From: Massilicoli timonensis
Lineage (GTDB): Bacteria; Bacillota_I; Bacilli_A; Erysipelotrichales; Erysipelotrichaceae
NCBI RefSeq assembly: GCF_900199515.1
Contig: NZ_LT963434.1
Span: 1,396,050-1,428,049, forward strand
Reading direction: 5' to 3'
DNA: 32,000 nt
The notes under the pieces were generated by a model, which was not told where the DNA came from, did not search any database, and saw only the letters and a list, made by a program, of their open reading frames with translations. Numbering within the stretch: position 1 is the stretch's first letter; each line of letters starts with the position of its first letter. Position numbers and translations under genes: made by a program. This document shows, one piece after another, positions 1 through 32,000 of the stretch.

Positions 1-411
1 GTTATATTCATATTGCTATTCACATTTGTAAAATTTTCAATTACTTTTGTTAATAAAAATTGTTCTTATTTCATTTATATTTCCTTCACAAATTTATGTT
101 TGCTATGAAAATGATCATAATGGAAAAGCAGATCACTTATGAAATAATAAATATGTTTTAATGATCATACAGCTTCAAAGGCGTTTTTTATGTAATTTAA
201 TTGAAATCAATATCAAATATTCAGATAAGGTACTACTATTATATGAATCAATAAAATAAGATCATGTGAGATTTTTTCAAACAACTGGCGATTCTATCAT
301 TTTATGATTACAAAATAATGATGAAAAACACATTCGAAAAATAAATTGATTACCTATTAAAATAAGATGGAAAAAAGATCTGGGAGCTTGTTCCTAAAAA
401 TGAAATAATAC

Positions 412-440
412 TTGACGAATACCGCAAATTTATATATAAT
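412..440 (+). promoter_or_regulatory. SigA-type promoter upstream of rpmH
   Basis: TTGACG (412-417), 17-nt spacer, TATAAT (435-440), about 57 nt upstream of the rpmH ATG. Confidence 0.6.
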
Positions 441-496
441 CAAAAAGCAATGCTCAATTATGTATAAAAAATGAATAGAAGTGGAGGTGGCTCATT

Positions 497-631
497 ATGA
501 AAAGAACATATCAACCGAGCAAAAGAAAACACCAGAAAACTCACGGATTCAGGGCCAGAATGGCTACTGTTGGAGGACGCAAAGTCTTAGCGCGTCGTCG
601 TAGTAAAGGTAGAAAAGTGTTATCAGCATAA
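497..631 (+). CDS. rpmH: 50S ribosomal protein L34
   Basis: Not in the ORF track (<60 aa). GGAGG at 483-487, ATG at 497. Translates to [44 protein letters not shown], the canonical L34 sequence, in the conserved position before rnpA. Confidence 0.97.
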
Positions 632-656
632 AAATCACCTTCGGGTGATTTTTTTG
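631..656 (+). terminator. Rho-independent terminator/attenuating hairpin after rpmH
   Basis: ATCACC (634-639), TTCG loop, GGTGAT (644-649), followed by a T-run to 655. Confidence 0.7.
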
Positions 657-683
657 TAAAAGATGAAGAAAGGGGTATCAGAC

Positions 684-1016
684 ATGAAAAAGCAGTTTCG
701 TATCAAAAAGAGTGAAGAATTTGCTGAAATCATGGGTGCAAAGAAATTTTATACATGTCCTTCCTTTGTCATTTATGTAAAACCACGAAAAGAAGATCAT
801 GCAAGAGTAGGTATTTCAGTCGGTAAAAAGATCGGAAATGCGGTTGTACGCAATAAAGTGAAGCGCCAAGTACGGATGATATTGCATGAAATATTTGATT
901 TTAACGGCAATTTTGACATGATTTTATTGGTTCGGATAAAATATTTAGATGAAAATTACAATACCAATAAAAACTGCTTGGAAAAATTGCTTAAAAAAGT
1001 TAAAATAGATAAGTAA
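684..1016 (+). CDS. rnpA: Ribonuclease P protein component
   Basis: ORF 663-1016. MKKQFRIKKSEEF...VGISVGKKIGNAVVRNKVKRQVR matches the RnpA family, with rpmH-rnpA-yidC synteny. The start is probably the internal ATG at 684. Confidence 0.9.
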   Translation: MKKQFRIKKSEEFAEIMGAKKFYTCPSFVIYVKPRKEDHARVGISVGKKIGNAVVRNKVKRQVRMILHEIFDFNGNFDMILLVRIKYLDENYNTNKNCLEKLLKKVKIDK

Positions 1017-1039
1017 GTGATAGCGAGGAGAATGTATCA

Positions 1040-1918
1040 ATGAAAAACATTATGAAGGATAAGCGAAAATTATTGCTGTTATGTGTTTTGGTTTTAGTGG
1101 TATTGACCGCTTGTTCCAGTCCGCGCGGTGAGGATGGAAAAATTTTAGCAGAAAAAATCATCAGTTTGGATACACCGTTTACTTTAGATGGAAGCTGGTT
1201 TGACGGATTGATCGTATGGCCGATTGCACAGTTGATCAATTTAGTGGCTTCTCATAGTGATGCCGGTATCGGTGTCATTGTCGCAACGCTGCTCATTCAG
1301 CTTTTGACTTCAGCATTTACGATCAAATCACAAGTATCTTCTCAGAAGATGCAGATGATGCAGCCGGAGCTCAGTAAGATTCAAGCAAAATATGCCGGCA
1401 AGACCGATGAACAGTCAAGAATGAGAATGGCACAGGAAATGCAGGCTCTATATTCCAAATATAAAGTCAATCCATTCAGTTCGATCTTGGTGATGTTTTT
1501 ACAGTTTCCGATTATTTTAGGAATGTATCAGGCAGTACAGCGTGCTGATACCGTCATCAACGGAAACTTTTTAGGTATCAATCTTTCTATCAATGCCATT
1601 GACGGTATTAAAGCATTTGATATTGCATTCATCGTAATTTTTGCACTGATGGTTGTTTCTCAGTTTGTTTCAATGAAAATTCCGATGTGGCTGCAAGCGC
1701 GCAGAAAGAAGAGAATGCACATCAAAGAAAAGAAATATGCACAGCCGGAAAACAATGGCGGCATGATGAAAAATATGAATACGATGATGTATGTCAGCAT
1801 GGGAATGGTTGCGGTGTTCGCACTGATGTGGCCATTGGGAATGTCATTCTACTGGATGGTTTCTTCCATTGCTCGTATCATTCAAAATTTCATTATTGAT
1901 AAATTCTTTATTAAGTAA
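1040..1918 (+). CDS. yidC: Membrane protein insertase YidC/SpoIIIJ (lipoprotein type)
   Basis: Lipobox LVVLTAC near the N-terminus, multi-pass hydrophobic core typical of Gram-positive YidC/Oxa1, conserved position after rnpA. Confidence 0.9.
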   Translation: MKNIMKDKRKLLLLCVLVLVVLTACSSPRGEDGKILAEKIISLDTPFTLDGSWFDGLIVWPIAQLINLVASHSDAGIGVIVATLLIQLLTSAFTIKSQVSSQKMQMMQPELSKIQAKYAGKTDEQSRMRMAQEMQALYSKYKVNPFSSILVMFLQFPIILGMYQAVQRADTVINGNFLGINLSINAIDGIKAFDIAFIVIFALMVVSQFVSMKIPMWLQARRKKRMHIKEKKYAQPENNGGMMKNMNTMMYVSMGMVAVFALMWPLGMSFYWMVSSIARIIQNFIIDKFFIK

Positions 1919-1931
1919 CGGAGGTGTTTTC

Positions 1932-2537
1932 ATGAAAGAATATACAGGTAAGACTTTAGAAGAAGTCCTGCATCAGATTGCTGATGAAAAAGGTGTCAGT
2001 GCCGATGCGATCACTTATGAATTAGTAGATGAGAAAAAAGGGTTTTTAGGAATCGGAAGTGAAGTGACAGTACGTGCATACTGTGAACCGGATATTCAAG
2101 AATTCATGAAAACATACTTAACTGCTTATTTTAATAACATCGAAATGGATGTGGCGATCACGATCGAAAATGATGAAGGTTTTTATCGCATCAATCTGGA
2201 TGCCGATAACAATGCGATCTTGATCGGCAGAAACGGACAGACTTTACAGGCAATCAATACAGTGTTGAAAACTGCCGTTTCCAGTGAATTTAAGAAACGT
2301 ATCGGAGTACTGATCGACATTAACGGCTATAAAGAAGATAAATATGAAAAAGTATGTTCTTTAGCAAAACGGGTTGCCAGAACAGTACAGCGTACTAAAA
2401 CTGATGCAGTATTAGATCCGATGCCTGCCGATGAAAGAAAAGCCATTCACAACGCTTTATCAGATATGGAACATATCATGACCCAAAGTGAAGGAGAAGG
2501 CAATCAGCGTCGATTAAAAATTATTTACGCAGAATAA
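1932..2537 (+). CDS. jag: Jag/KhpB RNA-binding protein (Jag_N, KH and R3H domains)
   Basis: ORF 1869-2537. GGAGG at 1920-1924 favours ATG 1932 (MKEYTGKTLEEV...). The KH-like GRNGQTLQAINTV and C-terminal R3H-like region are typical of SpoIIIJ-associated Jag. Confidence 0.88.
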   Translation: MKEYTGKTLEEVLHQIADEKGVSADAITYELVDEKKGFLGIGSEVTVRAYCEPDIQEFMKTYLTAYFNNIEMDVAITIENDEGFYRINLDADNNAILIGRNGQTLQAINTVLKTAVSSEFKKRIGVLIDINGYKEDKYEKVCSLAKRVARTVQRTKTDAVLDPMPADERKAIHNALSDMEHIMTQSEGEGNQRRLKIIYAE

Positions 2538-2614
2538 AAGATAACAAAGAAGCTGTAACGAAACAGACAATTTCATAAAGAAATGAGATTGCGGGTGAAG
2601 TTACAGCTTTTTTT
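2538..2614 (+). repeat. Structured terminator-like repeat, copy A (compound hairpin plus T-run)
   Basis: Outer stem AGCTGTAAC (2551-2559)/GTTACAGCT (2600-2608). Inner stem CAATTTCAT (2568-2576)/ATGAGATTG (2583-2591). T-run 2608-2614. Starts right after the jag stop and is homologous to copy B. Confidence 0.75.
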
Positions 2615-2873
2615 CTATCTTAATTTTATTCAGGTTATGTCATGCAATATAAAATGCAATAAGAAGGTAGGATAACTAAATGATGTATGATGTTTTAGAT
2701 TGTCCATAGTTTTTTTTATCTTTTATGATAGATGATCCTATACAAATAATAATACATGATTTATATATTTTTTTTAAGTCTTTTTTATAATTTGTATTCA
2801 TTTATAATTAAATTATAGAAAGGACAACATAATTGTTGTAATAGAAATAGTTGCACCAAGAGAGGAAAATAAA

Positions 2874-3278
2874 ATGAAAAAAATAATATTGATCTTGACT
2901 GTGTTTCTTCTGCTAATAGGCTGTCAAAAAAAGATGACTTCCAAACAAGTCGTAGAAAATTACTTCAACTATATCAATGAAAAAAATGAAGAAGGATTTA
3001 ACAATTTATTCGCGGTTCCATTAAAACCAGAAGATACAGAAACATTGTTCAAAGGAATAAAAGAAATAAAAATAAGAGAAATAAACGTAGTAGAAAAAGA
3101 CGAACATCTAATGGAAAAAGAGGAGAAAGAAGATGAAATCACATATTATGTAGACTTTGATCTGATTTATAATGAGAATAATGAAGGCATTACCTATAAT
3201 GACGGCGGTGATACAAGAAACTTTTATTTGAAGAAAGTAAAAGGCGAGTGGAAAATCATATCTATTGGATTATTATAA
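2874..3278 (+). CDS. Small hypothetical lipoprotein
   Basis: Signal peptide with lipobox MKKIILILTVFLLLIGC, an AG-rich RBS (AGAGAGGAAAA) ending 5 nt upstream. Very AT-rich, Lys/Glu/Asn-rich mature part. No family recognised with certainty. Confidence 0.7.
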   Translation: MKKIILILTVFLLLIGCQKKMTSKQVVENYFNYINEKNEEGFNNLFAVPLKPEDTETLFKGIKEIKIREINVVEKDEHLMEKEEKEDEITYYVDFDLIYNENNEGITYNDGGDTRNFYLKKVKGEWKIISIGLL

Positions 3279-3360
3279 ATGATAAAACAAGAAAGAGACT
3301 GTAAGAAACAAACAAGTTCATAAAGATGAAATTGTTATGAAGTTTTATAGCCTCTTTTTT
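3279..3360 (+). repeat. Structured terminator-like repeat, copy B
   Basis: Starts right after the lipoprotein stop. Shares with copy A a 21-nt block (2 differences), a 9-nt block (1 difference) and an identical 7-nt block. Inner stem CAAGTTCAT (3313-3321)/ATGAAATTG (3326-3334). T-run to 3360. Confidence 0.7.
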
Positions 3361-3400
3361 ATAAAAGCAGATCATTCATACAGAAACAGCATATAAAATG

Positions 3401-3409
3401 TGATACAAT
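3401..3409 (+). promoter_or_regulatory. Extended -10 promoter element (TGaTACAAT) upstream of the XRE gene
   Basis: TG at 3401-3402 and TACAAT at 3404-3409. The same 11-mer TGTGATACAAT recurs upstream of the DUF1848 gene. Confidence 0.4.
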
Positions 3410-3520
3410 CAAGATAATTGATAGAATTTATGTTTCCGCAACCTGAAATTGACAAAAAGAAACAGAAAATTGGTAGTGAGAAAAAGCGGCTTTTATTATA
3501 AATAAAGCGAGGTGATGAAA

Positions 3521-4489
3521 ATGAAATTTAGTGAGAAATTAAAACAATTAAGAAAAGACAAAGGAATGTCACAGGAAGATCTGGCATTTGAACTGAATGT
3601 ATCAAGACAGGCAGTGTCAAAATGGGAGAGCGATAATGCTTATCCGGAAACCGATAAACTGATTCAGATCGGTAAACTGTTTTCTGTTTCGATCGATTAT
3701 TTGTTGAATGAAGAAACAGATCATAATAAGAATGAAGAAATGTTCCCGCAACAATCATTTTATGAAGTCAGTATGGCAGAAATGAAAGATTATTTAACCT
3801 TCAAAAAGAAATTTGCGAAGATGATCGGTATTGGCGTCATGCTATGTATCCTATCTTTATTGCCGCCTTTGATCAGTACAGAAATGAAGCAAATGCAAAG
3901 GATCGCAAATGATGAAATACTGCTAAAAGATGCGCTTGGTGCAGCCGGTATGTTTTTAATTGTAGCGGTAGGCGTCATTATATTTATCATATATGGAATT
4001 AAAAATGCCCAGTTTAATAAAAAATATGAACAAGAATTAACGATCAAAAAAGAAGATTATCGTTATTTGGAAACAGAGCATCAACAGTTCCATGATCACT
4101 TTATCATTGCTATGGCAAGTGGTGTATTTCTTTGTATCTTTGCATTGATTTCGGCTATTTTAATTGATGCAATCATAGAAAAAGATGTTTATACAGGCGG
4201 TTCTTTATTTATATTTGTTGCCATTGCCGTATATATCTTCATTTATTTCGGATTACGAGAATCCTCTTACCAGTTCTTTTTAGAACATGAAAAATATCAA
4301 AAAGAGAAAGAAAAAGAAAAGAAAACAGAAGAAATGACCGATCGCTATTTTGAAATCGTTATGCCGATCGTTGGTGTTTTATACTGTGGCTTTGGTTTAT
4401 GGACCGGTATCTGGCATCCATCTTGGATCGTTTTCCCACTTACGGCTGTAATCATACTGGCTTATGCAGCTATAAAAAATAAGCAATAG
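3521..4489 (+). CDS. Membrane-anchored XRE-family (HTH_3) transcriptional regulator
   Basis: ORF 3512-4489 (GTG). GAGG at 3508-3511 favours ATG 3521. The N-terminus KLKQLRKDKGMSQEDLAFELNVSRQAVSKWESDNAYPETDKLIQIGKLFSVSIDYLL is a classic Cro/C1 HTH, followed by several predicted TM helices. Confidence 0.85.
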   Translation: MKFSEKLKQLRKDKGMSQEDLAFELNVSRQAVSKWESDNAYPETDKLIQIGKLFSVSIDYLLNEETDHNKNEEMFPQQSFYEVSMAEMKDYLTFKKKFAKMIGIGVMLCILSLLPPLISTEMKQMQRIANDEILLKDALGAAGMFLIVAVGVIIFIIYGIKNAQFNKKYEQELTIKKEDYRYLETEHQQFHDHFIIAMASGVFLCIFALISAILIDAIIEKDVYTGGSLFIFVAIAVYIFIYFGLRESSYQFFLEHEKYQKEKEKEKKTEEMTDRYFEIVMPIVGVLYCGFGLWTGIWHPSWIVFPLTAVIILAYAAIKNKQ

Positions 4490-4588
4490 AGAACAGACAA
4501 ACCTTTCCTTCATAGCCATGCAATAATCTGATTTGGCAATAAAAAAGATCAAAATGCTGAAAATGTTTCAAAAATTATTGAAAAACTA

Positions 4589-4617
4589 TTGAAAGTAAGA
4601 GATAAAAGTATTAGAAT
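4589..4617 (+). promoter_or_regulatory. Candidate promoter of the aro leader transcript
   Basis: TTGAAA (4589-4594), 17-nt spacer, TAGAAT (4612-4617). The predicted start is just upstream of the leader RBS. Confidence 0.45.
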
Positions 4618-4638
4618 AAACGCATAGGAGTGATGACC

Positions 4639-4683
4639 ATGCAGAAATTCTCACAATTCTTTTACTTTTATTTTGAATCGTAG
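4639..4683 (+). CDS. Aromatic-codon leader peptide MQKFSQFFYFYFES (candidate attenuator peptide)
   Basis: Not in the ORF track. AGGAG at 4626-4630 lies 8 nt before ATG 4639 (an alternative ATG at 4633 adds MT). Six consecutive Phe/Tyr codons at 4657-4674, located upstream of an aromatic biosynthesis operon. Confidence 0.6.
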   Translation: MQKFSQFFYFYFES

Positions 4684-4731
4684 TCGAGAAACCATAAATA
4701 GCATGGTTATTTTTGATTTTTCGATACAGAC

Positions 4732-4767
4732 AAAGCACAAACGAGAAACAGAAGTTGTGCTTTTTTT
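4732..4767 (+). terminator. Leader (attenuator) terminator preceding aroB
   Basis: AAAGCACAA (4732-4740)/TTGTGCTTT (4755-4763), 14-nt loop, seven Ts (4761-4767), 6 nt before the aroB RBS AAAGGAGG (4774-4781). Confidence 0.65.
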
Positions 4768-4787
4768 ATTAGAAAAGGAGGATGCGT

Positions 4788-5783
4788 ATGAAAATACCGG
4801 TCATGATCCCAAATCATGAGTATGATATTATATTAGAGCGAGGAGCGCTTGCCCACTTAGCAGATTATGTAAAAATACAGGGAAAGGTACTGCTGATCAC
4901 TGATACAGGAGTACCGCAGGCGCATATCGAGCTTGTATCAGCACAGCTTGCGGATTGCGATTGCTATATCGTAGAACAGGGAGAAGGCAGCAAATCTTTT
5001 ACGGTATTGCAAAAAATTTTGTCTTATATGCTTGCACATGATTTTCAGCGCAGCGATTGTGTGATTGCACTGGGAGGTGGTGTAGTCGGCGATTTAGCAG
5101 GTTTTGCCGCAAGTATTTACATGCGCGGGATCCGCTTTATCAATTTTCCGACGACGACTTTGGCACAGATCGACAGCAGCATCGGCGGAAAGACCGCAAT
5201 CAATTTAGATGGTGTGAAAAATGTGATCGGTGCGTTTTATCAGCCCTCCTTGGTCATCATTGATCCGGAAGTATTAAAAACACTGGATCATCGACAGATC
5301 GTCAGCGGCTTGGCAGAGGCATTAAAAGCAGGGTTGATTGCCGATGCAAAATTATTCGCTTTGTTTTCACGAGCAGATCCGATGGAAGAAATCGAAACGA
5401 TCATTTATCGCTCTTTATTAGTTAAAAAGCATATCGTTGAACAAGATGAAAAAGAAACCGGGCTGCGAAAATTATTAAATTTCGGACATACGATCGGACA
5501 TGGCATGGAAGCCTGTTATCTGGATTCCCTTTATCATGGTGAAGCGGTGGCGCTGGGTATGCTTTATTTTATTGAAAATGAAAGTTTGAAAGAACAAGTC
5601 ATCAAGATTTATGAGAAACTGGGATTACCGTGTACATGTGATTATGAAAAAGAAGCGGTATTTACACATATCGCACATGATAAAAAAGCATCGGAGCATA
5701 CGATTGACGTCGTAGTGGTAAGCGATGCAGGGAAAAGTCATATAGAAAAGATGTCTTTTGATGAGATCAAAGCCTGTTTATAG
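4788..5783 (+). CDS. aroB: 3-dehydroquinate synthase
   Basis: ORF 4782-5783. RBS spacing favours ATG 4788. The motifs GGGVVGDLAGFAA, NFPTTTLAQIDSSIGGKT and HGEAVA are typical of AroB. Confidence 0.92.
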   Translation: MKIPVMIPNHEYDIILERGALAHLADYVKIQGKVLLITDTGVPQAHIELVSAQLADCDCYIVEQGEGSKSFTVLQKILSYMLAHDFQRSDCVIALGGGVVGDLAGFAASIYMRGIRFINFPTTTLAQIDSSIGGKTAINLDGVKNVIGAFYQPSLVIIDPEVLKTLDHRQIVSGLAEALKAGLIADAKLFALFSRADPMEEIETIIYRSLLVKKHIVEQDEKETGLRKLLNFGHTIGHGMEACYLDSLYHGEAVALGMLYFIENESLKEQVIKIYEKLGLPCTCDYEKEAVFTHIAHDKKASEHTIDVVVVSDAGKSHIEKMSFDEIKACL

Positions 5784-5794
5784 GAGAATACAAT

Positions 5795-6931
5795 ATGAAA
5801 AATACGTTTGGAAGCAATATTCAGTACACCCTGTTTGGAGAAAGCCATGGTGAAGCAATCGGTATCGTGATTGACGGATTGCCGGCGGGGATCGCATTAG
5901 ATCTTGATTTAATGGAAAGACAGATGGAAAAGCGCAAAGCGAAAGGGAAAATTTCGACACAGCGAAAAGAAGCAGATCAAGTAAAGATCATCAGCGGTTA
6001 TTTCAACGGTCATACAAGCGGAACACCTTTGACGATCCTGATTGAAAATACAAATGTCAAATCACAGGATTATGCGCGAACCCAGATGCTGCTGCGGCCA
6101 TCGCATGCAGATTACAGCGCACATGTAAAATATCGCGGTTTTGAAGATTATCGCGGCGGCGGACATTTCAGCGGACGATTGACCGCACCGATCGTTGCGG
6201 CCGGCAGCATTGCCATGCAAATCTTACAACAGTTGGGCGTACAGATCGCAACACATATTGAAAAGCTGCATGATTTAGAAGATGTGCGCTTTGGACAAAC
6301 GATCGAAGAAGTGGAAACGCAGATTGCTTATTTGCAAGATCGCTCATTTCCGACATTAGATGAAACATGTGGAAAAGCAATGATAGAAAAGATCGAAGCC
6401 TGTGCAAAACAAAAAGACAGCGTTGGCGGAATATTGGAAAGTGCAGCGATCCATGTGCCGGCGGGACTAGGCGAACCGTTTTTTGATTCGATCGAGAGCA
6501 TTCTTGCACATCTGCTGTTTTCGATACCGGCGGTAAAAGGCGTATCCTTCGGCAGTGGATTTGACTTTGCGAATTTGTATGGGAGTGAAGCGAATGATGC
6601 CTTTGCATTAAAAGAAGGAAAGATCGTGACCAAAAGCAATCATAATGGCGGAATCAACGGCGGGATCACCAATGGTATGCCAATTCATCTGCATACGGTG
6701 ATCAAAGCAACCCCATCTATTTACCAAGAGCAGGACAGCGTTGATCTGCAAAGCGGAAAAGAAGCAAAACTGACGATCAAAGGCAGACATGATCCGGCTA
6801 TTTTACACCGGGCGGCGGTCGTCGTAGACAGTATGATCGCCATTGGCCTATTAGAAGCACTTTGTCAGCAAGAAGCAGGTATGGCGTTGATCAAACAAAT
6901 GAGCAGTAACGAAAGAGGAATGATAGTATGA
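5795..6931 (+). CDS. aroC: Chorismate synthase
   Basis: FGESHG, RPSHADY, RGGGHFSGR and GRHDP motifs characteristic of AroC. Confidence 0.95.
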   Translation: MKNTFGSNIQYTLFGESHGEAIGIVIDGLPAGIALDLDLMERQMEKRKAKGKISTQRKEADQVKIISGYFNGHTSGTPLTILIENTNVKSQDYARTQMLLRPSHADYSAHVKYRGFEDYRGGGHFSGRLTAPIVAAGSIAMQILQQLGVQIATHIEKLHDLEDVRFGQTIEEVETQIAYLQDRSFPTLDETCGKAMIEKIEACAKQKDSVGGILESAAIHVPAGLGEPFFDSIESILAHLLFSIPAVKGVSFGSGFDFANLYGSEANDAFALKEGKIVTKSNHNGGINGGITNGMPIHLHTVIKATPSIYQEQDSVDLQSGKEAKLTIKGRHDPAILHRAAVVVDSMIAIGLLEALCQQEAGMALIKQMSSNERGMIV

Positions 6932-7944
6932 TTATTACAATGAAGAAAACGGCAACACAAAAAGATCTCGATTCCATCATTTCTATGATCGAATCAAAAG
7001 GATTACATGTCAATATGATTTCCGGTACAAGTTACAATGTATTCGGTGTAGTCGGTGATACGACGATTTTGGATATGAAGACCATTGAAGCAAATAACAA
7101 GGTTGAAAGCGTCATGCGTGTATCTGAGCCGTATAAGAAAGTAAACCGGTTATTTCATCCGGAAGATACGATCGTAGATGTAAATGGTATCAAGATCGGC
7201 GGAAAAGAGAAGATCGTCGTAATCGGCGGACCTTGTTCAGTCGAGGGACAGGAACAAATATCCCGCATTGCCAAAGAAGTAAAAGAAGCGGGAGCGGATA
7301 TGCTAAGAGGAGGCGCTTATAAGCCGCGTACTTCCCCATATGCGTTTCAGGGATTAGGTTTTGCAGGCATCATGAATTTGGAACAGGCAAAGAAAGAAAC
7401 CGGTATGCCGATCGTCAGTGAAATCATGAGCGTAGATAAAATTGATGAATTTGTGGAGCATGTGGATATTTTGCAGGTTGGCGCCCGCAATATGCAGAAT
7501 TTCGATCTGTTAAAAGCACTTGGTAAAACCAATAAGCCGATCTTGCTGAAGCGCGGACTTTCCAACACGATCGAAGAATGGCTGATGTCGGCAGAATATA
7601 TCATGGCAGGTGGTAATCCGAATGTGATCTTATGTGAACGCGGTATTCGCACCTTTGAAAAATATACGCGCAACACATTAGATCTCAGCGTCATTCCGAT
7701 CATTAAAAAGAAAACACATCTGCCGATCATCATCGATCCATCCCATGCGACAGGCGATTGGGAACTGGTGGAAGCAATGAGCTTAGCAGCGATCGCGGCG
7801 GGTGCAGATGGTTTGATCATTGAAGTGCATGACCATCCGGAGTGTGCGTGGAGCGATGGGGCACAGTCATTAAAACCAAAACGCTTCAAAGAACTGATCG
7901 AAAAAGGGCGTGTGATCGCCAATGTTGTAGGACGCAGCATGTAG
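6928..7944 (+). CDS. aroF: DAHP synthase, type I-beta, with N-terminal ferredoxin-like regulatory domain (paralogue 1)
   Basis: GAYKPRTSPYAFQGLG, VGARNMQN and IIDPSHATG are typical of the DAHPS/KDO8PS I-beta family. A ~75-aa N-terminal extension resembles that of Thermotoga-type regulated DAHPS. ATGA overlap with aroC. Confidence 0.9.
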   Translation: MIITMKKTATQKDLDSIISMIESKGLHVNMISGTSYNVFGVVGDTTILDMKTIEANNKVESVMRVSEPYKKVNRLFHPEDTIVDVNGIKIGGKEKIVVIGGPCSVEGQEQISRIAKEVKEAGADMLRGGAYKPRTSPYAFQGLGFAGIMNLEQAKKETGMPIVSEIMSVDKIDEFVEHVDILQVGARNMQNFDLLKALGKTNKPILLKRGLSNTIEEWLMSAEYIMAGGNPNVILCERGIRTFEKYTRNTLDLSVIPIIKKKTHLPIIIDPSHATGDWELVEAMSLAAIAAGADGLIIEVHDHPECAWSDGAQSLKPKRFKELIEKGRVIANVVGRSM

Positions 7945-7954
7945 GAGGAATTTT

Positions 7955-8974
7955 ATGATCATAACCGTAAAGGCGAATATTCCCGAAAAAGAACTGGAAC
8001 GAATCAAAAGACAGTTTGAAGAACAGGGCTTTCAAATCAATGACAGCTGTGGCGCCAATTATCATATATTGGGACTGATCGGAGATACGACCACATTAGA
8101 TGAAAAATCGATCTTAGCAGATCCTTATATTTCACAAGTTACGCGTATCGCCGTTCCTTATAAACAGGCCAGCAGGCAATTTCATCCGGAAGATACGATC
8201 GTAGATGTAAATGGTATCAAGATCGGCGGAAAAGAGAAGATCGTCATAATCGGCGGACCTTGTTCAGTCGAGGGACAGGAACAAATATCCCGCATTGCCA
8301 AGGAAGTAAAAGAAGCGGGAGCGGATATGTTAAGAGGAGGCGCTTATAAGCCGCGTACTTCCCCATATGCGTTTCAGGGATTAGGTTTTGCAGGCATCAT
8401 GAATTTAGAACAGGCAAAAAAAGAAACCGGTATGCCGATCGTATCAGAACTGATGGACAGCGAACAGTTGGAGGAATTTGTCGAACATGTGGATATCATT
8501 CAGATTGGCGCCCGCAATATGCAAAACTTTTCTTTATTGAAAGCGGTCGGAAAGACGAAAAAACCGGTACTGTTAAAAAGAGGGCTGGCAAATACGATCG
8601 AAGAGTGGATCATGTCGGCAGAATATATTTTGGCGCAGGGCAACCCCAATGTCATCTTGTGCGAACGCGGCATTCGCACCTTTGAAAAATATACGCGCAA
8701 CACATTAGATCTCAGCGTCATTCCGATCATCAAAGAAAAAACACATCTGCCGATCATCATTGATCCATCGCATGCGACCGGCGATTGGAAACTGGTAGAA
8801 GCGATGAGCTTGGCGGCAGTTGTGGCAGGCGCAGATGGTTTGATGATTGAAGTGCATGACCATCCGGAATGTGCATGGAGCGACGGTGCGCAAAGCGTAA
8901 AGCCAAAACGCTTCAAAGAGATCATTGAAAAATGTCGAAAAGCAGCAAAGATCGTCGAAAGGGAATTAGGATGA
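7955..8974 (+). CDS. aroF: DAHP synthase, type I-beta, paralogue 2 (tandem duplicate with divergent N-terminal domain)
   Basis: Same catalytic motifs as paralogue 1. Nucleotides 8181-8442 differ from 7154-7415 at only 5 of 262 positions, whereas the first ~75 codons are highly diverged. Confidence 0.9.
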   Translation: MIITVKANIPEKELERIKRQFEEQGFQINDSCGANYHILGLIGDTTTLDEKSILADPYISQVTRIAVPYKQASRQFHPEDTIVDVNGIKIGGKEKIVIIGGPCSVEGQEQISRIAKEVKEAGADMLRGGAYKPRTSPYAFQGLGFAGIMNLEQAKKETGMPIVSELMDSEQLEEFVEHVDIIQIGARNMQNFSLLKAVGKTKKPVLLKRGLANTIEEWIMSAEYILAQGNPNVILCERGIRTFEKYTRNTLDLSVIPIIKEKTHLPIIIDPSHATGDWKLVEAMSLAAVVAGADGLMIEVHDHPECAWSDGAQSVKPKRFKEIIEKCRKAAKIVERELG

Positions 8975-10245
8975 AAGCAATCGTATATCCTTGCACTCCT
9001 TTCGGCACCTGTGTCATTCCGCCAAGTAAATCACTCAGCCATCGTGCGATCATCGCCGCCGCTTTGGCGTCCGGCACCAGTATCATTGAAAATATATCTT
9101 ATTCAAAGGATATTTTGGCTACCATTGAAGCGATACGAACGATCGGGGCGAAGATCACAGAATCAGGAACGACTTTGACGATTCAAGGGATTGGGACGTT
9201 GCAAGATCTGCCGCAGAAGATGATCGACTGCAATGAATCCGGCTCGACGCTGCGCTTTTTGATTCCCTTATTTGCACTGTCTGAACAAAGCATGATCTTT
9301 ACCGGAAAAGGGCGATTGTTGGAACGTCCGCAAAGTGTTTATCAAGAGTTGTTTGCGAAACAAGGGCTGACATTTTTACAAAATAAAGAACAGATCGTCG
9401 TGCGGGGACCTTTACAGGCAGGCGATTATGTACTGGAAGGAAATATCAGCTCACAGTTTATCAGCGGATTATTGTTTGCATTGCCGCTGCTTCCCGCTGC
9501 TTCCTCAATTACCGTAAAAGAACCGTTTGAATCCGCTTCTTATGTGGAATTGACGATCGATGTTCTAAAACGATTCGGCATTGAGATCATGCGAGAAAGT
9601 CACAATCGCTTTATGATCAAAGGAAATCAACAGTATCAAGCGGCGCATGATCGGGTGGAAAGTGATTATTCACAGGCTGCGTTTTTTGCGGTGTTAGGAG
9701 CGTTACATAAGGGAATCACTTTATCAAATCTCTCAGTCACCTCGAAGCAAGGAGATCAGGCAATCTTAGCGATATTGGAAAAAAGCGGAATCATCATTGA
9801 TCAAACGAAGGAAAATGTCGTGATTCACGGTGGTGAAGTACAGGGAAGTGAAATTGATTTAGCCGACTGTCCGGATCTTGGACCGATCTTAATGGTACTG
9901 GGCGCATTTGCCAAAGGTATGACGCATATTTATCATGCCAAACGGCTGCGCTATAAAGAAAGTGATCGAATCGCGGCAATGGAAACAGAACTAAAAAAAT
10001 TAGGTGTGGAAATTTCCAGCAGTGAAGATGAGATCTGGATAAAGGGAAGTCCTGCTTATCAAGGCGGCGTTGCACTCGAGGCGCATAATGATCATCGCAT
10101 CGTCATGAGTTTAGCAGTTGCGACGACGCTTTGTAAGAAGCCTTGTGTCATTATCGGGGCGCAGGCAATTTCTAAATCTTATCCGCATTTCTTTGCTGAT
10201 CTGGAACGCATCCGAGGAAAGGTCGTGCTGCAGGATGAAAATTAA
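8971..10245 (+). CDS. aroA: 3-phosphoshikimate 1-carboxyvinyltransferase (EPSP synthase)
   Basis: ORF 8932-10245. The homologous N-terminus starts at MKAIVYP... (ATG 8971, ATGA overlap with aroF'). PPSKSLSHRA, NESGSTLRFL and DHRIVMS are EPSPS motifs. Confidence 0.92.
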   Translation: MKAIVYPCTPFGTCVIPPSKSLSHRAIIAAALASGTSIIENISYSKDILATIEAIRTIGAKITESGTTLTIQGIGTLQDLPQKMIDCNESGSTLRFLIPLFALSEQSMIFTGKGRLLERPQSVYQELFAKQGLTFLQNKEQIVVRGPLQAGDYVLEGNISSQFISGLLFALPLLPAASSITVKEPFESASYVELTIDVLKRFGIEIMRESHNRFMIKGNQQYQAAHDRVESDYSQAAFFAVLGALHKGITLSNLSVTSKQGDQAILAILEKSGIIIDQTKENVVIHGGEVQGSEIDLADCPDLGPILMVLGAFAKGMTHIYHAKRLRYKESDRIAAMETELKKLGVEISSSEDEIWIKGSPAYQGGVALEAHNDHRIVMSLAVATTLCKKPCVIIGAQAISKSYPHFFADLERIRGKVVLQDEN

Positions 10246-11119
10246 ACAGGATACCCGGTTTTTGATCATCGGCTTAGGTTTGATCGGCGGCAGTTATGCA
10301 ATGGGATTAAGCAAAGCGGGCTATTCGGTCTTTGCGATCGATCAAGAGCAGGAAGCGATCGACTACGCTTTAGAAAAACAGATGATCGTAAAAGGAGCAT
10401 GCACAGATGATGAAGGTACGGTAATCGCTTTGATCAAACAGGCGGACTGCATCTTATTTGGACTTTATCCAAGTGCGATCCTTCCCTGGATCAGCCGATA
10501 TCAGCAATATATCAAAAGCGGTGCGCTGCTGAGCGATGTCAGCGGAGTAAAAGCGGCGATCGTCCCTTCTATTCAAGCGGCGCTGCGAAATGATCTGGAA
10601 TTTATCGGTGCACATCCGATGGCGGGTAAAGAAGTATCGTCAAATCGATTCAGTGATCCTTCTATTTTCAAGATCGCCAATTTCATTATTACACCAACAG
10701 AAAAAAACAGTAGCGCTGCCATTGCTTTTATGAAAGAATTTGCGCATCTTTTAGGATTTCATCATACAGCGATATTATCCTTGCAGGAGCATGACCGCAT
10801 GATCGGCTTTCTTTCTCAATTGACGCATATCATAGCGGTTGCTTTGATGAATACAAGTGATAATACACATCTGGCCGAATATACCGGTGATAGTTTTCGT
10901 GATCTAACTAGAATTGCGAAGATCAATGAACAGCTGTGGAGCGAGTTATTTTTCTTAAATAAGCCGGTGCTTTTGGCAGAGATCGATGCTTTTTCGAAAG
11001 CTTTGGCATCACTTAGAAAGGCACTGGCCGAAGATGATGAAGAAAAGTTAAAGGAATTGATGCGCTTATCAACGAAGCGCCGTAAAGTATTTGATCAAAA
11101 ACAGGAGGAACATAATTGA
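10235..11119 (+). CDS. tyrA: Prephenate dehydrogenase
   Basis: ORF 10118-11119. The real start is probably ATG 10235 (MKIKQDTRFLIIGLGLIGGSYA, Rossmann GxGxxG). GAHPMAG motif. Overlaps the aroA stop. Confidence 0.88.
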   Translation: MKIKQDTRFLIIGLGLIGGSYAMGLSKAGYSVFAIDQEQEAIDYALEKQMIVKGACTDDEGTVIALIKQADCILFGLYPSAILPWISRYQQYIKSGALLSDVSGVKAAIVPSIQAALRNDLEFIGAHPMAGKEVSSNRFSDPSIFKIANFIITPTEKNSSAAIAFMKEFAHLLGFHHTAILSLQEHDRMIGFLSQLTHIIAVALMNTSDNTHLAEYTGDSFRDLTRIAKINEQLWSELFFLNKPVLLAEIDAFSKALASLRKALAEDDEEKLKELMRLSTKRRKVFDQKQEEHN

Positions 11120-11130
11120 TTCGTGATCAT

Positions 11131-11154
11131 AAGCAGGCACACGCCTGTTTTTTG
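11131..11154 (+). terminator. Rho-independent terminator of the aro operon
   Basis: AGCAGGC/GCCTGTT stem with ACAC loop, followed by TTTTTT. Confidence 0.7.
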
Positions 11155-11160
11155 ATTCTG

Positions 11161-11169
11161 TGATACAAT
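11161..11169 (+). promoter_or_regulatory. Extended -10 element (TGaTACAAT) upstream of the DUF1848 gene
   Basis: TG 11161-11162, TACAAT 11164-11169. Would give a short leader to GAGG (11177-11180) and ATG 11189. Confidence 0.35.
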
Positions 11170-11188
11170 GATAGAAGAGGTGATGGCG

Positions 11189-12082
11189 ATGATCTTATTT
11201 GTCAGCGGCCGCTGTGACATTCCGGCCTTTTATTCCGAGTGGTTTTTCAATCGGCTAAAGATCGGTTTTGTCGATGTTAGAAATCCATATGATCAGCATC
11301 AAATATCGCGTATCCTTTTAGATGAGAAGCATATTGACTGCATTGTATTCTGTACCAAAAATCCCCTGCCGTTATTACAGAAACTCGATGCGATTCCATT
11401 CCCGTTTTTGGTGCATGTTACATTGACACCGTATCATCAGGATATAGAGCCGTTTGTCCCTGATAAAAAACAGATTTTATCCGCAATTCGCACCCTTTCT
11501 GAAAAACTGGGAAAAAAACGGGTAATCGTTCGTTATGATCCGATTTTATTGACGGAACGCTATACGCTTGCTTATCATAAAAAAGCGTTTGCTTCTTTGT
11601 GTGAAAAACTAAGCGGCTATGTGGATACGATCATTATCTCTTTTGTAGATGATTATCGCAATATGCGCAGCCATGCGATCCAAATCAAAATGTACGCACC
11701 GAAAGAGGCAGCCTGCCGGGAACTGGCAAAGGCATTTTATGACAGTGCCGCAAAGCATCAGATCAGGGTGCAGACGTGTGCGGAAAATATGGATTTGCGG
11801 GAATATGGGATCGAAAATCGACCTTGTTTTGCGGAAGCAGATCTGAATGATCGCTTACATACGGCAATTTATTTTCAAAAAGGGAAAAGCGTACGGAAAA
11901 ACTGCAGCTGCCTGCCTACCGTAGATATTGGCGATTACAATGCCTGTTCCTATCGCTGCCGCTATTGTTATGCCAATTATGATGAATCGAAGATAGCAGA
12001 AAATACACATAGGCATGATCCGAATAGTTCCGTCTTGATCGGACATGTGGAAAAAGAAGATAAAATTACGATCAGAAAATGA
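11189..12082 (+). CDS. DUF1848 family protein (uncharacterised, Cys-rich C-terminus)
   Basis: ORF 11168-12082. RBS spacing favours ATG 11189. The N-terminus MILFVSGRCDIPAFYSEWFFNRL is, from memory, the hallmark of DUF1848. C-terminal CSYRCRYC (CX3CX2C) at 11945-11968. Confidence 0.75.
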   Translation: MILFVSGRCDIPAFYSEWFFNRLKIGFVDVRNPYDQHQISRILLDEKHIDCIVFCTKNPLPLLQKLDAIPFPFLVHVTLTPYHQDIEPFVPDKKQILSAIRTLSEKLGKKRVIVRYDPILLTERYTLAYHKKAFASLCEKLSGYVDTIIISFVDDYRNMRSHAIQIKMYAPKEAACRELAKAFYDSAAKHQIRVQTCAENMDLREYGIENRPCFAEADLNDRLHTAIYFQKGKSVRKNCSCLPTVDIGDYNACSYRCRYCYANYDESKIAENTHRHDPNSSVLIGHVEKEDKITIRK

Positions 12083-12155
12083 TCATCATATGTGCGTTTT
12101 ATATGACATAAAGAGAATGCATAAAAACGTATAAGATCAACGAGCATACGTTCAT

Positions 12156-12210
12156 AAAAAAAGACTTTGTCGCAAGCGATCAAAAGATCAGGCTGCGAAA
12201 AGTCTTTTTC
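12156..12210. terminator. Bidirectional terminator hairpin between the DUF1848 gene and the small minus-strand ORF
   Basis: AAAAAGACTTTGTCGCA / TGCGAAAAGTCTTTTT: 16 bp with a single bulge, A-run on one side and T-run on the other. Confidence 0.65.
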
Positions 12211-12254
12211 TTTATCTGCATGATGAAATACTACTTCACAAAGGCAGTACCTTT

Positions 12255-12392
12255 CTAGGAAGGGTGTTGTTCCTCAAACTTTTTATTCTTGGAAGCAACA
12301 TTCCGATAACCTTTTTCCATTTTCGGAATGCCGATGCAAAGTGCCGCGATGACAACCGCGATGCAGATACATGCAATGATGATGCCCAGCAT
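12255..12392 (-). CDS. Unannotated 45-aa single-pass membrane peptide
   Basis: Not in the ORF track (<60 aa). AAAGGAGG lies 6 nt before the ATG (12390-12392). Hand translation gives MLGIIIACICIAVVIAALCIGIPKMEKGYRNVASKNKKFEEQHPS: a hydrophobic helix plus a charged tail. Confidence 0.55.
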   Translation of the reverse strand: MLGIIIACICIAVVIAALCIGIPKMEKGYRNVASKNKKFEEQHPS

Positions 12393-12464
12393 AATAAGCC
12401 TCCTTTCTTCATTATGATTTGTTCAGTTATTACAGAAAGATCTGTAAAGGGTATCTCTATTATC

Positions 12465-12492
12465 ATCATAACGCATTTTAACGATACTGCAA
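12465..12492 (-). promoter_or_regulatory. Candidate promoter for the 45-aa peptide gene
   Basis: On the minus strand: TTGCAG (12492-12487), 16-nt spacer, TATGAT (12470-12465). Confidence 0.35.
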
Positions 12493-12573
12493 GCGCTTTT
12501 ATGAAAAATCTTAAAGTTTTTTTATTTTGTCTGTTATAAAAACCTACTAATGAACACAAATCTATACGATAAC

Positions 12574-12606
12574 AAAAAAGGAACCTCATGCAAAGAAGTT
12601 CCTTTT
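12574..12606 (-). terminator. Rho-independent terminator after nrdG
   Basis: AAGGAAC/GTTCCTT stem (12578-12584/12598-12604). On the minus strand it is followed by TTTTTT. Confidence 0.7.
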
Positions 12607-12611
12607 ATGGT

Positions 12612-13139
12612 CTATTCATCAAGATGCTGATTGACCTCATCATAAGCGCTCAAGATCACCTGCTGCTTTGCCAGCGACTGCTGCACATCAATGATCCGCT
12701 GATTTTTGGATCCTTTGAAGCGCAGTCGATAATCTTTTTGTGCTTCAATGAAACGTCCGTCTACCAATACGTCTATATGTTCCAGCAGTGCTTTTTTCTC
12801 TTTGTCACACAGCAGTTCCTCAAATGTATAACCACTGTATGCCCAGACGTTGAGCTTCATTTCCTCTTTCGCAAAGACAGCGATCGGAATCAGCGCCGCG
12901 CTTTGATCAAAGGGTTCACCGCCGGATAAGGTCAGCCCGCTTTGTAAACGGATCTGTTTCATCTCCTCGATGATACGTGTTACATCCACTGATACACCGC
13001 CGTTTGGATCGTGTGTCTGAGGATTATGACAGTTTGGGCAGTGATGGGGACAGCCTTGTGTCCAAAGCACCATGCGTAAGCCCGGTCCATCAACGATACT
13101 GTCTCTTTGCAGATCAGAAGCAAGCCTTACACTAAGCAT
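12612..13139 (-). CDS. nrdG: Anaerobic ribonucleoside-triphosphate reductase activating protein (radical SAM)
   Basis: VDGPGLRMVLWTQGCPHHCPNCHNP (CX3CX2C), GLTLSGGEP. 8-nt overlap with nrdD. Confidence 0.93.
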   Translation of the reverse strand: MLSVRLASDLQRDSIVDGPGLRMVLWTQGCPHHCPNCHNPQTHDPNGGVSVDVTRIIEEMKQIRLQSGLTLSGGEPFDQSAALIPIAVFAKEEMKLNVWAYSGYTFEELLCDKEKKALLEHIDVLVDGRFIEAQKDYRLRFKGSKNQRIIDVQQSLAKQQVILSAYDEVNQHLDE

Positions 13140-15480
13140 GCTTTACGCGATCTCTTTCTTCAGCCGCCTTGGAATCATTGAAACGGTCAAGTGTACCTAC
13201 TAAATAGCCGGTAATACGTCTGATCTTTTCAAATTTCATTTCGCTCTTGTATTCATCACGGCCGCATTTCGGGCATACATGTCCTTCGATCACTCCGCTG
13301 TATCCGCAGACCGGATCACGATCCACCGGATGATTGATGCTGCCATAGCCGACGCCGGCTTCTTTCATACATCTTACGATTGCTTCAAATGCTTCCAAGT
13401 TGTTGCATGGATCGCCGTCCACCTCTACATAGGAAATATGACCGGCATTGGTAAAGGCATGATATGGTGCTTCTCGTTCGATCTTTTCAAAGGCGCCGAT
13501 GTGATAGTAAACCGGTACATGGAAGCTGTTGGTATAATATTCACGATCGGTAACGCCCGGAACCACACCGTAAAGTTTTTTATCAATGCGCGTAAAGCGT
13601 CCGGATAATCCTTCTGCCGGAGTGGCGATCAAAGAGAAATTGAGATGATACTGATTCATCGCCTCATCCATGCGATCACGCATATGACCGATGATCTTTA
13701 AGCCTAAAGCCTGCGCTTCATCACTTTCTCCGTGATGTTTTCCAATCAGCGCTTTCAAGCATTCCGCTAAGCCGATAAAGCCAACGGTAAGAGTACCTTG
13801 CTTGATCACTTCTTCTAACGTATCATTCCAGTTTAACTTATCAGCGCCGAGCCATACACCCTGTCCCATTAAGAACGGGAAGTTTTTCACTTTCTTTTGT
13901 CCCTGGATCGCCATACGCTCTAATAACTGCTGAATGACAGAATCGATTTTCTCATCTAATTCCTGGAAGAAACCGGCTTCATCGAATTTACCGTTTAATG
14001 CCACACCGTGCTTTAAGCCTAAACGCGGAAGGTTAATGGAAGTAAAGGACAAATTGCCTCGTCCGGTTACGATTTCCGGTCCGCAGCAGTTGCTGATCAC
14101 ACGCGTACGGCATCCCATATAAGTCGCTTCCGTATCCGGATCTCCTTCCTTATAATATTGCAAATTGAACGGTGCATCCAAGAAAGAAAAGTTCGGGAAC
14201 AAACGCTTTGCGGAAACGCGGCAGCTTAACTTGAACAAGTCATAGTTTGGATCGCCTTCATTGTAATTGACGCCTTCTTTTACTTTGAAGATCAAGATCG
14301 GGAAGATCGGTGTTTCCCCATTGCCCAGACCTGCTTCCTGTGCTAATAACAGATTTTTCGATACCATACGACCTTCACTGCTGGTATCGGTGCCGAAGTT
14401 GATGCTGCTGAAAGGAACCTGTGCGCCGGCACGAGAGTGCATCGTATTCAAATTATGGATAAAGCCTTCCATTGACTGGAATGTCTTTTTATCAGTGTCT
14501 TTCAAAGCATTGCGATAAGCAAATTCCTCGATCAGATCCATTTGTTTATTGCCGATATGATAGGTATCGTGCAAGAAAGTACGCTGCTTTTCTAAATATT
14601 CCTGTTTCATATCGATTTCCGGCTGCATGCCCCATGCTTTGATTTGGTTTTCTAAGCTATCCTTCAGATCGATTTCATCATCGACCAGCACTTCCAAAGC
14701 ACGGCTTAAATTGCGGATATATTCGCGTTTGAAGGTTTTGCGTACGCCCGGTGCCAAATAGTAGTCAAAGGATGGAATGCTCTGTCCGCCATGCTGATCA
14801 TTTTGATCGCTTTGGATCGCAATCGCCGCTAATGCCCCATAGCTTAAAATATCCTGCGGTTCACGCAGATGACCGTGTCCTGTTGAGAAACCGCCGTTAA
14901 ATAATTTATTCAGATCGATCTGACAGCAGGTCAAAGTACCCATATTCATAAAGTCCATATCATGAATATGAATGTCGCCGTTTTCGTGCATTTTCGCATG
15001 CAGCGGATTCATGACTTCATTCATACAGAATTCTTTAGAAATGGCGCTGCCGTATTGCAGCATCGTACCCATTGCGGTATTACCGTCAATATTGGCGTTT
15101 TCACGCTTGACATCGCCGTCCTCACCATCGGCATCCGCATATGTGATCTGTCCGATCGCTTTCATGATGCGGGATTTGGAGTTACGGATTCGAGAACGCT
15201 GATCACGATACAAAATGTATGCCTCTGCGGTTTTCGCATGTCCTTCTTCGATCAGCACTTTAATGACCGCATCCTGAATATCCTCTACATTAGGGGTCGC
15301 GTCAAAGTGTGATTCAAGATAATGAATGACCTTAGTCGTCAAAAGTTCGGCAGTTGTGTAGTCCGCTTCCTTTCCTTCCTGCGATGCTACGCTGTTGGCT
15401 GCTAAATAAATGGCCCGTGTAATTTTTTCCGGGGTGAAATGGATTTCGCGTCCATCTCTTTTTTGGATCATCGTAATCAT
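13132..15480 (-). CDS. nrdD: Anaerobic ribonucleoside-triphosphate reductase (class III), full length
   Basis: N-terminal ATP-cone (IQKRDGREIHFTPEKITRAI), finger-loop MGCRT, SINLPRLG, C-terminal Cys pairs (CGYSG...CPKCG) and glycyl-radical motif RRITGYLVG. Confidence 0.96.
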   Translation of the reverse strand: MITMIQKRDGREIHFTPEKITRAIYLAANSVASQEGKEADYTTAELLTTKVIHYLESHFDATPNVEDIQDAVIKVLIEEGHAKTAEAYILYRDQRSRIRNSKSRIMKAIGQITYADADGEDGDVKRENANIDGNTAMGTMLQYGSAISKEFCMNEVMNPLHAKMHENGDIHIHDMDFMNMGTLTCCQIDLNKLFNGGFSTGHGHLREPQDILSYGALAAIAIQSDQNDQHGGQSIPSFDYYLAPGVRKTFKREYIRNLSRALEVLVDDEIDLKDSLENQIKAWGMQPEIDMKQEYLEKQRTFLHDTYHIGNKQMDLIEEFAYRNALKDTDKKTFQSMEGFIHNLNTMHSRAGAQVPFSSINFGTDTSSEGRMVSKNLLLAQEAGLGNGETPIFPILIFKVKEGVNYNEGDPNYDLFKLSCRVSAKRLFPNFSFLDAPFNLQYYKEGDPDTEATYMGCRTRVISNCCGPEIVTGRGNLSFTSINLPRLGLKHGVALNGKFDEAGFFQELDEKIDSVIQQLLERMAIQGQKKVKNFPFLMGQGVWLGADKLNWNDTLEEVIKQGTLTVGFIGLAECLKALIGKHHGESDEAQALGLKIIGHMRDRMDEAMNQYHLNFSLIATPAEGLSGRFTRIDKKLYGVVPGVTDREYYTNSFHVPVYYHIGAFEKIEREAPYHAFTNAGHISYVEVDGDPCNNLEAFEAIVRCMKEAGVGYGSINHPVDRDPVCGYSGVIEGHVCPKCGRDEYKSEMKFEKIRRITGYLVGTLDRFNDSKAAEERDRVKHA

Positions 15481-15718
15481 AATTCTCTTCCTTTCTTAGT
15501 TGATCATTTTGCCTGTTTTCAGAATCGGTTTTCTTCTTGCACAAACAGGTATATTTTAACGAAATTCATATTTGATTTCCAGTAGGAAACTTCATTTTCA
15601 AAAATTTTACAATTTTCTCCTACAATGTGTTGGATGAAATGAAGGCAGAAACCTTCGCTTTGTGAAAAGATCGCTTCTTTGATTGTTCAGATATGTTTTC
15701 AGTAAAGAAACTATCATT

Positions 15719-17605
15719 TCATTGTGTGGATAAAGATAATTGAAAATACGGAAGCCGATAGTGTTTCAATACCTTTTTTACCAATAGCTCCAGTATTTCG
15801 GTATCCGTCTGCGGATCCTCTAAATGGATCGTGAATAAAGGGCCGGCAGTAAAGAGCGGCTGTAATGTGTTTGCCAGATCCATCTGCTCAAAGAGGTCGG
15901 AAGGCGGATGAGGAGGCAGAAAGACGCCGGCGCTGTAGACATCGCTTGCATGCATGTCCTTTTCCATTTGCGGATAACGGCTGCGATCGCTTTTCGCAAA
16001 GCGCTGAAGACAGGTCGATTGCATTGTTTCCGCCAGATTAAAAGCGCATCCATACTGCTTTTGATAACCGATCAGCTTTACGCGCATATGGGTCAATACA
16101 GCTTTCGCAAACGCCTGTGTTTTCTCGTGCAATAAATCTTGCTTCAGCCAGTTCGCATAAATACCGGCTTCATTCATCCCGACGATGCCGATCGTGGCAA
16201 AATGGTTCGCAAAGCTGTGCAGGTAGCGTTTGGTATAAGGATATAAGCCTGCTTCCATGAGTTTGTCTAATACACTGCGCTTCATTTGCAAAGCGCGTGC
16301 CGCCAGATCCATCTGCTTATCTAACTTCACATAGAAATCCGTTTCATCTTCCGCCAAATAAGCGATGCGCGGCAGATTGATCGTAACCGTTCCGATCGAG
16401 CCGCTGTGCACAGCGCTGAGTTGTTCGCCGGCTGCGTGAGAAAGCTGATTTGCACTAGCTTGATGAACGTTCATGCCTTGCCAAAGCGCCTTTATATCTG
16501 CATTTTGTTCATTGATCAAACGCGGTGTGCCGCATTCTTTGATCAGCTGAAACAGCAGCTGTTTGTTTGGGTGATCGCTTGTTAGGATGGCTTCTGCCGG
16601 ATAAAAAGGAATCGGATAGCGGAACGGGTTTTGCTTGCCGTCTTTTTTTAACAATACACTGAAAAATGCCTGATTGATCAGATCCATTTCCTTTTGACAT
16701 TCTCCATAAGTAAACGCGGCACAAACCCCACCGACAATCGCTCTTCGATCGGCAAGATGTTTTGGCACATGCCAGTCAAACGCAATATGGATATCGGGAA
16801 GTCGTGCGCCCCATCGGCTTGGTGCATTGATGCCGTAGATCAATGCTTCCATCGCATTTTTCACTTCTTCAAAGGAAAGCTGTTCCCATTTTACAAAGGG
16901 CGCTAAATAGGTGTCAAAGGAAAGCATGGACTGTGTGCCTGCCCATTCGTTCTGCATGATGCCTAAAAAGGTATGCAGCTGATTGCAAAGAGTAAACAAA
17001 TGACGAGCCGGTTTGGCACTCGCTTCACTGTAAAGCCCATCTAAACCTTCCTCGATCAACTGCTTCGGCGACCAGCCTGCGCTTACTGCACTCAGCATGG
17101 ATAAATCGTGAATATGCAGATCTGCGTTTCGATGCGCCTCGGCGATTTCTTCATCATACACCTCATAAAGCCAGTAATTTCTGCTGATCGCAGCGCTGTT
17201 GCTGAAAATCAGACCTCCCATTGAAAAAGGAGCGGTGGCGTCGTTGTGTGTCAGCGCGCTTTTATCCTTTACATAGCTGTCGATCATCTCTTTGTGGTCG
17301 AGCAGCGTCGATTTCATATCGCGTACTTTTTCTCTTTGCTTACGGTAAAGAATATAAGCCTTGGCAACTTCGTGATAGCCGGACTGGATCAATATGGACT
17401 CTACACTGTCCTGGATATCCTCGACCTGAACGGCGTTGCTTTTGATCTTGCTGTCGAAATCAGCAGTTACCCGCAGCGCCAAAAGATCAATGACCGAAGG
17501 ATGGATGCTGGTGCCGGTTGCCTGAAAAGCCTTTTGGATGGCAGCGGTAATTTTGGCAATATCAAACGCCGCTTTCTTGCCGTCACGCTTCATTACTTCA
17601 TACAC
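15719..17605 (-). CDS. NrdD-like class III RNR paralogue with ATP-cone but without recognisable catalytic Cys or Zn-ribbon/glycyl-radical domain
   Basis: GTG 17605 (or ATG 17593, a TAATG overlap with the upstream gene). ATP-cone VMKRDGKKAAFDIAKITAAI. NrdD core blocks LHIHDL, SFDTYLAP and TINLPRIA. Ends at ...LPYFQLSLSTQ, which aligns just before the Zn-ribbon of the neighbouring NrdD. Confidence 0.85.
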   Translation of the reverse strand: MYEVMKRDGKKAAFDIAKITAAIQKAFQATGTSIHPSVIDLLALRVTADFDSKIKSNAVQVEDIQDSVESILIQSGYHEVAKAYILYRKQREKVRDMKSTLLDHKEMIDSYVKDKSALTHNDATAPFSMGGLIFSNSAAISRNYWLYEVYDEEIAEAHRNADLHIHDLSMLSAVSAGWSPKQLIEEGLDGLYSEASAKPARHLFTLCNQLHTFLGIMQNEWAGTQSMLSFDTYLAPFVKWEQLSFEEVKNAMEALIYGINAPSRWGARLPDIHIAFDWHVPKHLADRRAIVGGVCAAFTYGECQKEMDLINQAFFSVLLKKDGKQNPFRYPIPFYPAEAILTSDHPNKQLLFQLIKECGTPRLINEQNADIKALWQGMNVHQASANQLSHAAGEQLSAVHSGSIGTVTINLPRIAYLAEDETDFYVKLDKQMDLAARALQMKRSVLDKLMEAGLYPYTKRYLHSFANHFATIGIVGMNEAGIYANWLKQDLLHEKTQAFAKAVLTHMRVKLIGYQKQYGCAFNLAETMQSTCLQRFAKSDRSRYPQMEKDMHASDVYSAGVFLPPHPPSDLFEQMDLANTLQPLFTAGPLFTIHLEDPQTDTEILELLVKKVLKHYRLPYFQLSLSTQ

Positions 17606-18750
17606 ATGCCGTCACGCTCCTTTCCTTCTTTGATCTGCACACAAGCGACACTTTCCGCAAGAATTGCCTGAAAGGTGCGCATCGTATCCATATTGACCGG
17701 ATGCAGACCGGATTGGATGATCTGCCCATTGTCCTCAAATACCTGCAATACACATTTCTTGGCACCGCGCAGTAGTTCTTTCATTTCCAGCAGATCGCTT
17801 TTTTCATGCAGTTCTTTGACGATCGTCGTACGAAACTCATAGGGGACGAGTCCCTGCTTCAAAAAATCAATGCTTTCTTGGATCAAATGAAAATCAAGAT
17901 CATCAATGCCGGCGCTTTCCCCATAGCGTGTCCACCCGTTCTTAACATCCATCGCCACATAATCGACATAACCGTTTCTAACCAGCTCTTTCAAATAAGC
18001 GGGATATGCGCCGTTTGTATCTAATTTGATCCGGTAGCCGAGATCATGCAGCTTGCTTAAAAACGGCCGCAGCTCGTGCATCAGCGGTTCCCCGCCGCTT
18101 AAAGTGACGCAGTCGATCAGACCTGCTCGTTTGCTTAAATAAGAGAAGATCGTATCGCCGCTGATTTCATTTTGACCTTCGCTTACATAGACGAGGTTGC
18201 TGTTTTTACAGAACGGACAGCGAAAATTACAGCCGCCGGTATAAAGAACACAGGCAAGATTGCCGGGATAGTCGCGAAATGACACCTTCTGCATCTCAAA
18301 GAGCTTAAGCGATCCTCTCTTTACATCATCAAAGCTGCGTGCATTTTCACAAAGCTTCGATTGAATGCGGGAAAAAGCAGTGATATCCGCCTCCTCCATG
18401 TCTTGCGTCAAATGCTCCCACCAGTCTTTTCTTACCATATAAAGCTGGGCGATCATTCCTTTGGTTTGATCGGTCGTATATAAACGCTTTACACGCTTAT
18501 CCGCTTCGTCACTTGCCATTGCGACATAATTGCTCTGCATGAGCTTCTGTATGCTTTTGGTGATCGTTCCCTTGTCATAGCCGCACATATCTGCTAAGCG
18601 ATTCATCGCGATGCCTTCATGTTCATAAATCTGAATCAGGATCGGCAAATGAGAGAAATTGATGTCATAGGCTTCCAGACATTTGTCATAATACTTTTGG
18701 GTGCAGCGATATAAGATCGAGGTATCCATTAAAATATCACTGTCTTTCAT
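17593..18750 (-). CDS. Fusion protein: N-terminal MarR-type winged-helix domain plus C-terminal NrdG/PflA-like radical-SAM activase domain
   Basis: ORF 17593-18804. AGGAGG with 9-nt spacing favours ATG 18750. MarR-like region INFSHLPILIQIYEHEGIAMNRLADMCGYDKGTITKSIQKLMQSNYVAMASDEADKRVKRLYTT. Radical-SAM CVLYTGGCNFRCPFCKNS, TLSGGEPLMH, KLDTNG. Confidence 0.85.
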   Translation of the reverse strand: MKDSDILMDTSILYRCTQKYYDKCLEAYDINFSHLPILIQIYEHEGIAMNRLADMCGYDKGTITKSIQKLMQSNYVAMASDEADKRVKRLYTTDQTKGMIAQLYMVRKDWWEHLTQDMEEADITAFSRIQSKLCENARSFDDVKRGSLKLFEMQKVSFRDYPGNLACVLYTGGCNFRCPFCKNSNLVYVSEGQNEISGDTIFSYLSKRAGLIDCVTLSGGEPLMHELRPFLSKLHDLGYRIKLDTNGAYPAYLKELVRNGYVDYVAMDVKNGWTRYGESAGIDDLDFHLIQESIDFLKQGLVPYEFRTTIVKELHEKSDLLEMKELLRGAKKCVLQVFEDNGQIIQSGLHPVNMDTMRTFQAILAESVACVQIKEGKERDGMCMK

Positions 18751-18775
18751 CTGTCGAATCCTCCTGTCTTTTACT

Positions 18776-18804
18776 ATGATAGCACTAGATAGTTGAACAT
18801 TCAA
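18776..18804 (-). promoter_or_regulatory. Promoter of the marR-activase / nrdD-like operon
   Basis: On the minus strand: TTGAAT (18804-18799), 17-nt spacer, TATCAT (18781-18776), ~26 nt upstream of the ATG at 18750. Confidence 0.55.
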
Positions 18805-18808
18805 CTAT
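18789..18808. promoter_or_regulatory. 20-bp palindromic candidate operator (ATAGTTGAA-CA-TTCAACTAT)
   Basis: Perfect 9-bp inverted arms around a 2-bp centre. Covers the -35 hexamer and part of the spacer of the promoter above, the typical geometry of an autoregulated MarR operator. Confidence 0.6.
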
Positions 18809-18899
18809 TTATCTGCATGTAAATGATTTTCATTTGTTTGTCATCACTTTTCTGCTCGTGAAGGCATCGTTTTTTAATGGTTTTGAAACGATTTTGCAT

Positions 18900-18926
18900 A
18901 GAAAAAGCCGTTTTGTGTACGGCTTT
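18900..18926 (-). terminator. Rho-independent terminator after rsmI
   Basis: AAGCCGT/ACGGCTT stem. On the minus strand it is followed by TTTTTC. Confidence 0.7.
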
Positions 18927-18945
18927 CCTTTCACATGCTATTTGA

Positions 18946-19800
18946 TCAAGACCACTCATTCAAATAATGCTTATAGACTTCGTTTTTTGCGATCCCAAAT
19001 TCTTTGGCAACACGCTTGATCGCATCTTTTGCCGATAATCCTTCTTCCAGATAGCGAGAGATCTGATCGTTTAATATCGCGCTGTCGATTGCTTTTTCTT
19101 TCTTTTCTAAACAGCCTTCCATGACGATGACCATTTCCCCTTTGCATTCTTTCGCTGCCTCCAGCACCTCTGAGATCCTTCCCCGTAAAAATTCTTCATG
19201 CCGCTTCGTTAATTCCCGTGCTAAGCACATATTGCGATCCCCCAATATTTCTAAGCAGTTTTGAAGTGTTTTTGTGATTCGATGCGGCGCCTCATAGAAA
19301 ATCATCGTATAGGGCATCGTTTTTAAGGCATATAGTTCTTCACATTGCTCCTTTGTTCCGCTTTTCAAAAAACCATAGAATAAGTAAGGCTGCGGTCTTA
19401 GACCGGAAGCAACCAGTGCATTCATTGCCGCATTTGCGCCGGAAATCGGTACGACGCTGTATCCGGCAGCTAATACGGTTCTGACTGCTTCATAGCCGGG
19501 ATCAGAGATCAGTGGATAACCGGCATCACTGACGACCGCTACATCTTTTCCCTCTTCCAAATAGCGAAGCAGACCTTTCGCGCTGTCTTTTTCATTATGG
19601 GCATGATGGGCGACCAGTTTTTTTGAAATATGAAAATGATTCAACAGCTTCATCGTATTGCGGGTATCTTCTGCGGCGATGACATCGACTTCCTCCAAAA
19701 CAGATATGGCGCGTGTGGTAAATTCATCTAAATTGCCGATCGGCGTTGCCACTAAATACAAAGTTGCTGTCTTTTCATCAAAGCTTTTTTGTCTAAACAT
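18946..19800 (-). CDS. rsmI: 16S rRNA (cytidine1402-2'-O)-methyltransferase
   Basis: TLYLVATPIGNLDEFTTRAISVLEEVDVIAAEDTRNT is the hallmark RsmI N-terminus. Tetrapyrrole-methylase fold length. Confidence 0.93.
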   Translation of the reverse strand: MFRQKSFDEKTATLYLVATPIGNLDEFTTRAISVLEEVDVIAAEDTRNTMKLLNHFHISKKLVAHHAHNEKDSAKGLLRYLEEGKDVAVVSDAGYPLISDPGYEAVRTVLAAGYSVVPISGANAAMNALVASGLRPQPYLFYGFLKSGTKEQCEELYALKTMPYTMIFYEAPHRITKTLQNCLEILGDRNMCLARELTKRHEEFLRGRISEVLEAAKECKGEMVIVMEGCLEKKEKAIDSAILNDQISRYLEEGLSAKDAIKRVAKEFGIAKNEVYKHYLNEWS

Positions 19801-19811
19801 ATGGCAGCACC

Positions 19812-20918
19812 TTATCCTTTCTTTTCACTGTCTTTTGGTTTATGGTGATGCCGATGCTGATGATTACGCCGACGCCGCGTTTTATCTTGGCCGCTTTGCA
19901 TCTTTCCTTCTTCCCTCTGTCCTTTTTGCTTTTGATTAGCGGCTGGCTGTTCAACGGTGTTCTTTTTTTCCGCAGGACGCTTTTTTTCGTTTGTCACATC
20001 TTTCATTGCTGAAGGCCGCTTCGTTCCTTTTGGTTTGTTTTCCTCTGCAGCTGCCGTGTGTTCCTGTTTCGTTTGCTTGCCTAAATCTGGCCACAATTCA
20101 TCAAAGCTTAAAAACTGCACGTCTTCTTTATTTTCGATCTTGACCTGACGAAGCAAAACATTCATGCTCGTTATGCGATAGCGTTGTCCTTTGTATTCTA
20201 CCTGTGCATTCATTTTCGGCAAGCCCTGCCGCAGTTCTTTATATTGTTCATCTTCATAGCGCAGGCAGCACATCAGTTTTCCGCACTGTCCGCTTAACTT
20301 CGATACATTGAGCGCCAGCAACTGGTTTTTAGCCATATTGATGGATACAACTTCAAAATCATTCAAGAAGCGAGAACAGCAGGTTTCCATACCGCAGCTG
20401 CCCAGACCGCCGACGATCTTCGCTTTGTTGCGGGGACCGATCTGCCGCAGCTCGATGCGGCACTTGAACACAGCTGCCAATTCCTTTAATAATTCTCGGA
20501 AATCGACGCGTTCATCGGCAACATAGATAAAGATGATCTTAGAGCGATCCAGCGTATATTCCGCTTCGATCAAATTCATTTCCAATCCCAGCTTATGGAT
20601 GAGCTTATCACAGATGACCAGCGCTTCTTTGGCTTTTTCCTCATTGATCTTTACCGCTTCCTGATCTTCTTTGGTTGCCTTGCGCAGCAGCGGCTTTGTT
20701 TCCAAGCCGTTTTGATTGACGATGAACGGTGTACATGCTTTTACGATCGTACCCAGTTCCTGTCCGCGTATGGTTTCTACTACGACTTGATCACCGACCT
20801 GATAATGATCATCATCACAGCCGAAGGAATACATTTTTTTAGAATCTTTGAAGCAAACATATGCGAAATAGCGATAAGTGCGCGGTTCCTGCGGCTTATG
20901 GCTTTTATTTTCATTCAT
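19812..20918 (-). CDS. ricT: PSP1-domain protein RicT/YaaT with long basic, His-rich C-terminal tail
   Basis: PSP1 core with Cys cluster GGLGSCGMETCCSRFL...GQCGKLMCCLRYE. Conserved holB-yaaT-rsmI neighbourhood. About 90 extra C-terminal low-complexity residues. Confidence 0.88.
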   Translation of the reverse strand: MNENKSHKPQEPRTYRYFAYVCFKDSKKMYSFGCDDDHYQVGDQVVVETIRGQELGTIVKACTPFIVNQNGLETKPLLRKATKEDQEAVKINEEKAKEALVICDKLIHKLGLEMNLIEAEYTLDRSKIIFIYVADERVDFRELLKELAAVFKCRIELRQIGPRNKAKIVGGLGSCGMETCCSRFLNDFEVVSINMAKNQLLALNVSKLSGQCGKLMCCLRYEDEQYKELRQGLPKMNAQVEYKGQRYRITSMNVLLRQVKIENKEDVQFLSFDELWPDLGKQTKQEHTAAAEENKPKGTKRPSAMKDVTNEKKRPAEKKNTVEQPAANQKQKGQREEGKMQSGQDKTRRRRNHQHRHHHKPKDSEKKG

Positions 20919-21888
20919 GTGAGAGAACCTCCTTTATACGATACATCAGCTGATCGATCAGCATTGCGACATTTACCGATCGAAGCAGCAAGTCATCACT
21001 TTCCAATAAGATCGTCAGCAGAGCGCTGCGATCGAAGCGTTTCTGTGCGATCAGCGCCAGCTGTTTTTGATACCATGGATCCTGACAGGCGCACTGCGCT
21101 TTCATACTGTCCTCAAACAGGATCCGATAAAACTGCAGCAAAGCGTGCAGCCACTTTTTTTCTTCTTTCTGTTTTTTACAAAAGCCTTCTAACTGCAAGA
21201 TCAACATTGCGTCGTCAATTCCATCGAAAAGCACATCTATCGTTTTTTGAAAACAGCTGCGGGCATTTTGATAATACTCGCTTTGTGCTTCATTCATACA
21301 GGCTTGTGCACTGCGATTCAATTCAGAGAGCAGGTAAGCATCCAAATCATCCATTCCCAGCTCCAGACATTTGCGATAACAGCTTATTTTGGATAAGGGG
21401 TGAAATGTGATGATCTGGCAGCGGGAAACGATTGTCGGCAGTACTCGATCCAGCTGTTCAACCAAAAGAATCGCCAAACGATCATTTGCGGGCTCCTCAA
21501 GAAATTTTAACAATGCGTTCTGTGCTTCTGCCGTAGCATTTTCCATGCGCTCGATGATATAGACCTTGCGGCCGTTTTTTTCCAGAGCGGTTTTGTTCAG
21601 CTCATGCTGCAGCTTCATCATGTCCTCTTTTTTGATGGAGACTGCTTCTCCGCTTAAAGAAAGAACATCGCTGTGCTGTCCTGCTTCGATCCTTCTGCAT
21701 GTTTCACACACTTCGCATGCTTCTGTTTCTTGGCAGTTCAGTGATTTCGCCAGAAATAATGCCGTTTCTTTTTTCAGGGTGCCCTTTGGACCATGAAACA
21801 AATAGGCATGTGCCAAATGATCTTGCTTCAGCGCGCGGGTAAGCGTCTGATAGGCGATCGGCTGTAAATCACGAATTTCCGTTTTCAT
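20911..21888 (-). CDS. holB: DNA polymerase III subunit delta'
   Basis: AHAYLFHGPKGT, Zn-module-like CQETEACEVCETC, SRCQ motif. Position after tmk. Confidence 0.9.
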   Translation of the reverse strand: MKTEIRDLQPIAYQTLTRALKQDHLAHAYLFHGPKGTLKKETALFLAKSLNCQETEACEVCETCRRIEAGQHSDVLSLSGEAVSIKKEDMMKLQHELNKTALEKNGRKVYIIERMENATAEAQNALLKFLEEPANDRLAILLVEQLDRVLPTIVSRCQIITFHPLSKISCYRKCLELGMDDLDAYLLSELNRSAQACMNEAQSEYYQNARSCFQKTIDVLFDGIDDAMLILQLEGFCKKQKEEKKWLHALLQFYRILFEDSMKAQCACQDPWYQKQLALIAQKRFDRSALLTILLESDDLLLRSVNVAMLIDQLMYRIKEVLSHE

Positions 21889-22513
21889 GTTCTTTCACCA
21901 ATGCCATGATTTCTTCATAGCAGTCCTGAAATACCTGTTCTATGCTTTGTGACGCATCTATGATATGGATACGCTTTGGAAATTGGCGCAGTACCTGCTG
22001 ATACCCTTCGGCAACCCGGTCATGGAATGCCTGGCTTTCCTGATCTAAACGATCTTTGAACGAGCGATCCTGAATGCGTTTCAAGCCTTCTTCGGGAGAT
22101 AGTTTCAAAAACAGGGTGCGGTCAGGCATATGTTCGTCGATCGCAAACTGATTGATCTGATATACGGCGTCAAAGCCGATGGCTCTGCCAACGCCCTGAT
22201 ATGCGAGAGAGCTGTCGATAAAGCGATCGCATAAAACAATCTTGCCTGCTTCTATTGCCGGCACGACTTTGGAAATGAGATGCTGACGACGGCTGGCCGC
22301 ATATAAAAGCGCCTCGCAGCGTGCGTCCATATCGGTATTGTTTGGATCAAGGATCAGATTACGGATGGCTTCGGCGATGCGATCACCGCCCGGCTCTCTT
22401 GTTAATATGACCGGATAGCCTTCTTTTTTAAGTGCCTCATACAGCATATTGCTGATAGTGGATTTTCCGCTTCCATCATTTCCCTCAAATGTGATAAACA
22501 AACCTTTTTTCAT
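21869..22513 (-). CDS. tmk: Thymidylate (dTMP) kinase
   Basis: ORF 21869-22627. The homologous start is MKKGLFITFEGNDGSGKST (ATG 22513, P-loop). DRF/LID region present. The 5' extension of the ORF is not homologous. Confidence 0.92.
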   Translation of the reverse strand: MKKGLFITFEGNDGSGKSTISNMLYEALKKEGYPVILTREPGGDRIAEAIRNLILDPNNTDMDARCEALLYAASRRQHLISKVVPAIEAGKIVLCDRFIDSSLAYQGVGRAIGFDAVYQINQFAIDEHMPDRTLFLKLSPEEGLKRIQDRSFKDRLDQESQAFHDRVAEGYQQVLRQFPKRIHIIDASQSIEQVFQDCYEEIMALVKEHENGNS

Positions 22514-22706
22514 GTTATCCCTCGCAATCTTCATTATTATAACATGAAATAAGAATGAACAAAACCAAAACCCCGTCCCCTGCTTCCTTTTTGATCGAAA
22601 AGTGCAGAAAATATCTTTTTCTACCAAAAAGCAGATCGTTTTGTTATACTGTAAAAGAAAGAAGCATCGTCATGCATTCTGAATAATCAAGAAAAGGAGC
22701 AAATTT

Positions 22707-23522
22707 ATGTATCGAAAAATTGATGAAGCGGTAAATACGATAAAAAGCAAAGTGAGAAAACCGATCGATCTGGCGATCATCTGCGGATCCGGTCTGGGAG
22801 CGCTTGCCGACCAAATCGAGGATGCGATCGTATTGGATTATGAGCAGATTCCTCATTTCCCGGTTTCTACGATTCCGGGACATGCAGGGAAGCTGGTGAT
22901 CGGAACCTTGGAAGGGAAAACGGTTTTGGCAATGAAAGGACGTTTTCATTATTATGAAGGACATCCGATGGAAATCGTAACTCTGCCGGTGCGTGTGTTT
23001 GCCAGACTTGGCATAAAAAATCTGATCGTAACCAATGCCTGCGGCGGTATCCGCGATGATCTCATGCCGGGACAGATCACTTTAATTGAAGATCATATCG
23101 GCTTTATGGCACCCAGTCCTTTAAGAGGTCCGAATTTAGATGAATTCGGTCCGCGCTTTAAGGATATGAGCGAAGTTTACAGTCAATCGCTGCGCACGCT
23201 TGCAAAAGCATGTGCGAAGGAACTGCAAATCGCTTTGAAAGAAGGTATCTACTGTTTCTTTAAGGGGCCGATGTTTGAAACGCCGGCAGAGATCCGTGCC
23301 TTGAAAACGATCGGTGCGGATATGGTCGGTATGTCTACGGTGCCGGAAGCAATCGTTGCAAGACACTGTGATATGAAGGTGTTGGGAATCTCACTAATTA
23401 CCAATAAGGCTGCCGGCTTATCGAAAGGCGAACTCAATCATCAGGAAGTGATGGAAGCGGCAGATCGTGCGGAAACTGAACTCATCGCTTTGGTGAGAGC
23501 GTTTGTGAACAAGCTGCAATAA
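22707..23522 (+). CDS. punA: Purine nucleoside phosphorylase (trimeric PNP/MTAP family, inosine/guanosine type)
   Basis: AIICGSGLG, HAGKLVIG, RFHYYEG, GMSTVPE and a C-terminal NHQEV-type segment typical of PunA/DeoD-I-like PNPs. Confidence 0.9.
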   Translation: MYRKIDEAVNTIKSKVRKPIDLAIICGSGLGALADQIEDAIVLDYEQIPHFPVSTIPGHAGKLVIGTLEGKTVLAMKGRFHYYEGHPMEIVTLPVRVFARLGIKNLIVTNACGGIRDDLMPGQITLIEDHIGFMAPSPLRGPNLDEFGPRFKDMSEVYSQSLRTLAKACAKELQIALKEGIYCFFKGPMFETPAEIRALKTIGADMVGMSTVPEAIVARHCDMKVLGISLITNKAAGLSKGELNHQEVMEAADRAETELIALVRAFVNKLQ

Positions 23523-23614
23523 AAACATTTCGACAGTATTTTACTCATAAAAACAAAAATGCCTGCTATACTACTATTAGGGAATTTCCCGTTTATATAG
23601 ATCGCGCGCATAAG

Positions 23615-23652
23615 AAAAACCGGATGCTTTGTGAGGCAGACCGGTTTTTCTT
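23615..23652. terminator. Bidirectional terminator between punA and the tcdA-msrA fusion gene
   Basis: AAAAACCGG ... CCGGTTTTT stem with A-run and T-run flanks. Confidence 0.6.
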
Positions 23653-23726
23653 TTATTTCTATATTGCATAAAGATCTTATCGAAAAAGTTTTTATAGAAG
23701 AATCGGTTTTATTTGAGGCAGGTGTA

Positions 23727-24962
23727 TTACCAAGAGGTTTTTTGTTCTTCCTTTTTCAGTTTGGAAAAATCCACATGGCAATAGCCGTTTGGATTTTTTA
23801 ACAGATACTGCTGATGATACGCCTCTGCATCATAAAAGCAGGTAAGCGGCTGCACCTCGGTCAAGATCGGCGACGGATAGTCTGCCTGCTTCTTTTGGAT
23901 CCAGGTGCGGATCGTTTCTTCGTCCGCTTGATCCAGATAGTAAACACCGGTGCGGTATTGACTGCCCCGATCTTCTCCTTGTTCATGGTAGGCGGTAGGA
24001 TCAATGATACGAAACAGCAGCTCTAGGATCAAAGGAAGATCGATCAGACGATCATCGTATTGGAGACGGCACGCTTCCACATGATTGGTTTGATCACTGC
24101 ATACTTCTTCATAGGTAGGGTTTGCGGTAAATCCTTGCGCATAGCCAACACTTGTCTGTAAGATGCCTTTGACGCGGCGATAATATTCCTGTACGCCCCA
24201 AAAACAGCCGCCTGCTACGACGATTTCATGCAGATGCTTGGCATTTTCACATAAATCCCGAACGACCTTGGATGCGGCAGCCAGTCCTGCGGCAGGAGGA
24301 ACAAACGATGAACTGGCAGGCGGTATTTTCGCTTTGCGGGTCTTTCCATCCGCATTGATGATACGGTTTTGTACGATCGGCTGCTCTGTTGAAAAAATGA
24401 CCGGTATTCTGCCATAGATCCGCTGTTTTTTTACAAGACTGCGCAGTATTTTTGCCAATGGATCATAGCTTGTCTGATCCAGTGTCGTGATCGTGATCTT
24501 GGTGGGATCGAGGCGATTTGCCATGCCCAAAGAACTGATAAAAGGAATCTTTTTTTCCAGACAAGTCTGTATCAGTTCCAGTTTAGCGCTGATCGTATCG
24601 ATCGCGTCTACGACATAGTCGATTTTTTGTGAAAACAGCTGTTCATTTATCGCTTTACTGTAAAAGCAGTCATAACAAATGATCGTGCAGTCTTTGCGGT
24701 ACGACTTGATCCGTTCTTTCATGACCGCAGTCTTTGCTTTGCCGATGGTTCCATAATCAGCATGGATCTGTCGGTTCAAATTGCTTTCGGCAACGATGTC
24801 ATGATCGACTAAGATCAAAGTGCCGATCCCGCTGCGTGCCAATGCTTCGGCAGCAAAAGAACCGACCCCGCCGATGCCGACGATCATAACGGTTGCATGA
24901 CTTACAGCCTGCATGCCTTTTTCTTTTAAGAGCAGGCGGGTCCTTGTTTTAGCATCTTCCAT
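23727..24962 (-). CDS. Fusion protein: ThiF/TcdA-like tRNA t6A dehydratase domain plus peptide-methionine (S)-S-oxide reductase MsrA domain
   Basis: N-terminal VMIVGIGGVGSFAAEALARSGIGTLILVDHDIVAESNLNRQ (E1-like/TcdA). C-terminal VVAGGCFWGVQEYY...GYAQG...NPTYEEVC (MsrA with catalytic GCFWG). One uninterrupted 411-codon ORF. Confidence 0.85.
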   Translation of the reverse strand: MEDAKTRTRLLLKEKGMQAVSHATVMIVGIGGVGSFAAEALARSGIGTLILVDHDIVAESNLNRQIHADYGTIGKAKTAVMKERIKSYRKDCTIICYDCFYSKAINEQLFSQKIDYVVDAIDTISAKLELIQTCLEKKIPFISSLGMANRLDPTKITITTLDQTSYDPLAKILRSLVKKQRIYGRIPVIFSTEQPIVQNRIINADGKTRKAKIPPASSSFVPPAAGLAAASKVVRDLCENAKHLHEIVVAGGCFWGVQEYYRRVKGILQTSVGYAQGFTANPTYEEVCSDQTNHVEACRLQYDDRLIDLPLILELLFRIIDPTAYHEQGEDRGSQYRTGVYYLDQADEETIRTWIQKKQADYPSPILTEVQPLTCFYDAEAYHQQYLLKNPNGYCHVDFSKLKKEEQKTSW

Positions 24963-25056
24963 AACGGTTTGTATGATCGCGATGATTTACGATCACTGTG
25001 CCTCCTTTCTTTTAGGGTGAGCTGGATGAAACTGTTGAATCGTTCCTTTTTAAGGA

Positions 25057-27018
25057 TCATAAAATACGCTTAAAGTCTTTTTCCAATTCTTTTTCACTCA
25101 TGATGATCATGGTAGGTCTGCCATGTGGACAGTGGTAAGGCTGTTTGCAGGAAGCCAGATCGGCGATGACCTGTTTCATCTCATTTGTGGTCAAAGGACG
25201 ATGAAAGCGGATCGAGGAATGGCAGGCAAGTGAAGCGATGGCGCCCTTGCGCAGTTGTTCGATGCTGATCGTTTCCTCTTTTATAAATAAATCTACCATA
25301 TCTTGTAAATACTGCTTTTCTTCAACATCATGAAGCCATACCGGCAGTTCGCGGCACACAAGCGTATGATTGCCGAATAGTTCAAAGCGGATCCCCAGCG
25401 CTGCCAGTTTTTCGTTCAACTGTTCCAGTGCGGATACTACTTGGAGCGGCACTTCTAATGTAATAGGAATCAACAAAGGCTGTACCTCTGTTTTTCCGGC
25501 ATAGATCATTTCCGAAAACTGTTCATAATGAAAACGCTCTGCCGCGGCATGCTGATCAATGATATAAAGTCCTGCCTCTCCTTGGGCGATGATATAGCAG
25601 TTATGAAATTGGCCGATGACTTGCAGCTGTGGAAAGGCGCTTGGTTTGTTTGCGCTGCTTTCTGCTTTCGATCCTTCATCAGAGGTGCTTTGTATTTGTT
25701 TCAAAGCAGGAGGATCACAAGCATCTTTTCGCTGATCATCAGATGCATGCTGACTTTCTTTTTCAGGTTCAGGCAAGGCGTCTGACGCAAAAGAAGGAAG
25801 CGGTGCCGGTGCATGTTCCGGCTCACTTGTATAAGGAACGTCCGGTTCTTGTATTTGGGTGGAAGAAAGTAAATCTTCCAAAGTCATCGTTTTTACCTCT
25901 AACGGTGGTTTTTGAAAGCTTTGATTGATGCTTTCATGCACCCGTGTATTTTCCGGTGCGTTTGTATAAGTAAAATCAAACTGCTGTGCTTGGATCGTTT
26001 CTTTTTCCCGGCGCGGTTTTGCTTCCGGTACGCTGATCTGTGTTTCCAATGCCTGTTTGACGGTATCGAACAAAAGGCGTTCTAATTGTTTTTCTTTTGA
26101 AAGACGAATTTCCCATTTAGAAGGATGCACATTGACATCGACTAACTGCGCGTCCATCGAGACATTGACGACGGTGATCGGATAGCGATCTTTTGGCAGA
26201 TAAGGTGCATATGCATCGGCAACCGCTTTTTGTAAGCGGTAGGAGCGTACCATTCTGCCGTTGATGAACAGCAGCATATAATATTTAGTAGCACGGTTAT
26301 ACTGAGGCTGCACAGCGTAGCCTGCAATCGTATAATCCTGATCTTTTCCCTGTAAGGAAATGGCGCTTTTCGCCACTTCGCGTCCATAGATCTGCATGAT
26401 GACTTCCCGCAAAGATCCGCTGCCGCTGCTTCGAAAGGTAAGTTTTCCATCATGATGTAAGGTAAAGGCGATTTCCGGATGGGAAAGGGCGAATTTCTGC
26501 ACGACATCACTGATCAAGGAAAATTCATATTGCGGTGTTTTTAAGTGCTTGAAACGAGCAGGTGTTTTCTGGAATAAGTTTTTGACTTCAATGGAAGTGC
26601 CGCGCGGTGTGCCGATCGGCGATGCATGGTCGAGCTTACCGTATTTGATCTCTACTTCGGTTCCTTCTTTTCCATCATTGGTTCGCAAACGCACATGAGA
26701 AACAGAAGCGATGGAGGGCAGTGCTTCCCCACGAAAGCCCATCGTATGAATGTTCCAAAGGTCATTGCTTTCTTTGATCTTGCTTGTGGCATGGCGTTCA
26801 AATGCAAGCAGAGCGTCCTGTGCATCCATGCCGGTGCCGTTATCGACCACACTTAAAGACAGGATGCCGCCCTGCTCGGCGGAGATACTGATCTGAGTCG
26901 CTTTCGCATCTATGCTGTTTTCAACTAATTCTTTGATGATGCCGGAAGGACGTTCTACTACTTCACCGGCAGCGATCATATTGCTTAACTGTTCGCTGAG
27001 GCGATTGATGATACCCAT
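25057..27018 (-). CDS. mutL: DNA mismatch repair protein MutL (endonuclease type)
   Basis: GHKL ATPase N-terminus (IAAGEVVERP, ELVENSIDA), disordered linker, C-terminal DQHAAAERFHYE endonuclease motif and CPHGRP. Confidence 0.96.
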   Translation of the reverse strand: MGIINRLSEQLSNMIAAGEVVERPSGIIKELVENSIDAKATQISISAEQGGILSLSVVDNGTGMDAQDALLAFERHATSKIKESNDLWNIHTMGFRGEALPSIASVSHVRLRTNDGKEGTEVEIKYGKLDHASPIGTPRGTSIEVKNLFQKTPARFKHLKTPQYEFSLISDVVQKFALSHPEIAFTLHHDGKLTFRSSGSGSLREVIMQIYGREVAKSAISLQGKDQDYTIAGYAVQPQYNRATKYYMLLFINGRMVRSYRLQKAVADAYAPYLPKDRYPITVVNVSMDAQLVDVNVHPSKWEIRLSKEKQLERLLFDTVKQALETQISVPEAKPRREKETIQAQQFDFTYTNAPENTRVHESINQSFQKPPLEVKTMTLEDLLSSTQIQEPDVPYTSEPEHAPAPLPSFASDALPEPEKESQHASDDQRKDACDPPALKQIQSTSDEGSKAESSANKPSAFPQLQVIGQFHNCYIIAQGEAGLYIIDQHAAAERFHYEQFSEMIYAGKTEVQPLLIPITLEVPLQVVSALEQLNEKLAALGIRFELFGNHTLVCRELPVWLHDVEEKQYLQDMVDLFIKEETISIEQLRKGAIASLACHSSIRFHRPLTTNEMKQVIADLASCKQPYHCPHGRPTMIIMSEKELEKDFKRIL

Positions 27019-29567
27019 TATGCTTCACCGCCTTTCTTTAACAGTTCCTGTAGTTCCACGATAAACTGCATTGCCTGCATTGGCGTCATTTGATTGACAT
27101 CAACGGCTTCTAAGCGATCATGCAGCTGTTTTTCCTGCAAAGAAGGCTTTTCAATATAGATCGGTGCGTTGATGGTCGCGGAGTGTTCTTGTATTTCGTA
27201 AGATTCTAGCAGCCGTTTCGCACGCTCGATCACGCCTTCCGGCAGTTTAGCCAAACGTGCGACATTGATGCCGTAAGATTTATCTGCTTTGCCTTCATTG
27301 ACCCGATATAAGAAGGTAACGTGTTCATCTTCTTCGTGTACTTCGACATGAACATTGCGAATGCCCGTTTCCTGCTGCGCAAGCGCCGTCAGTTCATGAT
27401 AATGAGTGGAAAACAATGTCTTGGCATGAATCTGATGACAGATATATTCGATCATTGCCTGTGCTAACGCCATGCCATCATAAGTAGAGGTACCGCGTCC
27501 GATCTCATCAAATAAGATCAGCGAATGCGGTGTTGCGTTTTGTAATGCATGATTGGCTTCGATCATTTCTACCATAAAAGTAGATTCGCCGCTCATGATA
27601 TCATCACTGGCACCGATCCTGGTAAATATTTTGTCGAATAAAGGCAGGTGCGCTTTTTGTGCAGGAACGAAGCAGCCGATCTGCGCCATGATTGCAATAC
27701 ATGCCATCTGCCGCATATAGGTCGATTTACCGCCCATATTCGGTCCGGTGATCATTAACACATTGCAGTCTTCTTCCATTTTCAGATCATTGGAAACATA
27801 CCGCTTTTGTTTCATCGCTTTTTCTAGGATCGGGTGCCTTGCTTCTTCTAGGTCAATGGCGCTGCCTTCATGAAAAATCGGTCTTACATAGCCGTTTTCA
27901 GAGGAGATCACTGCCAGTGCATATAACACATCCATCGTTGCCAATGCGGCTGCAAGCTGATGCAGTTTTGGCAAATAGGCTCTTGTGCGTTCCAGCAGCT
28001 CTAAGAACAAGCGCTGTTCCAAACGTACACTTTTTTCCTGTGCATGTACGATCGCATCTTCGCGTTCTTTCAATTCTTCGGTCACAAAACGTTCACAGTT
28101 GGTAAGCGTTTGTTTGCGTACATAGCCAAAGCTTTCCTTTACCTGATCTAAATTGGCTTTGGTTACTTCGATATAGTAGCCGTAAATGCGGTTATAGCCG
28201 ATCTTTAATGATTTGATACCGGTACGTTCGCGCTCCTTTGCCTCCAGTTCTAAGATCCAGTCTTTTCCGGATACGGCGATCTTGCGCACTTCATCTAATT
28301 CCGTATCATAGCCGGTAACGAAGATACCGCCGTCTTTGATGCTGATCGGCGCATCTTCCACGATCGCTCCATCCAGCAGTTTCAATAATTCTTCACAGGC
28401 ATCGACTTGCTGAAATGCTTGATAAGCATCACATCCCGCAAATAAAGCGATGATCTGCGGCGCCGCTTTTAAGGTCTTGATGATTTGTAAAAGATTGCGT
28501 GGATTGGCACTGCCATAGGCAACTCTCGCGCATAAACGCTCTAAGTCATAGACCTGCTTCATCTGCTCTCTTAATTCATCCTTGGTAATGAAGTTTTCAT
28601 TAAGAAAAGCAATGCCGTCTAATCGGCGATTGATTTCCTGCACATCTAACAGCGGATACTCGATCCATTTGCGAAGCAGACGCGATCCCATTGCACTTTG
28701 ACAGTGATCTAAGAAAGACCACAATGTCTGTGAACGGGAATTGCTGCGCAATGTCTGGGTCAATTCCAGATTGGCCTTTGTCGCAAAATCCATCTGTACA
28801 TAATCGTCCTCTTTTACCAGTTCTACGCTCATCAAATGGGAAACGTTGCGTTTTTGCGTATCTTCTAAATAATTGGTCAAGGTAATGAACGCCTTGGTGA
28901 TCCGTTCATCGTTAAGTGCAGCCAACAGATGCTGATAAGCCGGGTTCAGTTCTTCATTCTCCATATGGGAAATGGTGATCATCTGCAGATCGGCAATCCG
29001 TTTCTCCACTTTCTTATCGAAGTGCTTTGGCAGTACGACCTCTTTGACACCATTGCCTAAAAGCACCTTTTGGATGGAAGCTGCCTGTTTGTCAATGATC
29101 TGTGCCCGCATTTCACCGGTCGTCATTTCACAAAGCACGACAGCCAGACCATATTGAAAATCATACATGCCGGCAATCGTAACCGTTGCTTTGGCATCAT
29201 TGATTTCATCCATGATCGTTCCCGGAGTAACGATCTTGATTACATCGCGCTTGACGATACCTTTGGCATCTGCCGGATTTTCCATCTGTTCGACAATGGC
29301 GACCTTATAACCTTTTTGTACCAGACGCTGAATGTAGCCGCTTGCGGCATGATGAGGAATCCCACACATCGGCACTTTTTCCACGCCGCCGTTTCTTGCG
29401 GTCAGCACCAGATCTAACTGTGCTGATGCAATCTGTGCATCTTCAAAAAACATCTCATAAAAATCGCCGAGACGATAAAAGACGATCGCATCGCTCAATT
29501 TATTTTTTACTTCCAAATATTGTTTGATCATAGGGGTATATTGTTCTATATTACGCATCTTTTGCAC
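27018..29567 (-). CDS. mutS: DNA mismatch repair protein MutS
   Basis: TPMIKQY..GDFYE mismatch-binding N-terminus, Walker A GPNMGGKST, STF and DEIGRGTST motifs. Stop/start junction with mutL at 27018. Confidence 0.97.
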   Translation of the reverse strand: MQKMRNIEQYTPMIKQYLEVKNKLSDAIVFYRLGDFYEMFFEDAQIASAQLDLVLTARNGGVEKVPMCGIPHHAASGYIQRLVQKGYKVAIVEQMENPADAKGIVKRDVIKIVTPGTIMDEINDAKATVTIAGMYDFQYGLAVVLCEMTTGEMRAQIIDKQAASIQKVLLGNGVKEVVLPKHFDKKVEKRIADLQMITISHMENEELNPAYQHLLAALNDERITKAFITLTNYLEDTQKRNVSHLMSVELVKEDDYVQMDFATKANLELTQTLRSNSRSQTLWSFLDHCQSAMGSRLLRKWIEYPLLDVQEINRRLDGIAFLNENFITKDELREQMKQVYDLERLCARVAYGSANPRNLLQIIKTLKAAPQIIALFAGCDAYQAFQQVDACEELLKLLDGAIVEDAPISIKDGGIFVTGYDTELDEVRKIAVSGKDWILELEAKERERTGIKSLKIGYNRIYGYYIEVTKANLDQVKESFGYVRKQTLTNCERFVTEELKEREDAIVHAQEKSVRLEQRLFLELLERTRAYLPKLHQLAAALATMDVLYALAVISSENGYVRPIFHEGSAIDLEEARHPILEKAMKQKRYVSNDLKMEEDCNVLMITGPNMGGKSTYMRQMACIAIMAQIGCFVPAQKAHLPLFDKIFTRIGASDDIMSGESTFMVEMIEANHALQNATPHSLILFDEIGRGTSTYDGMALAQAMIEYICHQIHAKTLFSTHYHELTALAQQETGIRNVHVEVHEEDEHVTFLYRVNEGKADKSYGINVARLAKLPEGVIERAKRLLESYEIQEHSATINAPIYIEKPSLQEKQLHDRLEAVDVNQMTPMQAMQFIVELQELLKKGGEA

Positions 29568-29634
29568 TTCCGTTTCTATTTCTTCTTTGCCTGTTTCTGT
29601 TGATTTGACAGACGTTTTCTTTTTTAACTTCTAT

Positions 29635-29643
29635 ATTATAACA
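29635..29643 (-). promoter_or_regulatory. Extended -10 promoter element (TGtTATAAT) upstream of mutS
   Basis: The reverse complement of 29635-29643 reads TGTTATAAT, ~70 nt upstream of the mutS ATG. Confidence 0.5.
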
Positions 29644-29704
29644 AATTTCCTCTTTTTTTATAATCTTTCTGTTTTTTATATGTGGAAAGTGTAACTTATC
29701 TAAT

Positions 29705-29771
29705 AAAAAAGAATCCGAAGAGCTTATCCGCTGTCAGATCGAATGACAACAAAGCTATCCCCGAATTCTTT
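29705..29771 (-). terminator. Long imperfect terminator hairpin after the EIIC-like gene
   Basis: On the minus strand GAATTCGGGGATAGCTT ... AAGCTCTTCGGATTC is followed by TTTTTT. Imperfect stem with wobble pairs. Confidence 0.45.
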
Positions 29772-29814
29772 ATCCTATGTATATGGATAGGATGATCGAA
29801 AGAAAACACGGCTT

Positions 29815-31389
29815 CTAATGAACGGCGGCATTTTCTTCTATCGTTTGCATAGACGCATGCTCTTTTTCTTCCATTTGCTTGATCATTTCCCGTGCGATGA
29901 TCGTCGAACAGTTGCCTAAACGCAATAAATATCCATCTTTTGATTCTAGGATGACATAAGCACCGGCCGCTTTTAATTCATCGAAATCAACTAAGCTGCG
30001 ATCTTTCAAAGCCACGGTCATTTTATCCGGCGTATGATCGACGCTGATCAAGTTGTCGATGCCTCCCAGTCCGCGTATGACGGTATCGCTGTACTGTGCG
30101 ACATTTCCCATATTGAATAAACCCACAGCAAGTTTGTTGAAGTAAAAGCGGGTCAGGAAAAAGAAAGCCACTGCGGCAACTAAACCGACGATCAGCAAGG
30201 CGATGACAGAATCATACAGATCCGGCAGACGAATATATTGCAGCAGGTCTAAACTGCTTCCCGGATTGGCATAAAGCAGGTCATCTTGGAAGAAATAGCC
30301 GATCTGCACATGCAGCAAGGAAAAAGTCGCATACAGGATGCCGACGATCAATAGATACGCCACATATAGAAGCGGCGATAAGATCAGCATGACGAATTCC
30401 ATCGGCAGCGCATTTCCGCAAACAATCGTCAGTGCGATCGCCAAAATGATAAACGGCAAGTAACGCAGTTTATCTTTGCGGCTGCTGACCAAGGAATAGT
30501 AGCCAAGGATAAAAGCAGGCATCAAAAATAAATTGATCACATAATAAGGGGTAATGAACTTACCGACCGTTGCCGGCAGCTTCGCTGTCATTTCATAAGT
30601 CCAGACGCTGACATCTCCCATATATTTTACACCGGCAGAATCTAAATAAGTGCCACCCCATTCACCAAACCAGAAGATGCTGCGAGAAATATTCTGCATG
30701 CCCGATACCGCACCGAAGCGATCGATCACACCATAATAAAACAGATTCATCGGATTGGAGGTGTCTGACGCAATCAGTTCAAAGCATATTTCCATCAGAT
30801 CAATTACATATGGCCAAACAAAGCCGACCAGTACCGCACTGCCTGCACATAACAGCAAGGCAATGACCATGGAATACGTATCATGATCCAAAAAGCCGAA
30901 CATACCTTCCATTAGATGACTGCGTGATTTATGATAGGAATAGGAAACGATCCAATAAACGATAAATAACGGCAGGATCCCCATGCGATAAGGAGCGAAA
31001 AAGGTCGTTACATCGTCAATGGTCTCTGTGATTCCAATTCCCAGAATGCTCTCATAGTAATATGCCGGATCACCGCTTTCCGCGATAAACATGACGACGA
31101 TCAAGAAAATAAAATATCCGGCAATACCGACAATGATCGGCACATTGGATGCGAATTTTCGGGATAAGATCTTAATGAACATGAAAAAGGGAATCAGTTG
31201 AATGGTAAATCCGCCAATATACTTTAACAGTTCCGCAAAAAGGAGCAGGTTTTCATTTTCTACATGCCACAGAATATCGGCAATCACAGGATTTGTGATC
31301 GCGGAACCGATCCCCAGCAACAGCGTCGCAAAAAACAACAGTTTGATCGGAAATTGCACATGTCCAAGCAGGGAATGCCATCTCGACAC
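29815..31389 (-). CDS. Polytopic EIIC-like permease with C-terminal EIIB(Glc)-like domain lacking the phospho-acceptor Cys
   Basis: About 10 or more hydrophobic segments. The C-terminal block IRGLGGIDNLISVDHTPDKMTVALKD...LKAAGAYV resembles the EIIB pattern LGGxxNIxxxxxCxTRLR, but has T-P-D-K-M-T where C-x-T-R-L-R is expected. Confidence 0.6.
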   Translation of the reverse strand: MSRWHSLLGHVQFPIKLLFFATLLLGIGSAITNPVIADILWHVENENLLLFAELLKYIGGFTIQLIPFFMFIKILSRKFASNVPIIVGIAGYFIFLIVVMFIAESGDPAYYYESILGIGITETIDDVTTFFAPYRMGILPLFIVYWIVSYSYHKSRSHLMEGMFGFLDHDTYSMVIALLLCAGSAVLVGFVWPYVIDLMEICFELIASDTSNPMNLFYYGVIDRFGAVSGMQNISRSIFWFGEWGGTYLDSAGVKYMGDVSVWTYEMTAKLPATVGKFITPYYVINLFLMPAFILGYYSLVSSRKDKLRYLPFIILAIALTIVCGNALPMEFVMLILSPLLYVAYLLIVGILYATFSLLHVQIGYFFQDDLLYANPGSSLDLLQYIRLPDLYDSVIALLIVGLVAAVAFFFLTRFYFNKLAVGLFNMGNVAQYSDTVIRGLGGIDNLISVDHTPDKMTVALKDRSLVDFDELKAAGAYVILESKDGYLLRLGNCSTIIAREMIKQMEEKEHASMQTIEENAAVH

Positions 31390-31512
31390 ATCATCACCTC
31401 ATTTCTTGTTTATTATACTATGAAATCCTTACTTGATTCAAATAGAAATCGTTTTCCCTGCAGCCTCCGGTAAAATTCATGCAATTCTTTTGAAAATAAT
31501 CAGGAGAATACA

Positions 31513-31521
31513 TGTTATAAT
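31513..31521 (+). promoter_or_regulatory. Extended -10 promoter element (TGtTATAAT) upstream of the SEDS gene
   Basis: TG 31513-31514, TATAAT 31516-31521, ~30 nt upstream of the predicted start. Confidence 0.5.
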
Positions 31522-31551
31522 AGATAACAGTGAAAAGAAAGGAGAATGTGT

Positions 31552-32000
31552 TTGGAAAAACCTCTTGCGCGTGTAAAGGTACCGAAGCGTTATGATTATT
31601 TATTGATCATAGCAGTGGTTTTAATGGGGATGACTTCACTGTTAGCCATTTATTCTGCTTTTCCGCTGCTGAATGCAGATGTTTCGGGGACAAGGCTCAT
31701 CATACAACAGTCGATGTGGTTTGTGATCGGTTGTGTGGTAGCGGCGATCATTCTTTATCTTGGCAATGACAATTTATTTGAACTGGCGAAACTTGGCTAT
31801 TATATCCTTCTGGGTATGCTGGCTGTTTTGTTCGTAGGCAAGCTGACCAATGCTTATCTTGGGTTTAATCTGCCTTTTATCACGCCTGTCAATGGAGCAG
31901 TTTCGTGGTTTCAATTTCCTTTCGGCAGTTTTCAGCCAAGCGAGTTTATGAAAGTGATGTTGATCATCATTACGGCAGGGGTCATTGACGAGCATAATCA
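31552..32000 (+). CDS. SEDS-family peptidoglycan polymerase (RodA/FtsW/SpoVE), 5' part; continues beyond the window
   Basis: Open frame to the window edge, so it is absent from the ORF track. GGAG (31541-31544) favours the in-frame TTG 31552 (ATG 31546 is too close). Sequence (M)EKPLARVKVPKRYDYLLIIAVVLMGMTSLLAIYSA...FQPSEFMKVMLII carries the SEDS QPSEF motif. Confidence 0.8.
   Translation, partial: MEKPLARVKVPKRYDYLLIIAVVLMGMTSLLAIYSAFPLLNADVSGTRLIIQQSMWFVIGCVVAAIILYLGNDNLFELAKLGYYILLGMLAVLFVGKLTNAYLGFNLPFITPVNGAVSWFQFPFGSFQPSEFMKVMLIIITAGVIDEHN

Follow-up and report, generated by a model that had tools for sequence, protein, structure and literature searches.

Ribosome-mediated attenuation by amino acid supply is a textbook mechanism in Proteobacteria. 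In Bacillota it is thought to be marginal; polymerase outruns the ribosomes, and T-boxes, TRAP or proteins serve instead. Acholeplasma and the Erysipelotrichaceae, whose leaders are compared below, are related lineages. For Erysipelotrichales, the B. cereus group and Peptostreptococcaceae, Ashniev et al. (2022, PMC9413887) predicted leader-peptide attenuators with His codons. Brewer et al. (2021, RNA Biol, PMC8632094) described another motif, uORFC-13-1, in Acholeplasma; it consists of a uORF with Phe codons and a terminator and precedes aroF. Given these two reports, the view of the first-pass annotation that leader-peptide attenuation would be unusual in Bacillota was overstated.

The window analysed here (the whole 32-kb stretch of DNA) contains a short ORF with Phe and Tyr (F/Y) codons upstream of aroB, followed by a hairpin at the stop codon (hairpin 1) and an intrinsic terminator; all features described are on the + strand. 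The closest published relative is the uORFC-13-1 motif of the Acholeplasma aroF leader, matched by description only (PMC8632094). Common to both are a promoter, an RBS, a start codon, a U-rich Phe stretch, an extra base-paired element and an adjacent intrinsic terminator, with a shikimate-pathway gene downstream; a canonical antiterminator is not described for uORFC-13-1 either (PMC8632094). Differences concern the gene, aroF there and here aroB, the first of aroB-aroC-aroF-aroF-aroA-tyrA, and the codons, with Tyr dominating here (family-wide UAU 33 versus UUU 22, next to UAC 5 and UUC 3, and no other aromatic codons). The predicted His attenuators of Bacillota present the same order of elements, namely leader RBS, start, tandem codons, stop, ‘attenuator hairpin’ and terminator hairpin (PMC9413887), but with His codons and before his operons. 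The legend of Additional file 6 of that paper names a potential antiterminator as one of the elements, whereas none is conserved here.

Three hallmarks of leader-peptide attenuators, a short ORF with its own SD, tandem codons for the end product and a terminator before the first gene, were found in this leader and are shared with the enterobacterial pheL-pheA and trpL leaders; in both, a pause probably synchronises ribosome and polymerase. Two further hallmarks, an antiterminator helix sharing nucleotides with the terminator and codons within reach of region 1, were not found. In contrast to pheL and trpL, the regulatory codons are upstream of the first hairpin and not inside it, Phe and Tyr codons are mixed, no 2:3 helix overlaps the terminator, the leader RBS appears to be one of the switching strands, and Rfam gives no sequence or structure match (RF01859). 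T-box leaders of Bacillota fulfil the same task upstream of aro, phe, tyr or trp genes and likewise end in a terminator, but the present leader, of ~140 nt, has neither Stem I nor specifier loop and contains a translated ORF instead.

Collectively, a Phe/Tyr leader peptide appears to govern the common aromatic pathway in a whole family of common gut bacteria, [Clostridium] innocuum among them. This leader has no Rfam entry, and a so far unannotated regulatory element receives an annotation. It offers a compact and testable system in a culturable organism. The alignment of the leaders can also serve as the seed of a new RNA family, possibly one joint with the Acholeplasma uORFC-13-1 motif.

The leader ORF and its conservation

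A promoter-like site (4589-4617; TTGAAA, 17 nt, TAGAAT) matches the consensus at 10 of 12 positions and predicts a transcript 5′ end at ~4623-4625, i.e. 2-4 nt upstream of the leader SD. Homologues have comparable -35 and -10 boxes at an equal distance from GGAG. The leader ORF (4639-4683) comprises 14 codons and a stop, encodes MQKFSQFFYFYFES and is preceded by AGGAG (4626-4630), 8 nt upstream of its ATG at 4639. It reads ATG CAG AAA TTC TCA CAA TTC TTT TAC TTT TAT TTT GAA TCG TAG, with six aromatic codons in a row (TTC TTT TAC TTT TAT TTT) at 4657-4674. Both the ORF with its SD and the aromatic run had been pointed out by the first-pass annotation, and both are present where it placed them. 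On the two strands of the window, this ORF is the sole SD-preceded small ORF with 6/6 aromatic residues. In ~0.9 Mb covering 171 loci, such an ORF with a T-run after it occurs only at this position upstream of aroB, plus in one unrelated case (L007, described below). The leader ORF is more than a chance occurrence.

The same layout is found upstream of aroB in 12 further lineages, with AroB proteins 52-69% identical. The carriers are Erysipelotrichaceae, e.g. [Clostridium] innocuum, Amedibacillus and Longicatena, and the order is always promoter, GGAGUGAU, an F/Y ORF of 10-15 codons, a hairpin at the stop codon and a terminator. The search of relatives for short F/Y ORFs upstream of aroB, suggested at first pass, thus found them conserved in 13 lineages in total. 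Because the layout recurs in the twelve further lineages, the leader is, on this comparative sequence evidence, a genuine and conserved F/Y leader with a conserved terminator before an aromatic operon. Every member has 3-6 consecutive F/Y codons near the end of the ORF. The leaders bear a coding signature, with Phe and Tyr swapped for one another and the SD, the AUG and the stop all retained.

The layout is absent from Clostridia relatives. Matches of the type ‘MWQYYFY...’ upstream of aroB in Clostridia were rejected as leaders, being apparently the C-terminus of an upstream pheA; in L165, pheA (prephenate dehydratase) is annotated directly upstream of aroB. Rfam searches of the window and the homologous loci gave nothing at gathering score and only chance-level matches at E<=10. 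Phe_leader (RF01859) reached 15.4 bits (E=4.9), below its 55-bit gathering cut-off, and no T-box was matched at gathering score or at E<=10 in the window and 10 homologous loci. A near-identical strain (L081) lacks the leader and also carries a 1-nt deletion in aroB; it is uninformative on mechanism.

The operon downstream (4788-11157) ends at a terminator-like hairpin (11131-11150) with a T-run. Its products are shikimate-pathway enzymes, including two DAHP synthases, together with tyrA, in agreement with the first-pass reading. The aroB RBS and probable start occupy 4775-4790, with AAGGAGG at 4775-4781 and a spacing of 6 to ATG 4788; this ATG, rather than ATG 4782, is most likely the true start, as suggested by the AroB homologues, which begin with MK. 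A conserved operator-like inverted repeat is a sign of further regulatory inputs.

Hairpin 1, the terminator and the leader RBS

Hairpin 1 (4683-4725; -14.1 kcal/mol) has its first pair within the stop codon and is kept in 13/13 leaders. Its outer helix pairs 4683-4691 with 4717-4725, and its inner helix either AACCAT 4690-4695 with ATGGTT 4703-4708 or, alternatively, 4696-4702 with 4706-4712. Across the leaders it measures 43-58 nt and begins at or just past the stop codon; 78-87% of the alignment cells pair, with both-side changes at seven pairs. In 11/13 leaders the first pair is located 8-11 nt past the first base of the last aromatic codon, the exceptions (L159 and L169) having an additional Tyr codon 3-4 nt upstream of the hairpin. 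The helix 4684-4691:4717-4724, proposed at first pass, is therefore retained as the base of a conserved and covarying hairpin.

The intrinsic terminator (4732-4767; -8.8 kcal/mol) consists of a 9-bp stem (AAAGCACAA 4732-4740 / TTGTGCTTT 4755-4763), a 14-nt loop and a T7 run up to 4767. A consensus terminator scan missed this hairpin solely because its loop exceeds 8 nt. Already recognised at first pass, it is kept in 13/13 leaders (-6 to -13 kcal/mol, U6-U8), 4-11 nt downstream of hairpin 1 and with the aroB RBS next to it. AGCA/TGCT and the T-run are invariant, and the upper stem covaries. For hairpin 1 and the terminator together, 84.8% of cells pair, versus 34-56% in slid controls, and the covariation score (0.278 versus 0.144) is beaten by 0/500 shuffles. 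The covariation check recommended by the first-pass annotation thus favours these two helices over all 500 shuffles.

Two candidate ORFs overlapping these structures were rejected. Extension of the leader ORF by frameshifting is not conserved and the open frames vary among leaders: the +1 frame is open past the terminator in the window, L159 and L082, reaches into the terminator in L160 and meets a stop 10-55 nt beyond the leader stop in the other eight leaders, and the -1 frame has an early stop in 10/12 leaders. A second ORF (MVIF...), starting at a conserved AUG in the 3′ arm of hairpin 1, spans the terminator in 9/13 leaders; it was judged a by-product because its frame varies, an SD is mostly missing and its AUG is always paired.

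A second pairing engages the leader RBS. Element S (4627-4643), constituted of the extended SD GGAGTGAT and the start-codon region (GACCATGCA), is complementary to 4701-4711, and its GGAG..AT is invariant in the 13 leaders. Element C (4701-4714) is constituted of GCATGGTTAT and a T-run (TTATTT at 4707-4712), and has two possible partners, the 5′ arm of hairpin 1 or element S. The S x C duplex of the window has an energy of -16.3 kcal/mol (z -3.7 versus shuffles). In 8/12 leaders, the duplex between the SD/AUG region and the hairpin 3′ arm ranges from -16 to -24 kcal/mol (z -3.4 to -5.9), and the complementary sequences are lineage-specific. On the alignment, 74.7% of cells in this helix pair, versus 42-50% in slid controls, and the helix is found in the unconstrained MFE structure of 6/13 leaders; its covariation on the MAFFT alignment is not above shuffles. 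Judged from complementarity and pairing frequency, the conserved alternative pairing is that of the leader's own SD/AUG region with the 3′ arm of hairpin 1.

The T-run of element C fits TTNTTT, the NusG pause motif (PMC11602163), so that polymerase may pause there. A precedent exists in Bacillus, where NusG pausing gives time for leader-peptide translation (PMC11602163). A pseudoknot between the U-run and an A-run was considered and set aside as geometrically doubtful, the spacer being too short across a helix of 8-12 bp; the A-run is missing in L163 and L169.

Proposed coupling of ribosome position to termination

The anatomy of the leader is notable in combining a conserved helix that sequesters the RBS, a hairpin at the leading edge of a stalled ribosome and a terminator without competing helix, which suggests a different coupling of ribosome position to termination. 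On balance, the leader is probably a Phe/Tyr-sensing transcription attenuator of the aro operon, with a switch unlike that of trpL and pheL. RNA polymerase would pause at the U-run (TTNTTT) during ribosome loading. With charged tRNA-Phe or tRNA-Tyr in short supply, the ribosome would wait in the F/Y run and occupy or block the SD/AUG region, hairpin 1 would stay closed and read-through would follow. When supply is good, the ribosome would unwind 6-9 bp of hairpin 1 before reaching the stop codon. The freed 3′ arm would then be captured by the vacant SD/AUG region, latching hairpin 1 open and shutting off further leader translation, and transcription would stop at the terminator. Since hairpin 1 starts 8-11 nt past the last aromatic codon, a stalled ribosome should leave it closed and a finishing one must open it. 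Which of the two states is ON is assigned on physiology only. The weakest step is how a closed hairpin 1 and a parked ribosome would block termination 4-11 nt downstream, which base pairing does not explain.

It is conceivable, albeit doubtful, that the terminator has no RNA competitor and that ribosome position is relayed in a way undescribed for amino-acid attenuators. Two versions can be drawn, and either would constitute a three-strand attenuator, with a single 3′ arm contested by the RBS and the hairpin 5′ arm. In a steric version, hairpin 1 would bring the stalled ribosome docked at its foot to a distance of no more than 4-11 nt from the terminator stem, where the ribosome would keep the terminator hairpin from closing fully inside the polymerase exit channel. 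In a long-range version, the leader SD/start region would itself be the 5′ arm of a terminator (helix and U-run), with hairpin 1 as the antiterminator.

An arrangement of two terminators in series is unlikely. The regulated terminator would be the SD/AUG : CAUGG helix with the U-run (~4701-4722), hairpin 1 would be its antiterminator, and the canonical terminator downstream would act as a second checkpoint, separately controlled or merely leaky. From only the two well-supported helices, this arrangement yields the physiologically correct direction: a stall leads to hairpin 1 and read-through, and a ribosome at the stop codon to the SD/AUG helix beside the U-run. The helix has 7-11 bp with 4-6 U in the next 8 nt in most leaders, and the U-run is conserved despite being a bulge in hairpin 1. 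However, a stem over a loop of 55-65 nt corresponds to no known terminator, and L164, L166 and L169 do not have the helix next to the U-run. Moreover, transcripts that pass would still meet the canonical terminator, the suppression of which has no explanation.

Control by a trans-acting factor, where a protein or tRNA bound at the invariant ACAAAAGCA / UGCUUUUUU region or at hairpin 1 would set read-through, is quite improbable. The leader ORF would then be no sensor, and the uORF and the SD-sequestering helix would act mainly on the stability or translation of the mRNA 5′ end. Such a factor would suit a terminator that lacks an RNA competitor and has an unusually invariant lower stem sequence; the conserved operator-like inverted repeat shows that other inputs exist, and UGGU / RCCA in hairpin 1 recall T-box acceptor-end pairing, in sequence only. 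Against it, no T-box or other Rfam family was detected and no candidate factor was identified. Above all, 13 lineages conserve the F/Y run together with its frame and a fixed distance from hairpin 1, which is hard to explain without codon-specific sensing by the ribosome, as in the favoured Phe/Tyr-sensing attenuator.

Search for an antiterminator

The first-pass annotation had proposed the classical scheme of trpL and pheL, with 4684-4691:4717-4724 as helix 1:2, 4717-4723:4742-4748 as the antiterminator 2:3, the terminator as 3:4, and a stall in the F/Y run freeing region 2. The underlying octamer CGAGAAAC does occur twice (4685-4692 and 4742-4749), with its partner TTTTTCGA at 4717-4724, but this does not go beyond chance. 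The second copy, in the terminator loop, is missing even in the two closest relatives (L159 and L160). The proposed antiterminator helix (-5.6 kcal/mol) is no better than shuffled sequences (p=0.19) or slid controls, with 52% of cells pairing in the 13 homologues versus 39-51% with the partner slid, and it is not conserved. Furthermore, it shares no nucleotides with the terminator helix, so the two could coexist as a pseudoknot. The 1:2 / 2:3 / 3:4 logic is inapplicable as written because hairpin 1 begins 8-11 nt past the last aromatic codon; its first pair meets the front edge of a stalled ribosome instead of lying beneath it (11/13 leaders), and region 1 would not be masked.

Folding under a simulated ribosome, whose A site was placed on the second aromatic codon, the last one or the stop, leads to the same picture. 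The terminator persists at every position in 11/12 leaders, the sole exception being the window with the ribosome at the stop; the F/Y-stalled position, for which the first-pass annotation had anticipated a change, left the terminator intact. When the terminator is forbidden in folding, both of its arms stay unpaired in 13/13 leaders and no alternative structure appears. Partners for the terminator arms and the aroB RBS were sought by duplex searches against shuffles, pairing the hairpin 3′ arm with the 5′ arm of the terminator or with its loop and 3′ arm, the F/Y codons with the terminator 5′ arm, the SD with either terminator arm, the hairpin 5′ arm or the early coding region with the terminator 3′ arm, and the C/B/A elements with the aroB RBS; all mean z values are near 0. 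None of the 13 leaders encodes an alternative partner for the terminator.

Only the 3′ arm of hairpin 1 competes, weakly, with the terminator, whose own 3′ arm it resembles. In ~9/13 leaders it forms a weak pairing with the 5′ arm of the terminator or the adjoining spacer or loop (-1.7 to -8.1 kcal/mol, with the hairpin 5′ arm and the terminator 3′ arm removed beforehand). In the window, another pairing open to it involves the loop and 3′ arm of the terminator (-8.5 to -13.8 kcal/mol) and becomes the MFE structure once the first 12 nt past the stop codon are masked. These pairings speak for the classical scheme, but in the modelled structures the competitor would be freed by a finishing ribosome and not by a stalled one, the wrong direction for a biosynthetic operon. 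With region 2 freed by a ribosome at the stop codon, regulation inverted and helix 2:3 missing in the closest relatives, the classical scheme is highly improbable.

The unrelated F/Y leader (L007 1450-1518) lies upstream of an AroFGH-type DAHP synthase in an Acutalibacteraceae MAG. Like the aroB leaders, it has an SD-preceded ORF with an aromatic run (FYFFFF), a terminator before an aro gene, and a downstream segment, beginning 8 nt past the last Phe codon of the run, that sequesters the leader SD. The sequences are unrelated, and in L007 an occupied SD sets this segment free to pair with the 5′ base of the terminator (-16.3 kcal/mol). A conventional antiterminator therefore exists in L007, and the same masking analysis, used as a positive control, exposes it.

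A Phe/Tyr leader family ahead of aroB

The sequence features that the first-pass annotation had described ahead of the aroB operon were all found at their positions. An AGGAG (4626-4630), within the longer GGAGTGAT (4627-4634), precedes a 14-codon leader ORF that starts at ATG 4639, encodes MQKFSQFFYFYFES, carries six aromatic codons in succession (4657-4674) and stops at TAG 4681-4683. The octamer CGAGAAAC occurs twice, starting at 4685 and 4742, and TTTTTCGA starts at 4717. The terminator has a 9-bp stem (4732-4740 with 4755-4763), a 14-nt loop and a T7 run. A promoter-like TTGAAA-17-TAGAAT (4589-4617) places the predicted RNA start just 2-4 nt 5' of the SD. The genes 3' of the leader are aroB (probable start ATG 4788, 6 nt past AAGGAGG), aroC, two DAHP synthase genes, aroA and tyrA, and the operon ends at a terminator-like hairpin (11131-11150). 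This is the sole SD-preceded small ORF with 6/6 aromatic residues in the 32-kb window. No Rfam family reached cut-off in the whole window; at permissive settings Phe_leader scored 15 bits versus a cut-off of 55, and no T-box appeared. The adjacent genes, one 5' of the leader (3512-4489; HTH_3, Xre-type DNA-binding domain fused to a probable membrane segment) and one past the operon terminator (11168-12082; DUF1848 protein), are not kept beside the leader in other lineages.

The mini-ORF is conserved. Scanning the aroB upstream regions of 158 genome and metagenome loci, plus 13 loci reached via protein homologues (together labelled L001-L171), gave 12 further distinct leaders. The nearest AroB in the species-level genome collection, from Erysipelotrichaceae MAGs, is just 57% identical. 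Leader peptides are MHKISQFYYYEY in L159 (AroB identity 69%), MHLFSQFYYFYFES in L160 (66%), MRKICRHSYYFYFR in L001, MRKNAYFYYYE in L003/L004 and L018, MMQKRFYYYH in L082, MIQKAYFYYFE in [Clostridium] innocuum (L161/L162), MQNKGYYYFS in Amedibacillus (L163), MHNKGFYYFK in Longicatena (L164), MKMVRGFYFYD in L166, MEHKGFYYYR in L167 and MRNPAKFYFDDEYAS in L169. The leaders bear the mark of selection on codon identity, beyond mere U-richness of the RNA: F and Y swap freely, the aromatic codons are UAU (33), UUU (22), UAC (5) and UUC (3) with no others, and SD, AUG and stop are kept in every leader. A blind scan of both strands of all 171 loci for SD-preceded small ORFs with at least 4/5 aromatic residues, followed by a T-run, returned just the aroB leaders and one unrelated case, L007. 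Rfam matched no family in any of ten leader-bearing loci, and Clostridia relatives have no leader at aroB (pheA lies immediately 5' in L165; none in L168, L170 and L171).

Naive scans also meet a leader mimic, an aromatic-rich ORF end (...WQYYFY(L/V/M)EAEG...) about 100-300 nt 5' of aroB in the Clostridia/Bacilli MAGs L006, L011, L014, L017, L020, L021, L023 and L025. It is apparently the C-terminal end of prephenate dehydratase (pheA); these loci are leaderless, with aroB internal to a pheA-aroB operon. L081, a metagenome contig with 99% identity to the window, lacks exactly 96 nt at position 986 (window 4610-4705), comprising the -10 box, the SD, the entire leader ORF and, of the following hairpin, the 5' half; the terminator is present. 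The aroB frame is also shifted, by loss of 1 nt from a T4 run at about 1382 (window 5102). L081 represents either a strain with a decaying aro operon or an assembly error.

Anatomy of the leader RNA

All 13 leaders share one order of parts: SD (GGAGUGAU, or GGAGGCAU in one clade), ORF, a post-ORF hairpin termed hairpin 1 (window 4683-4725), spacer (4-11 nt), terminator (-6 to -13 kcal/mol, U6-U8) and aroB RBS. Hairpin 1 spans 43-58 nt (-11.7 to -21.7 kcal/mol) and starts 0-5 nt past the first stop-codon base, except in L169, where the stop lies inside it. Its outer helix occurs in at least five different sequences with complementarity kept (GUCGAGAAA/UUUUUCGAU, GUCCCGAUA/UAUCGGGGC, UUCCUAUCAG/CUGAUAGGGA, UCGUUAUAAAG/CUUUAUAACGA and CAUCAUAAAGC/GCUUUAUGAUG). 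On the 13-sequence alignment, hairpin 1 and the terminator pair in 84.8% of cells versus 34-56% with a slid partner, and their covariation score is 0.278 versus 0.144 in shuffles (0/500 higher).

The apical loop and 3' arm of hairpin 1 (CAUGG and U-run) show strong complementarity to the leader translation-initiation region. In the window this RBS helix joins 4632-4642 to 4701-4711 (-16.3 kcal/mol); family-wide it reaches -16 to -24 kcal/mol (z -3.4 to -5.9 in 8/12 leaders), is at least as stable as hairpin 1 and appears in the unconstrained MFE of 6/13 leaders. Its sequences are lineage-specific yet complementary: GACCAUGC with GCAUGGUU, UAACCAUGAU with AUCAUGGUUA, GAUCAUCAUG with CAUGAUGGUU, UAUGCA with UGCAUA, and CAUGCGUA with UACGCAUG combined with GGAGGCA with UGCUUCU. 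On the MAFFT alignment 74.7% of cells pair versus 42-50% when slid; column-wise covariation does not exceed shuffles, because the registers are lineage-specific. Two partners of the 3' arm are thus well supported, the hairpin 5' arm and the leader RBS.

In 11/13 leaders, hairpin 1 has its first base pair 8-11 nt 3' of the base that opens the last aromatic codon, regardless of whether one or two codons separate the run from the stop. Established ribosome footprint and helicase data place the mRNA entrance at this distance while that codon is being decoded. Because the first base pair sits at the entrance, a ribosome held up at any point of the F/Y run should leave hairpin 1 intact, and one passing the run would have to open 6-9 outer-helix base pairs before the stop. 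The trpL/pheL arrangement is the reverse, with region 1 covered by the stalled ribosome. The U-run of the 3' arm fits TTNTTT, the NusG-dependent pause motif of Bacillus, in 10/13 leaders; in tlrB and vmlR, NusG pausing gives time for leader-peptide translation (PMC11602163). RNA polymerase may pause at the leader U-run.

A second ORF (MVIFDFS...) opens at a conserved AUG in the 3' arm (window 4703 on, +1 frame relative to the leader), has equivalents in L159, L001, L003, L018, L082, L163, L164 and L166, and crosses the terminator in 9/13 leaders. It keeps no constant frame with the leader ORF, the SD is mostly missing and the AUG is base-paired in all; it is probably a by-product of stop-free conserved terminator sequence.

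Proposed coupling of leader translation to termination

The first-pass annotation proposed a trpL/pheL-type attenuator, and its kind, a Phe/Tyr leader-peptide attenuator, holds; its switching helices do not. The proposed antiterminator (4717-4723:4742-4748) exists in the window, but as a conserved element it is contradicted by three results. The closest relatives, L159 and L160, have no second CGAGAAAC copy in their terminator loops; the helix is weak (-5.6 kcal/mol, p=0.19 versus shuffles); and across the family 52% of cells pair versus 39-51% in slid controls. Footprint simulation, terminator-forbidden folding and duplex searches revealed no conserved RNA competitor of the terminator. With the ribosomal A site at the second aromatic codon, the last aromatic codon or the stop, the terminator stayed in the MFE of 11/12 leaders; the sole loss, in the window with the ribosome at the stop, concerns the wrong state. 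When the terminator was forbidden, both its arms stayed unpaired in 13/13 leaders, and duplexes with every plausible partner of the terminator arms or the aroB RBS averaged a z near 0 when compared with composition-matched shuffles. The 3' arm of hairpin 1 (xAUGGUUAUUUU) resembles the terminator 3' arm (GAUGCUUUUUU) and, with both its other partners removed, pairs with the terminator 5' arm or adjoining spacer/loop in about 9/13 leaders (-1.7 to -8.1 kcal/mol). As a competitor it looks too weak, and a finishing ribosome, not a stalled one, would free it.

The unrelated L007 leader served as positive control. This independent F/Y leader, MFNNFYFFFFTKGCPSSVMFKK, lies in an Acutalibacteraceae MAG (1396-1600), 5' of an AroFGH-type DAHP synthase gene and then aroB, in a highly structured region (z -6.2). 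Its SD pairs with a segment beginning 8 nt past the Phe codon that ends the FYFFFF run; with the SD masked, that segment is predicted to join the terminator base (-16.3 kcal/mol), removing it from the terminator as a conventional antiterminator would. Since this helix emerged on SD masking, the method can detect antiterminators.

Phe/Tyr-responsive control through translation of the leader uORF is highly probable, and a two-state switch selected by the ribosome is about an even bet. Under starvation, a ribosome in the F/Y run would keep the RBS occupied or blocked and hairpin 1 closed. In replete cells, a ribosome en route to the stop would open hairpin 1, and the vacated RBS would capture the freed 3' arm, latching hairpin 1 open and shutting the leader ORF. 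Because the operon is biosynthetic, the starved state should give read-through and the replete state termination. For the way in which the starved state would suppress a terminator that lacks an RNA competitor, there are three candidate last steps, each improbable. Closed hairpin 1 might hold the ribosome 4-11 nt from the terminator stem, acting by steric hindrance; the long-range RBS helix might itself terminate at the U-run, with hairpin 1 as antiterminator and the canonical terminator as second checkpoint; or a putative trans-acting factor might recognise the invariant ACAAAAGCA/UGCUUUUUU.

Precedents and neighbouring elements

Leader-peptide attenuation had been considered unusual in Bacillota, a view that precedents correct. 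His leader-peptide attenuators, with the same order of parts as the aroB leader, have been predicted for Erysipelotrichales, the B. cereus group and Peptostreptococcaceae (PMC9413887), premature-terminator surveys made similar predictions (PMC2965389), and the antibiotic-sensing leader ORFs bmrB, vmlR and tlrB are functional in Bacillus. A further precedent, uORFC-13-1, comprises 24 sequences 5' of aroF from Acholeplasma and environmental DNA, with a promoter, RBS, start codon, Phe-encoding U-run, extra base-paired element and adjacent terminator (PMC8632094). Compared by description, it is the nearest published counterpart of the aroB leader. Since Acholeplasma and Erysipelotrichales are related lineages, the two may be one family. 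A literature search found no paper on an F/Y leader in Erysipelotrichaceae. The aroB leader is an un-catalogued, widely conserved family whose architecture lies outside the classical 1:2 / 2:3 / 3:4 scheme, and its interest would grow if the non-canonical coupling were confirmed experimentally.

Nine of the 13 leader-bearing loci have TGAAA..TTTCA-type inverted repeats that lie just 5' of the -35 box or overlap it (window 4558-4583; L161 1258-1288; L164 1271-1286; L167 1263-1281; L163 1255-1271; L166 1108-1151; L159 1277-1302; L169 1284-1300), and in L160 there is a weaker repeat, GAAAA..TTTTC. Some of the repeats are similar to the CodY box AATTTTCWGAAAATT (14/15 matches in L166, 13/15 in L161 and L001). 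The repeat is a candidate operator, which would imply control of initiation besides attenuation. In L001, an Erysipelotrichaceae MAG, a purine riboswitch (2609-2710, minus strand; 86 bits) lies just 5' of the aro leader promoter and belongs to a divergent gene.

Follow-up and report, generated by a model that had tools for sequence, protein, structure and literature searches.

A degenerate NrdD2 with a conserved ATP-cone beside a MarR-NrdG2 fusion in Massilicoli timonensis: a candidate nucleotide-sensing pseudoenzyme

Few enzyme families have been studied as well as the ribonucleotide reductases (RNRs), and the literature describes their catalytic Cys as present in every RNR known. What, then, is the role of a gene that encodes an NrdD-like protein without this residue and is found in the middle of an nrd gene cluster in Massilicoli timonensis? 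Four nrd genes are located on the minus strand of the 32-kb window (the whole stretch of DNA that was analysed). The gene for a MarR-NrdG2 fusion (17593..18750; 385 amino acids, with an N-terminal MarR winged helix and a radical-SAM activase) overlaps by 13 nt the start of the gene in question (15719..17605, GTG start). The latter encodes a protein of 628 amino acids, WP_102268596.1, with an ATP-cone and a degenerate class III RNR barrel, here called pseudo-NrdD2. After a spacer of 238 bp (15481..15718) follow a bona fide nrdD1 (13132..15480; 782 amino acids with ATP-cone, Cys pair, Zn ribbon and RRITGY) and nrdG1, which encodes the activase of NrdD1 (12612..13139; 175 amino acids). NrdD1 has 74-78% identity to the NrdD1 proteins found elsewhere in Erysipelotrichaceae.

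Family assignment and loss of catalytic residues

Two Pfam domains are recognised in pseudo-NrdD2: an ATP-cone (PF03477, 81.8 bits) at residues 3-92, corresponding to 17330..17599 on the minus strand, and NRDD (PF13597, 332 bits) at residues 126-624, covering profile positions 6-505 of 562 and establishing homology to the 10-stranded alpha/beta barrel of NrdD. The match to NF006126 reaches 624.9 bits (cutoff 548) over profile positions 2-625 of 684, and the score for TIGR02487 is 269 bits, below its cutoff of 326. An AF2 model of moderate quality (pLDDT 65.7) resembles NrdD structures in Foldseek with TM values of 0.55-0.65.

The earlier note on this locus had compared the protein with the adjacent NrdD1. 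We replaced this comparator with the true parent family, the thioredoxin-fused NrdD2 proteins of about 790 amino acids (NrdD2-Trx), to which pseudo-NrdD2 is 51-53% identical, and compared the protein with 80 homologues from genomes and with an HMM derived from these. The family was aligned to T. maritima NrdD at Tyr124-Cys125, 328-SCCR-331 and Gly621. The ancestral state, a MarR-NrdG2 together with a full-length NrdD2-Trx of 789-792 amino acids, is found in Amedibacterium, [Clostridium] innocuum and L087. Divergence is accelerated in Massilicoli, where pseudo-NrdD2 is 51% identical to the NrdD2s of these three while those are 77% identical among themselves. The MarR-NrdG2 fusion of Massilicoli has 46-50% identity to the fusions of relatives, compared with 57-58% among the relatives.

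Both mechanistic Cys residues were said in the earlier note to be replaced, and neither is found in the protein. The universally conserved Cys of beta-strand A (T4 Cys79, Tm Cys125, Pc Cys171) is Ser175 (codon 17081..17083, minus strand) and the preceding Tyr174 is Val, so that GYCAGWS of the family has become VSAGWS. In the finger loop the note was right about the loss of Cys but not about Met as the replacing residue: hmmalign places M-N-V-H opposite M-C-C-R of the family (MGC290R in T4, 328-SCCR-331 in T. maritima), and the equivalent residues are Asn379/Val380. The finger-loop remnant consists of residues 366-401 (16403..16510, minus strand), with G-M-N-V-H in place of S-M-C-C-R. A length difference of three residues makes the register ambiguous here; no register yields a Cys, and none is present between residues 359 and 519. 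Residues 379 and 380 vary between strains, and the pLDDT of the remnant is below 50.

The sites for substrate and effector binding are also changed. EATPAEST at the phosphate loop/helix N-terminus (Pc 577-581) is replaced by AETMQSTC, YYTNSSH of the family is VYSAGVF, and the NxN-flap region is degenerate. Because the base-reading positions of the specificity site (Asn212 and Thr261 in the family, equivalent to Gln161 and Gln218 in T. maritima) and the loop-2 substrate readers are altered, any sensing would most likely take place via the ATP-cone only. The triphosphate-binding HxHD motif is retained (H164, H166, D167). Altogether 168 of the 406 family-invariant columns (41%) are altered. The description of the ATP-cone and much of the barrel as retained is accurate for the ATP-cone, but the barrel is kept only in part.

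At the C-terminus, pseudo-NrdD2 lacks the Zn-binding Cys cluster, the glycyl-radical loop (RxxGY), the linker and the thioredoxin-like domain. Its stop codon TGA (15719..15721, minus strand) is one residue short of the first Zn-site Cys of the family, and about 59 C-terminal positions of NF006126 (626-684) are unmatched. Functional homologues continue into a thioredoxin/glutaredoxin-like domain (PF00462/PF00085) with TCPNC, which is missing here. The glycyl-radical and Zn-binding C-terminus had been recognised as absent, but the estimate of about 65 lost residues was too low, as about 165 are missing relative to the protein's own family. That no remnant of this part is left in the 238-bp spacer was confirmed by tblastn and three-frame translation. 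In-frame read-through of the stop codon would lengthen the protein by just 32 residues, which include neither Cys nor RxxGY. When the C-terminal parts of two functional relatives were used as tblastn queries against spacer and whole window (E<=100), the only hits were the glycyl-radical region of NrdD1 and the end of pseudo-NrdD2. A small glycyl-radical spare part, which the earlier note had suggested looking for, was not found in the 32-kb window: the only RxxG[YF] belongs to NrdD1, the only credible match of the expression R[IVTL][STAC]G[YFW] in six frames is RITGY of NrdD1, and no GrcA-like ORF was found.

With both mechanistic Cys residues, the glycyl-radical domain, the Zn site and most substrate contacts lost, pseudo-NrdD2 is, from its sequence, almost certainly dead as a ribonucleotide reductase, and by the residues that it lacks it cannot be filed as a functional NrdD2 member. 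The name 'ribonucleoside triphosphate reductase' given by PGAP through the equivalog model NF006126 is a functional misannotation. Where this model is used without a look at the Cys and Gly motifs, functional reductases will be over-counted in metabolic reconstructions of gut Erysipelotrichaceae and in RNR censuses.

Conservation of the ATP-cone and of the reading frame

Retention of family-invariant columns depends on the region of the protein (chi-square P=3e-19). All 31 invariants of the ATP-cone are kept, and the proportions kept in the flap, the finger loop and the C-terminal core are 18%, 16% and 36% respectively. Segment 402-520 is comparatively well retained with 82%. The ligand residues of the ATP-cone named in the paper on PcNrdD are Lys7, Arg8, Tyr83, Arg87 and Arg91, and residues K6, R7, Y87, R88, R91 and R95 of pseudo-NrdD2 correspond to Lys7, Arg8, Tyr83, Arg84, Arg87 and Arg91 of PcNrdD. 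The pLDDT is 79-89 in this domain. The ATP-cone is present both as a fold and with its nucleotide-binding residues, and an allosteric-sensor role for the protein is plausible.

Of the top 150 representatives of clusters at 50% identity, about 22 are dead in the same way. The set, which is a grouping proposed here and not a curated family, is defined by an ATP-cone and an NRDD barrel without the beta-A Cys, the Cys pair of the finger loop or a glycyl-radical motif, and by a location beside MarR-NrdG2, all of which apply to pseudo-NrdD2. Among 14 of the dead proteins, with about 40% pairwise identity, there are 28 conserved columns per 100 amino acids in the ATP-cone, none in the flap or the finger loop and only 2.8 in the C-terminal core. 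The HxHD motif is missing from several of the homologues (P0393, P0394), and several stop at the same boundary as pseudo-NrdD2, just ahead of the Zn site. Among the 15 members listed for the P0388 cluster, which comprises 64, 14 are 611 amino acids long and one is 571. The dead gene is located directly 3' of MarR-NrdG2 in the three contexts examined (pseudo-NrdD2, P0377 and P0388), and the CxxxCxxC and GGEPL motifs of the MarR-NrdG2 partner are intact at all three. Downstream of P0377 and P0388 there is no nrd gene at either locus. In a neighbour-joining tree the long-branch dead sequences are scattered round a slow-evolving functional clade, a pattern that is compatible with one as well as with several origins. 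Literature searches on dead NrdD, pseudoenzyme RNR, MarR-NrdG and Erysipelotrichaceae NrdD gave nothing relevant. Judged by these motifs, pseudo-NrdD2 belongs to a diverse set of NrdD2-like proteins that are dead in a similar manner and had not been described before.

The same gene of 628 codons is present in an isolate genome as well as in over 14 independent contigs from metagenomes, which rules out an assembly or sequencing artefact. Population variation comprises 24 synonymous and 18 non-synonymous changes and one stop, giving a pN/pS of 0.20 and rejecting neutrality (P=4.6e-7), and none of 200 simulations of neutral divergence kept the 628-codon ORF intact. A search of genomes and metagenome contigs for more divergent orthologues for dN/dS gave only functional homologues with about 50% identity and the near-identical contig L091, which turned out to be chimeric, with its junction at the conserved GIMQNEWAG stretch, so that only its 3' part was used. 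Constraint is relaxed about 3-fold in comparison with neighbouring genes (0.20 vs pooled 0.07, Fisher P=0.018), and the marR-nrdG2 gene is under strong constraint with a pN/pS of 0.046. Three independent samples contain a minority allele in which the TTA codon for Leu319 (16649..16651, minus strand) is a TAA stop. The full-length protein is thus dispensable, at least in some strains. The low pN/pS, the simulations, the domain-specific constraint and the many divergent dead homologues argue for a pseudo-enzyme, as the earlier note had suggested, and against a plain pseudogene. The gene is very probably maintained by selection for some non-catalytic role.

The MarR-NrdG2 operon and possible roles

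The radical-SAM cluster motif of the MarR-NrdG2 fusion is located at 18208..18231 on the minus strand (C174, C178, C181). Upstream of the gene, the palindrome TAGTTGAATGTTCAACTA (18790..18807, without strand) covers the -35 box of a promoter-like site, and its core GTTGAAnnnTCAAC recurs in front of the orthologous marR-nrdG2 genes in relatives. This palindrome is probably a MarR operator. Pseudo-NrdD2 has the operon placement of an NrdD2 in Erysipelotrichaceae, directly 3' of MarR-NrdG2 and with the GTTGAAnnnTCAAC palindrome at the promoter. The spacer before nrdD1 contains only a weak promoter-like site and no terminator-like site. A strong terminator-like hairpin (12576..12606, minus strand) is the sole one downstream of the four nrd genes, and a single transcript from marR-nrdG2 to nrdG1 is therefore possible. 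An Rfam scan of the operon for riboswitches and leaders gave nothing credible.

The gene could be a slowly decaying relic with no protein function, in which case NrdD2 would be redundant with the formate-type NrdD1-NrdG1, would have been truncated at its 3' end as the operon was relocated upstream of nrdD1, and would have an open reading frame only because stops are polar on nrdD1-nrdG1 or disturb the translational coupling with marR-nrdG2. Redundancy is plausible because relatives in Erysipelotrichaceae possess both NrdD1 and NrdD2, and the synteny rsmI-[two-component system]-nrdD1 in the closest NrdD1 relative implies insertion of a marR-nrdG2-nrdD2' block; the region upstream of nrdD1 is too divergent from that of relatives for the junction to be mapped by alignment. 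Decay is also consistent with the large proportion of changed invariant columns, the relaxed constraint, the segregating L319* allele and the lack of a terminator before nrdD1. However, polarity selects against stops only and not against missense changes, which are also under selection according to the pN/pS. Neither the complete retention of invariants in the ATP-cone, with constraint so dependent on domain, nor the existence of independent and divergent dead homologues that keep ORFs of 600 amino acids and ATP-cone motifs with no nrd gene downstream is expected of a relic, and we consider this explanation quite improbable.

It is unlikely, though slightly less so, that pseudo-NrdD2 is a regulatory or buffering subunit that tunes reductase activity, either in dATP-dependent hetero-oligomers with NrdD1 or by buffering ATP/dATP. 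Contacts would be made through the ATP-cone, which NrdD1 also has, and through retained outer barrel helices, which map to the well-retained segment 402-520. The fully conserved ATP-cone and the position beside nrdD1, with possible co-transcription, agree with such a subunit. Hetero-oligomers are less likely because the two proteins are distant, with NrdD1 scoring 215 bits on NF006126 against 624.9 for pseudo-NrdD2, and pseudo-NrdD2 only 170 bits on the model of NrdD1. Moreover, the other dead homologues are not found beside NrdD1, the conserved partner being MarR-NrdG2, and the authors of the PcNrdD paper describe the core residues contacted by the ATP-cone as poorly conserved. A different chemistry, where barrel and ATP-cone bind a nucleotide-like substrate on which the radical-SAM protein acts directly with no protein glycyl or thiyl radical, is highly improbable. 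It would explain why the radical-SAM partner keeps its motifs at three loci though the substrate glycine is gone, and it agrees with the HxHD in pseudo-NrdD2, but this motif is lost in P0393 and P0394 and the lack of conserved flap and finger-loop residues, with so few in the C-terminal core, leaves no recognisable new active site among the dead homologues. In a variant of this explanation the glycyl-radical domain is provided in trans; the 32-kb window encodes no such spare part, and pseudo-NrdD2 would still be without Cys for the relay.

On balance we favour the explanation that pseudo-NrdD2 is a non-catalytic, ATP/dATP-sensing NrdD2 pseudoenzyme and a partner of MarR-NrdG2, where the sensing and the partnership are what we infer. 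Its ancestor would be a thioredoxin-fused NrdD2 of T. maritima type, normally located downstream of MarR-NrdG2 in Erysipelotrichaceae. The present protein would be an oligomerising scaffold that senses ATP/dATP and binds its cognate MarR-NrdG2, and in this way the adenine-nucleotide (dATP/ATP) state might be coupled to occupancy of the conserved GTTGAAnnnTCAAC operator by the DNA-binding MarR domain. In Massilicoli, this control could extend to the working nrdD1-nrdG1 immediately downstream because there is no terminator between the pseudo-NrdD2 gene and nrdD1. It cannot be the general function, as the other two dead-gene loci have no following nrd gene. Activases are believed to make contact chiefly with the glycyl-radical/Zn domain, and since pseudo-NrdD2 is without this domain it may or may not bind MarR-NrdG2. 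A role in sensing or regulation through the ATP-cone, with MarR-NrdG2 as partner, is a tentative assignment.

The palindrome TAGTTGAATGTTCAACTA occurs once in the whole window, the spacer before nrdD1 included. That it is not repeated before nrdD1 counts against the explanation favoured here, as do the weaker selection on pseudo-NrdD2 than on its neighbours, the L319* allele and the altered base-reading residues of the specificity site.

Somewhat more doubtful is that the pair forms a two-protein transcriptional switch, built from a MarR-radical-SAM activase and a dead ATP-cone NrdD, which arose from a working class III RNR operon once or repeatedly. The dATP/ATP ratio would be sensed by the pseudo-reductase, by means of its ATP-cone and its state of oligomerisation, and the redox or oxygen state by the [4Fe-4S]/SAM domain of MarR-NrdG2. 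Both inputs would jointly set DNA binding by the MarR domain. Anaerobic Firmicutes would then have a new way, independent of NrdR, to control their supply of deoxynucleotides, and pseudo-NrdD2 would be the first pseudo-RNR of bacteria to which a role is assigned. The MarR-fused activase is in itself a little-noticed architecture that ties radical-enzyme activation to transcription.

Relation to known systems

Pseudo-NrdD2 has the ATP-cone, the barrel fold, the HxHD motif and the upstream activase gene in common with the thioredoxin-dependent NrdD2/NrdDh of T. maritima type (NF006126), which in Erysipelotrichaceae and Clostridia takes a form with a thioredoxin-like domain at the C-terminus. It differs from functional NrdD2 in the absence of Tyr174-Cys175, the Cys pair of SMCCR, the EATPAE loop, the loop-2 readers, the Zn site, RxxGY and the thioredoxin domain. 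The GrcA/YfiD 'spare part' proteins display the same modularity of glycyl-radical enzymes, with a barrel core and a detachable radical domain. Pseudo-NrdD2 is the reciprocal piece, a core without radical domain, and it also lacks the Cys to use a radical.

Dead RNR homologues are known in betaherpesviruses, where they are R1 proteins (M45 in MCMV, UL45 in HCMV), and in yeast, where Rnr4 is an inactive R2 paralogue. As in pseudo-NrdD2, catalytic residues have been lost and a protein of the RNR family has been kept for a non-catalytic role. Unlike pseudo-NrdD2, these proteins derive from class I subunits of eukaryotes or viruses, and their roles are unrelated: inhibition of cell-death signalling in the one case, and cofactor assembly and heterodimer partner in the other. 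No dead RNR of class III or from bacteria was found in the literature searched, and the dead class III set with its conserved ATP-cone would be the first family of bacterial pseudo-RNRs. It may be seen as a natural experiment in which the ATP-cone and the RNR scaffold are left when catalysis is removed.

NrdR is a transcriptional repressor of nrd operons that consists of an ATP-cone and a zinc ribbon. In pseudo-NrdD2, too, the ATP-cone is the best-conserved element and the gene is associated with nrd genes; a structure of NrdR from S. coelicolor is cited in the PcNrdD paper. By analogy, pseudo-NrdD2 would be a functional counterpart of NrdR, in which the adenine-nucleotide state read by an ATP-cone is passed on to DNA binding. 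The two differ in that pseudo-NrdD2 has no DNA-binding domain of its own and would depend for this function on MarR-NrdG2, a separate polypeptide, and in that its ATP-cone is attached to a dead RNR barrel of 530 residues.

The NrdD2-like gene and its lost residues

On the minus strand of the window, four genes follow one another in the same direction: marR-nrdG2, pseudo-nrdD2, nrdD1 and nrdG1. The first (17593-18750) encodes a 385-aa fusion protein whose N-terminal part is a MarR winged helix and whose C-terminal part is a radical-SAM activase; the activase part scores 175.6 bits against TIGR02495 and has its CxxxCxxC and GGEPL motifs intact. Its end overlaps by 13 nt the start of pseudo-nrdD2 (15719-17605; 628 aa, GTG start), and a 238-bp spacer separates this gene from the classical nrdD1 (13132-15480; 782 aa, NF005497 at 1126 bits), which is followed by its nrdG (12612-13139). 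The sole strong terminator-like hairpin after the gene set is found at 12576-12606, and none is present in the spacer. A 12-nt direct repeat, AGCGTGACGGCA, with copies 29 nt apart, spans the marR-nrdG2/pseudo-nrdD2 junction (17578-17619, minus strand); the copies are read in different frames, as ERDG in the C-terminal extension of MarR-NrdG2 and as KRDG at the start of pseudo-NrdD2. The tail of MarR-NrdG2 (…KEGKERDGMCMK) is longer than those of its relatives.

Pseudo-NrdD2 has an ATP-cone at residues 3-92 and matches only positions 6-505 of 562 in the NRDD profile. Among curated models NF006126 fits best (624.9 bits, cutoff 548; positions 2-625 of 684 in the profile). The proper relatives of pseudo-NrdD2 are proteins of about 790 aa with 51-53% identity, and not the adjacent NrdD1; they occur in Holdemania, Sharpea, Longicatena, Amedibacterium, [Clostridium] innocuum and many Clostridia and are made up of an ATP-cone, barrel, Zn site, glycyl-radical loop (SRITGYYRPV) and, at the C-terminus, a thioredoxin-like domain (TCPNC). 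P0033, one of the functional members, can be aligned to Thermotoga maritima (Tm) NrdD across 536 residues, where Tyr174-Cys175 of the family corresponds to Tm Tyr124-Cys125, SMCCR to Tm 328-SCCR-331 (T4 MGC290R) and the Gly of RITGY to Tm Gly621.

The earlier note described a paralogue that appears catalytically dead, and this is borne out by comparison with 80 homologues from genomes and with an HMM made from these. Val174-Ser175 replaces the Tyr-Cys of the family and G-M-N-V-H replaces S-M-C-C-R. The stretch between residues 359 and 519 is free of Cys, which upholds the claimed loss of the finger-loop Cys while the alignment register needs a minor correction. The substrate-phosphate loop EATPAES has become AETMQST, YYTNSSH has become VYSAGVF, the flap is degenerate and the loop-2 and specificity-site readers are altered (N212T, T261A, Q268R and F271D, at the positions of Tm Gln161, Gln218, Gln224 and Tyr227). 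The HxHD triphosphate motif is still present. The stop codon falls one residue ahead of the first Zn-site Cys; the C-terminus is absent as stated before, with its size corrected to about 165 residues by comparison with the protein's own family. The 238-bp spacer holds no trace of these residues, and in-frame read-through would add 32 residues without Cys or RxxGY. A separately encoded glycyl-radical part was sought in the window, and no RxxG[YF] motif was found besides that of NrdD1. Taken together, the losses in the sequence show a protein that should be unable to act as a reductase.

Pseudo-NrdD2 of Massilicoli timonensis (Erysipelotrichaceae) has the accession WP_102268596.1 and is called 'ribonucleoside triphosphate reductase' in the database. 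PGAP gives this name because the NF006126 equivalog cutoff is passed, but it is functionally wrong, and other dead homologues will receive the same name by the same route.

Selection on pseudo-NrdD2

Pseudo-NrdD2 is retained by selection. Four DNA alleles differ by 24 synonymous, 18 non-synonymous and 1 nonsense changes (pN/pS 0.20; pairwise 0.13-0.20), and neutrality is rejected (P=4.6e-7). When a functional coding sequence was randomly mutated to 70% or 51% amino-acid identity, a mean of 9.9 or 15.8 stop codons arose and the frame stayed open in 0 of 200 runs. The columns invariant in the family (at least 97% conserved) are unevenly kept (chi-square P=3e-19): 31 of 31 in the ATP-cone, 65% in the N-terminal core and 82% in residues 402-520, but the linker/flap keeps 18%, the finger loop 16% and the C-terminal core 36%. 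The ATP-cone of PcNrdD binds two nucleotides via Lys7, Arg8, Tyr83, Arg87 and Arg91, and by alignment all five equivalents are kept. Confidence in the AF2 model (pLDDT 65.7) is high in the ATP-cone and drops precisely in the degenerate segments, and the model's top structural matches are class III RNRs. The pN/pS, the retained frame, the uneven constraint and the predicted structure argue against neutral decay. Together with further dead homologues, the selection data support and broaden the pseudo-enzyme interpretation proposed earlier.

Constraint is about 3-fold weaker than in neighbouring genes (pooled pN/pS 0.07; Fisher P=0.018). A minority allele with a nonsense change, TTA to TAA at codon 319 (16649-16651), is found in three independent samples (L175, L176 and L177), thus the full-length protein is dispensable at least in some strains. 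The change adjoins an A-run (TTAAAAAAA to TAAAAAAAA), and the remaining gene in L175 is still intact.

Other variation was seen among related contigs. Two DAHP-synthase paralogues of 338 and 339 aa stand in tandem (6928-8974, plus strand); when L002-L004 are compared, strain L003 has a single copy, so copy number differs among strains. Upstream of tmk (around 22650), L002 and L003 have a Tn916-like integrase/Xis element with sigma-factor and HTH genes where the window, L005 and L178 have a purine-nucleoside-phosphorylase gene. A single 411-aa ORF (23727-24962, minus strand) joins a ThiF-like N-terminal half to an MsrA-like C-terminal half (GCFWG motif); in the related locus L171, ThiF (242 aa) and PMSR (171 aa) are separate neighbouring genes.

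Dead relatives and origin of the gene block

HMMER was run exhaustively against 1.84 billion cluster representatives and the matches were aligned to the functional-family HMM; of the 150 best, about 22 lack the same residues. Seven of 601-632 aa (P0377, P0387, P0388, P0389, P0393, P0394 and P0473) have neither Zn site nor glycyl-radical loop, and all stop at the boundary of pseudo-NrdD2 ('...IPYYKIISKK', '...IPYLSL', '...IPFFRIAAQN') except P0389, which has a diverged tail. P0378 and P0384 have long acidic tails. P0385 (782 aa) has a thioredoxin-like domain without CxxC and an Asn-rich linker in the former place of the radical domain, while P0392 and P0397 have RV[AS]GYY but no finger-loop Cys pair, the beta-strand-A Cys being present in P0392 and absent in P0397. 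P0384, P0385, P0392 and P0397 are 'intermediate' dead forms. P0384 and P0385 still have a thioredoxin-like domain whose CxxC is wholly or half gone, and low-complexity linkers stand where the glycyl-radical domain used to be. One metagenome contig, L091 (OERY01001472.1, 1-545), is chimeric: unrelated DNA of high GC content and part of a functional-type NrdD2 run into the Massilicoli gene at the conserved stretch GIMQNEWAG.

The dead proteins share only about 40% identity with each other, yet at 75 columns at least 13 of 14 have the same residue. Per 100 aa there are 28 such columns in the ATP-cone (including K6, R7 and VAKAYILYR), 14 in the N-terminal core, 11 in the middle core, 2.8 in the C-terminal core and none in the flap and finger loop. 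In an NJ tree the dead proteins form long branches spread about the slow-evolving functional clade; they may have one origin or several. In the P0377 and P0388 loci, the two further contexts retrieved, the dead gene follows after 2-17 nt on a MarR-NrdG2 fusion in which CxxxCxxC and GGEPL are both intact; otherwise the flanks are unrelated and hold no nrd gene. The 90% cluster of P0388 has 64 members; the length is 611 aa in 14 of the 15 listed and 571 aa in the remaining one. No description of dead NrdD proteins or MarR-activase fusions was found in the literature that could be searched; pseudo-NrdD2 appears to be one of a set of non-catalytic class III RNR derivatives that has not been described before.

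In Amedibacterium intestinale, [C.] innocuum and a third relative, an orthologous MarR-NrdG2 (378-380 aa) lies directly upstream of a full-length NrdD2 with thioredoxin domain (789-792 aa); Clostridia and other taxa have an upstream activase without the MarR domain. The fused architecture is common to more than 120 homologues of 376-395 aa, annotated merely as 'activating protein', in [Clostridium] innocuum, Amedibacterium, Longicatena and other Erysipelotrichaceae (loci including L087-L090, L179 and L180). NrdD1 is also present in Erysipelotrichaceae (74-78% identity to the copy in the window). Its closest relative has the order tmk-holB-PSP1-rsmI-[two-component system]-nrdD1-nrdG1, and therefore the position of the marR-nrdG2-pseudo-nrdD2 block between rsmI and nrdD1 in Massilicoli is not ancestral. 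We infer that relocation of the block may have cost nrdD2 its 3' end. Pseudo-NrdD2 is 51% identical to relatives that share 77% among themselves, whereas the divergence of its MarR-NrdG2 partner is near normal (46-50% versus 57-58%).

Regulation and possible role

MarR-NrdG2 is under strong constraint (pN/pS 0.046). A palindrome, TAGTTGAATGTTCAACTA (18790-18807), lies over the -35 box of a promoter-like site of marR-nrdG2. Its core, GTTGAAnnnTCAAC, is found again upstream of orthologous fusion genes (L087, L088 and L090), with one or two copies flanking the -10 box in relatives and only one copy in Massilicoli. The palindrome is likely an autoregulatory MarR operator.

The ATP-cone is the best-conserved part of pseudo-NrdD2, and the gene is coupled to that of a MarR-radical-SAM protein. 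We infer that the dead NrdD may function as an ATP/dATP-responsive scaffold, which would bind the activase moiety of MarR-NrdG2 and thereby modulate MarR-dependent transcription; in Massilicoli the effect may reach the downstream nrdD1-nrdG1. Against this model, the Zn and glycyl-radical domains, which are the usual activase contacts, are absent, no nrd genes follow in the P0377 and P0388 loci, and no copy of the operator was found in front of nrdD1. The relaxed selection and the null allele also speak against it. A functionless relic with its frame kept open by polarity is one alternative, to be set against the rejection of neutrality. Pseudo-NrdD2 might otherwise modulate NrdD1 directly or buffer nucleotides for it, or it might take part in new chemistry dependent on radical-SAM. 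If pseudo-NrdD2 is a nucleotide-responsive scaffold for MarR-NrdG2, the logic would be similar to that of NrdR, here divided between two proteins.

Follow-up and report, generated by a model that had tools for sequence, protein, structure and literature searches.

A MarR-type domain fused to an NrdG2-type radical-SAM activase in Erysipelotrichaceae, with a candidate operator at its own promoter and a presumably inactive NrdD partner in Massilicoli

Introduction

Class III ribonucleotide reductases (RNRs) and their activases are textbook radical enzymes. In the window analysed here (the whole 32,000-nt stretch of Massilicoli timonensis DNA), an activase-like radical-SAM domain shares a single polypeptide with a MarR-type domain and is encoded beside an NrdD-like protein (Table 1). 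On what would such a fusion act, and why should an activase carry a transcription-factor domain? The preliminary description of this locus regarded both the substrate and the reason for the tether as unexplained. We found no literature on MarR-NrdG2 fusions, and no report either of an activase with its own transcription-factor domain or of conserved NrdD paralogues without catalytic cysteines.

Table 1. Features of the four-gene nrd cluster and its surroundings, with positions given within the window.
Feature	Position	Strand	Attributes or basis
Terminator-like hairpin closing the four-gene nrd cluster	12576..12606	(-)	12-bp stem, then T-run
Canonical NrdG activase, 175 aa	12612..13139	(-)	TIGR02491, 158.6 bits against a cut-off of 126.1
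Canonical NrdD, 782 aa, glycyl-radical domain	13132..15480	(-)	NF005497, 1126.5 bits; Pfam Gly_radical
Spacer, 238 nt, after the 628-aa NrdD paralogue	15481..15718	(-)	scans
Truncated NrdD paralogue CDS, 628 aa	15719..17605	(-)	GTG start; 13-nt overlap with the fusion CDS
ATP-cone of the 628-aa paralogue, residues 3-92	17330..17599	(-)	Pfam, E 5.3e-23
MarR-NrdG2 fusion CDS, 385 aa	17593..18750	(-)	ATG start, TAA stop
NrdG2-type radical-SAM activase domain, residues 153-385	17596..18294	(-)	TIGR02495, Foldseek
CNFRCPFC, CX3CX2C [4Fe-4S] cluster motif, C174/C178/C181	18208..18231	(-)	sequence
MarR domain, residues 1-140	18331..18750	(-)	helices α1-α6 and wing; Pfam, Foldseek
Sigma-70-like promoter TTGAAT-17 nt-TG-n-TATCAT	18776..18804	(-)	scan, consensus match only
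Putative operator palindrome ATAGTTGAA-CA-TTCAACTAT	18786..18811		12-nt arms, 92% complementary
Hairpin and T-run after rsmI	18904..18926	(-)	inverted repeat; separates the fusion from the upstream gene

Results

Architecture of the fusion protein

The N-terminal MarR winged helix that had been proposed from the sequence was recovered by profile as well as structure searches. In Pfam, residues 28-86 match MarR_2 (E 1.6e-9, 38.2 bits against a cut-off of 27) and residues 34-87 match MarR (E 7e-7, 29.5 bits against 24.6), and the nearest solved structure to this domain is PDB 3S2W from Methanosarcina mazei (E 9.7e-16). The N-terminal half of an AlphaFold2 model of the fusion (pLDDT 90.8, pTM 0.81) resembles MarR/SlyA structures in Foldseek, with target TM values of 0.90-0.94, and DSSP assigns helices to residues 6-28, 35-43, 49-56, 60-72, 94-114 and 120-138 of the model and strands to residues 76-80 and 88-92. 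The MarR fold is complete in the model, possessing the dimerisation helices α1, α5 and α6, the recognition helix DKGTITKSIQKL and the wing DKRVKRLYTT. No ligand or redox-cysteine signature is conserved in this domain in the family alignment, Cys16 being variable.

The remainder of the protein conforms to the intact activase of the longer archaeal/Thermotoga type that had been suggested. Residues 152-337 exceed the threshold of the NCBIfam NrdG2 model TIGR02495 (175.8 bits against 131.15), residues 170-276 match Pfam Radical_SAM (E 4.3e-12), with Fer4_12 also matched, and the C-terminal half of the model resembles pyruvate formate-lyase activase (3C8F/3CB8; Foldseek E 6e-13, target TM 0.74-0.75). 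Besides CX3CX2C the domain carries GGEP (219-222) and KLDTNG, and all three motifs occupy invariant columns of a 68-sequence family alignment. With unfused NrdG2 proteins from Clostridia it shares 40-50% sequence identity.

An AGGAGG sits 9 nt 5' of the fusion ATG; the TTG at 18804 given as the start in a list of open reading frames was rejected, as it lies inside the predicted promoter and homologues align to the ATG. Identical or near-identical genes in independent ENA, Logan and NCBI assemblies and among the RefSeq Massilicoli timonensis proteins show that the fusion is no artefactual joining of two genes.

Distribution and the ancestral operon

The architecture recurs in more than 100 homologous protein clusters (371-395 aa), every one of them from Erysipelotrichaceae. 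Most relatives have the gene order fusion followed by complete NrdD, the latter of the PRK08270 type. At the loci that we term class A, this class III NrdD (788-806 aa) starts 1-32 nt 3' of the fusion gene and carries an ATP-cone, GYCAGW, SMCCRL, the glycyl motif RITGYY and a C-terminal CPxC glutaredoxin. This gene order also holds for the nrdG2-nrdD operons of Clostridia, in which nrdG2 is unfused. Because a complete NrdD lies directly 3' of the fusion in most relatives, the family appears from gene order to have been ancestrally the activase of that reductase, and for the family at large the substrate would be accounted for.

A palindrome at the fusion promoter

In nearly all fused loci a palindrome of consensus TAGTTGAA-N2-TTCAACTA overlaps the core promoter of the fusion gene. 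The window contains a single match (0.03 expected by chance), which has 9-nt perfect arms, overlaps the -35 and was also found by an inverted-repeat scan. Beyond the window, the palindrome precedes the fusion gene by 30-81 nt in 15 of 17 species-level loci, and it also precedes the gene in 42 of 43 class A loci; where present, its position is always over the -35/spacer or between the -10 and the RBS. The promoter predicted in the window has 9 of 12 consensus matches and an extended -10 TG, its -35 hexamer falling within the palindrome, and in C. innocuum (L003) the palindrome and TGCTATCAT are arranged likewise. Background frequency is 9 matches in 642 kb. Upstream of unfused nrdG2 the palindrome was found at none of 64 loci, a comparison confounded with taxonomy since the fused loci are all from Erysipelotrichaceae and the unfused controls all from other orders; another Erysipelotrichaceae-specific regulator could own the site.

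The presence of the palindrome at fused promoters and its absence from the 64 unfused loci point to autorepression, and we infer from phylogenetic footprinting that the fusion binds DNA and autoregulates through this site, which would go part of the way to explaining the tether. The palindrome was absent upstream of canonical nrdD both in the window and in two further species, and 927 kb of flanks contained no other copy, so that a regulon beyond autoregulation is unsupported.

Among RiPP maturases, radical-SAM enzymes commonly carry a fused winged-helix recognition domain, and one could imagine that the MarR-like domain docks the activase onto NrdD as a protein/peptide-recognition module, in the manner of their RRE domains, and binds no DNA at all. 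The palindrome is indeed missing upstream of the fusion gene in several members of a derived clade described below (Holdemanella, L099, L102 and L146). We give this idea very little credence, however, because the domain is a full MarR with its three dimerisation helices and not a PqqD-like RRE, because its DNA-reading helix and the DKRxK/R motif of its wing are invariant across all clades, and because a matching promoter palindrome accompanies it in nearly all class A loci.

The NrdD partner in Massilicoli

The 628-aa paralogue has Pfam matches to ATP-cone and NRDD and covers positions 2-625 of the 684 in model NF006126, and its TIGR02487 score (269 bits) is under the cut-off of 326. Its YC is replaced by VS (GYCAGW to AVSAGW), SMCCRL by ALWQGM and EATPAES by AETMQST, and all three active-site Cys are gone (the role of Cys125 in tmNrdD is described in PMC4493059). 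As had been noticed, the protein has no glycine-radical loop: it ends at the last barrel strand, with 160 C-terminal residues lost, and possesses neither the zinc ribbon, the RITGYY motif nor the glutaredoxin. Family-invariant residues are altered at 151 of 393 positions overall and at 2 of 47 in residues 1-100, and the ATP-cone is the sole well-predicted part of its AF2 model. We predict from these losses that the paralogue is catalytically dead. As the partner has no glycyl-radical domain, the Massilicoli fusion would be without a cognate NrdD substrate, and in this species the substrate is as unexplained as first stated.

Both Massilicoli genes are under purifying selection. Measured over just three alleles, pN/pS is 0.12 for the fusion gene and 0.15 for the paralogue (32 synonymous and 18 nonsynonymous polymorphisms, no stops, P = 1e-10 against neutrality), and it is 0.02 in residues 1-289 of the latter (1 nonsynonymous versus 15 synonymous). 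The truncation to 628 aa is fixed across hundreds of assemblies. Holdemanella shows a normal level of purifying selection on its two genes, with values of 0.094 and 0.080, versus 0.027-0.092 for control genes. These figures bear on whether the pair is simply a decaying remnant, in which the canonical formate-type system made a thiol-dependent reductase redundant and nrdG2-marR and nrdD2 are degenerating without function. Two class III systems do coexist in Erysipelotrichaceae, which would make one dispensable, the partner has been stripped of catalytic residues and its C-terminus, and losses across the clade are progressive. Yet neutrality is rejected, no allele contains a stop, the short form is fixed, the Holdemanella homologues are constrained like housekeeping genes, and the losses are domain-specific, sparing the MarR domain and the ATP-cone. 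Decay is thus largely refuted, and we consider it highly improbable.

Conservation in the derived clade

In both the NrdD and the radical-SAM trees the window clusters with the Cys-less partners of Holdemanella and Faecalitalea, although these are neighbour-joining trees in which long-branch attraction could inflate a grouping of long branches. In this derived, long-branched clade the NrdD partner lacks both catalytic cysteines and the glutaredoxin, and the zinc-ribbon/glycyl-radical region is lost in Massilicoli. Sequence identity within the derived clade versus class A is 48% versus 46% for the MarR domain and 61% versus 66% for the ATP-cone, compared with 35% versus 53% for the radical-SAM domain and 37-49% versus 79-93% for the NrdD catalytic core. 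Among the divergent fused representatives (about 27), 7 no longer have the CX3CX2C triad. Ancestral conservation is thus retained by the MarR domain and the ATP-cone, and constraint has relaxed in the catalytic parts. With a MarR domain conserved to the same degree in either clade, a radical-SAM domain under relaxed constraint and some members without the cluster cysteines, these patterns support regulation, rather than catalysis, as the conserved function in the window's clade.

The radical-SAM domain of the window itself shares more identity with class A (45%) than with the rest of its clade (35%). Since it is nearer to class A and every catalytic motif is kept, it may have remained catalytically active, with the adjacent canonical NrdD as one conceivable target. 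The latter, with its own NrdG, is present in the window as initially reported; its orthologues in other Erysipelotrichaceae are 73-78% identical, and its pN/pS is 0.01. Neither a terminator-like site nor a MarR palindrome nor any trace of the missing NrdD C-terminus turned up in scans of the 238-nt spacer; a promoter-like site is present there.

One might see the fusion as an autoregulated activase still at work, activating the canonical NrdD 240 nt downstream together with, or in place of, the small NrdG, with the dead paralogue irrelevant. Its radical-SAM motifs are all intact in family-invariant columns, purifying selection acts on the domain, which has diverged less from class A than have other members of its clade, and Massilicoli is the sole case in which canonical nrdD-nrdG follows directly in the same orientation with no terminator between. 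We nevertheless regard this as unlikely, because the canonical NrdD already has an intact and perfectly conserved NrdG and belongs to another subclass, about 25% identical to the ancestral substrate of the fusion. Neither the retention of the dead NrdD under selection nor the loss of Fe-S cysteines in sister lineages that kept the MarR domain would be explained.

Discussion

Taken together, we think it probable that the fusion arose as an autorepressing activase and that in Massilicoli's clade the fusion and its partner form a regulatory module. In class A the fusion would be the first gene of a two-gene operon; its product would install the glycyl radical on the adjacent thiol-dependent NrdD, with its ATP-cone and C-terminal glutaredoxin, and through its MarR domain would bind the core-promoter palindrome and repress its own operon. 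Since the MarR domain and the ATP-cone and N-terminal half of the partner remain constrained, regulation is the most likely role of the Massilicoli pair. There, the MarR-NrdG protein would repress a promoter at 18776-18811 that drives the fusion, the dead nrdD and, by read-through of the terminator-less 238-nt spacer, the canonical nrdD-nrdG genes, both promoter and read-through being consensus-level predictions. The input signal could come from the Fe-S/SAM domain and the nucleotide-binding dead NrdD. An Fe-S/SAM/oxygen-sensing transcription factor, as proposed in the preliminary description, is neither established nor excluded by these data.

A more specific scheme, which we offer only tentatively, is that the MarR-NrdG protein and the Cys-less ATP-cone NrdD paralogue constitute a transcription switch made from an enzyme/activase pair, a functional analogue of NrdR. 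In a bona fide NrdD, burial or release of the glycyl-radical domain is under the control of the nucleotide state (PMC11226230). The dead NrdD might similarly sense ATP/dATP through its conserved ATP-cone, its nucleotide state determining whether it docks on the (pseudo)activase domain and thereby whether MarR occupies the operator. A redox input would come in addition from the O2-labile Fe-S cluster and, in members that retain it, from the glycyl radical.

Were the fusion confirmed as an autorepressor-activase, it would represent a new mode of RNR expression control and a further example of an enzyme-repressor, here with a radical-SAM enzyme. If the derived clade is regulatory, it would trace a stepwise route from an enzyme/activase pair to a sensor (an intact pair, then a Cys-less partner, then disappearance of the Fe-S cysteines and finally of the glycyl-radical domain) and provide a testable system for the recruitment of ATP-cones into gene control. 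Should the switch be real, it would define a clade of non-catalytic RNR-derived regulators in the abundant human gut Erysipelotrichaceae (Holdemanella, Faecalitalea and Massilicoli). In practical terms, thousands of database entries from common gut bacteria bear the label 'ribonucleoside triphosphate reductase' or activating protein yet cannot be reductases, a mislabelling that affects metabolic reconstructions of dNTP synthesis in such bacteria.

Comparison with known systems

The closest relatives of the fusion's C-terminal 230 residues are the NrdG2 activases (TIGR02495), unfused in Clostridia, Thermotoga and archaea, with which they share an above-threshold profile match, CX3CX2C, GGEP and the PFL-activase fold, as well as, in relatives, a gene directly upstream of the same NrdD subclass. 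The fusion differs in its additional 150-residue N-terminal MarR domain, in the likely absence of a cognate glycyl-radical substrate in the window and in the loss of Fe-S cysteines from some members. With MarR autorepressors (MarR, SlyA, OhrR/SarZ) it shares the α1-α6 and wing fold and an 18-20-bp palindromic site over its own promoter. Classical MarR proteins, in contrast, stand alone at about 150 aa with an effector pocket between the dimerisation and DNA-binding lobes, whereas here a radical-SAM enzyme is attached to helix α6.

Trigger enzymes such as BirA, PutA and NadR combine a pathway enzyme and a DNA-binding domain for pathway genes in one chain, and the MarR-NrdG2 protein likewise has an enzyme domain and a presumptive DNA-binding domain in one chain, with a candidate operator at an nrd promoter; the logic would be shared if engagement of the substrate protein competes with operator binding. 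They differ from the fusion in DNA-binding fold and enzyme class, and the literature we searched held no example of a radical-SAM or glycyl-radical activase as a trigger enzyme.

The likeness to NrdR, the nrd repressor composed of a zinc ribbon and an ATP-cone, lies in an ATP-cone protein, the dead NrdD, co-encoded with a presumptive DNA binder at an nrd locus. The pair might work in an NrdR-like way, and within the dead NrdD conservation is highest in the ATP-cone. It does not belong to the NrdR family, however: the presumptive DNA-binding part, a MarR domain, sits on a different chain, whose physical or functional coupling to the dead NrdD is hypothetical. The zinc-ribbon/ATP-cone fusion of NrdR gave no Pfam or NCBIfam match in the fusion or the 628-aa paralogue, there are no NrdR boxes, and the palindrome is unlike the NrdR box consensus. 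Finally, NrdB of Facklamia ignava has an N-terminal fusion of glutaredoxin and ATP-cone (PMC6187632), likewise a lineage-specific fusion that adds an accessory function to a protein of an RNR system, and class A NrdD itself carries a fused glutaredoxin. Those additions place redox or allosteric domains on reductase subunits, whereas the MarR-NrdG2 fusion places a transcription-factor domain on the activase.

Domain architecture of the MarR-activase fusion

The 385-aa protein encoded by the first of four consecutive genes (see the table below) had been read in the preliminary description as a MarR-type DNA-binding domain joined to an intact radical-SAM (rSAM) activase, and this proved correct in every detail, since domain profiles, motifs, a structural model and structural matches all agree. 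Pfam placed MarR_2/MarR at residues 28-87 and Radical_SAM/Fer4_12 at residues 166-276, the NCBIfam model for NrdG2 (TIGR02495) scored 175.8 bits against a cut-off of 131.15, and CX3CX2C, GGEP and KLDTNG can all be read intact from the sequence. An AlphaFold2 model built from 68 homologues (pLDDT 90.8) consists of a six-helix MarR fold with its wing, followed by a partial TIM barrel. Foldseek matched the N-terminal half to MarR/SlyA structures (target TM 0.90-0.94) and the C-terminal half to pyruvate formate-lyase activase (E 6e-13), and by sequence the best PDB match of the MarR half was 3S2W (E 1e-15). The ATG start lies 9 nt downstream of AGGAGG, and homologues align to it. An assembly or frameshift artefact is ruled out by the recurrence of these genes in independent assemblies and RefSeq isolates: the fusion and its neighbours were found again in separate assemblies from ENA, Logan and NCBI, as well as among the RefSeq proteins of Massilicoli timonensis.

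Features of the nrd cluster and of other parts of the window
Feature	Position	Strand	Remarks
MarR-activase fusion, 385 aa	18750..17593	-	first of four consecutive genes; ATG at 18750
NrdD-like protein, 628 aa	17605..15719	-	13-nt overlap with fusion gene
Spacer, 238 nt	15481-15718		between 628-aa gene and canonical nrdD
Imperfect inverted repeats	15663-15721
Promoter-like TGGAAA-17-TAAAAT	15581-15553		weak
Canonical NrdD, 782 aa	15480..13132	-
NrdG, 175 aa	13139..12612	-	followed by terminator-like hairpin
Palindrome ATAGTTGAA-CA-TTCAACTAT	18789-18808		upstream of fusion gene
rnpA, yidC, jag/khpB	663-2537		origin-proximal genes, left end
Low-G+C stretch	1-5000		G+C 0.30-0.39, ~0.45 elsewhere; encodes the next two proteins
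DUF4829 protein	2874-3278
HTH_3 protein, 325 aa	3512-4489
Tandem paralogous DAHP synthase genes	6928-7944, 7955-8974		ferredoxin-like N-terminal domains; in aro cluster
411-aa protein	23727-24962	-	by sequence reading, apparent ThiF/TcdA-type N-terminal domain plus methionine sulfoxide reductase A (GCFWG)

No riboswitch or other RNA family of Rfam reached gathering score anywhere in the window. The GC skew has a positive sign over 1-12 kb and a negative one over 12-22 kb, and the coding strand changes from + to - at ~12.1-12.6 kb; together with the origin-proximal genes at the left end, this raises the possibility that the nrd-bearing segment is inverted.

Distribution and origin of the fusion

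The best 120 database matches were all 371-395 aa long with an identical two-domain architecture, their named sources were exclusively Erysipelotrichaceae (C. innocuum, Amedibacterium, Longicatena), and their only annotation was ‘anaerobic ribonucleoside-triphosphate reductase activating protein’. When one genome per GTDB species was scanned, the fused form turned up solely in Erysipelotrichaceae (16 loci), and unfused NrdG2, 41-49% identical over residues 144-374, occupied 64 loci in Clostridia and other groups. A separate MarR gene beside unfused nrdG2 was considered as the source of the fusion and rejected, as apart from one weak divergent match (L066) none was present at the 64 loci. A split form does occur at two loci (L095, 46-2598, and L096), where a stand-alone 150-aa MarR protein, 51% identical to the MarR domain of the window, is followed by a 189-aa ORF without Pfam match and then by a Cys-less NrdD-like gene.

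A HMMER search with the MarR domain against 1.8 billion cluster representatives yielded ~27 of fused length, 7 of which have lost the CX3CX2C triad, and locus contexts together with metagenome scans brought the collection to 111 fused loci, many of them redundant at species level. Among the fusions lacking these cysteines (P0396, P0404, P0409, P0410, P0422, P0433 and P0452; loci L093 and L097-L103) some keep GGEP and the overall fold, and one public record is annotated as an OhrR-type regulator, the single exception to database names that otherwise read as ordinary NrdG or NrdD. Full-text searches for MarR-NrdG fusions, for radical-SAM activases joined to a transcription factor, for NrdD paralogues lacking the cysteines and for Holdemanella RNR brought up no relevant paper.

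The ancestral substrate

At the species-level loci, those of Amedibacterium and C. innocuum among them, a gene begins 1-32 nt after the fusion gene that encodes a 788-806-aa NrdD possessing an ATP-cone, the active-site cysteines (GYCAGW and SMCCRL), a zinc ribbon, the RITGYY glycyl-radical motif and a C-terminal CPxC glutaredoxin domain. We refer to loci with this intact partner as class A. The same nrdG2-nrdD order is seen in unfused Clostridial operons, and we conclude from these arrangements that the fusion family originally activated a thiol-dependent class III reductase. The substrate of the radical-SAM domain had previously been called unexplained; this does not hold for the family, in which class A sets a complete NrdD beside the fusion, but it does hold for the window, whose partner lacks a glycyl-radical domain. 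The formate-type canonical NrdD of the window has orthologues in Amedibacterium, Absiella and Longicatena at 73-78% identity, and two class III systems therefore normally coexist in this family. The nrdG2-nrdD gap of unfused Clostridia loci (L024-L088) is ~100-240 nt, against the much shorter one of fused loci, and may hold a regulatory element.

Loss of catalysis in the NrdD partner

Relative to its full-length relatives, the 628-aa NrdD-like protein of Massilicoli reads VS in place of YC, with loss of the cysteine that is conserved throughout the RNRs (PMC4493059), and ALWQGM in place of SMCCRL, so that the thiyl-radical loop is gone; EATPAES has likewise become AETMQST, and YYTNSSH has become VYSAGVF. 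The protein ends exactly at the expected start of the zinc ribbon, and no remnant of the missing 160 C-terminal residues was found in the 238-nt spacer or the rest of the window, indicating a clean deletion and confirming that, as first described, the partner has no glycine-radical loop. Altogether 151 of the 393 residues invariant in 27 full-length homologues are changed, and only 2 of 47 within the first 100 residues (the ATP-cone). Class A partners average 79.7% identity to one another and the window protein 49.7% to them, the divergence of the fusion being slightly above normal (44.3% for the window versus 51.2%). A 942-aa protein (P0122), considered as a closer full-length relative, comes from an assembly with an internal duplication and is no intermediate. 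The AlphaFold2 model of the 628-aa protein (mean pLDDT 60.9) is confident for the ATP-cone and some of the barrel but nowhere else, making it unsuited to fold searches.

Three Massilicoli alleles from seven assemblies were available for tests of selection. Those of the 628-aa NrdD differ by 32 synonymous and 18 nonsynonymous changes with zero stops (pN/pS 0.15; P = 1e-10 versus neutrality), and the gene is not a pseudogene. Residues 1-289 carry 15 synonymous changes and 1 nonsynonymous (0.02), the remainder 17 and 17 (0.27), and pN/pS is 0.12 in the fusion and 0.01 in canonical NrdD. Judged by its motifs the partner is a dead enzyme, yet it is kept, and pure decay of the fusion and its partner is contradicted by the selection data.

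The loss is shared by relatives. In class B (for example Holdemanella biformis and Faecalitalea cylindroides) the partner is 652-682 aa long and lacks the active-site cysteines and glutaredoxin domain, with the zinc ribbon and R[VI][SA]GYY kept; in class C the glycyl-radical domain is missing as well, as in Massilicoli, L093 (592 aa, beside a triad-less fusion) and L146 (368 aa). The genes for these 652-682-aa proteins, which form a large clade found at L113-L143 (Holdemanella biformis type), L104-L110 (Faecalitalea cylindroides), L098-L103 and L142, always follow a MarR-NrdG fusion gene, whose activase is intact in Holdemanella, GGEP-less in Faecalitalea and triad-less in L099 and L102. Their products are annotated as ribonucleoside triphosphate reductase, though they are not able to be one. 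In a high-GC lineage (L146:5165-6271 and L148) the 368-aa partner is without the KRDG start of the ATP-cone and keeps an AYILYRKQRE segment.

In neighbour-joining trees of both proteins the window falls with classes B and C into a single clade of long branches, in which it is basal; long-branch attraction is possible, but the shared derived characters xxSAGW, finger-loop cysteine loss and glutaredoxin loss agree with the grouping. Conservation in this clade is inverted relative to class A:

Sequence identity by protein region
Region	Class A	Classes B+C
NrdD ATP-cone	66%	61%
NrdD catalytic core	79-93%	37-49%
Fusion MarR domain	46%	48%
Fusion rSAM domain	53%	35%

Across 10 Holdemanella alleles, pN/pS is 0.094 in the fusion and 0.080 in the Cys-less NrdD (0.088 in its glycyl-radical part), values that indicate normal purifying selection and lie within the range of the controls guaB (0.027, calculated without one frameshifted allele), pullulanase (0.052) and proC (0.092). 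These Cys-less proteins cannot be ribonucleotide reductases, but are functional nonetheless.

A promoter palindrome and its distribution

The palindrome upstream of the fusion gene (motif TAGTTGAA-N2-TTCAACTA) is the sole match within 32 kb, where 0.03 would be expected by chance, and overlaps the -35 element of a predicted promoter, TTGAAT-17-TG-n-TATCAT. Counted as AGTTG-N6-CAACT with at most one mismatch, it precedes the fusion gene by 30-81 nt in 15 out of 17 species-level loci (in some as two copies), always on the -35/spacer or between the -10 and the ribosome-binding site, and in the larger metagenome set it is present at 42 of 43 class A loci. Upstream of unfused nrdG2 it was found at none of 64 genes, with 9 occurrences in the 642 kb that these loci cover. 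The recognition helix (DKGT[IV][TS]K) and wing (DKRx[KR]xL[YF]TT) are invariant across the family. Because of this distribution and invariance, the MarR domain very probably acts as an autorepressor, and the fusion would repress its own promoter; we infer that the palindrome is owned by the MarR domain, with the caveat that palindrome and fusion are both confined to one bacterial family. Both the completeness of the MarR fold and the conservation of the operator contradict the view that the winged helix is instead a recognition module without DNA binding. An OhrR/SarZ-type redox cysteine was also considered and rejected, Cys16 being S, Y, N or V in relatives and, in an alignment made by eye, out of register with OhrR Cys15.

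Away from the fusion promoter, canonical nrdD has no such palindrome upstream, either in the window or in two other species (L177 and L178-180), and the 927 kb of flanks yielded no convincing second target. Several class B lineages also lack it; there the fusion gene follows the guaB terminator, in the conserved order pullulanase, guaB, fusion, NrdD-like. These missing palindromes count against a broader regulatory role. In L121, L099, L102 and L146 (~3990-4001) the palindrome and ribosome-binding site are both lacking and a -10-like box stands 6-8 nt before the ATG, so the fusion mRNA is probably leaderless. In Massilicoli the fusion promoter may also feed canonical nrdD-nrdG, as no terminator was found in the spacer before canonical nrdD; the weak promoter-like site also lies in that spacer.

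Possible function and relation to known systems

A MarR-activase fusion has thus been kept in one family with a matching promoter palindrome and an ancestral NrdD substrate, and in the clade of the window catalysis has been lost with the MarR domain and ATP-cone retained under selection. In this derived clade the ATP-cone protein and the radical-SAM fold would provide signal input and no longer act as substrate and enzyme. It is also possible that the window fusion is an intact activase now serving the adjacent canonical NrdD: all its motifs are intact and its rSAM domain is the least diverged of its clade, although such a role leaves the retention of a dead partner unexplained. The signal-input proposal, taken further, would make the fusion and dead NrdD an RNR-derived, NrdR-like nucleotide/redox switch, which we put forward tentatively and consider rather doubtful. 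The earlier interpretation of the fusion is partly supported, and the protein could conceivably be the Fe-S, SAM or oxygen-sensing transcription factor that was suggested there.

In Prevotella copri NrdD, the glycyl-radical domain is either ordered or released, depending on the ATP or dATP state of the ATP-cone (PMC11226230). An activase must bind a released glycyl-radical domain, and in class B the nucleotide state could be coupled in this way to the MarR-activase; the scheme is not transferable unchanged to Massilicoli, where the glycyl-radical domain is missing. We see the finding as a variation on known kinds: MarR autorepressors, NrdG2 activases and enzyme-repressor fusions.
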